Part shown: piece after piece, positions 1 through 64,000 of the stretch
Position numbering within the stretch: position 1 is the stretch's first letter
Layout of the letters: each line of letters starts with the position of its first letter
Source of the DNA: Cyanophora paradoxa CCMP329
Taxonomy: Eukaryota > Plantae > Glaucophyta
NCBI GenBank assembly: GCA_004431415.1
Contig: QPMI01000516.1
Span: forward strand, 62,001-126,000
Length of the DNA: 64,000 bases
Direction: 5' to 3'
Notes under the pieces: generated by a model
Told to the model about the DNA's origin: nothing
Database searches by the model: none
Seen by the model: only the letters and a program-made list of their open reading frames with translations
Position numbers and translations under genes: made by a program

Positions 1-229
1 CGCGTCGGATGCTGCGAGCCCGAATATTGGAACCCCGGACAGATATCCCGAGATATCGATTGTTACGGCAGGGTGATTTCTAGCCAAATCCGGCGCCGAG
101 CTAGTCTTCGTAGCATATTGGATAGGATTCTCGCGATCGCCTTTCTCGATTCTTGAAGCCCGAATATTACAATTAGAACCCCGGACATATATTTCGAAAT
201 GGCCGAGATGCGCGGGCTTAAGCTTGCCT

Positions 230-2986
230 GCGGGCCGGTGAAGAACTCGTTGGCCTCGTCGAGGAGGTCCTGCAGCGTTCGCCCCGGCTTCCATTTCTGC
301 GCGAGCGAGCCTCGGAGCGCGACGACGTCGACTCAAACTCGCGCCGCGTCCAAAATTAAATCGTTCGAATTGTATAATCAAGACTGAAAAAGGCGCCGGG
401 TGACGCGGCGCACCACCTCCAGCGCTTCGCCGCCGGCCGTCGGGGGCCACACCGCCAGCGCCAGCATGCGGGGGGAGCCGACTTCCTGGACGGGCTGCGG
501 CACGGCAGCCGGCACCGGCGCCGGAACCGGTGGCGCCGGCGCGGGCGGGGCCACCAATGCAGGGGCCGGCTGCGGTGCGGCAGCTGCAGCCAGCTGCAGC
601 GCCTGCACTGCAGCTGGCGCCGCGGCCAGAACCGGTGGCGCGGGCGGCGCCGCCAATCCAGGGGCCGGCTGCGGCGCGCCGGCCGGCTCTGGCGCCGGAA
701 CCGGTGGCGCGGGCGGCACAGCGAATGCAGGGGCCGCGGAGGCGGCAGGAGCAGCACAGGCCGGTGGGGCCGGTGGCCATGGGGCCGACTTCGCCGCCGC
801 AGGCGCTGAGGCCGCCGCCGAGGTGCCCGTCGCTGCAAGAACCGCGAATTTAAAAGCATTTGCGCTGAGTTCACTGCCAGCGGCCCCCTGATGAAATGCT
901 CAGCGAGTACCTCAGTAGCTCTAGGCCTTAAACTATGCGAAGGCTAGCGCTCGATCGATATCGCGATCACCTGATCATGAGCGAGATTTAAATTTGAAGC
1001 GGCTCCCGGCGCGTACGCGAGCTGGAAGCCGGCGTTAACGTTGGTGTCGACGTCCTGCATTTGCACATGCTCAGCTGCAGCATGCGCAGCCTTTATCGTG
1101 GTCGCGACCGGCATCGTATCTTGCAGTCTCCCCAATTGCGATTCCAATATTGATGCAAGGAAATGCGAACCGGAGAGGGTGGAGCCAGATCGAGATCGCT
1201 TATGTTGTCGCCGGCTTTGTGCGCGTCGAACTCGAATTTGAAGTGCGCGGGCGGAGCGACGAAGACGGGGTCAGAGCTCGATGCGCCGGTGGTCGACGTC
1301 TGCAGCTGATTGACGTCAGCGGCGTCGTTTTCGATTTAACAAATAAGTGGCGAATCCAGGGATTCCGGAGAGCGCATCAAAGCGAACCTTCGGAATCCGC
1401 GCCTCAATTGTCCCCTTGTCGTTCTGATCATGACCAAGCCTGCAAATAAATTATAAATTAATTTGGAAGCGCGTCGGAAAGACTTTTATATTCTATGCAA
1501 ATTCGAAAGACCACTCGAGCCCAGATTTCATAAGCCGCTGAGCGCGCCTGGGAGACTCTGCAGCCTTGCTCTGGCCATGGGTCGCAGCCTTCAATCCTTG
1601 GACTCGGCGGCGCTTCACGGCAGGGGCGGCCACGGGCGGTCCCTGCGCATCGGGCGCCTGATGTCGGCTGTGAAAAATCGAACGAGCTCGCGCTGGAGCT
1701 TGTGTGCACCGCGTCGACGTCTTCGGTGTCGATGTCGGAGGCGTCGAATCCGGATTCCCGAGAACCCCTCTTCGGTGCGCTCAATTGCAGCCTGCCCTTG
1801 CAGTTTCCGGGGGGCGCCGGCAGCGTGTGCGCGTCGGCGATGTTCTGCATGTCAATCGTGTCGAAGAACTCTTGCTGAAGATTGCGCGCTCTGCGGTTTA
1901 ATTTTGCGTGAAGGCGTGTGAAGTCTGCGCCGTAATTTTAACGGCGCATCGCACTCACTCGCGAATGGCCTGCATTACGACGCGGCGGCGCGCGCGGATC
2001 GCCTCTTGGTTGAAATCCTCGGCTCCCAGAATGAAGTCGAGGACGAGCTGCGCATGCGACGGGCCGGGGGGAGTCGGGCACGAACGCGTGCAGCTGGCAC
2101 TCCGGGGGAGGGGCCTCACACCTTGACGTATGTCAAGGGCACTTGGAGGAACGTCATTTTCTTCAGGTATACCTGCTTCAATTTCGAGGGGTGTCAGGGC
2201 TGGCCGCGGCGCGCGCTTTTAAACGCTGAAGGGGCCCGCACACCTCCAACGCCTTCTTTCTATCCGCGGCAGACGTGACGGAGAAGTCCTTCTCAAGGAG
2301 GATAACGAAACTGATTGATGTAGCGTCGGAAACGGGGTTCAAGGGCCGGGCTAATCACGGGGATCGGCCGCGGGGCGTACAGCTTGTGGACGCTGATCAC
2401 GTTCTCCTCCTGCCAAAACTTGTACGACGGCTTGCCTGGCGCAACGACGCCGAGCACCGGAGCTAGCGTCCGATGGAACTTCAGGGCGAGAGCCCGCTTG
2501 GAGCTGTCCCAGGAAGCGACTTTATCGGACGGCATGTTTTTCTACGGCCCAGAAAGCGCGTGAGCAAGGGCGAGCGGGAGGAGACGCGGCAAGCTTGAAG
2601 GGGCACGTGTACATACACTGTAAAATTCCACCATGCCGTGGTACCCTTCTTTTACGGTAACATTGCCCGCAAGGAGACCGGGGAACTTCTCCGCCCACGC
2701 CGTGAGAAGCTTGACGTCGGTGTGGGCCTGCGCCCCGAGTTCGAGTGGGATCGACTTCGGGGCGGGCGCTGCGTGAAGGGGTCCCTATAGCTGCACGCAC
2801 CGGCCGCGGTACCGCGCGGTGCTTCGGCGCACAAGGAACCTGCGCGCAAGGCGCAACGCAAAGCATTTCGCGTCGGCGCACGTCGCGATCAGCGCAACTG
2901 GCATGGTAATGCAAAGCATTTCTCGCGGACATCCTTGTTATTAGGGTCGCAAGCGGGGGGCCCGCCCCCGCGGCCGCTCCGTTCAC
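230..2986 (-). CDS. Hypothetical multi-exon protein with Pro/Ala-rich segment (boundaries approximate; may run off the left edge)
   Basis: Protein-like minus-strand ORF pieces at 2293-2535, 944-1147 and 378-719 (PAPPAPP repeats), separated by intron-like sequence. No recognisable domain. Confidence 0.3.
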
Positions 2987-3834
2987 AATGGCTAGCGGTT
3001 GTGGGACATGCGCGTGCGCATGCGCGCCTCGTGATCGCTCGGATATCGATTATGATCAGACTCGACGCGCGCAGGCCTCGTACCGCCGGCCTCGGTCTCT
3101 ACGTGCACAGAATTCGGACACGCGTCGGGAAATTGCAACTGCGCGACGAGACGTTATAATTAACGTCAGCCTCGCTATCCGCGTGCGCGAATTTTTCGGC
3201 TCGTGCGAAGCGTCAGAGTAAGCGATCGCGCCCGAGCGCACGCGATGACGGACCGCGAGTGGACTCGCGCCCGAACGTAGGCTTCCGGCCGCGCCCGATC
3301 GATATTGCGGATCCAAATTCGAAGGACGACGCGACATGATGCGAGCTCGAGGAGAGTGCTCGGACCTGTTTGAGAAATCGCGCATGCGCCGCGTGCCAAG
3401 TCAGTGCGCGGTGAGGGCGCGCTGCATGAAGTCCGCCGCATCCGCCGCAGTGCGCACCGGCCGCCGAAGCGTCGATTTTGTCGCGTACGCGTTGCGCGTT
3501 GGCGTCGCTTCGAATTCGGAGCGCGTCACCCGAGAAGCCTGCTGAAAGCGCGCCGGCTGTCGTCGCCCGCGCCCTCGATCCACCGCGGAGCGCGACTTCG
3601 AAGCAGAATTGGAGTTCTGCGCGCTTCGGAGTTTCCCGCTCCCGGAAAAAAATTCCCGCCCCGGCAAAAAATGAATGAATGGCGGCCAACACCCGCCAGT
3701 TGGCCGCCAATAAACGCCACGCTACGCCACGCAGCGCCACGCGGCGTCGCCAAACAACGACAGAGTGCGCCGCGAATCCCGCGATCGTATATATATCGCA
3801 ATCGGATATGTATCGATGTTGCCGATTGTGACAA

Positions 3835-4765
3835 CTAGCTCGCCCCATGGCCAGGCGCGTAGGCCACGCCGGCCTCTATGCTCATCGTGCAGCCTACGGT
3901 GCAGGTAGAGTCGACCTAATTGTATATAATCATAATCGGGCACCTCGTGCTCATCGGGGACTTGGGGAGCGGGCCGCGGCGCGGGGGCGGGGGGCGCCCT
4001 GCGGCAGCGCGCGCCTTGCCGAGGAACTGGTAGCTGCCGACCCAGAGGGCCTGCCGGTCGCGATCGTCGTCGTACGCCCAGCCGCGCACGTCGTTCACTA
4101 CCGCTGACGTGCTGCCCTGCGAGATCGAGCGAATCGATAAACAAATTAATATTGAATAGCTTCGTTATAAGAGAGCGCTTCGAATTCGGATCCGGAGGCC
4201 TATATAGCTAGGGCAGCGCCCCCAAGCAGCTGAACTTCGGAATGCGCAGGCCTAGGGGCGAGCTCGAGGCTGCGCGCCGGCTTTCTGAGAGCCGCTCAGA
4301 GACGGATGCCCGATCGCGAAGCAGAAAGCCCTGCGAGCGCGCACAGATCGGAGTTCGAGGCTTATAGCTATAGCTAGCTATAGGCAGCGCTAGCGGCACG
4401 CACTGCTGTCCGAGGGCGAGGGGTCCGGCCCCAGCGGGCGCTTGCGCGTATGCCGCTCCGAACAGCTGAAGCGACAAGAATTCGAAGAGCACGCGTACGC
4501 CTAGGGCGGCGCCGGCGACCCGCGGCCGGGCCCGAGCGGCCATCGCGCCGCGGCGCGCGCCAGCTAAGTCGGCCGGGCCGATCGTGCTCGGGCCAGGACC
4601 GCTCGGCGCTCTGGCCGAAAGGGCGCGCTCTAGATCTGCGCCGCGCCGTATACGTACACGTACGCGTGCCGCGCCAGCAGGCGTCGGGCGCGGCTCCGAG
4701 TGCCTCGCGCGCTCAGCCTGAGTCAGGTGAGCAGGCTGTGCTCGTCGAGCAGCTGCAGGCTGCAT
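3835..4765 (-). CDS. Hypothetical small multi-exon protein
   Basis: Exon-like pieces (MQPAAARRAQ..., FEFLSLQLFGAAYAQ..., DVRGWAYDDDRDRQALWVGSYQFLGK, ...AYAPGHGAS*). No recognisable domain. Confidence 0.25.
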
Positions 4766-5045
4766 GCAGCTCGCGATCGCCAGCTTGCGCAGCTCCCCCA
4801 GCAGAGCTAGCTAGTAGCTAGCGCTGGGCCGCCGCTGGCCTGCTTTAGCTAGCTGCGCTTCTTGCCGCTCGGGGGGGTACACGCAGTGAAGCTAAGGCTC
4901 GAGTCTCGAGCTTATCCGTTAGAACACATCAGCCTTGAAGTTTCAGCCGATCCAGCCTGATCCGGATCGGCGGATCCAGATCTAGAGAGAGGCTCCGTAC
5001 GACCTCCACCATTGAAGGCGACGGACTCGGACGGAGGCGCCGCTA

Positions 5046-5306
5046 CCGTAGAGCAGGAAAATACTGGACGCAGAAAATTAGTGGAGCCCGAAATTAGTGG
5101 ACCGAAAACTTGACTCAGTCCACTAATTTCGGGCTCCAGTATTTCCCTGCTGCTAGGCTGCCCCATACAGTACCCCCCAAAATTACCGCCCCATACAAGC
5201 CTGAGAAGGTTTTGGTCCACTAATTTCGGGCTCCAGTATTTTGCCTAAGGGAGGGCCAAGTTTTCTAGTCCACTAATTTCCGGCCCACTATTTTCCTGCT
5301 CTACGG
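5046..5306. mobile_element. MITE, Tc1/mariner(pogo)-like, 261 bp
   Basis: Perfect TIR CCGTAGAGCAGGAAAATA / TATTTTCCTGCTCTACGG, flanked by TA at 5044-5045 and 5307-5308. Five internal copies of AAATTAGTGGA / TCCACTAATTT. No coding capacity. Confidence 0.8.
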
Positions 5307-5620
5307 TAGCGCTAGCTCCTTCTGAGTCCTTCAAGCCTCCTTGTTAAGATTGCATGCGTATGCGGATGAGGTGGTACCGGTACGCGCGTACGGTCATCAT
5401 CACCGGGTAATCGGCGGGTATACGAGCGCTCCTCGACAGTTTGCCAAGTTGGCAGGTATCGATCCCAGCTGCAGCTTTCAGCTTCCCTGATTTCCCTCCA
5501 GCGCCGCATCCCGCGAGCACCACCTTGATCATCGCACCTGCCGCAGGCCGCTGAAGCAGCGCTTCCCGTCGTCGGCTCGGACCAGAATCCGTCGAAAACC
5601 TGTTCTCGTCCAGCACTAGT

Positions 5621-8356
5621 ATGGCAGCGGTGGCCCCGCCCTCGTCGCAGCTCATCGTCGCCGGAGAGGCGCAGCAGTATACGTACGCCAAGGGCTCCGC
5701 CTCCCCCACCGGCCGCACCTTCATCACCAGCGAGGCGCGTACGCATACAGATACAGACGCGTAGCGCTCGCCCCGGAGTCCGGAGGCTTTCGGCGCGGCG
5801 TCGACGTCGGCGTCTGACCTCCGAGCGCGGCGCAGGTCTTCCCGGACCCGGTGGAATGGTGGCAGCGCTCCCTGCTCATCCCGCACGGTGCGCCCGCCCG
5901 TGGCAGGCGCCGCGGCCGACGCGGATAACCACATACACATATGCATGTACATGGCTGACAGTTGCCGCGGCCGGCCGGCCGGCCGGCTGGGCCGCCGATA
6001 CCTAGATCTGACCGCCGATCGCCCGCAGAGCTGCTCCGCTGCGGGATGATGGACATGGAGCGCGTCCTGAGCGTGCGCGCCGCCGGCCGGGCCCGGGGCG
6101 CCCCGGGGCCCCCGCGAACCTAAAGCTTTCGCAGCCCAAGTACTTCCCGGGGACGCCCCAGCAGGACTTCAAGGTCAAGAACTTCTTCAAGTGGTGCTTA
6201 CCTTTAGATCTTATCTTCTTATCTTGAGCCCGAGCCGGGCGCTTACCATCTCTGCTTGACAGGTACAACGAGTTCTTCTTCGCTTTCACGCACCGTGCGC
6301 CCGGCCCCGCCCGCTGCTTAAGCTTCATTTCTCTTCGACATCGCTGACTCCCTTCGAATTCGGCGTGCCCTGCGCAGTCCACCACGGTACCCGGGCCCCG
6401 TCGCCAGCGCATCGCCCCGGCCCGCGCGCGCCGCGACGCGCCGCTCTGACCCAGACCCTCCTCCTCCTCCTCCTCCTTTCAACGAACCAGACGCCGAGGA
6501 GGAGATCATGATCCCGGTGTGTGCACGCCCGCTTCTCGCGAGGCGAGCCGCCCATTCCTCGTCTGACTCGCCGTGCCCCCGGCCCGGCCCCCGGCGCGGC
6601 TCCACAGTGGGTCAAGGTTCACTCCCCCCCCCCCCACCTGCCTCTACCCCCGCCGCTCAAACGCTGCCCTCCCCCCTCCGCCGCGCAGACGCGGGCGGGC
6701 ATCCCGCCCAAGGTGCAGGACGACCACGTCGGCCTCGTCCGCACCATGAACGACATCGTCGGTGCCCCCGGCCCGCCCGCCCCTGGCCCGCCCCGCCGGC
6801 GCCCCGCGAGATCGCACCGTCTACTATGGATTTTTTAAATGGGTTCGATGTAATTGCACTGTAGCTGTTAGTAGTCCTAACTTCGCCCCCGGCCCGGCCC
6901 CTGGCCCGCCCCTGGCCCGTCCCCGTCCCGCCCCGCGAGATCTAGATCGCACCTTGTATCGATCTAGAGTTCTTCATATAAAGACATGCATGTGGATTCG
7001 ATGTTATGGCGCTGTAATTATATAAGTAGTATCAACCTCGCCCCCGACCCGCGCCGCAGCGTTTGAGGCGAAGTTCGACGCTGCGCTTCGGCGCCCCACG
7101 GCCACCCAGGAGCGCGCCGACCTCGCCAACCAGTGCGTACCCCCCCCCTCTCCAATCCCTCCCTTATTTCTCGCCAAGAACTACGCGCTAGATCTAGACC
7201 TAGGGCCTAGATCCAGCGTACCACTCGCTGAGAGCCTAGAGGAGGAGCACGCCCCTTCCCGCCTGACCAGACAGCCTTCCTCTCTATCCCATCCCCCCTC
7301 CTTCCTCCCCTCCCTCCCCTCCCTCCCCTCCCGCCCCCCGGCCTCGGCCCAACTGATCGCGCCCCTCCAGGCTTCGCGCCATCGTCGCCGATTTCGTCCA
7401 GCGCATGAAGGGCCACCTGCGGGTCCGAGCCGCCCCCCTCCCCCCCCCGCCGATGTACCCCCCGTCTGACTTTTTGGTACCCCCGCAGGAGGAGGAGGAG
7501 ATCATCTCGCCGCTCCTGCGTGACCACTTCTCCGAGAAGGAGGAGGCGGCGATGGTCGAGCGGGTACGTACGCGCGGCGCGCGTACCCCCTCCTCGACTC
7601 AGGCCACCACTTAAGGCCCCTGTCTCCTTTCCCCTCCCCCCCCCCTTCCTACCTCCCCCCTCCCCTTCCGCTGCCAGGCCTCCGTACCCCCCCCTCGGCT
7701 CACGCTATTAAGCTATGATTAAAGCCCCTGCCTCCTGCCCCCCCCCCCCCCCCTCATCTCACACAAATACACCCCCCCCTTCTGATTTCTTGCTCGCAGA
7801 TCATCGGGCACATGCCGATGTCATTCCGGGGGGAGGCCCTCGCCTGGGTCGCCCGCGTCGCCCGCCAGTGGTACCCCCCTCCCGCCCCTTCCCCCCCCTC
7901 CCCCTCCCCTCACCCTCCTCCCTGGGGCCGACTAGAGCTGGCCGCGGGGCGCTACCACACCTGTTCTTCTTCTTCTTCTGATTTTTTGATCCGCAGGATG
8001 CTGCCCTCGGAGCTGGAGGCCTTCATGGGCGCGCTGCCCCCGCCCGTCCGCTTCCTCCTCAAGAACTCTTGGGCCTCCAAGGTGCCTCTAGCTTTCTCTT
8101 TAGATTCTCGCGGATAGATTCTCCTTAAGATCTGTATGATTAATGTCATTTGTTTCCTCGAACTCGCAGCACGTCCGCAACAACATCAACCTCCTCGAGT
8201 CGATCACCCAGGTGCGAATTTCCTTGAGCTCGGGCTCGGATCCGGAGCTGTAAATAATTTGTATGAGATCGAATTCGAAGCTCACGCGCCCCGCGGCCGC
8301 CGCGCGCGCAGGACGTGCCGCCGCCGCCGCCCGCCGCCTGCTGCGTGATCGCTTGA
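5621..8356 (+). CDS. Hemerythrin (HHE cation-binding) domain protein with C-terminal CaaX box; many short exons
   Basis: Manual splicing gives ...SLLIPH...FTHLHHDAEEEIMIP...QDDHVGL...MKGHLREEEEIISPLL...PPPAACCVIA*. This is the H / HxxxE / H / HxxxE pattern of hemerythrin-like folds. Confidence 0.8.
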
Positions 8357-9941
8357 GCTTAGGCTTTGCATGCTTCTTCGCCTCCGGGTCGACGTCGGCG
8401 CTCTCTCCGGCCCGGCGGCCGTGGCCTCACGATATTTCTCTAGCGATATTCATCACGTATACTTCAAGGCTTTGGTGCAGGAATCCCAGACGATTCCCAG
8501 TTCCTCTAGGCTACTTTGCATATAATGCATTCAGCTCGACACAATGTTTCTCCCCATAATCGGCTTTAATCCTCTATATGCGCTAGACTCAGAGTTCGAG
8601 TAATAGTGCTTTGCCAAGTTGCGTTCGTAATTCGAATTCGTGTATACAAGCTTTAAGCGTAGATGGGAATTAATAGCGAGTGTACTACGGTAGATTATAA
8701 TATAATACGAGAAGAAATTCTGAAATACTTTTACCGCAGTATTCGTACAGGCAGGGCGCGGGAGGAGCGCTGCGGGGGCATGCATGTGCCGTACCGGTGT
8801 GGCCATGGCCAGAGGCCCGAAGTGGTATCCTGGAAGAATTTCGAAGGGGGCAAGGGGCCGCCGTGCGGGCGGGTACCGGTGGGTATATATATACAGCCGC
8901 TGAGCAGGCCATGGCCACGGCGTGGAGCGCGCCCGGAGCGGGAAAGGGCGAAAGGCCTAAGCCGAGACCTAGGGGGGGCCGGGGCGGGCGGGCCCGGGGC
9001 GCGCGCGCGCGCGCGCTGGGCCGCGGAGCGTGAGGCCGGCGGGCGCGCGGCGACAGGCATTCCCGGCGGCCGGAGCAGATCGAATCGAATTCGCGCGCGC
9101 GGGCTGGCTCGGCCGGAGATCGATCTCGAGCCGCTGAGCCGCGGGCGGGCCGCCGAGCGCCTCCGGGGCGGCAAGATCTGCGTGCCGACGTTAGCATAGC
9201 TGGGGGCATGCGCAGGGCGTGGGAAGGGGCGACAGACCTTGGCGGGCCGGGGGCGCCCCCGCGCGGCGCCGGCCAGGCCGGCCGGCGTGGCGGCGACGGG
9301 CGGGGGCGGCCTCGATGGGGCGCTCCTAAGGCGGCGGGGCGCGCCTAACGCCTAGGCCTACGTATACGTACACGCGCGCGCGCGAGGTCAGCTGGCCACG
9401 GGCAAGCACGGGGAGACGCGAAACGCCTAGGACGGTTGTAATCTGACATGAACTGCTCGAACTGCTGTAATCTGGGCATGCGTAGCGCGCGCGCGCACGG
9501 CCGCGCCGCGCGCGGGCGCCGCGGCGGGGTCGCGGGCCGGCCGCGGGCGGACGAGCGCTAGCTCGCGATCGATGTGCCTGGACAGCGCTTCTGGAGCGCG
9601 CGATACAACCGCAGTCTACCGGTAGATGTACCGGCGCCGCGCATGCGCACCTCCATGGCCACAGCCCCGAATCAAATCGGCCGGGTACAGACGAATCATC
9701 CGCAGCATCCGAAGGGCGTTTCTTCGCACGCGCGCTGCATCACCTTCCGGAAGCCCTCGGCACTTCCAGGCTCCAGCACCCTCTGTCCGCATCCCTGGTA
9801 CGGTAGGGATCGAGGTGACGAGCTCCCGTTCCGGTCCGGCGATGATCAGATAAGCCTGTGGGCTATCCACCGTTCGACTCCAGCCACTTCGCCCGTTCTG
9901 TCAGCTCTACCCAGCACACAGCTTACAGCGGGGGCTCAACG

Positions 9942-12900
9942 ATGGCCGATGCAGCGAACAATGAAGCCGACCCCGGAGCTAGCCGAACGCAAACCGACGA
10001 TGCGGAGGAGGCCGAGCGCAAGGAGCGCGGGCGGCTTGCGGCGAAGAAGAGCAGACTTAAGAAGAAGCAAATGGTTCGCACCGATCCCGACTGCGAATCC
10101 CGCATACCACGCCCGGCCCGGCCCGTGCTCCGATCCGAGCCGAGCCCGCTGACCTGCGGTCCTCGTTCGTTCTTAGTTCTCGTCGCTGCACGAGGAGAAT
10201 GCCGCGCTTCGGGTCGAGCTCGAGTACTTGCGGGCGAAGGCACGCCGAGCCGCGCCGCGCGGCCCGATTTCGGCTGAACGCGCCCCCGGCGCTCTACGCA
10301 TGCGCAGGCCCAGCAGACGAACGTGACCGTCCATCACGAGGTTTGCCCGATCGCTTAGATTGATTGGAGTCCGACGAGCCGGCCGCCTGCGCCGCGTTCG
10401 GGCCTCGAGGGCAGATTCGATCCCGCATCGCGCAGAGCGAGAGCCAGTTCATGCGGGCATCGTACGAGTTCCTCTCGAAGCGCCTGCCTGACATGGTCTT
10501 CGCATCCGTAAAGAACGTGCTTCACCGTGCGGCCCCCGTCCCGTCCCGTCCCGCCCCGTCCCGGCCCCGGCGCCGCGTGCCGAACGCCGGCCCGCCGGCC
10601 CGCCCGCCCGCCGCGCAGTGCGCAAGGCGACCAACGCTTCCATATCGCGCGTCATCGCTGAGGTAACGCAGTCCCCCCCCCCCCGCCCCCCCCCCCCCCC
10701 CACACACACACATACACCTCCCGTCGACCCGCCCCGTCCCCCCCCCCCCCCTCCCCCCCAACGCTCTGCTCTTCCGCAGCTCTCTCAGATCGTCGCTCCG
10801 GCGGCGGCGATGGTCCGCGGGCCCGGTCCCCCCCGCGCGGCGCCCCGCGGAGCCCCCACTCACCCCGTACCCAGGAGATACAGATGTGGGTCTTCCGCGC
10901 CTGGGTACAGCTGAAGCGCGTCGGAATCGGTCCGCTCGCCGCCCTTCCTCCCCCCCCTTTCCCCTCCTGGCCGACGGGGTACCCCCGCCAGTGCCGAACG
11001 AGCCCCTCTTGGTCGCCGTCAACGAGATTGACGGCCCCAAGTACGTAAACATGTCCCCCGAGCAGCTCGCGGTACCCCCTCCCCTCCACGGCGCACGCTA
11101 CCCCCTCACCTTACTCCCCACCCCCCCACTCCTCCCCCCCCCCCCCCCCACAAGGCCTACTTTCATCACAAAGAGACGTGTATGGATCGAATCACGAACG
11201 CCATGAACAACATGAAGACCCTCCGGAGTGCGCGGTACCCCCGCGCATCGCGCCGCGGCGCTTTTCACCGTACCCCTCTGCCAGGGCTCGTGAGCGAGAT
11301 ACAGGCTGTCGGACGGCAGCTCGAGTCCGACACGGAGTGGTACGGTGCGCGCGTACCCCCCTTCTGCCCCACGTCCCGTCCCGAGGGAGGGGCGACGTAC
11401 ACCCTCTCCACCGCATTCGCCTCACCTCACGGCGTACCCCTCTTCCTCTCCCCCACAGCGGACCACGCGGCTCGGAGCATTGAGATCCTTCCCCCGAACC
11501 AGTTCGCGCATTTCCTCCGCTGGTTCGAGGAGTGCGTACCCCCCTTTCACCTTTCCCCTCCTGTCTACCCCCGCCGATCCCGCCCCCCGCCAGGCACAAC
11601 CCCCTCCTCCAGGAAACAGTGCGCCGCTTACCCTCCCTGCCCTTCTCACCCCCTACCCCCCTCCCTTACGGGCTAACGCGGGCCGGTAGGTCATCGGCCA
11701 CCGCTTCTCCATGCCGGGTACGCGGATCGCCTCCCCGGCGCCCGCCGCGCCCGACTTGGACTCACTTCGTTCGCAGCGGAACTGAAGCAGTGGGCCGCTG
11801 CGTTGGGGAAGAACGCGCCGGGGGTACGCGCCTCTCGGTCGTCCCTGCCCTTGATAGATAAGTGTCTGATTCCGTCTCCTCAGGTGGTGCAGCCTCAGCC
11901 GCAGCCTCAGCCGCATCCTCAGCCGCAGCCGCAGCCGCCGCCTCAGCCGCAGCCAACTCTGCAGCCTCAGCCGCAGCCGGTGCCCTCGACCTTCGCCCCG
12001 TTGGGACCCGCCCCGGCGCTTGTGGTCGTCAAGGCCCCTCCCAACATGTGCGCCGCACCCCCGCCCCGCGCGGCTCTGGCCCCGCCCCCCGCCCCCCCGC
12101 CTCCCGCACCGCGCGCCGCGCCTGACACCTCTCGCCCCCTCCGCAGCTCGCCTGCGCCCGCGCCTGCCGCCGCGGCTTCGCACGCGGTCCAGTCCGTGCC
12201 GAGCCCCATGCCGCATCTCTCTGCCGCCGCTCCGCCGGCACCGGCCTCGCCCTCGGCTTCAGCCTTCGGACCGGGCGGCGGCGGCGCCCCGGCGGGCGTG
12301 GCCGCGCCCTGGCCTCCCATCGCCGTGCGCATCCCAACGCTCGGCGACGTCATCGCCGCCCAGCAGGCGCAGCAGCAGGCGCAGGCTCAGCAGCAGATTC
12401 AGCAGATGGCGCAGGCGCAGCAAATCCAGCAGCTTGTCCATATGCAGCAGCAGGCGCAGCAGCAGCAGCAGCAGCAGCAGGTTTTCGCGCCGGCCCCGCT
12501 CGTCGTCATCGACCGACACGCCGCCCTCGAGCGCATCTCCCCGCGGACCCACCGAACCAGCTCGCCCCGCCTCCACATCTCGCCCCGCGCCGACGCCGCC
12601 GCCGCCGCCGCCGGCGGCGGCGCTGGCAGAGTCTTCGATTTCTCGCCCGAAGCCATCGCTGCCTCCGCGGCGTACCAGTCCTCTATGGCCGTCGACCTCC
12701 CGGCGGCGGGCCCCGGCCCCGGCCCGGGCAGCAGCAGCGGCCGCAGCACGCCGGGCGCCGAGCGCAAGCGCGCCTCGCAGGAGTTCAGCCCGGGTGCGCC
12801 CTTTTCATGATCAGCGCTTCCCCAGTACCCCGCAGCGCTTCCTTCCTCCCTCACTGACTTCGTTTGCAGGGCAAGGCGACCTGCCGGCGGCGCAGCTGCT

Positions 12901-13528
12901 CCCGCCGCGGCCCTCGGCGCCCGTCTGGTCCGGCTCTGCCCCTGGCCCCGCCCCCGCCGCCCCCCCCGGCGCTGGCATCGACCCCGAGATCCTCCGGTAC
13001 CCCTCTTCCCTCCGTGCCCCTCCGTCTTCTTGCGGCTCACGTATCCCACGCGGCAGGCGTCTCATCCGGGATGCGATCAGCAAGGAGGTTACACAGTTCT
13101 TCCAGATGGCGTCAACCCCTGTACCCGGCTCCGGCTCCGGCTCCGGCCCGCCCCTGGACCCGTCCTTCGGCGGGGTATCCCCATTGCGGGACACGAGCTC
13201 CCCCCTTGGCAGTGCGGCCCCGGCCCATACTCGCAGCCCTGTACCCCGGGCTTACCGTCTCCCCCCTCCCCTCCTCCCCTCTCAGGTTCGGAGGGCCACA
13301 CCAATTCGAATCCCGACTCGCCGCCGCCGTACGAGGCCCAGACCCCAAGGTGGGATCCTCGTTCCTCGTACCCCCCACCAGCGCCGCCTGACGCCCTTCT
13401 CTAGCCTTATCCTCGACCACCTGATCGCGGAGATTCCAGTACCCCCCGAGCACGCCGAGGCGTCGCTCGCCTTTGCCACTCGGTGCATGCAGCTCGGCCA
13501 GGGCCAGGGCCTGCCTGACCTCAGGTGA
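9942..13528 (+). CDS. bZIP-like transcription factor with Pro/Gln-rich C-terminal region (multi-exon)
   Basis: Basic region ERKERGRLAAKKSRLKKKQ near the N-terminus; helical segment ILPPNQFAHFLRWFEE; (PQ)n and poly-Q tracts at 11880-12480. Confidence 0.55.
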
Positions 13529-14609
13529 GGTCGCCTGGGACTGGTACCCGGCCCCGAGGCCCCACTCCGCGCCCCCCTGGGCGCAGTAGTCTCTTATTCT
13601 AATTATTCTCTTCCGAGTTTCGCACCCTTTCAACTCGGTTTCCGTGTGCGCGCTCGGATTCGAGATACCTGTTAGCGAGTAGTTCATATAGACTTTACTA
13701 GTGTAGGCTTTACTAGTGCTTCCGCACAGTTTTTCATCGAAAACCAATGAACGTCGTATAAACGATACCGTACTACGCCAGCGATTCATTATTGTAGATT
13801 GTACAGATCTCGACGTGATTCGTTCATTACGTGACCGTCGGACTATTGGCTGTTCGAGCACTTCGCCAGCTGTTCGAGAAATCGTGGACCCCACTGCTCC
13901 ATTAAGTACTACAGCTAGCTATAGTCTTCTGCCCTGCATTCGCTCATATATACCTCATGACAAGAACAATAGATATACCGAACTTATTTGTAGTAGAAGT
14001 ACGTTAGGTGTCTCAGACTCTGAGAGTGTCTGCATCTTTGGTGCTGCATCATCGATATCACAGTACAAAACTTTCTACAACATGTACAGAGCTACATCTA
14101 AATTTAGCGCTACTTCGGCGGCCTTAGATCTCAGACTCGAAAGACTCACTATAGCTAGATGGGAGGGCCCAGCAGGCGAGGCGGTGGGGGCTCGAGCTCG
14201 TCATTGCCCGCGGCGGGGGGGAGGCGCGCGGTGTCCCGCCCGGTCCGATGTCCGAATTCGAAAGGCTTATAATTAGTCCCGTAGGTTCATCTCTCGACTT
14301 GACACAGATGGACACCTCAGTTGTATTTCTAGCCTTTTAATTTGTCTCGGTGTGTGCGAATTCATTTAGTAGGGAGGGCCCAGCAGGCGGGGATCAATTT
14401 CCGCTGAGCTGTACAAGCGCGGGGCCGGGATATCGATGCACATGATCCAGATCCAGATCCAGAGGTCGGCTGCGGCTAGATCCAGATCAAGATCAAAACT
14501 GCAGGCTAGTGCTATAAATGCCGCCAGCATCTGCGCGAGCGCAAGCTGTACAAGGACTCCGGGAAAGCTCAGGAGGCGGAAATGAAAGTCTACTTATACA
14601 GCCGGCTAA

Positions 14610-17600
14610 TTATAAGCCGCAGGCCTCGAACAACGTTAACCCGTCCCCGCCCGCCTTGGTCAGCGGCTCGACCTCGATGCCCAGTGCCGCTTCCAGCTCC
14701 TGCGGGCGGGCCGGGCCGGGCCGGGCCGGGCCGGCGCGCCCGTAAGCGAGCGAGGCGCAAAGGGCGTGATTGTGAAAAGAGGGCGCACGGCCTTTTGGCG
14801 GAGCTGCTTGGCCTGCTTCGGGCCGGCCGCGCCGGGGTCGACGACGTCGGCGCGGAGGCGGCGGAGGCGGCCGCGGAAGGCGGCGGCGGATTCGGTGGGG
14901 AGCGGGTGGGGCAGCGGGTTCCAGACGGAGAGCTCGCGCAGGCCCGTCAGGTCCGTCGCGATGCGCTGCGAGGCGAGGAATGAGCTGACCCGCCTCGACT
15001 CGACCGTCCTGGCCCCAGCCCCGGCCCCAGCCCTAGCTAGCTCTGAGCTCCGCTTGTGCCTTACGAAGCGGGCTGGGCCGGGGGCGGACCAAGAGGAGGG
15101 AGGCAGGCGGGGAGGAGGGCGCCTATCTCGAGGCTCTCTAGGAAGAGAGGGGCGGCGGACCTTGAGGAGGGAGAGGGGGAGGGCGCTGGCGCGGCCGAGG
15201 GTCTCGACGGAGAGGTCGAGGGCGCGGACGGTGCCCCAGGCCGCCAGGGGGCGCCGGGCGAGGGCCTTGGCGAGGTCCCCCGAGGCCTCCAGCCTCACTT
15301 CCTGTAGGGCGGGCGGAGTTTGATGGTTAGATAGGGTGGCGGGAGGAAGCTAAGGCCGGGGCGGGCGAAGCGGCTGTATGGGTGTTTGGATGTGAGACGA
15401 TGTTTAGATATCGATGGAGCGGCAGGCCGGGGCGGGCGGGGCGGGGCCGGGGCGGGCGAAGGGCCGGGCCGAAGTTAGATGGTCAGAAGTTCGACGAGGT
15501 TTAGACAGAGCGGCGGGCCGGGGCGGGCCGGGGCGGCCGGGGCGGGCGGAAGTGCGGGCGGGCGGGCGGGCGGGCGGGCGCGCGGGCGGGTCGGGCGGGT
15601 CTGCCTTGCACTCGCACTCGCCTGGAGCGCGAAGAAGCGCGCGAGGGCCTTGGCGATCGCCGTGGCGTCCCCGCTCTCCTCGGTCAGGGCGATGAGGTCC
15701 AGCACCCGGAGGCGGGGCGCGAGCGCCGCCATCGCCGCCCCGCACTCGCCCCCATCGACCTCCGAGCCCAGCGTCAGATCTATATCAAGCTTAAGAGCTC
15801 TTCGCTGCAGCCTAAGAGGGCTCTTAAGCTCTTGAGCTAAGATACCTCGCCGCCCAGCGTCAGATCCAGCGCCTCGAGGTTGGGGAGGCGCCCGAGGAAC
15901 GAGGGTGCCTCCGAGAGCTCTCCCACGAGCCTCAGCGCTGCGCGGGGCCCGAGTGAGTGAGCGAGCCGGGCGCTCAAGCTCGGCCCGAGTGAGTGAGCGA
16001 GCCGGGCGCTCAAGCTTACACTTAAGAAGCATGAGCTTTCTTGAAACCTTAAGCTCTAAAGCTCTCAAGCTGAAGCTTGAGCTCTGAAGCTTAAGCTCGT
16101 AAGGTCTTAAGCTTCAGCTTGAGCTCTTAATCTTTAGCTTGAGCTCTTAAGCTTAAGCTTCAGCTTTCTGCAGACGACGGAGGGAGGGACGCACATCGGA
16201 GGGAGGCGAGCGAGGAGAGCGCGTCCAGGTTGGTTTCGTCCCCCACGGAGAGGTCCAGGTGCTCGAGATGCGGGAGGCGCCCGAGGGGCTCCAGCGAGAA
16301 GTCGGCGCTGCCGCCCAGGCTGAAGCTCAGGGCTGAGGAGAGCGCGCGCGCGTAAGAAAGGAGAAGCGAGGAGAGCGTAATAAGAGAGGGCGGAGATAAT
16401 TATTATTATAAGGGTCTAGGCCCAGGGGAAGTGGCGCGATCGCGAGGCTTAAGCTTACGCTTTCTTAAGCTTAAAATCTTTAGCTCTCAGGAGAACGCGC
16501 GTAAGGAGAAGCGAGGAGAGGAGGAAGCTGGGCGCACAGCGGAGCGAGGCGAGCGAGGGGAGGGGCCCGAGGACGTCGGCCGGCCCGTCGTACTCGAGGA
16601 CGTCCGGGGGCGCCTCGAAGTCGATGAGGAGCCGCTGGAGGCGGGGGTACGCGAGGGAGAGAGCGGCGAGGCAGGCCTTCACCGCGTCGCAGAAGCCGTC
16701 GGAGTCCCCGGGGACCAGCGTCCGGCCGCGGCCGGAGGCGTCGAACTTGACGGACGCGCGGAGGGCCGCGAGGGGCAGCGGGGAGAGCGCGGCGAGGGCC
16801 GCCGGGCTGACCGCGAGGCCCCTGAAGCCGTTCCTGAGGTCGAGGACGGAGAGATGGGGGAGAGAGGCGAGGGGCGCGAGGTGCTCCGGCTCCCACGTGC
16901 ACGTGGAGCAGGGGTACGCCGGGCCGACGCGGAGGGCCCGGAGGGAGCGGAAGCGGGCGAGCGGCGCCATGGGGAAGACCGGGGAGACGGGGACGCGCAT
17001 GGCTCCGGAGCGCCCCGGCACGAGGACCTGCGCGAGGCAGGGCGAGGTGAGACGCGCGGATCAAATCAGGGCGCGCGCCCGCGCGCCCGCCCGCCCGCCG
17101 CCCGCCGCCCGCGCGCGGGGATCGGACCTGGAGCGGTACAATCTTCAGATCGAGCTCCTCGATCCCGGCCACGCGAGCCGCGCCCTCGAACTGAAGGGCC
17201 AACGCCGCGTCCGAGTCGTGCGCAAACTGCTCGCCCATCGGCCCCGGAATCGTTCTGAACGAGAGCTCCATCCGCGCCCGCGGCGCCGCGCCGCCGGCCT
17301 CCAGCAGCTCCGCGAGCCGCCGGCAGACGCGCCGCAGGCGGCACACGCGCCGCAGGTCGACCCACGGCTCCGCGTCCGCCGGAGCTGCAGCTGAGCTCGC
17401 CGCGACGGCGCGATGCTTGGCCTCGAGCCGATCGCAGCAGAAGGTCCGGTCCCTCCCGTCATCTTCGCTCGCGCACGCCAGCCGGACGATCCGGTGGAGC
17501 AGCGCGTCCGGCAGGCCGAGGAGCGTCGCGCCGTCGACCGGCGCCGACGAGGGCTGCAGCGAAAGTGTGAGATAGAAGCACGAATGACGCCTGCGACGCA

Positions 17601-17736
17601 TCGAAGGGCGGGCGCGAACCGCGGCAGCGACGGCGTCTGGCGCGGAGAGACGAGGGTGCGGACGTCCTCGCGTATCGGACTCGCTGGATGCTGCAGAGCT
17701 CGCCTCACGCTTCCCCTTCGCGCCAGCGCCGTCCAT
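14610..17736 (-). CDS. F-box / leucine-rich repeat protein (multi-exon)
   Basis: F-box-like LLGLPDALLHRIVRL...LRRVCRRL followed by LRR-like units (LRALRV, LPHLSVLDL, LQRLLID, LRVLDL, LRELSV). Confidence 0.65.
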
Positions 17737-19449
17737 TCGCGCTGCCAGCTTCGAGGGGCCGGATGAGCGGCGCTGTACCCTACTGCTTCCCTCCCCCCCT
17801 CTGGGTTTTTCTTTCATTCGAGTCCGCGGAGGGGTGGGCGGCCCCGGTATGCGCACGCGCCGCACCTACGTAAACGGTATACCGGGCCGGGGGTAGGGCG
17901 CGGCCGGGCATTGTGGCAGCTAACGGCGGCTTAATTAGCGCCGTCCGACGGACGCGACGACGGGCAGTGTCACACAGTGTCCGACGGGCGTACGTATGAA
18001 ATTTCTGGCCATGGGCCGGGGGTCCATCTATCTCTCGCTTTCTTATAAATAACTTCCAGTTTGCAACAGGTATATATATATATCCTTGGATTGCATTGTC
18101 GTTCCGAAAGTTCTGAACGTTATCTCCGGAAGCGTCATGTGCATTCTAATTATATGCTTCTTAAGGCACCTACACTGTGACACCCTGCTTCTCCTCATGA
18201 TCAATTTCGTCAATTTCTCATATATATGCATATGTATGCGCGCCTTGCAGATTCTCCCGAGCATATATAGTGGGTCGCCTCGGCGGAGGAGGCCGTGAGC
18301 GGCCTGCAGGCCGCCCGGGCGCGCCTCTCGTCTCGCCCCCTGGACCTTGAGGCCTGCCTGTCGACTACTCCCATGCGCCGATAATATAATTAGTCGTGAT
18401 TATTGCAATGGCCGTGCATGGAGGGCATCTCTTATAAATTTCTGTTCGCCGAAGGGCAGGGTGCTGAATATTTATTTTGCAGTGATCCGGCCCTGCGTGA
18501 GCCCTCAGCGATACAGTGCTGAATATTCTTGTAGAGCCCGGTGCTAATACCTAAGCCTGCTGCAGCCTGTTTGCCATAGGTCCACTGTCCGGGATCATAT
18601 CGCTCCTTCTCGAACCCCGCGGCATTAATATTCGAATTCTCCACTTCCTCGCTTTTTTCTTCGCCGCCGCCGCCGCCGCGATTGCGGTTGCGCCCTCTCT
18701 GAAGTCGATTCGCCAGGGGCGCTCCTCGGAGCTCACGCTCGACCAGCCGTAGCTATATAGGAATTCGAACTCGAGCTCATTCGCTGCTTTAATTTCTAGA
18801 TCTAGCTTGAGAGGCGCCGAGAAAGAAATTATCCTTAATATCACTACGTATATACGTATACGTATACCTACGGGGGGTTCGCCCCACCGTAGTCTCCCCC
18901 CAAAAAAAGAGAAAGAAATCCGAATTTATATTTAAGATCTAGAGCTAGAGGTCCGGCGGTCCTGCTCGCGCACGCGGACTTCGGCGATTTATGATTCGCG
19001 ATCACCTTGAGAGAGGGGGGAAACTGTTATTTGAGTCTGTAAAGAAATATTAATCCCAGAATTCAGCGGCTGCGGTTCATCAGTTTGACCACATTCATGA
19101 CCTTGAATGCATATGGAAGGCCCATCGGCTGACCCCGTCCTTCGTCGGCAATGTGGACACGCACATTCGAATTCGCTGGAGGTGCAGGTTCATATCTCGA
19201 GCGGGCGGCGATCTCTGAACGATCGCCCGCCGTAGGCCCATATGCATGCGGCAGGCTGCCGCTGCCGGTGATGGCGTATAGGCCTGGCCCGCCAGCATGG
19301 CCAGCGGCCCAGCTGCAGCCTGGCAGGCGGGCCAGGCCGCCCGGCTCCAGCTAGTTATATCGGAATCTCGAATTCATGACCAGGGTGCACGTGGGAGCAC
19401 GTGGGATCAAGCCTTGACTTTGTGAGTTCCGGATCCAATTAAAGCTTAA

Positions 19450-19689
19450 GCCTAGGGACAGACTGACCGAAGCCAATCATTCTGTGCCCTTCCACAGTTC
19501 GACAGTCAGAGGTCCGCCCACACCTTGCGGCGCGAGTAGTCCTCCGTCCGTCTTGTGCTTCAGAGCACAGACCCCTAGCCTGGGCCCTAGGCCCAACCCT
19601 TAGAGCCAATCCTTTTCCCGAAGTTACGGATCCATTTTGCCGACTTCCCTTATCTACATTGTTCTATCAACTAGAGGCTGTTCACCTTG
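19450..19689 (-). rRNA. Isolated ~240-bp fragment of eukaryotic 28S (LSU) rRNA (non-functional copy)
   Basis: The reverse complement reads CAAGGTGAACAGCCTCTAGTTGATAGAACAATGTAGATAAGGGAAGTCGGCAAAATGGATCCGTAACTTCGGGAAAAGGATTGGCTCTAAGGG, a conserved LSU core segment, followed by expansion-segment-like sequence. The flanks are not rRNA-like. Confidence 0.9.
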
Positions 19690-20654
19690 AGCTAGGCCTC
19701 CCGGAGTCCCGGGTCCAGCTGCAGGGCGGCTGCCGCCGGCTGGCCATGGCCCATGGGCCAGTGGGGGCCTGTGGGCCCAAGTGTGGGGCCACTGTGCGCA
19801 GGCGCCGCAGGCGCGGCATGCGGCGGCGCAGCGGCGCCATGTGCAGCAGGCTGCCAGCAGCGCAGCTGGATCTGCTCACTGAGCTGCTCAACCTCCGTAA
19901 GGCTAAGTTCGCGTGTTCTCGATCCGGATCCTCGGAGCTTTAAAATTGGTCGATTTCGGATCAGTTTCCGGATCCGACATGTACATGATTGGAATCGGAA
20001 GTCCGGATCCGACAATTTCCGGTCCTCGATCGGAAGTCCGGACTCGGGAATCCGGATCGATATCATTGTATCCCCGGATTCCCCGCTGGGCCGCTGCGCA
20101 GGCTGCAGCCTGCAGCTGGCCCAGTGGACCCCGCACTGGGCCCGCATGCGCAGAGTCGGCGCAGACCCCCGGCCGGGCCCGCGCGCGGATTGCGGACCCC
20201 GCGCGCGCCGACTCCGGAGTCCGGATCCCCAGCCCGCCGCCGGGCCGCACTGCCGCCGCAGCAAGCCTCGAAGTTGCGGACCCCGCGGCTTGCAGCAACT
20301 TGGCAAGTTGCAGGCTTAAGTTGCAGGAACTTAAGCTTGCAGGCTAAGTTGCAGCTGCAGCTTGCCAAGTTGCAGGCGCCGGCTGTTGCAGCTGCACGCT
20401 GGACTTTCTCAAGTTCTGAGACTCTCTCTGACAGTCGCAGGCTTGAGCTCGCAGCCTACTAAGCTATCGTTCCGCCGCACTTCCCGTAGTCCGCCGGGCG
20501 GACGTACATCGATCCCCGCGCGGGCCGCGCCCAGTGTCAGGACGGCCGCGGGGATCGGGGATCCGGAGGTGCACCGTGCACCGTCCCACCCGCTGCGCGC
20601 ATTCCGGTCTCTAGACCTGTCGCCACCTACAGCTGCAGCGAAATCTCACGAGTC

Positions 20655-23600
20655 ATGCTGCACTCCGGATCCGACGGCTCCTGTACGTGTGACAGGCCAA
20701 CCACCGCGGCCATGGCCAAGTCGTCGACGCCCGCAGCCGTCGCCCTCAGCCGCAACATGTACGCGTATGCAAGCACCGCGGGCACTGGCGGCAGCCTAGG
20801 CCTTGCGTTCCCTTTGGGGCTAGGCGCCGAGCTTGAACATGTACAGCAGTCCTCCCGTGGCCAGCTGCAGCGCCCACGACCGGCACCCGTGGCCAGCAAC
20901 GGCATCCCTCGCGATCGTCGGGCGCGGCGGGTGCATGATATGTACAAGCCAGCTGCGCATATGCATGCAGGATCGCATGATCATGACCAGCCGCAGCCGG
21001 CGGAGGCTGAATCCTCGAAGATCGATTATGATCATACGCATGATATCGATCATGACCATATGCATGCGCGCTCAACTTTGCAAGACCAGGACCAGCATGA
21101 ATTCTCGAACATATGCATCGCCCAGTCAACAGCGCACAACTTCCGCCCAAACGTGCCCGGGGCGTTGCCACTTGCAACGCCCACTTGCGATTGCAAGCTG
21201 TATTCGGACGCCGTTCAAAAGCACAATGATCAGCCCGCGGCCGCTCATGATCAGGGCAAGCCAGCCGAACCCATGGCCAACCGCACTCGCCTCGGATGCG
21301 ACCCCCTCGACGACGCGGCCAGAGCGTGGGAGATCGAGCGGTCTCTGCGCCTCCAGCTTCGCCTCAAGATCCACTGGGACCAGTTCATTCGCGAGTTCGT
21401 CGTCCACCTTCTCTTCCCCCTCTCGCTCCCCTACGTGCACCTGCGGTACGGCATCGGCGCCGTCCGCCAGCGCCACTTTTGGGGGTGCACGCGCCACTTT
21501 AATTTCGGAGCAATCAATGGTTCTGCAGCTGATCTCGAACTCTTTCAATTCAACAGGCTCTACTGGATGACTCCTGCCGTGTACGCCTCTTACGCGTGCC
21601 CGTTCTTTGCCGTGCGTCCTCTGCAATATATATATTCACGCGATTCGATTACATATGCCGCGGCCGCGGTGCTTCAATTGAAGGCTTGCAATTGACATCA
21701 ACAATGCGAGACAGGTCGCCATGTACGGACTGCTGCTAGAGCCGCGCGAGCGATCCATTAAGTCCGTCGAATTCTTTCTCTTCCTCGCCGTGCGTGACCC
21801 GCACGTGGCCGCGCCGAGTTGCAAACCCTGAATCCTCGAGATTTCCGCAGATGATGATCATTCGCGCAACTATGGTACGCGCGGACCCAGAGCTCCAATC
21901 CTTATAACGCTCGTCGTGAGCGGATTTTGAGTGGCGCGGCAGGTGGCTCTTAAATACGGCTTGCGGCCCAAAGGTCGCTACGAGCGGTCCCTCCGCGGCA
22001 CACTCTCGATCGAGAAGTGCCGATCGGAGGAAGTGCTATTCGGGTGGCTCCCCCTGCGAGCTGTCACGGCCAAGCACGAGATCGCCGACGCGTGCAGGCA
22101 CGAGCATTTGTACCTTGCAGACGTCGATCCTTGACTGCAGCTGATTCATGATCGACCCCGGGCGCAGCCGCGTGCGGCTGGACCCCAACATGCCGCTTGT
22201 GTTCCGGGAGAGCGCGGCCGAGGTGAAGAACGCGCTGAAGCTCGCATTGCACGTCAGCCCCGAGTCGGAGGCCACGATTCAGACCGTTCCGCGCATCCGC
22301 AAGTGCGTTCGGCAAAGTGAGATATCTCGCGATGCTGACGTCGACCTTTCCCGGCAGCGGCGAGAAGGCGGGGGGCACGGCGACGTCCGTACCCATGCAG
22401 CTCTGGCTCCTGCAGGTTCTCGCGATATATAGTCGTTCGACGCCGTCGTTTTCGCGGCTTTATTTCTTGAGCTCGCACACACAATCGGGCAGCTTCTCAT
22501 GGACAGCTCGCCTTTTGAGCAGGTGTCAAATTTATTTTACGGCTGCATCACTGCTGCCTCTCAAGCCATGCTCAGGAGCGATACCACAAAGCCAACAACC
22601 CGGAAAGCGTTCTGTACAAGTACTTTGGCCCATTCCTCCAAGCTCGAGCCCCTCGCGTCCGACCCTCGTTCGCGTGCGCAGGCTCAGCAAGCCTGGCAGC
22701 CGATGGGACGGCGCCCGCTCGATCGTCGCCGGGTCGACCGACACCGTCCTCCGCCTCGTGTTCGCTTCGGGCAAGCAGCTGCAGCCTTCGAATTCCGAGC
22801 CCGCTGCTTTCCCTCTCACGCCGGGCGCCGTGACGAGGCTGCGCGCGCAGTACAAATCTCTCTCCCGTACCTGATCGACAACTCGGGGGAAGGCCGCCGC
22901 CTCTGGAACGCGTCCTGGCGCATCCAGGTGCCCCTGGCCATGGCCCGCGGCCGGCCGGCGCCATCGCGACGTGCGATCGCGACGGCGACCATGCCGACGA
23001 CAGGTCATCTCGGCGTTTATGATCACCGGCGGATTCTTCATCATGTACGCTAGCTTATCTGCTTTATTTATGCTATCTCCATTTTAAATTCGATCAATGC
23101 AGGTACTTCTTCATCTGCCCTTTTGCGCTCGTGGCCGTGGCGGCCGCCCGCCGCCGCCTCCGCTGGCTCCGCGCCACCGGCGCCATATTCTGCCTCGACG
23201 GCCAGGTCCGGATTCCGTTCCACTCCGTTTTAATTAATTCGGCACCTTAAAGCTTGCATTTCGTTCGAGGCTCAAGAAACGTGCATATACAGAACCCCGA
23301 GGACAAAGACGAATACGACGAAGAAAGCAGCGATGAGGAGGGCGACCGAGAGGGCTCCTGTAAACTCGTGCGTCTCGATGATCGGGATCGAGATCTCGAT
23401 GATCGTATAATTAGGCATATGCACGGGCCGGGGCATGCGCACCCGAAACTCTAGCTCAAGCTTAAGGGACAAACGCATGCGAATGTACAGGATTCGAATT
23501 CGAATCGGCCGTCGCGGGAGAAGAAAAAGGCGAACAAAGATTCGGACAACTGCCACGCCTGCTCTCTCCATCTAGACTTCCAGGTCCTTAACTTCGAATT

Positions 23601-25164
23601 CTTGTCTTGCAAGTTTCCGCAACTCCTCGCAATCGGCTCTCACGTCCCCACAGTCCCCCTCCAATATCCTCGCGTGGGCCCGCCTGCGCCAGGCATGTCG
23701 CCCCGTCGATATCGCGCCCTGCTCTCTCAGTGCATAATCCGCTGACGCGAGGCACTCGCACCGTTCAACGCGAAGGCGGTGTGCCACGTTGGCTGGCGCT
23801 TTTCCATCCGCCTCGCTGTTTTCATGTCCACGTGCGCCTCCTCTTCGCTCCCATAGATAGCTTTACGCCTGGTTTCGTCTTCAATTAGAATGTTTCGCAC
23901 GCGTTAACGTTGGCCATACCACTGTTGTTTCTCGTTGATTGACCATTGCCTTGGCAGCGTGGCGGTCACGCTAGTCATTCTTGTTATCATCGTCGTGTAC
24001 ACGTCCATCGCCACCGACCGCAGCGTCTCACAGGCGCGTCCTCGTGCAAATTGACTGCATGCACAGTTTCCATATTGATTGCCTGGTTGTGACTGCGGTC
24101 CGCATGCGCAGCTCTTCTACTCTCTCGCGCTCGTCGACGTTTGCTTTTTCGGCTCTTGCCTCGTCGTGTGCGCCCTCTTCGGTGCCCTCTCCAACAACCT
24201 CGTTCAGCAGGCACGCAGTCTTGCTTTTTTAAAGTATCGAATTCATTACCTACAGATAGGCGACACAGAAGGCGCCGGCCCCCTTCAATTTTCTTTCACT
24301 GATCCAAAGCGGCGCAGCACCGCTTTTTCGTGTCGCACTTGCAGCTCCGCCTGGAGGAGGCCGCGATGCGGCGCGCAGGTGTCTCCGCCGCTTCGGCTGC
24401 GGCCGCCGTTCCCTCGAGCTCGTGCGCATCAAAATCGCAGTTGGCGTCGACGTCGACGTCGACGTCGGCGTCCCGCGCTCGCGTTCGTCGAGCCCGGCCC
24501 GTCGCAGAGATCAACCGGGACCGGTCTCGGCGGCGGACGGCCGTTCTGTGCGGCTGCACCTCGTGGACGCCATCCGGATGCGGCGGAGGAGCTCGCCCGC
24601 CGTGCTCGACCTCGACGTCGACGCGGTCCGACATGCGCCCCTAATATTAATCGATATCGGCCGCACCTTTATGGCCAGGAAACGACCTTTTCTCACGCAG
24701 AAGACGCAGCAGCGGGCGGCGCGGGAGCAGAGCGACAGCGCTGGCGCCGGGCACAGGCCAAGCGAGGCGCGGTGCCTGCTGTGCGACATGGCTCTGGAGC
24801 ACTGCTCCTGCCTGCGTCACCTGCAGATCGCCGAGGGGCACATCCGCGTGCGCATGCGCATGCGCGCGCGCGCCCTGTCGACGTCGACGTGGCATGTGCG
24901 GCATTAAGTTAAACTGGCGGCAGAGGGACCACAAGCTGCAGCCGGAGACGGTGCTAGGCGTGCGGGCCGACCTCACCCTCTGCCGCCTGTGCGCACCGCT
25001 CGATCCGCATATGCATCCTTCGCGGCCTGTAGATGTGCGCCCAGCCTGACGCATGCATGCCGGCACGCAGGATCGTCAGTCTGTTCGTCTCTGCCATCGT
25101 ACTCATCGTCTCCCAAATCCGCTCCGGCAAGAGCGACAGCGTGGACCTCGGAAGCTTCATCTGA
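20655..25164 (+). CDS. Polytopic membrane protein (multi-exon), possibly 7TM ion channel / gustatory-receptor-like superfamily
   Basis: Several hydrophobic exons (FVVHLLFPLSLPYV; LWLLQVLAIYS; YFFICPFALVAVAA; YSLALVDVCFFGSCLVVCALFG). C-terminus is ETVLGVRADLTLCR..IVSLFVSAIVLIVSQI...GSFI*. Confidence 0.45.
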
Positions 25165-25714
25165 CCCCCTAATAGTTCAGCTCTCCATAATTCGAACCTA
25201 CCACGCTCTAGATCTGCCTCATTCGTATGTGCATACCAGGCTTTACATGTGCTTCAAGCTTTTGTTCCAGGGTGGCGTCCTCGTGTTCACACGTGCCGAT
25301 CACATCCGTTCACTATTATTGAAAGAATTATGCTTCATGGTCAAAACCTCAGGGACTAGAAGAACAATCGAGTCAACCTGCAGGGTGGGGTGTTAAAAGA
25401 ACCGAAATCGACCTCCAGGATAGGGTCGTACTGCAGATAAACGTAGGGGAAAAATACAGCATCAATCAAGCAATCTTTCTCGTGATCCGATAATCACCGA
25501 CAAAAGCTCCATCCTACATTCGAAAGCTACAAGCGTACGAAAGAAACGCTATGTGCACAGGACAGCCCTGAACGTAAACGGCTTCGCTGTTTGGCTAAAT
25601 TTCGATCGCATTGGGTTTTCGAGGCTCTAGGCGCACAGCCTACACTTTCTGCTTTCTACACATACGCACTAGCGCTATAGCTAGCTTCAGGTTAAAATTT
25701 AAATGCATCTACAG

Positions 25715-28700
25715 CTAAAAGATGAACTCGAACTGGGCGTCGCCCTCTTTGGCGACCATCCTATCTACCTTGGCGTCGTGATTCGGCTGCTCGGAGCTGG
25801 ATCCGGAGCTGCTCGGCTCGCTGCCGAGCGACCGCCGGCTCGCCGCCTCGGGGCCGTCGGCTTCGTTCGACGTTCTGGAGCCGCCGGCGTCGTCCTCGCA
25901 GTCTGGGTTCGAGCCCTTCTCTTCTGCGGCCCTCGCCGCCGCGGCCGCTGTGGTCGCCAGCGTTTGGCGGTCGTCTTCCGCCGTCCACTCGAGGAACGGG
26001 GCGAGGGACCCCATCTGCACGAGCGGCGTCTCCTGCAGCGCGCGCGACGTGTCGATGGGCTTGTACTGGTCGTAGTACGGCGAGTGCGTCACGGCGACGC
26101 CGACGGTCGGGATCTGGACGGGGCGCTTGTGAAGCTTGACGCGGATGACCACAGCGACGAAGAAGAGCAGGACGACGAGCAGGATGCCAGAGACGGCGAC
26201 GAGGCAGCCGAGCAGAACGGTGTTCATCGGGTGCGGGCCGCCGGCCGAGGGGTCCGCGACGGGGCTGCGGACGGCCGACGGGGCCGCGTACGCAGAGTTG
26301 GGGTTGACGCTCCTCCTGGCCAGTCCGCCCTTCGCGGCCCCCAAGTAACCGCCGACAGCGAAGGCGCTGCGCAAGCCGCCAATGAGACAATTGCAAGCGC
26401 ACACAGAAAAGATAACTTCAACGGTCTCACGTCAGGTGGTCGCACGCGGCGTCGGCGAACCACGCGAGGCCGGCGCCGCCCGACCGCGTCTCGTTGCGGA
26501 CGGCGCGGAGCGCCCCGCAGCTCCGCCACACCGACGCCTTCTCGTCATAGTACAGAAGGGCGCCTGCAACTCGCATTAATATAACATCCCCTTTCAAAAT
26601 TAAACGTCTTATAGAAGAGACAAACGTTAACCGGAGGAAATGGCGGCGGAGTTGTCGAAGGGGACGGCGAACGTGACGGGGTCGCGGAGGCCGGCGACCG
26701 AGACGCCGTGGACCTTGGCGTCCACCATCGGGCCCAGCACGCTCGGCACGCCCTGCTCGGAGGACTCGCCCTTCGCCGCCTCGTAGTCGCCCTCCAGCCA
26801 CGGGCGCGCGTACGCAAGAACGGACGCTGCGGATAATAATGGCTCGAATCAGTACGTAATCGGAAGAAATAAATTGTTGCAGTCTCACCGGCGGGATCGC
26901 TCTGTAGGCGCTGCTCGCTCAACATGTTTTGGAGCGCGGGCGGGAAAATCACGTGGGCCTGCTCCTTTGCGGCCCCGATCGAGAGCGCAAGCTTCAGCGG
27001 GGACCCCTCCACGCCGTCCGAGCACGCTGCAAAGTGGAGAACGCAATGAATAATGGGAAGTCCCGAATAATTTTGAGGTTTCTTACCTCGCGCGTAGGAA
27101 GCGCTGAGATAGTTGCCCGACACGGTGCCGGCCTGGAAGCCGCACAGGAAGCAGGAAGCGGCCCCGCGAAGCAGCTGCTTCATCATCGCGTCGACGGCGG
27201 CCGGCAGTGCCTCCGGGACCGCGGCGGCTGTGCCGAGAAGCTTGTTGGCGGCACCGGAGACCTACGCACGCGCGTTTGAGTGAAAAGTCAAGGATTGATT
27301 TATAAATGACTACTTAAGAAATGAGGAGACCGGCCCGCACCAGCGTCACGATGAGCGTGGTGTTGGCCAGCGGAGAGCAGACATCGACGTGCGCGAGGAT
27401 ATCCGCAATGAATCCGGGGGTGTCGGCCTGCAGCGCGGGAGTGCCCGCCCACGAAATGACCTGAACGAACGCAAACGCGAATAAGCCAGGGAAACGCAGG
27501 GAAACGCTTAAGGTGAAACGCGATCGCACGTCGGCGAGGGCCGCGATCGCGTGGAGGGCTTGGAGCAGCTGCTCCTGCGACTGGTAGCGAGCGTCTTTCA
27601 CGGCGGACAGCGTCGTCTCGATCGTGGTCCAGACTTAGAGGCCGAGGCAAGCCGCAGGTGGCGCCCGTCGGGCAGGACGGCCTGCAGCGAGTACTTGAGC
27701 GAGGCCGCCCCACTGTGCGCCGACATCCACTGCGAGCACTGCGATTTGAAGTTAGAAGAAGAAAGGATTCGAAATAGTTATCGTGCAAACATATGCCGAT
27801 TATTATAAGCTGGCGAACCTGGACTCGGAACTTGGTCTTGAGCGCCTCGCCCTCCTTGGGCAGGACGGAGCAGGAGCCGGGGCGCGGGCCGGCGAGGACG
27901 CGGAACTGGGCCGAGGCCGACGCGGTCTTGCCGCCCGCGCGCGACGCGGCGTGGCACGTGGCCGTGTACACGCGGTCCGCCGCGAGCTGCAGCTTCCCCG
28001 CGTCGATCACGAGCGTCGAAGTCTGCGACGAGGTCGTCGTCGCGTGACTGCGTTGAAGGGCATAATGTCAGAGAAACCATTCGTAAGGGGCACATCTTCT
28101 CTTAGAAGAGCTCAGCGCACGCGGTGGCGTCGAGGGCCTGGCGGGCGTCGCTGACGGTCCACGAGTGGCCGCTCGCGTCCGGGCTCCAGCAGCGCATCTG
28201 GACGGGCCGCTGCGCCGTCGCAAAGAGCGGGTCCTCGGGGACCGTCCGGTCGCTGCGAAAATGGAGATATAAGCCAGAGTTCCACATAGAGCCGGGCAAG
28301 ATATAAATAATTAAAGGCGCACATGAAGGCCTGCCAGGTCGGAGCGGCGTCGGAGGCGACCTGAACGACGACGCTGGCCGTCGCGTTCCTGGCCGAGGGC
28401 CCCGGGGCCGCCGCACACGATCCCGCCGCCTCGCGCAGCGAGGCAACCGCCACCTGGACGAGGTACGAGCGCCCCGCCTGCATGCCGGCCTTGGCTGGGT
28501 TGAGGCTGAGCTTCGGGTTGGCGGAGGCGCCGGCGGCGAGCTTGGTCTCGCCGGCGGTCGCTGCGAGCTCGCCGAGTCCAGCGAAGGTCCTGCGGGGAAC
28601 AGATGTCAGGAAGCGAGCTTGCGGTGATTGACAAATGTAAAAGCTTCAGACGAACCAGGAGAAGCACAGCTGGCTCGAAGGGAAGTCGAGATCTGAGCGA

Positions 28701-31700
28701 AAAAACAATCAGCACGCGACGCTCAGCATTCTTAATAAATATTGTGAAGTGCTAACCTGCGCTCTGAGCCGCAGAGAGATAGACGGTGTCGGTGAGCCCG
28801 ACGACGTGGCGCCCTGAACGCACGAGGCGTTAAAAAGAAAGAAATTAAATGATACAAGAAACCAGCAGTGTTCGCGCACCGCCCTCGAGCTCGACCTTTG
28901 CCTGGATCGGCTTCTCGGCGACGTTGACGAAGACGGAGAGACTCGCGGCGGCGTGCGGGGCGCCGGCCTCGCTGGCGAGGGACACCGCCACCGCGAACTC
29001 GTACGTCTGGCCCGGGAACATGGCCTGGGGGCGCGGTCAGAGACAGCGAAGACAAGAGCTAAATCATATTTAAACTTGGCGCGCGTACCCAGCGGGGGAG
29101 GGCCAGCTCGGCCTTGGTGAGGTCGATCTGCGAGGCGATCTGGCTCGTGATCCGCATCCCGCTCGGGAGCGTCCCTAACGAACGCGTCAAATAAAACAGC
29201 TTAGCAAATGGAATAGTTAGTGGAGCTTACAGAGGTAGGCGAACGCGTCCGCGGAGGTACTCGCGGGGGCGTTGTTCTGCTTCCCCTCCTCCTCCTCGTC
29301 GCAGCGGCTCGCCTCGGCGTTGACGAGGAGGAAGAGCGCTTCGGACGAGTCGGCAGAGATGAGCGTGCTCGCCGTCGTGAGGACAGGGACGCGGTCCTGG
29401 CTCTGCAGGGCGCGTTAGTTCAGTTCGGCTAGAGAAACAGAAAGTTTCGCGCTTCGATTCACCTTGCGAATCGAGGTGGAAGCGATTGCAGCCCGACCGC
29501 CGATGGCGAGCTGAACGGTCACCGAAAATCCATAGACGCCTGCAGAGATATTTATGAGCGAAGCCTAGAATACAGAGGTCATAATATAATATAAGGCCAG
29601 GCGACGCACCCACGGGGAGGTCCTTGCCGATCGTGAGGGTGAGGCGGTCCCGTGCGCCCGAGACCGCGTCCGCCACGACGGGCGCGGCGCAGGGGCCCGA
29701 GGTGCACGCCCACGTGACGCGGAGGGGCCACCGGCCGGCCCCGAGCACCGCCGCGGTCGCCGCCACCTTCCCGCACGGCGACACTGCGTTTCCTGTAAGC
29801 GAAGTGCACATAAAATCATTACAAGAAAACGGCTCGCCTTCGATATTCGGCGAGAGGGACGCCATGATTTGGGGCGGGTTGAGCGGAGGAAGCAGCGCGA
29901 CGGAGCCCTGGAACGAGGGCCCGTTGCCCTGGGCGGGGCCGACGCCCGGAGCCTTGAAGGCAATGCTGTCTCCCGGGACCGCAGTCGCTCCGGAGCCCTG
30001 CATTCAATATTAAAAGTGAGCTGAAAACTTATGATCCTAAAGGCGCGCACCAGCGTCAAGGCGAGCTCCGTCTCGCTCGCCCAGCGCGCCGACGAGGACG
30101 ACGTCGCTCCAAAGGCGCGCACCGCGTCGGGCGCGAGGTACCGGTCGGCCCCGAACTCCGCCGGGTCCGTCGCGAAGCCGGCCGCCTTGGTCGAGAATCT
30201 GGTATATTTGAGTTAGAAAGACTAAAGAGCAAAGTATAATCTAGATTAGAAAGCACCTAACAACGACGGAGGCGCCATCGTCGCTGAATCGCGCCTCGAC
30301 GACGGCCATGTTCTGCGGCGCGGGCGCCGGCGCTGCCACGGCCTCGCCTGCGATTTGTTATCAGCACGAAATGGAAGCATCTACATTTGCACGAAATCGA
30401 AACGGGGCGGGCCCGACTGCGGGATCGGCGTAGGGGAGGGGAGCGAGGAATTTGCGGGCGCCGGCTCTTCTAGAGCCGGATCCGGGGCGGGCGGCGCGAG
30501 CGGCTCTTCTTCTAAGACCGCCAGAGGTGTTGGAGAGGGCATCTCAAAGGCGCCCGCCGGGGTCGGAGTGGGAGTGGGCGTGGGGGTGGGGAGTGCATCC
30601 GGGGCGTCCGCCGGGCCGGCGCCCGGGGTCGGAGCGGGGCCGGGGGTGGGCGCCACAATTATTCCCCCGTCACCTGGGCGCGTTCACTCGGGAGCCGAGG
30701 GCGCTAAAGGAGGCGGAAGGCCGCACCCTCTTCCGGAGTTAGGGCGACCGGTGTGGGGGAGGCAGTCGCGGGGCCCACGGGAATGGAGGGCGTTGGACTG
30801 GGGGTCACTATTTATCGCGGGAAAAACGCAAAGGAGCGAGCCGAAATAAATGTACATAGACGGAGCGAGCAGCAGAAACCGATAGAATCGCTGACCTGGT
30901 CGCGAGAGTGGGGTCGGAGTGGCCACGAGCACAGGGCTCGAGCTCGCAGGCGTTGGTTGGGGGGGAGCTGCGCATGCACGGTTGTTGCATTCAGCAGATC
31001 TAGAGGTGAGACGACGCATCGGACGCGACGAACCTGCCTCCGGTGGCGATGCCGACCCTGGAGCGAACACTAAAAGTGTATTCACAAAGGTGGTGCTGCC
31101 CCCGCCAAAGGTGTACAGCTAACCGAGGCGATCAATTGTGTGTCAGATCAAATCTTTGGAAAAAAAGACTCAATAGTACTTGCCCTGTTATCAAAGGAGG
31201 CGGCTGCGCTGCCTGCCGGTGGGGTGTCGCCAACAGGGGCACTCAAACCGGAAGCGGCGATGCCACTCGAAGCCCAGGAGACCCAGGTGGGGCCGCCCAC
31301 TGTCGCAGCTACATATGCGTGGAGAGCTTGACCGGATGCGAACTGTGCGAATACAAATGTATTAAGGATTAATTATATTATCGACAGCCGCGCCATACGA
31401 TCGCAGCCGCACCATCGCGATTGCGCCCGTCGCAGAAGAAGGCAGGGAGACCTGTGAAACTCTCGTGGCTGTTACGGGCGTGTTGCCGATCGCGAGTTTC
31501 CAGACGTCTGTCGATGGCGTCGCTCCAATCGACGTCTTTCCACCGGCAATCCAGAGAGATTCCCCGCTGTATGCCGCAGCATACTCGAACAGTCCGGGAG
31601 GCCAAGGGTCGACGTCGGTGGTCGACGTCGTGGTCGGAGGATTCATTTTCGAAATTGATGGCGAAGATGAAGAGAAGCCGAAGCGCCAGAGCGTATTGCC

Positions 31701-32492
31701 AGCAAAAGTGCCACCGTTGTCGTCCTTCATCAACCCTCCATATAACCTGGACGAATTCGAAATTAGTGAAAATGCCGCCGGGCCGATCTTTTGCTTTATA
31801 ATTAATAAATTCTCTTGCAGATTTGCAGCTCGGGCGCACCAGAACTCATTATCGTTTTTGCCCTGAACAAGCCGGAACTTCTGGATGCTTTCAATGTCGT
31901 CGAAGTCCTCATGCAAGTTTTTTAATTCTTGCAAGTCGGTCCACTTGTTGCCACCATAATCCATTCTGTAGATCTCCATCGTGCTGCTTGAGCCTTGGCC
32001 ATCACCGCCAACCATGTAGACTCCTGTGCTGGCGCAGGCAAGCGCGTGCCACGCTCTTTTCGTGTCTCCGATATCCGACGGGCTAAGACGCTGCCACACG
32101 CTGGAGCCGCTGGATCCAGAGCTGCTGGCCAGGTCGAGCTTCCACATGATCTCCGGCCCGTTCACGAGTTTAAGCTTGCCCGAGGCTTCGTGCAGATACT
32201 CCCCGCCGTGCATGTAGATTGCTGCCGACCGGACGCACATCGCGGCTCCTGACCTTGCCTGCGGAAGAGGCGATGGTGCTACTGGAGCCGGGGTCCCACG
32301 GACGCTTTGCGCCGAAACGAACTGCAGATTCGCCAAGGCATGAACTGCGAATGAAAAAGTTAGAATGAGGAACGGAGCAGCCGTTCGCGAGATGGCGGCG
32401 CTCGGCGCAAGCGCACTAAACACAAGCGCCGCGGCGGCGTGCACGATCAGGGATCGGCTGCGGCTAATCGGAGCTGCGCTGCGGCTGTGCAT
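25715..32492 (-). CDS. Type I membrane protein: signal peptide, Kelch repeats, Pro/Thr linker, PKD/REJ-like region, single TM (multi-exon)
   Basis: Kelch motifs IYMHGG, VYMVGG, LWIAGG, LYTFGG. REJ-like motif GPRPGSCSVLPKEGEALKTKFRVQC..W. TM segment VLLGCLVAVSGILLVVLLFFVAVVI. Confidence 0.7.
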
Positions 32493-33450
32493 CGCTGCCG
32501 GCGATCGCGGATGCGGTCGCCGAAGGTTTTTACGTGCGCGCGGCTGAAGGGCGTTCTTTCGCCGCGTTGGCGGTCTATCTATGAGCGCACGGCCCCCCTC
32601 GCAGTGCCTGCAAGCTGCGCTACGATCTACGAACAGCTTCACAGAGTCAGCGAATGCGATGCTAATCGCCGCTGTGCTGGCTGCAGGCGGCGACGGCTGT
32701 TCTGATCTCGACCGAGATTTCGAAGGCCGACGAACTTTAATCGAACAGCCGACGTAAGAAGCCGACGTACGCGTCAGCTGCTCGAACGACCGGACGCGAC
32801 GCCGCCGCGGAACGCGTGCGCGGCTGGTGCTGCTGGCGTCGGCTTCTTAAAGCTCAGGCGGATCTCCGCCGATTCTCCAGAGGATCAGCGGAGCCGCGCC
32901 GCTGCGCCCGAGGCTCCGAGCTCGAGCCCGGCCCGCCGAAACTCGCGGCCGACTCGGGCCGAGTCGAGTCGAGCGCTCTCTAGATCTGCAGCTGCGCATG
33001 CACTGCTGCAGGACATGCGATTAAAAGTGATTAATTCATGATTATGCCATGATGGGTGCGCGAGCCCTCCTATAGCTAGGCTCGGCGGCGGGCACCACGG
33101 AGCCGCGGCGCGCTCCCTGCGCGCCGCGGCGTGTGCCGGGCGCGCGCCGAGGCGTGCCCGCCCACCCCTCCGCGGACTCGCACCCGTACCCCCCTGACAC
33201 GCGCCTCGCCCGCGCCGGAAACGAAGATGAGAGGCTCGCGGCGTGTGACGGCGGCGCGTCCTGTATCCTGTATCCGTAGATCTAGAGGATGCGCATCTGC
33301 TAGGCGAGCTTGCTGAGCTCGGCCTGATTGCAGCGGCTTCGCGTTGTCCGGGATCAGCGCACGCACCGACGCAGCTGGAAGCGCAGCCGCGTACACGTAC
33401 ACGACCGCGGTCAGCGTAGCGTAGCAGCGTAGCCACGTACACGTTCTCCG

Positions 33451-36400
33451 ATGGGCGCGAAGGCGGCCGCGGTCTTCGCGCTGATCGTCCTGGCGTGGGC
33501 AGCTCCCCTCGTCGTAGCATGGCCGAGGTGCACACGCGCGTTGCCAGCAACGAGAACCGCGAGCGCGAGCGCGAGCGCCGGCGGGCCTGACCTGACCGCG
33601 AGCGCAGCATGATGGCGCTCATCCCGAACGGGAACGCCGTGAAGCGCAACGGGGCGCTCTGGCAAGGCGTCGGCCACAACCAGGCGTCGGGCCTGGGCGG
33701 CGAGAACGCGTTCGGTGCTTCCCGCGTGGACGTGCGCGAGTGCCGATCGAAGCCGACTCGCGGGCGCCGCGCAGGGAACGCGTTCAAGGCGGCGGGACAC
33801 GTATGGACGAAGGAGTTCTGCATGGCTGACACGGACGGCGACGGGTTCCACAACGGCTGGGAGCTGGGAGGTGGGGCAGGCGCCGCACCGCGCCCGCGCC
33901 CCCGAGGGCTCTCCTCACACGCGCACGCGCCTCGCGCCTCTCGCACTCAGACCCCTGCTGCGTATGGAAGGTCGGCGCAACGCCGGCGCGAACGACGGAT
34001 ATCACACACCCCTCCTACGCCGACAGGCGCGCCGCGCCGTACCCCCTCAGCCCGCTTTCCCTGAAACCCGTACCCCCGCAGCAAGCCCACGAGCCCCGGC
34101 TGCGTACCCCCTTCGCCGCCCTCGCCCCCCGCCCCGGTGCGGTACCCCGCTCGCCTTACCGTTCCCCGAAGCGAACTGAGCCGGGCCTCCTCAGGCCCCC
34201 GCTCCCCCGGCGCCCGCCCCGCCCGCGCCGGCCCGCCGGCCCGGCCCGCCCGCACCAGCCCGCCCGCCCCGGCCCCTCCCGCCCGCCCGCGCCGGCGCCT
34301 CCCGCCCCGGCCCGCCGGCCCCGGCTCCGCCCGCCCCGCTCCGGCCCCGGCCCCGCCCGCCCCGCGCCGGCCCCGCCCGGCGGGTCCCGAGGCCCCTGGG
34401 CCGCCCCGCGCATCGTACCCGCTGCGGTTCGCCTTTTTTCTCCCTCCCCCTCTTCCCCTTCTTTCCCGCGGCTGACCCTACCCCCCGCAGCCCGACCTGA
34501 TCCAGGCCCGCGCCGCTCCTCTCAGCGCCGTACCCCCTTCCTTCCGGCGCTCACGCGTACCCCCCAGGTCACGCTTCTGATGGACTACGGCATGTGGGTG
34601 GCGACACCTGCGGTCTGGCGAGCGTTCGCCACCGGCATCGCCTCGGTCGCCGGGGTACGCACTCGCACCTCGAAGAATCACGTACCCCCTGCCCACTTCC
34701 GCCCCCGCGGACAGGTACCCGTCGACCGCATCCGTCTTCTCTCCGCGATCTCGGGCAGCGTCATCGTCTCGTTCGCCGTGCGCACGTACCCCTCCCGACG
34801 CGTCCTCGCGACCGCATCTTTTCGATCGTGTACCCCTCCCCAGATCATGCCCGGGGACGATAACGACGACGTGGGGGCGCCCCTGGCCAGGATCCAGGCC
34901 GCAATAAACGATCGCTCCCTGGCCCCGGGCGGCCTCGCCGTCGACTTCTCACGTACCCCCCTCCCGCCCTCGACTCGCTACCGTACCCCTATCGCTGAAT
35001 TAAGTGCGCGCAGGGACGCGAGTTGTGTGGAGGGGAGCGGCCGCGAGCGGAGCGCTCCCGCCCGGACCGCAACCTCAGCCTCCCGCCGAGGTACCCCGGG
35101 CCTGCATTCCTGTACCCCCGGCCGGTCTTCTGATTGCGAACGCAGTCCGGACCGATCCCCGCACCAGCGCAGCCTGGTCCGGAGCCCGCCCCGGCCCCCG
35201 GTCCCGATCCGGCGCCGGCCCCCGTTTCCGACCCGGCGCCGGCCCCCGTTTCCGACCCGGCGCCGGCCCCCGTTCCCGATCCGGCCCCGGCGCCGGACCC
35301 TACCCAATCCGGCAGCAGTCCCAGCCCGGCCCCCATCGGGGTCGAGAGGCGAGTTCAAAGCGCCCGGTACCCCTCCCTCGCCCCCCGCGGCTTACGCTGT
35401 ACCCCCCGCAGCCTCCGCTGGCTGCTTCTGGGCCTCAGCTTGGCGGCACAGGTCCGCGCCCTGTACCCGGCTGCTTTCGTCTGCCGTACCCCCTTCTCAT
35501 CGCGTACCCCAGATCGCTGTGGTCGTGGGAGCCCTGCGAATCCTCGCCTCGCCGCTCCTGCAGGTCTACCCACCCCGCCTCGAGCCGCGTACCCCCCTTC
35601 CGACGCGCCCCCACAGGGCAAGATCCCCTTCGGGCCGGGGCGCTTCCTGAGCTTCCGGGTTCGAACCCGTACCCCCGACGATCCCGTACCCTCTGACCTA
35701 ACCGACGGCGTACCCCCCCCGGCAGCCCCTGGGCCTCTGGTTGGACCTCACGGCTGGAGAGGCGTCTGCCGTGCGCGCTTGTTTCTGTAACCCCTTTCCT
35801 TCCGCTCACGTACCCCCAGGTCTTTTTCTACATCGGGCTCAACGCGTGGTGGGCGGTCTACTTTGCGCGGGCGTCGATGAAGGTCCGAAGCAGCGTACCC
35901 TTCTCAAGCCCCCCCTTCCCTTGACCGCCGGGGTAGACCGACAGCTGGGTGGGCGTGACGGCGGACGTCACGGGATACCTCGCCCAGCTCCAGGTACCCC
36001 CCAACCCCGCCTAGCGTTTCCCGCACTACTTTATTCTGAGTACCCCGGGCAGACCCTGTTCATTCTGCTGCCCGTGGCGCGCAACAGCGCCTGGCTGCCC
36101 CTCATCGGCGTACCCTGGGAGCGTGCCGTCCGCGTGCGCCCGTACCCCCTCCCCTCCCTTCCTTTCCTCCCGCGCTTCTCTTTGACGCCTGTACCCCCGT
36201 CCCCCAGTTCCACCGCTGGATCGGCGTGCTGGTGCGTACCGCTCCCTCCTCCTCCCCCCACCTCCTCCCCCCTCACTACCCCCCTCACCTCCCTCTCAGA
36301 TGGTGCTCTCGACTGCTGCGCACGGGGTCTGCATGTACCTCTACTACAGCGGCATGGGGCTGGGCCTCGACTTCATCCTGACGGTCCGCCCCCGTTCCCC

Positions 36401-39183
36401 GTCGATTGCATATGTACCAGCTGCTTTAAGACTAGGCTGATAATAACGAGGCTTATAGCTTAGTCGGTCAGCGTATGAGCTCTTACATCTTATATATAGC
36501 CGCCTCGTCCGCCCCCGCCGCCCCGTCCGCCACGTCCGCCCCGTTCTGACCTCTTCTCTCCTCCCGCCCAGTGGGACGCGTCGTCGGCGGGCCCGAACAA
36601 CCTGGCGGGGGCCGCCTCGGGGGCCGCCCTCTGCGCCCTCGGCCTCCTCTCGATGCCCGTCATCCGCCGCCGCCTCTTCGAGGTGCGCCCTCCCTCCCCC
36701 CCCTTGTCTCTGCCACTCAGTCTCTCTCTCTCCCCCCCCCCTCCTTTCGCCGCAGCTCTTCTACTACGCGCACATCCTGCTCTTCCCCGTCGCCTTTGTG
36801 CTTGCATGCCTCCACCTGTGCGGCCCCCGCCCCTCCGCCGTCCCTTTAAGAGCTCGGCCCTCGTTTTAAGAGCTCGGCCCTCTTTACTTAGCGCCTCTTC
36901 TCCTCCGCAGGGCGAGCACGGCGGCGTACGCGGGGCCCGGCGTCGCCCTCCTCGCCATCGACTGGCTCCTGTGCGCCCCCTCTGAGCTCACTCAAACTCT
37001 CTTTGAGCTGATTTCTTCGCAGGCGGCTGTGGAAGGGGCGGGCGCGCTCGACGGAGGTGCTCGCCATCCGCCGCGAGTCCCCCGACGTCGTCCGGTGAGC
37101 GCGCAAGGGGCGGGAGGAAGGGACCGTGCCCTTAGAACGAGAGGGAATGTCAGAAGAAGAAATGTTAGCACTCCTGGCCCGCCTGACGCCCCCGCGCGCG
37201 CCCTCCTGACAGGCTGGACCTGCGCAAGCGCGGCTTCCGCGCCTCGGGCCCCGCCCAGTACGTCTTCCTCCAGGTGCCATACCCCCCTCCGCCTTCCCCC
37301 CCCCTCCCCCCCGCCGGCCGCTTCGTTCTCACGTCGTTGTTCGCCGCAGGTCCCGTCCCTGGCCCCGCTCCAGTGGCACCCCTTCTCCATATCCAGGTCC
37401 GATTCAGAACCGCTTCTTTCCTTTTCGAATACGATAGATGGAAAGGAAGAATTTTGTGCTATTAGCTATAGTATCTGCCTATCAAATTAAACCTTCTATC
37501 TAACCTAACCTACCTTAATCTACCTTATCTACCTGAAACCACCTCAACCTCCTATCCATCGAACGGATCTCTGACGTCTCACGACAGCGGCCCGCGGGAG
37601 GACGGCGAGCTGACGCTGCACGTGCGGACCCTCGGCCCCTCCTCGTGGACAGGCAAGCTCGGCGCCCTCGCCGACGCCTGGGCCGAGGTGCGTAGATCAG
37701 ATCCGATCTAGAGCACGCTTGTAGAGTCTAGCTCCATATTCCAGGGCCGAGGCCGGGTATGTAGACCTTGTATGTAGGCCGGGCCGAGGTGCGGGGCGCC
37801 GCCGCCCCATGCCCCCATCTAGAAGCGGGAACCTTCTGCTCCGTTAGGTACAATAACGGGCTTCCGTCCGATGGGAGCAAGACCTGGAGCCGCGCGCCCG
37901 CGTCCTCTCACCTCGCCCCTCGTCCGCCGCAGGGCTGCCGCGAGCCGATCGCGGTGCGGATCGACGGGCCCTACGGGCGCCCGGGCCTCCCCCTTGACCG
38001 CTACCGATCCGTAGCATTCGCCGTCGGCGGCATCGGTGCGCGAGGCCGCCCCGCCGCCAGAGAGCGGCGCCGGCGCTCGAGCCAGCCGATTTGGGCCGAA
38101 TTTACGAGCGGCGAGAGCTGTCCTGACCGCCGCGCCGCGCAGGCGTCACGCCGGCGCTCAACGCGCTCGAGTGGCTCGTCAAGGATAGCGAGGTCCGCTC
38201 TCCTTTCCCACGCCCTCGCCCGGCGCCGTCGCAGCTTCAGCAGAGCCGCGCCCCGACACCCGTGCCCGTGCTCGCGCCTTACGTTTAATTTCGTTTCGGC
38301 GCAGGTGCTCCTGCGGGTCGACTTCCTGTGGAGCTCGCGCGACGAGGGCACCGTCCGGGCCTTCGCCGGTGCTCCAAATTAAAGCGCTCTAGATCTAGAT
38401 CTTCGGAAGCGCAGAAGCTAGAGGCCGGAGGCGAGGGGGATTGAAGGCGCCCTCCGCCGCTCCACGCCCGCCTAGAGGAGAGGGAGGGAGGGCCAGCTGA
38501 CCGGGCGGGGCACCGCAGATCAAATCGAGAGGCTGCGGGCGAAGCTCGAGGCCCGCGGCGCGGTCTCCCGGTTCGTCATCACGGTCACACGGCCCGCTCA
38601 GGTGAGCGCGAGCGCCCTTTCATTAAACTCTGCTGTGCCCCGCTCCGCATCCTGGGGGCCGCCGCTTTTGTTGAGCTCTGCTGCGCTGACGGCGGCGCCC
38701 GACAGGGCGCGCCGCTGCCGCCGGCCTTGGTCGCGTCGGGCCGGCCCGACCTGAGCGGTGCGCCCAGCCGATCGCCAGCGCTTCTTCCAGTCCGCCGCTT
38801 TCTGACGCCGGCGCCCGCCCGCCCGCCCGCCGCCCCCGCAGACTTTGTGGCGCACGCGAGCGGCGGGAGCAGCGGCGCCCCTGTCGCTCTCTTCCTCTGC
38901 GGGCCGGTGCGGGATAAGAAAGCATTTGGTCCTTAAGAATTCTTTAAAAACGATCGTTTAGGGTTTTTGTGCTCTTCCTCTGCGGGCCGGCGCCTGGGGC
39001 TCTAGACCTTATGTCTCCGCCACATATTATCTCTACATGCCCGCCTGTTCCCCTCCCTCCCTCCGCCTCTGATCCGCCCCGCCGCAGGAGGGCCTGGTGG
39101 CGGGGGCGGAGCGGGCGGCGCACGAGGAGTGCCGCCGCGGTGGCTCGCCCTTCCACGTCCATAAGGAGACCTTCGAGCTGTAG
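33451..39183 (+). CDS. Temptin-like extracellular domain fused to a ferric reductase/NADPH oxidase-family module (TM heme, FAD- and NAD-binding domains; multi-exon)
   Basis: Signal peptide MGAKAAAVFALIVLAWA. Temptin-like IPNG..GVGH..GG.NAFG..F..AGHVWTKEFCMADTDGDG..NGWELGDPCCVW. Reductase motifs GVPWERAVRFHRWIG, QYVFLQ..QWHPFSI, IDGPYG, GGIGVTP, FLCGP, HKETFEL*. Confidence 0.8.
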
Positions 39184-42100
39184 GCTAAGGCTTAGGCTTG
39201 GACCCAAGCTTTAGAAATGAATTCGCTTCAGGCTGGCATGCAGGAGACCTTCGAGCTGTAGCAGGCTTGATTTCTCAGCCTTCTCAGTGGCCTTTTTTTC
39301 TTGTGTCGGCTTCTTTGAATTCGGCTTGAAGCGAAGTAAGCTGTCCCGCTGGGATCAGGGCGGGATCCCGAGTTGTCTTCATTTTTGATAGTAGAAGCAT
39401 TCTGTTCGCCATCGAGATCAGCGGCAGGCTGACCGGTCACGGATTGATCGTACCATCAATGCTCTTTTCAATAATATTTTGGTTGCTTGGCTCTGGCCCT
39501 GGACCTCTTGTTAGTCTTTGGTTGTCAGAGTTTTGAGAAACTTTTGAGTGGGGCGAAACCCCCGTAGGTAAAAGATAATTGTATGGCTAGCTATAGGTTA
39601 CGATAGCTCTCAATTCCCCGCGCGTTTTCGCTTCCGGCGCGTGTTTCTCGCAACTCGTTAGGTTTTTTAATATTCGACTCTGGACTGAGTAACTAGGGGC
39701 CCGGCCGCGTTTGGCGCGCCGGGGGTGCAAGGGGGGAATCGGGATCTAATGAAAGAGTAGTAGTGGCACGAACATGCACGGGGCAGATGTAGTTCGACCC
39801 CGGCCCAGCGCGCGCGGCAGGTTGAAGTAGTAAAGATATTATATATGATTGAAAAGAATAGAAAAGGGCTGATATGCAGACGCTGCGATCTAACCGAATA
39901 TATAAAGAAAAGTGTGAATGAAAGGCCAGATTCAGCGCACTGTATATGAAAGATTGTTCTGGAGCGGAAAAACGCTGCGCATCATTTGTGTTCGCGCGGC
40001 CTACCCCTAACCCTGAACAGCTGGCTAAAAGATGATGGTGTTGTCTGCAGAGGGCTCGCCGTAAACAATATAGGCTCGAATTCGGCGGCGTCCCGAGCGC
40101 AGCGAGAGAGCACGGTCTCGAAGGCCTGTCCTCGGCTACGATCAGCGGCCCAGCTAGGCAGCGGCGCAACCGGTTTTCCCGTGCAAGCTCAAGCACGAGT
40201 GCCGGCAGCGTGCACGTGCTCAGCTGCAGGCAGCGGCGCGTGCTCGCTGCGGTGCAAGCTGGATGCAATGAAAATTAGTCCACGCAGCACGGGTACCCTG
40301 CGGCGTAGGCTGCGCAGTGCGACGAAGCGGAAATCTAGAGGATCCCCGGAGACGTTGACAGGTAGAGAGAAGTGGTTCCATGCAGAACCGCGCAGCGAAT
40401 TCGAAGAGCAAGGCGTACGCGACGTCGACGCACTGCGCATGCGAGGAAGCCGAAATCTAGAGGAGACAGCTAGGGAGAACTGGTTCCATGCAGAACCGCG
40501 CAAGGAATTCGAAGACCGGAGTTAGAGAGAAGTTAGTTTTCCCCTCGAAAACCACTTTTTCCCCTCGAATTCGACGCTCGAAAGTCGAGAGCTGACCGGT
40601 TCACCGAGCCAATCGGATCGCGAATAACCGACAATTTCGTTGCAAGCTGGCCCTCGAAAACGGCCTCATAGAAAACTTTTGGCTGAAGCGAGGGAACGGG
40701 AAGCAAGGGGGCCCCCTTCCCCCCTTGCAACTATGGATACGATATGGAGGGTCGGGGCTCCCTTCAGCTTTGAGCATGACTAAGTCCAAATTCAAGTTCT
40801 AAAATTTAGTCGCTTAAACGGGCCTCTTGAGACTCCGAAAGACTGATCTGAGACCTCTGATCATGAGTGGAGTGCAGGTTTGCGAGGGCGGACCACGCTC
40901 GCGCACGGCTCGCAACTTTCTTTCTCTCTTTGCGATAAGAAGCCTTGAAGAACTTCGGAACCGCAGCCAAGGCCTAGGATATACATACTGGGCGGATACG
41001 TAGGGGTACAGAATCGCGGATCATTGCCGCAGTGCAAGCCGCTCAGAATCAGCATATGCATCTCATGCATGACCAACCCTGCAATAGCGGGATGCGCAAT
41101 CTGGTCGGCAAAAAGCGTTGAACATTGGCTTGGGCTGTTGTTGAGCATTTTTGAACACTACAAGAATCCAGAAATGCAGATCGATATCACGAAACATGTA
41201 CACCACAAACAGAGCGCGACAGGCCACTCTCATCAGAATCTCAGGGCCTTTCCAACATACATCAGTTCGGGATTGACTCATTAAAGTTCGGTCGCTCGAT
41301 ATGCGAATAATTTATTCTTTCATACAATAATGCACACGTGGTACGTGTATACTCAATCAAAACCATCATGGCGCCAGCTGTACCACTGCCGGAAAAATGC
41401 GGGCTGGCTATGCGCTAGAAAAAGAAACTACGTTGACAGATCTACAAGACTGGACTCGTGGGATACACTGTGGCACGCGATGAGACTCCAGCACTAGCAA
41501 TTGAAACCAGATAAAGAGCGCATGACTACGCTCCGGCACTAGCGGTGTTGATCAAAATCGAAAACTACGCAGCATAAATATCTTCTCGTCCGTTACCGAC
41601 CAATGTATTATGGCGTTACCGCAGTAGTACATTATGAATGCACTTATAGCCTTCTCACTTACAAAAAGAAAATTAAGCACGCCCTAGCTATAGGTTGCAT
41701 AGGACGCTAGAGAGCATACGTTGCATTGAAAAGACTCATTTACTAATATTATTAGAGGGCGCCGTTGCGCGGCGCCCGTGTGCGGCTGTTCTACGCATGG
41801 GACTTGGGGGAGCGGTCTCCGAGAGAGGCAGGAGCGGTGGGGCGGGAGCGATAAGGGGCGGGCGCGGATCCCTCGAGATGTGGCTGGGGCTCGCCGGCGT
41901 TGACACAGTTCTCCTGCCCGCCGCGATTGGCCGCCTGAACAATCTCTGGGGGCCGGACGGCCTCGGATCGGATTCGAATTCCCGCACCGATTCCGCGTCG
42001 CGCACTTGCTCTTCTACGTCGTGCATATGTGCGGGGTTGACGCGATGAGCGGCTGCTGGCAAGGCGCCGCTTGAACTGGAGCGGAATGCCTCCCTTGCAA

Positions 42101-43966
42101 TTGCCCTCGAGCTCCCAGCTGCAGCTAGCCACCATGGGCGCGAGTCGTGGCGGCTTTCGTCACGAAGTCGAGGAGGAGGTGGCGCGGACTCGAAAGACTG
42201 GACATGAAGGCGCGGCTCCGGAGAAGAAGCGGCTGTGGGCATCGGCATGGGGGCAGATCTGGACTGCTCCAAGATGAGCGAACTCGCAGAGGCTGAGGCG
42301 AGCATCTCGAATTCGACGTGATTCAGCACGGCAGGCGCCGGATTTGGTGTGCCACTCGGGCTATCTGACGGAGACAGACGGCTGCTGAACGAAACGTTCC
42401 ACCCGGACGGCGATGGTGGAACACCCACGCAGCGTTCGGGACTGTTTGTCTTGGAATTCGAAGCTGTCGCCCGAGCAGCTTCCGCCTCCCGAAGCGTCGA
42501 CGTCGATGTCGATGTGGAAGCAGCGGGTTCGACGACCGGAATCTCTACATGGAGAGGAAGCAAAAGGCGAGAGCTAGCGCTTCTGTGAGAAGACCGGAGT
42601 TCGAGCTCCGCCCCTTCTTCAAGGTCCAAAGTCGCTGCCTCTTGCGCTGGGGGCCGCCATGGTTCTTCGATGTCTCTGTTGATCATGGCAGCGCAACTAG
42701 TACTGTTCGTTGTCATGCCTTTCGGAGGAGACGGTTCCAGAAGTCGGGTTTGGACGTGCACGAATCGAGCCTTCTTCGGTGCTGGTGTTGCGGAGAAAAG
42801 AATTCCACTGTCGACGTCGATGTCGAGTCGTGCGGGCGTCGCATCTTGAACGGGCAGAATCCAGTTGCCGTCATCGACATCGTCGTCTTCTAGATCTTTA
42901 CATGTCATAGGCATCCGTGCTCGCACCGCAGAAGCGCTAGCTGCCGACGGTGTTGAGGCGCTAGCGCCGCAAGGCGCCGGCTCGGCAGGCACTGTCCAGG
43001 ATTCCTTCGAATTCGAGTTTCCGGAGGCGCCTGGCGACTCCGAGCTAGAGCCGCTTCCGGGCTCGAGTGCACCGGAGTTACCGTTAACGTTCTTCAGACC
43101 GGAACAGGCCGCGGCCATGTGCGTCGACGTCGACGTCGAGACTCCGTCTGAATGAGGCTGCAGGGCTTCAACACGGCGGTGACGGCGCTTCCGGGCGACA
43201 CGACGGAGGGCGAACGCGACGACAACCGCTGCGCCGACCACGAAGGCCGCCACCAAAGCGACGCTGACGGCCATCGTCAAGGACGACGAGCTCGAGCGTG
43301 CAGCGTCACTTTCAGATGCCGGCGGCGTGGGTTCAGCTGAAGCCACCCATCGGAAGGCTTGCGTGATGGTAATCGTCTCGAACTCGTTGGTAGGGCTCTC
43401 AATCACAACATCGTATGAAGTGTTTGGCTTGAATGCCGCCAGCAACACTCGCTTCTGCAACGCACCAGGGAATGCAGGCGCATCTGAACAAGTGAGCGAT
43501 TGCAAGCGCATTAGAGAAGAAGTCGCAATTCGAAGGCAATTGCTAGATTGAGCCGAAAGGATGCAAGCACCGAACGTGATCGTACTGTCGTCGATGATGC
43601 GAGCGTTCTTCGCAGGGATGCGGCTAGAGATGCTAGCAATGAAGACTGTTACGGATTTGCCGACAGGAAAGTTGGACCCAGAAACGAGGAAAGTCTCGCC
43701 TCCAGCCTGCGAAAAACAGTACGGTAAATAATCGCAGTTGTGCACAGTAAGAAGCGCAATTTTAATCTCCATGACCAACGCACCAGTGTGGCCTTGAAGA
43801 CGCTGGCGTCCTTGATAACAAACGTTCCATCGCCGAGTCTGGAAACCGGAGCGCCAGCAACACTGGTGATTGACGTTTTTGACTCTGCAGATCGAGACCA
43901 CGCGTTAATACGAGAGCGTGCAAGCGTGCTGTTTCCATCCCGGAATCCCGCGAACCCGTTTGACTC

Positions 43967-46960
43967 GACGGGCTCGGGCTCGGCGTCTCCGTCGGCGACG
44001 GGCTGGGCGACGGGCTCGGGCTCGGCGTCTCCGTCGGCGAGGGGCTGGGCGACGGGCTCGGGCTCGGCGTCTCCGTCGGCGACGGGCTGGGCGACGGGCT
44101 CGGGCTCGGCGTCTCCGTCGGCGAGGGGCTGGGCGACGGGCTCGGGCTCGGCGTCTCCGTCGGCGACGGGCTGGGCGACGGGCTCGGGCTCGGCGTCTCC
44201 GTCGGCGACGGGCTGGGCGACGGGCTCGGGCTCGGCGTCTCCGTCGGCGACGGGCTGGGCGACGGGCTCGGGCTCGGCGTCTCCGCCGGCGACGGGCTGG
44301 GCGACGGGCTCGGGCTCGGCGTCTCCGTCGGCGACGGGCTGGGCGACGGGCTCGGGCTCGGCGTCTCCGTCGGCGACGGGCTGGGCGACGGGCTGGGGCT
44401 GGGCGTCTCCGTCGGCGAGGGGCTGGGCGACGGGCTCGGGCTCGGCGTCTCCGTCGGCGACGGGCTGGGCGACGGGCTCGGGCTCGGCGTCTCCGCCGGC
44501 GACGGGCTGGGCGACGGGCTCGGCTCGGCGTCTCCGTCGGCGACGGGCTGGGCGACGGGCTCGGGCTCGGCGTCTCCGTCGGCGACGGGCTGGGCGACGG
44601 GCTCGGGCTCGGCGTCTCCACCGGCGAGGGGCTGGGCGACGGGCTCGGGCTCGGCGTCTCCGTCAGCGAGGGGCTGGGCGACGGGCTCGGGCTCGGCGTC
44701 TCCACCGGCGACGGGCTGGGCGACGGGCTCGGGCTCGGCGTCTCCGTCGGCGACGGGCTGGGCGACGGGCTCGGGCTCGGCGTCTCCGTCGGCGAGGGGC
44801 TGGGCGACGGGCTCGGGCTCGGCGTCTCCGTCGGCGAGGGGCTGCAGCTGGGCGACGGGCTCGGGCTCGGCGTCTCCGCCGGCGACGGGCTGGGCGACGG
44901 GCTCGGGCTCGGCGTCTCCGTCGGCGACGGGCTGGGCGACGGGCTCGGGCTCGGCGTCTCCGCCGGCGACGGGCTGGGCGACGGGCTCGGGCTCGGCGTC
45001 TCCGTCGGCGAGGGGCTGGGCGACGGGCTCGGGCTCGGCGTCTCCGCCGGCGACGGGCTGGGCGACGGGCTCGGGCTCGGCGTCTCCGCCGGCGACGGGC
45101 TGGGCGACGGGCTCGGGCTCGGCGTCTCCGTCGGCGACGGGCTGGGCGACGGGCTCGGGCTCGGCGTCTCCGCCGGCGACGGGCTGGGCGACGGGCTCGG
45201 GCTCGGCGTCTCCGTCGGCGAGGGGCTGGGCGACGGGCTCGGGCTCGGCGTCTCCGTCGGCGACGGGCTGGGCGACGGGCTCGGGCTCGGCGTCTCCGTC
45301 GGCGAGGGGCTGGGCGACGGGCTCGGGCTCGGCGTCTCCGTCGGCGACGGGCTGGGCGACGGGCTCGGGCTCGGCGTCTCCGTCGGCGAGGGGCTGGGCG
45401 ACGGGCTCGGGCTCGGCGTCTCCGTCGGCGACGGGCTGGGCGACGGGCTCGGGCTCGGCGTCTCCGCCGGCGACGGGCTGGGCGACGGGCTCGGGCTCGG
45501 CGTCTCCGTCGGCGACGGGCTGGGCGACGGGCTCGGGCTCGGCGTCTCCGTCGGCGACGGGCTGGGCGACGGGCTCGGGCTCGGCGTCTCCGTCGGCGAC
45601 GGGCTGGGCGACGGGCTCGGGCTCGGCGTCTCCGCCGGCGAGGGGCTGGGCGACGGGCTCGGGCTCGGCGTCTCCGTCGGCGACGGGCTGGGCGACGGGC
45701 TCGGGCTCGGCGTCTCCGTCGGCGACGGGCTGGGCGACGGGCTCGGGCTCGGCGTCTCCGCCGGCGACGGGCTGGGCGACGGGCTCGGGCTCGGCGTCTC
45801 CGTCGGCGACGGGCTGGGCGACGGGCTCGGGCTCGGCGTCTCCGCCGGCGACGGGCTGGGCGACGGGCTCGGGCTCGGCGTCTCCGTCGGCGACGGGCTG
45901 GGCGACGGGCTCGGGCTCGGCGTCTCCGTCGGCGAGGGCTGGGCGACGGGCTCGGGCTCGGCGTCTCCGTCGGCGACGGGCTGGGCGACGGGCTCGGGCT
46001 CGGCGTCTCCGCCGGCGACGGGCTGGGCGACGGGCTCGGGCTCGGCGTCTCCGTCGGCGACGGGCTGGGCGACGGGCTCGGGCTCGGCGTCTCCGTCGGC
46101 GACGGGCTGGGCGACGGGCTCGGGCTCGGCGTCTCCGCCGGCGACGGGCTGGGCGACGGGCTCGGGCTCGGCGTCTCCGCCGGCGACGGGCTGGGCGACG
46201 GGCTCGGGCTCGGCGTCTCCGTCGGCGACGGGCTGGGCGACGGGCTCGGGCTCGGCGTCTCCGTCGGCGACGGGCTGGGTGACGGGCTCGGGCTCGGCGT
46301 CTCCGTCGGCGACGGGCTGGGCGACGGGCTCGGGCTCGGCGTCTCCGTCGGCGACGGGCTGGGCGACGGGCTCGGGCTCGGCGTCTCCGTCGGCGACGGG
46401 CTGGGCGACGGGCTCGGGCTCGGCGTCTCCGTCGGCGACGGGCTGGGCGACGGGCTCGGGCTCGGCGTCTCCGTCGGCGACGGGCTGGGCGACGGGCTCG
46501 GGCTCGGCGTCTCCGTCGGCGACGGGCTGGGCGACGGGCTCGGGCTCGGCGTCTCCGTCGGCGACGGGCTGGGCGACGGGCTCGGGCTCGGCATCTCCGT
46601 CGGCGACGGGCTGGGCGACGGGCTCGGGCTCGGCGTCTCCGTCGGCGACGGGCTGGGCGACGGGCTCGGGCTCGGCGTCTCCGTCGGCGACGGGCTGGGC
46701 GACGGGCTCGGGCTCGGCGTCTCCGCCGGCGACGGGCTGGGCGACGGGCTCGGGCTCGGCGTCTCCGTCGGCGACGGGCTGGGCGACGGGCTCGGGCTCG
46801 GCGTCTCCGTCGGCGACGGGCTGGGCGACGGGCTGGGGCTGGGCGTCTCCGTCGGCGAGGGGCTGGGCGACGGGCTCGGGCTCGGCGTCTCCGTCGGCGA
46901 CGGGCTGGGCGACGGGCTCGGGCTCGGCGTCTCCGTCGGCGAGGGGCTGGGCGATGGGCT
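43967..46960 (-). repeat. Coding minisatellite, 42-bp unit, about 71 copies, encoding ([14 protein letters not shown])n
   Basis: Plus-strand unit GGGCTCGGGCTCGGCGTCTCCGTCGGCGACGGGCTGGGCGAC. Single-G losses near 44521 and 45937; 6-bp insertion at 44845-44850. Confidence 0.97.
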
Positions 46961-49169
46961 GGGAGTTCGAGTAGGTGATGGAGTTGGCGTTCCATTACTG
47001 ACAGCAGCGGACAACTTGTGAACGTAGATGCGACCCTCTGGGGAGGATTATAGTGAGTTAAGAGTCGCGATCAAGGCAAGGAAATGCAGTCGGAATGTTT
47101 GCAATTTGCGGGTTTCGTGTTTTGAATAGAATTAAGCGAAAACATCCAGTTCTAAAAAATGTTTGACTCACCGCCCCAAGACACGTAAATCGCCGATTGG
47201 CTGTTGACCGAAGCCATGCCATACATGGCACTACCCACACCGCTGCGTGTATATATTGTGGATTAATTTATATTTAGTCGAGAGAGTCGGTTTGCATTGC
47301 GGGTGCAAGTCGTCTTGTTACCTGGCTGGCTGTGCGATGGTCTCGCTCGTCACTCGGATTCCAGAGCTGTGCACGCGCGCGGTTGTTTCAGGGGGCTGGA
47401 GTCGCAGTACTAGTGGGTTTACAATCTGTGTAATCTTTGTGCATATATACCGCGCTTAAAAAATGCGCTGACATAGTATTGTATACTTGCACACTAGTCC
47501 TTCATGATCATATATATCGCAAGCTCGAGCACCGCACCTATCGTAAGCGAACACCGACGTGCCCGCTCCAACGTACAGCCTCCATCTGTCCATATGCATG
47601 GGATAAATTTGTCAGCTAATGTAAACAGATCGGATTGGTCTATGTAATATTAATGAGCTTGTGTGCGGTACAATTTGTTAGAATGAAGACGGACCCGCCA
47701 GCACGAACGATGTCCATACCGCCGGGCGTGCCACCGAGCGAGCTTACGAATGTTTGTGCGGTAACTGACGCGAGGTCTTCGGCGTCAATCTGTCCGATCC
47801 GGTGCTTCAAAGTCAGCATGCGGCACTGATTAAAAAAAACGTCAAAGACCTTGTAAAGAGTCTGAGCAAGAGCGACATAGAAGATGTCGCTGTCAGGATC
47901 CCGAGCCAAGCAGTCTGGAGCAGGAAGCTGGGTTGAAGTGCCGACTGAGCTTATGACTACCTTGTATCCCGACCCTAATGCGCATTTCTGATTAATGAAC
48001 ACGACGGCCGAAAACATAAAAAATACGAGAACGCCTCGAAGCTTTTTGTATTGAGCAGTTCTATATCGCGCGCCAATTTTATTATTAACGCATGCGCTCA
48101 AGTCCGCGGCCGCACCATCGAGATTCATGCTTGCAAGGGATCTTGAATGAGCCATCCAGAATACACGATTGCTCGTGCTCGAATAAACGACCCCATAGAC
48201 GGCCGAGCCAACTGCTCTCGCAAACCGACACAGTAAGCGTTTTGTCAGAGGGCAAATGCGATTGCGATTGCAATATTCAATACAAAGTTTTAAATGCTCA
48301 CCGTTAAAGAAATCGGTGACCCCAGATCCACCTATAGTAAGGTCGACCTTCCGAATCTTCAAGTTGTCCTGCTCCATCACAATGTCATTGGGCAACCAAA
48401 GCAGCGAGGCTCGCCCAGGACTCTCGCACCGAGTCCGCTACAAAAAGAAGAGTCGAAGATGCGGCCGTTACACCATTCAATGTGCTGCGCATGCGAGCGG
48501 GCGAATCAACCAGTGCTCAAATGATTCTTTTAAGACTCCGATCGCTTATAATTATATATCACCTGAATAGGGCACTTGTGAGGGTTCTCGAGTTGGTAGA
48601 ACCTGACAATTATGATTCGGATGAGTGTGCGTAAATCGTTTATTAGAGCTTCGCGATCGGAATCAAACTGCGCGCGCACCATAGTTCTCCTCGTGGCCGG
48701 CAACAAGCGCCATAGTACAAGAAGAGCCAGACTGCCTGATACGAAACAAGCCGGTCTCGGTCGTCGCGTACAGGTGTCCGTCAAACGCGCTGTAATGAAG
48801 AGCTGCAAGACGAGCACGCGCATCGCTGAGTCAATGCATGTAGTATGCGTATATATAGCGATAGAAGCACCTCTGAGGTAGTTGAAAATAGCTAGCGTTC
48901 CAGAACCTGTGGAAACATAAATGAGTTAGCTGCAATTTCAGTTGAGCAACCTCATGGCCATCTATCAACGATCTCGCTGGGTGTAAATATACAGTTTCAA
49001 AAAAACAAGCTGTGCGTGATGTGAATAAAGCTAGATTATAATTACTTGATTAGAACACATCGTACCTTCGTTGGCCGTGTCAGTGGGCTCTCGCCCAATG
49101 CAAAACCGTGACGTTTGCGAAGCCATAGTTGCCGGAGTGCCAGGAACAGCCGGCGTCGGCACCGGAGTC

Positions 49170-49545
49170 TGGCTAGGCGTCGGCGAGGGGCTGGGCGAAG
49201 GGCTCGGGCTCGGCGTCCTTGTCGGCGACGGGCTGGGCGACGGGCTTGGGCTCGGTGTCGACATCTCCATCGGCGACGGGCTTGCAGTAGGGCTCGGCGT
49301 CTCCGGATCCGTCGGCGGCACGCTCGGGCTTGGCGTCTCCATTTCCGGATCCGTGGCGGAGGGGTTGGGTGACGGGCTCGGTGTCTCCGTCGCCGTCGGC
49401 GAGGGGCTGGGCGACGGGCTTTGTGTCTCCGTGGGAGGCACGCTGGGGCCTGGCGTCTCGGTCTCCGGATCGGTGGGCAACGGGCTGGGCGACGGGCTCG
49501 GGCTCGGCGTCGGAGTGCGTGAGGGGCTCGGTGTGGGGCTGGGTG
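49170..49545 (-). repeat. Degenerate second array of the same Ser/Pro/Thr repeat
   Basis: ORF 49031-49480 translates as [28 protein letters not shown].... Confidence 0.85.
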
Positions 49546-50418
49546 TCGATGTCGGGAGGAATGCCTTGTGCGCGAATATCCGATTCCCTGAACAGCCCAG
49601 TGAGCCAATGTTTAAACCAGCGCACCGAGCAATGTGAACACTAGGAGGGCGCTTAGGTTAGAGCTGCTCCAGGCAGACTCCGACTGTGACTCACCGCCCC
49701 AGACCACGTACATGGACGAGGAAGCATTCACAGTTGCGAGCCCAGTCCGGGGCTGCGTCCCGCTGCGCGCGCGCGCGAATGTGTCCGGTCAATTGCAAGA
49801 AATACGCACGCGTACGAAGATTTCGAAGTGCGTAAAGAAAGTCGAACCTGACGGGCGTAGCGAAGTTCTCGCTTGCGACTGTGGAAGACGAAGTCCCCGA
49901 GGCCGAAAGCCTGCGCGTGACTTGTCAAAATATGATTGCAATTTGTATTCTCAAGCGTGTACTTTTGCGCCGCGTTTTCAAGACTGTCAAGGCTTCAGCG
50001 TTTTAGATCATGTGTTGACGCACCCGTATGCTTGGACGCTGGTGTCGGAGCCCACGTACAGCCTCCAAAACCTGCTCGGGTCTCACTGTAAGCGGACGCT
50101 GCACGCGCCGGCCCTGCACAGCGCCAGGCATGGCAGAGAGAGGCGCACGTTCCGGATCGGATTACTTCAACCCCTGCCGCGGCATTCGAGCCGGTGGATG
50201 CGACGAACGTCGTTACTGCACTAGCGGACACGGGGTACGTTCCCCCGCTGACGTCGACCTGGACGCACGAGAGGTTTCATATTGAGATCCCGTGCACATG
50301 GAGGGACGAGGAGTGAGCGAAAGGAGCCCGCGCGCATACCCGCGAGACCACGTTCTGAACTGCAACGAACAGCACGGCGCCGTCGACTGCGATGGCGTCG
50401 GGGTTGACAGTGCCTCCG

Positions 50419-50423
50419 GACGC
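50419..50423 (+). repeat. Left target-site duplication GACGC (GACGCA if the first terminal A is counted)
   Basis: Identical to 61808-61812 (or 61813). Confidence 0.9.
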
Positions 50424-50598
50424 AAAAAAATGTAAATTGGGCATACTGCCCCACGAAATTATATATGGTAATAAAATCGAATAAACTTTAAACTTTTCGA
50501 TATTCCACAAACGTTTCGACAAAACCAAATCAAAAACAAACCATTCACAGTAACCACACAAAACAAAACGTAAAATCTCAGTAAGCCTCAGTAACAAC
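50424..50598 (+). repeat. Left terminal inverted repeat (175 bp)
   Basis: AAAAAAATGTAAATTGGGCATACTGCCCC...CTCAGTAACAAC is the reverse complement of 61633-61807, with one mismatch (50531 vs 61700). Confidence 0.97.
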
Positions 50599-50969
50599 TT
50601 AAAACCTCTCATTTTTTACTGTATTTTTTGAACGCTTTTTTACTGTATTTTCTACACTAGAAATGACGATAGAAACGACAATAAAAACAATAGAATTTAA
50701 ATTGTTTTTTAATCGTATATATGTCAATATATCAATGTAGTATATATGATATATATCATGTAAAATCGATTTATAGTCATACCTATAACATATCGATTTG
50801 TGTATATGTGATATATATATATATATGACGTCATAATGACGATACATATGTATATGATATATATGACATACCACGTGACTCGGGAGATCATGACGATCAC
50901 GGCGATGTGTTCATTATCATATGCATGACTTGGACCAATCAGCTATCGATGACTCTTCTGTGGCTCACA

Positions 50970-51078
50970 GGTGGCTCATCGATAGATCAATGGGTCTTAT
51001 CACATCATCGGTGGCTCATCGATAGATCAATAGGTCTTATCATATCATAGGTGGCTCATCGATGGATCAATGGGTCAT
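50970..51078 (+). repeat. 40-bp tandem repeat, about 2.7 copies, in the non-coding left arm of the element
   Basis: GTGGCTCATCGATRGATCAATRGGTC recurs at 50971, 51011 and 51051. Confidence 0.9.
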
Positions 51079-51140
51079 ACAACATTATCGATCTCGGATC
51101 GATAGATGAATGGTTCAATATTTATCAGTGGTTGAGTTTC

Positions 51141-51218
51141 GTAGTATATACTCGTAGTATAAACTTGTAGTATAATTCCATAGTATAAATCCGTAGTATA
51201 TACTCGTAGTTGATACTC
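51141..51218 (+). repeat. 13-bp tandem repeat, 6 copies
   Basis: GTAGTATATACTC GTAGTATAAACTT GTAGTATAATTCC ATAGTATAAATCC GTAGTATATACTC GTAGTTGATACTC. Confidence 0.85.
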
Positions 51219-51452
51219 GTCGTAGAAACCCCGGGAATAACTTGAACCGGGGTATATATTTGTTCGACATTTCGTCGAAATTTCGGTAAATCGATTATCG
51301 GCATCTTCAAACGCTTGTATCTCACCACCAGATGGTCAACTCGCAACGTTTTGCATAGCGTTTTGAAGCGCTTGTTAAGCTCTACGCAACTACGTAATCA
51401 TCGTAGTATTTCAAGCTACCTTGTCATACAATATTTCTCACAAATCGTCCTT

Positions 51453-52210
51453 TCACACACTGATTGTGGTCATTTCTCGTTGGATCCGAGCCATCTGACC
51501 CCTTTTAATTGCTTTTCTCTTCACAAACTTCTTAAAGCCCTTCATATCATCATCAGTTAGTACTGCTCTATCAGTATAGGTCTTGATATCATAACCTTGC
51601 AGGCTCGCTATGACAGTTTGATAATTATAGCCCCATAGTCTATGCAATTCCTTGTAGGTCTTCTTATCCATTCCACCATTGTACTCATCAAAGGCGCAAT
51701 TGAACTCTTTTTCGTTCCCAAGAATATTGAAAAGACTACGAACTCAACATTTCGACGAATCGTAGTAGAAATAGAGCATAAACGCTGAACATTAAATATT
51801 ACCGAGATTGAATAATGTCTTCCACTCGTGACCAATTTAGATAACACAGCCGAATTGTGCATATCCAAATTTGAACCTATCATGTCATCGAGTATGATGA
51901 CTAGGTTATTTCGCTTTTCGTTATTCTCGATTCGTTTCTTTTGCATACTGATCAATCTCAAAACAATGTTATCATCCCATTCCTCATAGATGTTATCGGG
52001 ATGGGTGATGTCATTGAATTGCCCAGTAAAAGCTGTGGAACTAAATATTACAATCTGATCTATCTTGTCACGAAGCTCGTAAAGTAAGTATTTTGTAAAC
52101 ATTGTCTTACCTGTATTGGAGCGACCAACATTTAAAATTCTCGTTGGGATTCGAACTGTCTTACTCGGATTGAACTCCGGAATATCATCTAAGTTTACTG
52201 TGTTATCCAT
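51453..52210 (-). CDS. A32/FtsK-HerA-family genome packaging ATPase, with a 1-nt frameshift at about 51730-51733
   Basis: Walker A GRSNTGKT, Walker B LVIILDD, GRHYSISV motif, Q..(I)RRN motif. The reading continues in the neighbouring frame as FNILGNEKEFNCAFDEYNGGMDKKTY... to the stop at 51453. Confidence 0.92.
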
Positions 52211-52289
52211 TACAGTAATAAGATAAAAAACAAAATAAACCCCTTACCTACTAATTTTGCGCTTCCTACTCTAACGAAAGAAAAGAACT

Positions 52290-53516
52290 TTAGAAGTTCG
52301 AGACTTTCAGGGTAGAGATGTTGTAGCCATTTAGGACCATAACATTGTGTCGTAGGGCATAGATGTCAACCTGAACAGGAGCAGCATCAGTGCATCCCGA
52401 AACAGTGAGATCCATGTAACTCGAGCTGCTGTTGAAGAAATCCTGGTAACCCATAACCGAGTTCCGAAGCGAATCTTTTCCGGACTTGGAAAGAACAATT
52501 CCATAAACATTTCCAGACTCGAATCCGTACGTGGTATTGCCCACAGTAACACCCTTGTAGTGAGAAGGAATGTGATTGACAGCAGAGAGGAAACCGGAAA
52601 TGGGTTTGTTAGATATATCCAGGGAGCGATTGTTGTGGAAGATCTGGAACTGATCAATCTTAACAGCAGATTCATGACCGCAGAAATCCGAGTGAGTGTA
52701 GGTGTTAAGTTTGTTCACCTCTCGAACAGTCATCAGAATCGAGTGAACCAGACCAGAAACATTAGCGAGTGTAACCTCAACAGATTCACCAGCATCAGCG
52801 GTTTTGAGCGCTCGGGTCTTCTTGTGAATGACCTCTGTGATCGGGATGCGAATGCCACCTTGTTCGTTTGCCATTTTAAGGAGTGTCTCAGCCTCAGCCG
52901 AAGCAATGTTTACGAATTGGCAGATCAGAGAGCAATCCGCAAAGGTTACAGATCCACCAGCCGGAACTTGGACAATCGCAGCATCACGGAAATCAACCTC
53001 GATTGTTGGCATATCGGCTAGCGTACATAATGGGAAATAAGCTTCTTCCCAGAAAGCAGCGGGGATTCTAACGATGTATTCCATTGCTTCATCTGTGCTT
53101 TCACGATCTGTCTCTTTGAAGTAACCGAGAGAAGCATACATGCTGCTCATGGTAGCGTGATCATTATCGACCAGGGCGTTTACAGTGATCCAATCACCAG
53201 GGATAATATACTTGAAACCACCATGAACGAAACGGACCTCATTAATAAAAGAAGAACCACCATTGGGGAGGGTGCAGGCTACACCACCACCAGTGGCAAT
53301 CTTGAAATAGAGCGAAACACCAGCAAGGAGTTGCTTGCGAGGTAGATCAAAGTAAGCGGTATTCTTGAAGCCAAAAGTGTTGCCTCGGGGACGAACTTGC
53401 TCGAGGAATGGTTTGTATTTGGGGTTGGTTCCGATTTGGAGACCAGGGGAAAGATAAATTTGATCGGAACCGGGAGTTACGAGGAGTTCCTTCAGGGTAG
53501 TTCCAGTGAGTGCCAT
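52290..53516 (-). CDS. Major capsid protein, double jelly-roll (408 aa)
   Basis: Size and position next to ATPase and penton. Motifs FG....FDLPRKQLL..V.LYF, GDWI, IP..FW...FPL..L...IEVDFR and C-terminal VDIYALRHNVMVLNGY. Confidence 0.85.
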   Translation of the reverse strand: MALTGTTLKELLVTPGSDQIYLSPGLQIGTNPKYKPFLEQVRPRGNTFGFKNTAYFDLPRKQLLAGVSLYFKIATGGGVACTLPNGGSSFINEVRFVHGGFKYIIPGDWITVNALVDNDHATMSSMYASLGYFKETDRESTDEAMEYIVRIPAAFWEEAYFPLCTLADMPTIEVDFRDAAIVQVPAGGSVTFADCSLICQFVNIASAEAETLLKMANEQGGIRIPITEVIHKKTRALKTADAGESVEVTLANVSGLVHSILMTVREVNKLNTYTHSDFCGHESAVKIDQFQIFHNNRSLDISNKPISGFLSAVNHIPSHYKGVTVGNTTYGFESGNVYGIVLSKSGKDSLRNSVMGYQDFFNSSSSYMDLTVSGCTDAAPVQVDIYALRHNVMVLNGYNISTLKVSNF

Positions 53517-53568
53517 CTCTTATGTTTAAAATACCAAAAGAAATTTTTAAAATGCTTTATTAAACAGA
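53517..53568. promoter_or_regulatory. 52-bp AT-rich spacer between divergent MCP and penton genes (putative bidirectional promoter)
   Basis: Head-to-head ATGs at 53516 (-) and 53569 (+); the spacer contains TTTAAAAT twice. Confidence 0.5.
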
Positions 53569-54456
53569 ATGACGCGTTACTATCTCAATATTGATTCCAG
53601 GGACCGATCGGATGGAACCCCAACGAATTTCACATACAGACTCCCTTATGCGATCCAAAAGGTCAGAGCCTGTCGAGTAACGAACTTTGAGATGTTTCAC
53701 AATCTTTACAACCTCTCTGAAGTAGGAACCCTCACCACACAAACACTCGATAATGCTGGGAACCCAAAGAATAGAAACAACGAAGTCCTCCGAGGTGCAT
53801 ATACACCGGATTCACTGGTGAATTATCTGATCGCTCGCATTGGATCCCAGCCCTATAATCAAGCGGGTGGCGGAACTTACACTCGCCATTTCTATGTAAC
53901 CTATGATCCCACAACATTGCTTCTAAGGTTCATGTGTGAGGTTCCATTCTCAATCACTATGAACACTCAACTCTTAGCCAATTTCTGTGGTTTTGAAAAT
54001 GCTAACACACTGTACCAATCGAGTCCTCTATCATCTAATGTCACAGTTGGAGCCTTTACTTATGCTCACTACATTGATAGTGAAATGCCATTAGATCTAC
54101 TATTTAATTCCTATTTGCTTCTTCATGTTGATCCACTGAAAGGAAGATATGTGAGCAATAACAAACGAGATAACAATGCTATCGCGAAAATTGAGATTGA
54201 CCAAACGGTTGGCAGTCTATTAAAATATGATTCATCGAATAATTCCATGATCGTTCACGAGCAGAATGGCTTGGTTGAGGTTGAGACTCTAGATGTGAGA
54301 CTTTCTTACTGGAATGGAGCCACAGCAGACATTACTACCGACTGGTCGATGACTCTTGAACTGATTACTGAAGATGATAAAGATCTGACGAAAAAAGCAT
54401 TGAAGAATGTCATAAAAGAGTTGGAGGGACTCTACCTGCCGTTCTCACGGTCATAG
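53569..54456 (+). CDS. Minor capsid protein / penton, single jelly-roll (295 aa)
   Basis: N-terminal YLNIDSRDR....TNFTYRL...I..V and C-terminal LDVRL...NG......WSMTLEL patterns typical of penton proteins. Confidence 0.8.
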   Translation: MTRYYLNIDSRDRSDGTPTNFTYRLPYAIQKVRACRVTNFEMFHNLYNLSEVGTLTTQTLDNAGNPKNRNNEVLRGAYTPDSLVNYLIARIGSQPYNQAGGGTYTRHFYVTYDPTTLLLRFMCEVPFSITMNTQLLANFCGFENANTLYQSSPLSSNVTVGAFTYAHYIDSEMPLDLLFNSYLLLHVDPLKGRYVSNNKRDNNAIAKIEIDQTVGSLLKYDSSNNSMIVHEQNGLVEVETLDVRLSYWNGATADITTDWSMTLELITEDDKDLTKKALKNVIKELEGLYLPFSRS

Positions 54457-54492
54457 GAAATACTGTAGAATAAATTTGTTTCAATATTACAA

Positions 54493-55254
54493 ATGGCTCG
54501 CAAGACTCAACCCAAGAATTTCTTAGCCAAACCAGCCGCTGAAGCGGATGTTGGCAATGGTGAGAATGGAAGGAACTGGTATAAGAAATCGAAAGGACTC
54601 GCTGCATACGGAACTGGTGACCTCGAAAAGGAAGTCCATAAAGAACGAAACCAATTCACCCAAGCCACTACGAAAAACAGTAATGATGATAATGCCCTTG
54701 TTGACCAAGTCCCACTGAACCGCATGCCCGGAGCCAAACGAGGAATCAAGAAAGGACAGTTCAAATCATCCACAAAGGACAAGGTTGCATCATCATCGAC
54801 ACTGCTGAAACTGCTTGATGGTGGTGAGCGACTCTACTCAACCTATTCCGAGAAAGACCATCGCAACCGCTACTTTATTCGTTCAACCACTGGTGGACTG
54901 AAATCTGTAACATATCAGTATGCTAAGAGTCTTGTTGATGGTATTGCAGCAGAGACCAAAAACGAAAACAAGATCAAGGAACAGCCAATCACAAAGGAAA
55001 AGGTTGAGAAGAAACCAGAAGTAACCCATGAAGTTATTCCCGAACCTGTTCATGTGGCAAAAGACTCACCTACAGAATTGATTGCAAAGACCATTGAGTA
55101 TCAAGACTCCAACAAAACGGATTTGCCGGTTCTCAATAAGTCGATCCTTCGGGTTGCCACTTCGCAGGCTGATCCAGTCAACTCGATTCCAAATGCTGCC
55201 CCAATGGTCTCTGGATTCGCCAAGCTTGGTATAAGACCCGGTTATCGCCGTTAA
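54493..55254 (+). CDS. Hypothetical viral protein (253 aa, Lys-rich)
   Basis: Intact ATG-to-stop ORF tightly packed after the penton gene; no recognised domain. Confidence 0.7.
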   Translation: MARKTQPKNFLAKPAAEADVGNGENGRNWYKKSKGLAAYGTGDLEKEVHKERNQFTQATTKNSNDDNALVDQVPLNRMPGAKRGIKKGQFKSSTKDKVASSSTLLKLLDGGERLYSTYSEKDHRNRYFIRSTTGGLKSVTYQYAKSLVDGIAAETKNENKIKEQPITKEKVEKKPEVTHEVIPEPVHVAKDSPTELIAKTIEYQDSNKTDLPVLNKSILRVATSQADPVNSIPNAAPMVSGFAKLGIRPGYRR

Positions 55255-55607
55255 GGATCAATCTGAATAATATAATTTCTCAAACATTGTTAGCGCTACG
55301 TAACCAATCCTATCCCGTAGGCTCAAAACTTCTTCATTTTTATGGAGGCGTTGTAGAGCGAAGTGAAATATCCATAGGTAAATCACTTTAATCACCTGTT
55401 CTACCGGGTTCAGTGGTAGAAACTTGCAGCCGACAAGTGAACCTTCTGGGTATCGGTAGCTTTATCATTTTTCCAGCATCTTCTTTCGTACTGGATGCTC
55501 TGCAATCGGGACCAAAAATTGATTGGGTTCTCACAAAGAATATATACACGACATAAAAACTACTTAAAGATTTCTTAACATATATTAAGAGAGTAGAAAG
55601 GACAAGA

Positions 55608-55871
55608 ATGACGATCACAGAAGCCCAAAAGAAAGCAACTTACCGCTACCGTAAAACAGAAAAGGGTATGTTAGCGCTTGCTAGGATTAATGACAAACGC
55701 AATGCAAAATGGAATGAACTCTATAACAATGATGAAGAATTCAGACAAGCTCACATAATGACTTCATGCAAGGCTCAATATGTAAATAACACCATTCTCT
55801 ATGTAAAGTATCTATTTGACATTCCTCGTACTAACCGTGGACGTCCATCAAAGTATGTTAATGCTTGTTAA
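55608..55871 (+). CDS. Small basic protein (87 aa), putative DNA-binding, with AT-hook-like RGRP
   Basis: MTITEAQKKATYRYRK... and C-terminal PRTNRGRPSKY; AT-rich upstream region. Confidence 0.65.
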   Translation: MTITEAQKKATYRYRKTEKGMLALARINDKRNAKWNELYNNDEEFRQAHIMTSCKAQYVNNTILYVKYLFDIPRTNRGRPSKYVNAC

Positions 55872-56103
55872 TCGTTTTTCTCAGCGCGATTGCTCTGAGA
55901 ACCCGCGGAAACCGCGCTGGAAGCAAAACTATAAATCTTTCTGTTATTTTTAGAGTTCGATGATCGAGCCAACCCTTTGTTATTTTTATAAATGCCCTCG
56001 ACTGAATTTATTTTGTTGGAGACTTTTGGTTTTGCCGGTAAAATTTGACGCGAGTATAAAATGACTTAAGGAAATAAAATATAGAGTATATATAAAAGCG
56101 AAA

Positions 56104-59100
56104 ATGCCTCGCGCAGTAAGTATTCAGAATGCTAGAAAGAGACAAGGAATGCTAGCAAAGCTTGGTTACCTTCTTGGTGCCGGAATCATAAATGAAGAGC
56201 AATTTAACGCATTGGGTTACTTTGCCTTCATTAAGAGACTTCGATCTGCTGGTCTGAAGGACATAAGCGATACAATTGATGGTATTATTGCCAGGGGTGA
56301 GGGCAGACTGAATGAGCAGGATGAAATCGAGAGATTTGGTAACATTGAGGTTATTGAAGGTGGAAATAAGAAGACCAAAGCAGAGCGGATCGCTGAAAAA
56401 CGAGACAAGAGAGCTGAAAGGAAGCAGCAGAAGAAGCAGAAGAAAGCAGGGAGAACCGCTAAGAATGTTGAGAAGCAGAAGGTTAGAGAAAGAATAGCAA
56501 AGGAGGCAAAACAGCAGAGAGAGGATGAGAAGAAGCAACGAGAGGAGGCAGAGGTAATGCAGGCTATGAATAATCTCGTGAGTGAAGTAACTTGGAGGAA
56601 CCAGACCAAAAATAAAATCGCTTCTGCCCATGAGTTTATCGATAAGGTTGTTGGTTGGGATGCCTTCTACAATCGTTTTCGAGATGCTCTTCGTAACAGA
56701 CGAGGTATTAAGTATAACCTCTACAGCATGGCGAGATATGTGAAAGTGGCAACTGGAGAAATAAGAACCATGCAATGGACCACCCCATTCTACCTTCTTG
56801 TCAATGATCAAGAGATTGTTGATACTGTTGATGAATCAATTGATGCATTGCAGGAGGTTCTCACTTCACCTGATAGTTGGAAGCTAGAAAACATCTTAAC
56901 AGTTCGCTTGCAGATTCTTACTTATCAGCCACTCGCAGGTAGCTCCTATATTGACCTCCCACCAGGAATAAAAAAGCGTAAAGCTGTGATTAATCCACAG
57001 AACAAAGATAATAAATGTTTCGCATGGGCGGTAACTATTGGACTACATCAACATGAGCTATCTCATAAACACCGATACGATGTAAAGCGATACAAGAAGT
57101 ATGAGAATGAGTTCAATTGGAATAAGTTTGAGTTCCCATTCAAGAATGATCCTCGTCAGTACGAACGAGCATCAAAAATGATTGGTCGACCAATCAATGT
57201 GTATATGGTCGATCGATCACATATCGTTCCAGTCCATATCTGTAAGGATCCATCTAAACAACATCTTACAATTGACATTCTTCTGTGGACTGTCAACGAA
57301 AAAACCCACTATGGTTACATTTCTAGCATGTCAAGGTTAATATCCAATTCGCACCATGGAACTCGCCATTTCTGTAAAGCTTGTTTGAGAGGGTTCACCA
57401 GTGAAACGGTATTGGAGACCCACATTAAACACAACAAGTGTTACGATCGACCAAATGCAACAGTTGACACAATGCCACCAAGCGGATCTAAGACCAAGTG
57501 GGACCCAAAGAGACATGTTGACAAGACTGTATGGCATCCAATGTTTGTTGTTGCTGACTTTGAATGTATATTGCAAAAGGTGGATGAGACACGAGGTGAA
57601 AACACTGCAGTCTACCAGAAACACATTCCCAGTGGATACAAAATCATGGTTATCCACAACGATGAGATTATCAAACAGGTATTGTATCGAAAGGAGAACC
57701 CAGAGAACGATGATGAGGTTACACAGCACTTTATGGAGACACTGAAAACGATTGAATCCGATTTACTTGAGAAGCTTAGACATGTTGCACCAATGGTTAT
57801 GGAACAATGGCACAAAGAGGATTACAGAGATTCTGTTGCTTGCTACATCTGTGGAGATGAGTTTGGAGCTACTGTAACCGATGATAATGGTAACACATAT
57901 CAAGTTAAAAAGGTTAGAGACCACGACCACGTTACAGGAGACTACATTGGAGCAGCTTGCAATACTTGCAATCTGAAACGAAAGATCAATCCAAAGATCC
58001 CAGTTGTGTTCCACAATCTAAAAGGTTACGATGGACACTATATTCTGAAGGCTTTGAATTTCAATGAACCTGGTAAGGAAATTCGTTGCATTGCCCAGAA
58101 TTTTGAGAAGTTCATAGCATTCGATATGGGACCATACAAGTTCATGGACTCTCTGAATTTCATGGCTTCGAGCCTTGATGGTCTGGTAAAGAATCTCAGT
58201 AAGAATAATTTCAAATTCACCAATGAGTGGTGTGATTCTGTAAATTATTCACAGGAACAGCGAGAGCTACTGATGCAAAAGGGACACTTCCCTTACGATT
58301 ACCTGGATAGCTTCAAGAAACTCAGTGAGACCCAATTACCTCCCAAAGAAGCTTTCTACTCGAAACTCAATGATACTGAATTGAGTGATTCTGACTACAA
58401 GCATTGCCAGATGGTATGGGATGCTTTCAACTGCAAGACTCTCGGAGATTATCACGATATCTATCTTGCTACTGATGTTGCTCTGCTTGCTGACGTTTTC
58501 AATACATTCCGCAATGTTTGCTACAGTAATTATAAGATCGATCCTATTCATTTCATTTCAGCCCCTCACCTGTCGTGGTTCGCGATGTTGAAATATACAG
58601 GTGTGGAGTTGGAGCAATTGAGTGACCCTGAAATGTATAGATTCTTTGAACTTGGAATTCGTGGAGGTGTTTGCATGGTTCCCAATCGTTATGCAGAGGC
58701 TAATAACCCCTACATGAAGTCTTATGATCCATCAAAGTCAACAAAGTATATCACCACATGGGATGCCAACAATCTGTATGGGAAAGCGATGAGTTTCAAG
58801 CTACCCAGAGGTGGATTTGAGTGGATTGATGACATCGAGAATTTCGATTATATGGACTTTAATGTGGAAGGTGATAGAGGTGCAACTTTGGAGGTTGACT
58901 TGGAATATCCAGAACACCTACACGATCTTCACAGTGATTTACCTCTTGCTCCCGAATCTCTAATAATCACAAAGTCTATGATATCACCAACACAACTAGC
59001 CATGATTGGTGAGGAAAAATTACCCCAGACTCGTAAGTTAGTTCCCAATCTGATGGACAAGACCAATTACATCCTACACATCAAAAACTTGCAGTACTAC

Positions 59101-60132
59101 ATCTCAAAAGGATTGAAGGTAACAAAGGTTCATCGTGGGATTATGTATGATCAATCTGAGTGGCTGAGACCATACATTGATTTCAATACCGGACTGCGGA
59201 CGCAAGCTCGTAATGATTTCGAGAAAGATTTCTACAAACTCATGAATAACTCAGTTTTCGGAAAGACCATGGAGAACGTTCGCAAGCGAAGTAACATAAA
59301 GCTTTGCAACGATCCGAGGGTGCAGCTCAAACACAACGGCAATCCATTGTTGAAGACAGTGAAGATTATCAATGAGAATCTTACTGCTTTAGAGTTCTAT
59401 AAGGGTTCTATTATGTTGGATAAACCCATTTATGTTGGTCAGGCTATCTTGGATCTGTCCAAACTAATCATGTATCGTTTCCATTACGATTACATCATGG
59501 TGAAGTATGGACCTGGATCAGCCAAGCTGCTCATGACTGATACAGATTCCCTGTATTATCTGATTGAGACTGACGATATCTACAAAGACATGATTGAGGA
59601 TTCTCATTGGTTTGATCAGTCTGATTACAGCAAATCCCACATCTGTTACAACCCTAAAAATAAAAAGGTTCCCGGTTTGTTCAAGGATGATTGTGGTGAT
59701 TATCTCGTTACAAGGTTTGCTGGTTACAAACCAAAAGCATACTCCTACGAGAAGGAGTTGAATGTTAAGGCTCTGGGATCAGAAGAAAATGTAAAACAGG
59801 TGATTGCTGACAAGTTGAAGGATTTGTTAAGAGTGAAGTCGAATGCTACGGAAGCTGATGTTATTGATAGTAAGGTTAAGAAGTTGAAGGGAGTTCAGCG
59901 GTCAGTAGTGCAGAATAGGTTAGAGTTCCTACAATTCTACAACACTGTCATGTATCCAATGAAGGAGCGGGAGAAAGTAACAGTTCGAGGTTTCCGATCA
60001 AAGAACCACGAGGTAACAACGCAGGAAATGAAGAAAAGGGCATTCAATGCGCTCGATACTAAGAGGTATCTTTGTGAGGACCTCTATACTACTCTTGCGA
60101 TTGGACACTATAAAACAAAAACAACACTATAA
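56104..60132 (+). CDS. polB: Protein-primed family B DNA polymerase (1342 aa)
   Basis: ExoI ADFEC, ExoII FHNLKGYDGH, ExoIII YLATDV, GIRGG, Pol A WDANNLYG, Pol B KLMNNSVFGK, Pol C TDTDSL. Also N-terminal vOTU-like DNKCFAW...HYGYI, a Zn finger and an EndoVII-like insert. Confidence 0.97.
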   Translation: MPRAVSIQNARKRQGMLAKLGYLLGAGIINEEQFNALGYFAFIKRLRSAGLKDISDTIDGIIARGEGRLNEQDEIERFGNIEVIEGGNKKTKAERIAEKRDKRAERKQQKKQKKAGRTAKNVEKQKVRERIAKEAKQQREDEKKQREEAEVMQAMNNLVSEVTWRNQTKNKIASAHEFIDKVVGWDAFYNRFRDALRNRRGIKYNLYSMARYVKVATGEIRTMQWTTPFYLLVNDQEIVDTVDESIDALQEVLTSPDSWKLENILTVRLQILTYQPLAGSSYIDLPPGIKKRKAVINPQNKDNKCFAWAVTIGLHQHELSHKHRYDVKRYKKYENEFNWNKFEFPFKNDPRQYERASKMIGRPINVYMVDRSHIVPVHICKDPSKQHLTIDILLWTVNEKTHYGYISSMSRLISNSHHGTRHFCKACLRGFTSETVLETHIKHNKCYDRPNATVDTMPPSGSKTKWDPKRHVDKTVWHPMFVVADFECILQKVDETRGENTAVYQKHIPSGYKIMVIHNDEIIKQVLYRKENPENDDEVTQHFMETLKTIESDLLEKLRHVAPMVMEQWHKEDYRDSVACYICGDEFGATVTDDNGNTYQVKKVRDHDHVTGDYIGAACNTCNLKRKINPKIPVVFHNLKGYDGHYILKALNFNEPGKEIRCIAQNFEKFIAFDMGPYKFMDSLNFMASSLDGLVKNLSKNNFKFTNEWCDSVNYSQEQRELLMQKGHFPYDYLDSFKKLSETQLPPKEAFYSKLNDTELSDSDYKHCQMVWDAFNCKTLGDYHDIYLATDVALLADVFNTFRNVCYSNYKIDPIHFISAPHLSWFAMLKYTGVELEQLSDPEMYRFFELGIRGGVCMVPNRYAEANNPYMKSYDPSKSTKYITTWDANNLYGKAMSFKLPRGGFEWIDDIENFDYMDFNVEGDRGATLEVDLEYPEHLHDLHSDLPLAPESLIITKSMISPTQLAMIGEEKLPQTRKLVPNLMDKTNYILHIKNLQYYISKGLKVTKVHRGIMYDQSEWLRPYIDFNTGLRTQARNDFEKDFYKLMNNSVFGKTMENVRKRSNIKLCNDPRVQLKHNGNPLLKTVKIINENLTALEFYKGSIMLDKPIYVGQAILDLSKLIMYRFHYDYIMVKYGPGSAKLLMTDTDSLYYLIETDDIYKDMIEDSHWFDQSDYSKSHICYNPKNKKVPGLFKDDCGDYLVTRFAGYKPKAYSYEKELNVKALGSEENVKQVIADKLKDLLRVKSNATEADVIDSKVKKLKGVQRSVVQNRLEFLQFYNTVMYPMKEREKVTVRGFRSKNHEVTTQEMKKRAFNALDTKRYLCEDLYTTLAIGHYKTKTTL

Positions 60133-60137
60133 TAAGG

Positions 60138-61196
60138 ATGGACCAGGTTCTGAGTTATACCAAGTATCGACAGAAATTGATTAAAGAAGGTATCACATTT
60201 GATGAGGAAGAACTAAGAAAGCGTTTTAAAAATCAAGAGCTTGAGCAGATCTTTAAGAAGCCCAAAAAGCAAAAGTCTTTCTTGCGGATCATTGCTCCAC
60301 CCAATTCCTTTCAGGTTGATGTGATTTATTTCAAAAGCTACAAGACAGCAACACATGGAGTGGATAGGATGCTGGGATTTGTCGATATATTGAGTCGGAA
60401 AGCATTTGTATACCCTTTCAAGCCAAAGGATTCGAAAATCGATATTTTCAACAGGTTCAAAGTTGAGGCAGGCAAGGTTAGTGCTATCTCAGGAGACAAT
60501 GAGTTCTCTGCTGAGATTTATAGGAAATGGTGTGAGGAAAACAATGTTACACTCTACACTGATGTAGCTAAGAATGACCACATCACAGTAGGTGATAAAC
60601 TTGGTATTATCGATAGGTTCACCAGAACTTTTAAACAATATTTGAGAAAAGCAATAGTTTCGAGTGGGAACCCAAAATGGACTGATTATTACAAACAGGT
60701 TCTGGCAACTTACAACAACAGTCCACACACTTCCCTAAAGAATGATTCACCCAATGCAGTGTATGGGAATAACGAGAAAGAATCGTTCATATATTTGCGT
60801 GATGCATTGCATAACAAACGTATTAAAGAAGGTAGCCCAACAGTAAAGGAGGGAGATTATGTTCGAGCTGTAACTGAAAAGAAGACTTTCGATAAAGAAG
60901 GAGCAAGATACAGCAAACAAGTGTATAAAGTAGCAGGCAAGGTAGGTAATCGATTTAGTTTATTGGAAGAGAATGAGGGAGAGAGTCCAAAGGAAGTAAA
61001 ACGAAACTTTAAACTGAACGAGTTGCAAAAAGTAGATAAGGCAGCAATTGTTAAGATTCCCACACAGAAGCGTGTGGAGCGAGTGAAAAAAACAACGAAG
61101 GTGAATAGATTAGTAGCAAAAGAGGGTATCAAGCCCAATAGGAGCAAAGTAGTTAGGAAGAGGTATAATTTAAGAAGCGGATTGACTAGGCGTTAG
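60138..61196 (+). CDS. int: Retroviral-type (rve) integrase (352 aa)
   Basis: FQVDVI, VDILSRKAF, ISGDNEF, IIDRFTRTFK, YNNSPHTSL..SP and GDYVR...FDK...YS..VYKV motifs of Polinton integrases. Confidence 0.92.
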   Translation: MDQVLSYTKYRQKLIKEGITFDEEELRKRFKNQELEQIFKKPKKQKSFLRIIAPPNSFQVDVIYFKSYKTATHGVDRMLGFVDILSRKAFVYPFKPKDSKIDIFNRFKVEAGKVSAISGDNEFSAEIYRKWCEENNVTLYTDVAKNDHITVGDKLGIIDRFTRTFKQYLRKAIVSSGNPKWTDYYKQVLATYNNSPHTSLKNDSPNAVYGNNEKESFIYLRDALHNKRIKEGSPTVKEGDYVRAVTEKKTFDKEGARYSKQVYKVAGKVGNRFSLLEENEGESPKEVKRNFKLNELQKVDKAAIVKIPTQKRVERVKKTTKVNRLVAKEGIKPNRSKVVRKRYNLRSGLTRR

Positions 61197-61555
61197 GTTG
61201 TGAGGTATGAACCATCTTTCGATTCAACAATTTTCGTGATAGGTCTGAACACTTTGAAAATTTCTTTATTATGGATTCCTTTAACATACCAACCCTTATG
61301 AATGGGGTCCCATCTGAGACCATAAGATTTCGCTAATTGGATATCTTTGAAAGCTACCTGACAATACATTTTAACATTAATGTATTTGATTTCGTCTTCT
61401 GTTAGTTTTCGGAATTCTTTGAAGATCTCACTGTTTTCATCTTCAACAAACCATAGCTTCTTTTCAAAATCCCATTTTGCTCCTTTTGATTTCACCAATT
61501 CACGATCGTCATATCGAGAGAAAATGTAAAAGCGTTGTTGTGGCTTGGTTTCCAT
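61193..61555 (-). CDS. Tandem DUF5710-like domain protein (120 aa)
   Basis: Two copies of the motif: FSRYDDRELVKSKGAKWDFEKKLWFV and YCQVAFKDIQLAKSYGLRWDPIHKGWYV. Its end overlaps the convergent integrase gene by 4 bp. Confidence 0.75.
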   Translation of the reverse strand: METKPQQRFYIFSRYDDRELVKSKGAKWDFEKKLWFVEDENSEIFKEFRKLTEDEIKYINVKMYCQVAFKDIQLAKSYGLRWDPIHKGWYVKGIHNKEIFKVFRPITKIVESKDGSYLTT

Positions 61556-61632
61556 TTTTATTCAGATTATCAGATTATTTTTATATGAAACAATCAATGA
61601 GGAATAACCGAGATTATGATATAACATCGATT

Positions 61633-61807
61633 GTTGTTACTGAGGCTTACTGAGATTTTACGTTTTGTTTTGTGTGGTTACTGTGAATGGTTTGTTTTTT
61701 ATTTGGTTTTGTCGAAACGTTTGTGGAATATCGAAAAGTTTAAAGTTTATTCGATTTTATTACCATATATAATTTCGTGGGGCAGTATGCCCAATTTACA
61801 TTTTTTT
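61633..61807 (-). repeat. Right terminal inverted repeat (175 bp)
   Basis: Reverse complement of 50424-50598 with one mismatch. Confidence 0.97.
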
Positions 61808-61812
61808 GACGC
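61808..61812 (+). repeat. Right target-site duplication GACGC
   Basis: Identical to 50419-50423. Confidence 0.9.
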
Positions 61813-63583
61813 AGGTTGAGGAAGCGTGTATACTGCGGTTCCCGTACAGCTACCCGGCCATGATCGCGATCAGCCGGCGCAATCCGCAGAGCCGCAGATT
61901 CGAACGGATCCATGAACGCATAATTTGATTCGAGCCGCAGCGCACCTGGACGTGCATGCTGCGGATGCTGTCCACAGTGTGCGACTCGACTGGATGTAGA
62001 AGATGCGATTCACTGGCGCAGAATAAACCACCGCCATGACGTTACTCGAGCCTGTAGAGAGCACGCACACGTTACATTGCAGCCGGATATCGACCACAGC
62101 AAGCCTTTTATTTTCGGGTACTCAATCTACACAGAACGCGCACTGATCCAGTCCGACGACGTCCAGGTGCTGCCGCTGAGCGACAGGCGGCGAATCCGGT
62201 CGTTGCCCTGCCAGGCGCTGGCGTGAGCTTGAGCGGAGACGGACAGAATTCATTCTTTTGCCCCCGATCGCGAGTCCCCTGCGACCCTATATCTATGCAC
62301 CGTGTCCGCGACGAACAGTCGGGATGCGGAACTCGCAGTGACGCCGCTCAATGTGCTGTGCGAGACAGTGTTAATGGCCTATGGTCGAATTCCGGATAGT
62401 TTGCTGCAATATGAAGTACAATATGCAGCGCGCACTCGTACATAGCACTCGTCCCGGCGCCGTTGTCGCTGCCTGAAGCCGATATTAATAATGGGCTCAG
62501 ACAGAATGCGGTGATGTTTGATTTTGATTTAATTTTGATTTTGCCAGTTGGGCTCTCGTCTTCAGAGGCCTCTTAAATTACGACGTCGCAGACACGCAGA
62601 ATCGTGCACCGGTGCTAGAAGGGGAGAGTCGCCCGGAGATGAGTGCCGAGGTGCAGGTGCCGTCGACGCGAAACACGCCGGACACCGTGACGACGTACAG
62701 GTTCGAGTCGAAAGTGCTGTAGTGAGCGGCTGCGGAAGGGCACGGTTTCGATTTTAGTTTAAGACATATGTACATTGTTTACAGGCCTTTTTTCGATGGC
62801 GAACCTCGGATCGTGCTAAAGACTGCATTCGAGCCCGTTCCTGATCGATATCATGGGCGGAGCGGCGCGTCGACGTCAGAGTTTTAGAGAATCGGCGAAT
62901 AATTAATTAAAATAGATCAGGGGCAAATAGTGCCAGCGTTGTGGCGTTAATGACGCGCACCTGCGACCGAAGTTGCGGTGGAGGAGGCAGATCTTCCGAC
63001 ACAGAACGCAGAGGCCCCAGGAGACAGGCCGCTCAGCGCACTCGGAACGCCGGCCGGCGTCGGCGAAATTTGCAGGATAGCTCGTCGAATTTGAACGCTA
63101 GCGCCAGAGTCTGCTCGACCATCATGTGAATGACTCGTGATTGGTGAATTCTTATCATACAGTCAAAGTTTTCTACGAAATACGCATACACGCGCGCGCG
63201 CACCCCTGATCTCGGAGGATTTAACGCTCTCAGCGACCGAAATCGAATTATCCAGGGAATTGTCGAGCACAGTTGCGCCAGCGCCGTTCCATAATATTAA
63301 TGCTAGGGACGCCGCGAAGATGGCGAGAAACAGTGCTGCGAGCGCGGCGCCTCTGCTTGAACCTACGAAGGAGCATTTAGATGAGGCCAAATCATTTGAA
63401 TTAAAATTAATTATAAAGTAATATTCTGCCAAATCGTGCGCATGCGCACATGCGTATGCTCGCGTTACCCACGCGCCTGCCGCGATTGCGCTTATCCGCG
63501 GCCTGACCCGTGCACTTGTCGACGGCTTCGCTGCTGCAGCTGGTGCCGCCGACGCCTCCGCTGTCGTTGCTGCTGCAGCTGGT

Positions 63584-63621
<38 letters not shown>

Positions 63622-63663
63622 GCATCGATATGTGTGCTCTCTGCGCTCGCCCGCCGTATGCAT
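61808..63663 (-). pseudogene. 5' portion of the virus-interrupted mucin-like surface protein gene (start codon uncertain)
   Basis: Hydrophobic signal segment AALAALFLAIFAASLALILW, then exons ...RRAILQISPTP..AFCVGR, NLYVVTVSGVFRV, VMAVVYSAPVNRIFYIQSSRTLWT and CTGTAVYTLPQPA, which runs into the TSD. Confidence 0.6.
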
Positions 63664-64000
63664 CCTATTCCGACGCGCTCCAGATGTATTTCGAGAGGAA
63701 CATCAACTCCGAGCAGAAAGCCTGGCCACCACGATCGATATGATGATCATCCAGATCTAGGTGTTCAGAGCTCGTAATCCGAAATACGCGCGCGCTGTAA
63801 TCCAGCTGGAGACTACACAGGCGCCGCGACACCTGGTAAGCTTAAGGCGCCTGCTGTGCCGTAAACGAGTCTATAATACAACACGTCCGCGTGCATCGGC
63901 GGCTGAGCGGCTGCTGATCATGAGCGCATGCGCACTTATTTGCATGTTTTCCTGCGGTTTTTACGCATACTAGTACTACGGCAGCTGCTACCGATCGCGA

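Follow-up and report, generated by a model that had tools for sequence, protein, structure and literature searches.

Polinton-like viruses (PLVs) are quoted as 14-40 kb in size in the text of PMC10120064 and PMC12220804, the second of which gives their target-site duplications (TSDs) as 5-6 bp. In the genome of Cyanophora paradoxa, Bellas 2023 counts 366 hits to major capsid proteins (MCPs), which form two unnamed clusters (272 and 94) outside the named groups (PMC10120064, Tables S2 and S4), and Bulzu 2025 lists 156 glaucophyte PLVs, of which 139 carry Pox_A32, 85 carry rve and none carries a protease, with several replicase types among them (PMC12220804, Table S6). Starrett et al. describe adintovirus-like sequences in C. 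paradoxa contigs (PMC8502044), and Sarre et al. 2025 report that repeats and viral genes of this organism carry CpG methylation and that its genome has giant-virus insertions (PMC12344493). For the protein-primed polymerase pPolB, a model with a terminal protein and a vOTU domain is given in bioRxiv 2024.03.18.585575.

We analysed an element of 11,384 bp at positions 50424-61807 of a 64-kb stretch of C. paradoxa DNA, called the window below. We consider it probable, with good confidence, that it is an integrated PLV of the multicopy capsid family catalogued in C. paradoxa, that it lies inside a host coding exon, likely placed there by its own integrase, and that it needs the packaging ATPase of a sibling to form virions if the frameshift in its own gene is real.

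An insertion in a host coding exon

The element ends in terminal inverted repeats (TIRs) of 175 bp (50424-50598 and 61633-61807) with one mismatch, at position 108, and is flanked by the two copies of a 5-bp direct repeat (50419-50423 and 61808-61812); the chance of matching flanks is about 1 in 1000 for one 5-mer. The length, the near-perfect TIRs and the TSD agree with what an earlier note on this DNA had listed. The left TIR begins with a run of seven A, and at the extreme ends (50424-50433 and 61798-61807) this 7-base homopolymer is followed by TG, with CA at the other end. AG-repeat ends are typical of animal polintons, and the ends of this element are unlike them. No part of the element occurs a second time within the window, and a search of the element against Rfam gave no match.

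The drop in GC relative to the host that had been remarked on before amounts to 0.399 in the element versus 0.635 in window positions 1-50423, and the ratio of observed to expected CpG is 0.81 inside and 1.18 outside. Eight intronless gene-like ORFs give a coding fraction of 0.82, and only 5 bp separate the pPolB stop from the integrase ATG, both as noted earlier. The intergenic gaps are, in order, 79, 52, 36, 353, 232, 5 and -4 bp, a spacing that fits the earlier description of tightly packed genes except for the gaps of 353 and 232 bp and a non-coding left arm of 854 bp (50599-51452). This arm contains a 40-bp unit repeated 3.6 times (50970-51113) and a 13-bp unit repeated 6.6 times (51139-51224), and has no Rfam match. 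A contig of sequencing run X14 skips 50907-51275, so some siblings lack the left-arm repeat block or have something else in its place.

The right flank (61808-62800) carries, on its minus strand, the upstream exons of a host gene, separated by five GT-AG introns of 80-137 bp and forming one open frame up to the insertion. The same frame continues beyond the element in the downstream half of the split exon (50340-50423, minus strand), which ends at a GT donor. Because the same open frame is present on both flanks, the insertion divides one coding exon of a host gene that is spliced. Followed from the host exons into the element, this frame reaches a stop 21 codons inside the TIR. The near-identity of the TIRs, the preserved duplication and a host frame without decay point to a recent insertion, as the earlier note had proposed. 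The element is present in sequencing runs of 2012 and 2024.

The product of the interrupted gene (41736-63000, minus strand) appears to be a large surface protein. Its exons have no Pfam match above the cut-off. We observed propeller-like repeats, whose motif suggests a beta-propeller (NHL-like), long tandem repeats rich in Ser, Pro and Thr (43900-47050 and 49030-49660) and, near 43200, what is probably a membrane helix. Several changes of frame within the long Ser/Pro/Thr repeat hint that the assembly contains indel errors. Elsewhere in the window, at 14660-17865, two host ORFs resemble F-box/leucine-rich-repeat proteins by eye.

The element stretch, whole or in part, was present in 20 of the 24 listed runs, and 14 runs, all under one organism label, held at least half of its words. 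Four runs were compared in detail: X1 and X14 (DNA), X15 and X24. We took X15 as RNA because spliced joints occur in X15 alone; all five host introns of the right flank are skipped there and in no other run. The right junction is bridged by an X15 contig (59232-61851) with 0 differences, while the X1 DNA contigs enter the element by 28 letters on the left and 29 on the right, under the bridging bar of 31 letters. Contigs of X15 do not cover the left flank at 49600-50481, and the joints listed (15 of 20) include none across an empty site; neither carries evidential weight. That the locus is an assembly chimera or a contaminant is hardly credible. No listed contig covers the whole element and the DNA junction contigs stop 28-29 letters inside, as a chimera would allow, but the target duplication, the host exon frame that continues across the empty site, the RNA contig over the right junction and the 14 runs of one organism label led us to reject this explanation.

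Two X15 contigs (58274-59261 and 59232-61851) together cover 58274-61851 and cross the right junction, with 0 differences from the window. At 59020 and 59040 they agree with the window, whereas the X1 and X14 DNA contigs have other letters. These private letters and the absence of any difference indicate that the RNA comes from this copy. The contigs themselves show neither strand nor single transcripts, and we took the strand from the adjoining host introns. On that strand, the host transcript likely reads into the element, in sense orientation for the DUF5710 gene at its right end and antisense across the integrase and polymerase genes. The exon insertion and the copy-specific RNA, a probable read-through, are new here and were absent from the earlier note.

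Replication and capsid genes

The core gene set attributed to the element in the earlier note comprised pPolB, an rve integrase, a double jelly-roll MCP, a penton protein and an A32 ATPase. Four of these were recovered, the integrase by a weak match, and the penton assignment depends on position and an N-terminal motif.

The largest ORF (56104-60132, plus strand) encodes pPolB, of 1342 aa, as judged by its relatives and conserved catalytic residues. Of 7984 scored sequences, 5486 are relatives with E values up to 1e-30. The best 120 share 37-44% identity with it, and all named ones among them are animal polinton or adintovirus proteins. The polymerase is of the Beta type of PMC8502044 (section 3.1), since PF03175 is absent. 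We aligned it with 119 relatives, leaving out P0006 as a fusion. Cys305 and His402 of the vOTU domain are conserved in all 119, and the vOTU, exonuclease and polymerase residues in 117-119 of them; by this alignment the catalytic residues are intact, and the protein has the classical-polinton arrangement of a putative fused terminal protein and a vOTU predicted to be active. In a quick, midpoint-rooted tree with no outgroup and no bootstrap (36 rows, 35 of them drawn from the best 120 by rank, name or Pfam label), it groups with four sequences of environmental origin (SH-aLRT 100) and is separate from the animal rows that bear names.

The next ORF (60138-61196, plus strand) encodes an rve-like integrase of 352 aa, recognised by motifs and by a weak BLASTP match (E 1e-5; 23% over 200 aa) to the integrase region of a polinton protein from a coral. 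It has no Pfam match and none in PDB sequences or phage records. Its third acidic catalytic residue is Asp, where DDE integrases usually have Glu. A metagenome scan with the integrase returned four loci with 33-34 residues matched, all of which were set aside; in the one inspected, L004, the match falls within an unrelated 471-aa transposase-like ORF.

Three small ORFs complete the set. A basic protein of 253 aa (pI 9.7; 54493-55254, plus strand) has no family match in Pfam, PHROGs or NCBIfam and is possibly a core DNA-binding protein. A basic protein of 87 aa (pI 9.8; 55608-55871, plus strand) likewise has no match above the cut-off in these three collections; the RGRP near its end is presumably an AT-hook-like motif. 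The third, of 120 aa (61193-61555, minus strand), contains two DUF5710 domains (PF18974, E 6.4e-15, two stretches). No ORF matches a maturation protease in Pfam or PHROGs, with the 253-aa ORF remaining without a family, and the intergenic arms contain no further open frame of protease size.

The ORF at 53569-54456 (plus strand, 295 aa) is a probable penton, or minor capsid protein: it adjoins the MCP gene and has a penton-like N-terminal motif. It had no match in Pfam, PHROGs, NCBIfam, PDB sequences or a close-relative scan of IMG/VR.

The MCP itself is encoded by an ORF of 408 aa (52290-53516, minus strand). This ORF had no match in Pfam above the cut-off, in PHROGs or in a word-index search (0 of 4079 candidates). 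HMMER, run in full against 1.84 billion representatives, found five relatives at E up to 0.001, with 24-28% identity, and the one that is named is a Cyanophora paradoxa protein; a profile search found two relatives. Three environmental relatives (P0124, P0125 and P0132) sit on contigs of 11.7-15.5 kb, which are perhaps small elements akin to this one from other hosts. A profile search of the PDB gave one weak match, the EhV-201 MCP (E 0.42). The fold predicted from the single sequence was unusable (pLDDT 30), whereas an AlphaFold2 model with a six-sequence alignment reached a pTM of 0.73. The top Foldseek matches of this model are the capsids of PBCV-1, EhV-201 and the iridovirus SGIV (E 5e-20 to 2e-18, TM 0.66-0.69), so that on the predicted fold the ORF is a double jelly-roll MCP. 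It also matches a published C. paradoxa MCP (row 24 of Table S2 in PMC10120064), with 292 of 299 residues identical (97.7%) and seven differences, counted by eye over the first 299 residues; the published sibling itself ends at residue 299.

The capsid model also bears on whether the element is a virophage-like parasite of giant viruses that serves its host as an antiviral defence. Such a role is described for Gezel-14T and mavirus in PMC10120064, giant-virus insertions are among the findings of Sarre et al. in C. paradoxa (PMC12344493), and the element is without transcription machinery of its own. Against this, PBCV-1 ranks first among the Foldseek matches of the capsid (TM 0.69) and the mavirus MCP only 49th (TM 0.48), host-driven nuclear transcription would suffice, and our literature search turned up no giant virus of C. 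paradoxa. We regard a virophage-like role as unlikely, and virophage membership was rejected on the fold of the MCP.

Sibling copies and the packaging ATPase

The element is multicopy, with many near-identical siblings. We counted 582 variant sites across it, and in X24 the TIR is attached to another flank. In X1, contig depth was 165-179 in the flanks, 721-794 over the polymerase and integrase genes and 1963 for the penton contig (0 differences); in X14 the corresponding depths were 4-5.75, 31-37 and 71.5. Contig depth is not copy number, but the ratio of about 2-2.5 within the element, between parts of similar GC, suggests that more copies share the capsid module than this polymerase. Joints that bypass the 87-aa ORF, the integrase or the DUF5710 ORF suggest the same. 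In X15, deep contigs at 51364-53568 represent ATPase and MCP genes of divergent siblings, from which other members of the family appear to be transcribed. Runs of 2019-2020 under the same label contain next to none of the element's words. How far the family is expressed may vary with strain or condition.

A family of this size could also be one that spreads mainly as a self-copying nuclear transposon with the capsid genes as passengers. Hundreds of related copies are reported for one genome (PMC10120064), and scans of IMG/VR with the MCP, its environmental relative P0124, pPolB, the penton and the ATPase, by a method that finds close relatives only, returned nothing related. We think this unlikely, as the capsid module is kept open, seemingly in more copies than the polymerase, and the ATPase and MCP sequences of siblings are present in the RNA of X15.

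The packaging ATPase (51453-52210, minus strand) is of the A32/FtsK type and matches Pox_A32 over residues 12-159 (E 7.1e-15). The match ends at residue 159, and the sequence expected for the C-terminus continues down to 51453 in a different frame, which places a one-base frameshift near 51729 in the gene as assembled. The element is thus not intact as assembled, contrary to the earlier note. At 51729, three X1 contigs and four X14 contigs differ from the window by one base, from which we infer that sibling copies have an unbroken ATPase. The frameshift in this copy is either a true mutation or an error of the assembly. Many such stops proved to be artefacts in Bellas 2023 (PMC10120064), and the sibling MCP published there is itself cut off at residue 299. 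A test by contigs would be weak because Logan contigs drop rare alleles. If the frameshift is real, this copy would need the packaging ATPase of a sibling to form virions.

If it is instead a homopolymer error of long reads, this copy would be intact and autonomous, able to excise, replicate and form virions, whether by itself or together with a giant virus. The remaining ORFs are all open, the polymerase motifs are intact and the TIRs differ at one position; siblings have the unbroken gene, stops of this kind are often artefacts (PMC10120064), and an intact copy is compatible with the assignment to the C. paradoxa family. On the other side, 3.6 kb of the right arm match the RNA contigs exactly, private letters included, which shows the assembly to be accurate there. 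We give an intact copy somewhat less than an even chance.

Relationship to described groups and a proposed life cycle

By comparison of its sequences, the element is a member of the unnamed C. paradoxa group of PLVs. Like the elements tabulated in PMC10120064 and PMC12220804, it combines an MCP of this type (292/299) with an rve integrase, an A32 ATPase and no protease, and a DNA polymerase is among their replicases; no family-level difference is shown. Its MCP falls within a 25%-identity MCP cluster of C. paradoxa (7 differences in 299 residues, by eye). Of the features of PLVs in the broad sense, a double jelly-roll MCP, an A32 ATPase (frameshifted), TIRs, a TSD and an integrase (weak match, E 1e-5) are present, and a penton is probable. 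The earlier suggestion of an undescribed lineage does not hold, given a 97.7%-alike capsid in Table S2 of Bellas 2023 and 156 glaucophyte elements in Bulzu 2025, though the group is without a name. Our literature search found no paper that maps this element; the five C. paradoxa loci in Dataset S1 of Bellas 2023 and the deposited sequences may include it. The gene map of this copy, its size of 11.4 kb, the exon insertion and the read-through RNA are absent from the text and table rows of PMC10120064 and PMC12220804 available to us.

With the Eupolintoviridae of animals (Beta-PolB, Polinton group 1; formerly Adintoviridae, taxon names as in PMC12451622) the element shares a Beta pPolB with vOTU and an EndoVII-like insert (37-44% identity), an rve integrase, an ATPase and TIRs. 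It differs from them in lacking their Ulp1/adenain protease, in a TSD of 5 bp instead of 6 bp and in its capsid, which has no detectable sequence relative in animal polintons and folds closest to those of Nucleocytoviricota. The MCP has five relatives at E up to 0.001 among the 1.84 billion representatives and lies outside the Maverick-Polinton-Adintovirus cluster, and both C. paradoxa clusters stand in the unnamed block of Table S4 (PMC10120064). Membership of the classical polintons was rejected on these grounds: no protease match in Pfam or PHROGs, the 5-bp TSD and the unrelated capsid. As described in PMC8502044, the MELD viruses of Blastocystis and Powellomyces are similar in joining an adintovirus-like PolB and integrase to unlike virion proteins in a small linear genome, but MELD is an operational, polyphyletic label. 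Mavirus and endogenous mavirus-like elements (Virophaviricetes) share pPolB and rve, TIRs, short duplications and low-GC islands with the element, but its capsid is not of the virophage type and it has no protease and no helicase. A protease-free morphogenetic module is shared with the Aquintoviricetes (PMC12220804); the element has pPolB and not a Tlr1-like helicase.

From known polinton biology, the linear genome would be copied by protein priming from the TIR ends, where the A-run would allow sliding-back initiation; release of the terminal protein would fall to the vOTU domain. At the target, the integrase would make a staggered 5-bp cut. Judging by gene content, MCP, penton and A32 ATPase would build and fill an icosahedral particle independent of a protease. 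Once inserted, the element would receive a transcript driven by the host promoter into the right TIR, whose stop 21 codons in would truncate the host gene product, and this transcript would likely run on antisense across the integrase and polymerase genes. Otherwise the element would likely be silenced by the CpG methylation that Sarre et al. report on repeats and on viral genes of C. paradoxa (PMC12344493).

In a much wider and speculative view, which we rate as a long shot, glaucophytes harbour an unnamed class-level lineage of integrating viruses of about 11 kb that are protease-free and have a giant-virus-like capsid swapped among replication modules. Copies in expressed host genes, such as this one, would then give antisense RNA over integrase and polymerase that helps to silence the family as a whole. 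This would amount to a defence by gene trap in the plastid lineage that branched off earliest.

On the reading we prefer, that of an integrated PLV of the catalogued C. paradoxa family, the element reveals no new kind of system. It provides a gene-level map for one member of a catalogued but unnamed glaucophyte virus group, below the usual size range, and joins an animal-polinton-type polymerase to a giant-virus-like capsid fold. In addition, it offers a clear example of insertional mutagenesis by a virus of this kind in an alga kept in culture, and transcription likely runs on from the interrupted host gene into the element, antisense to its integrase and polymerase genes.
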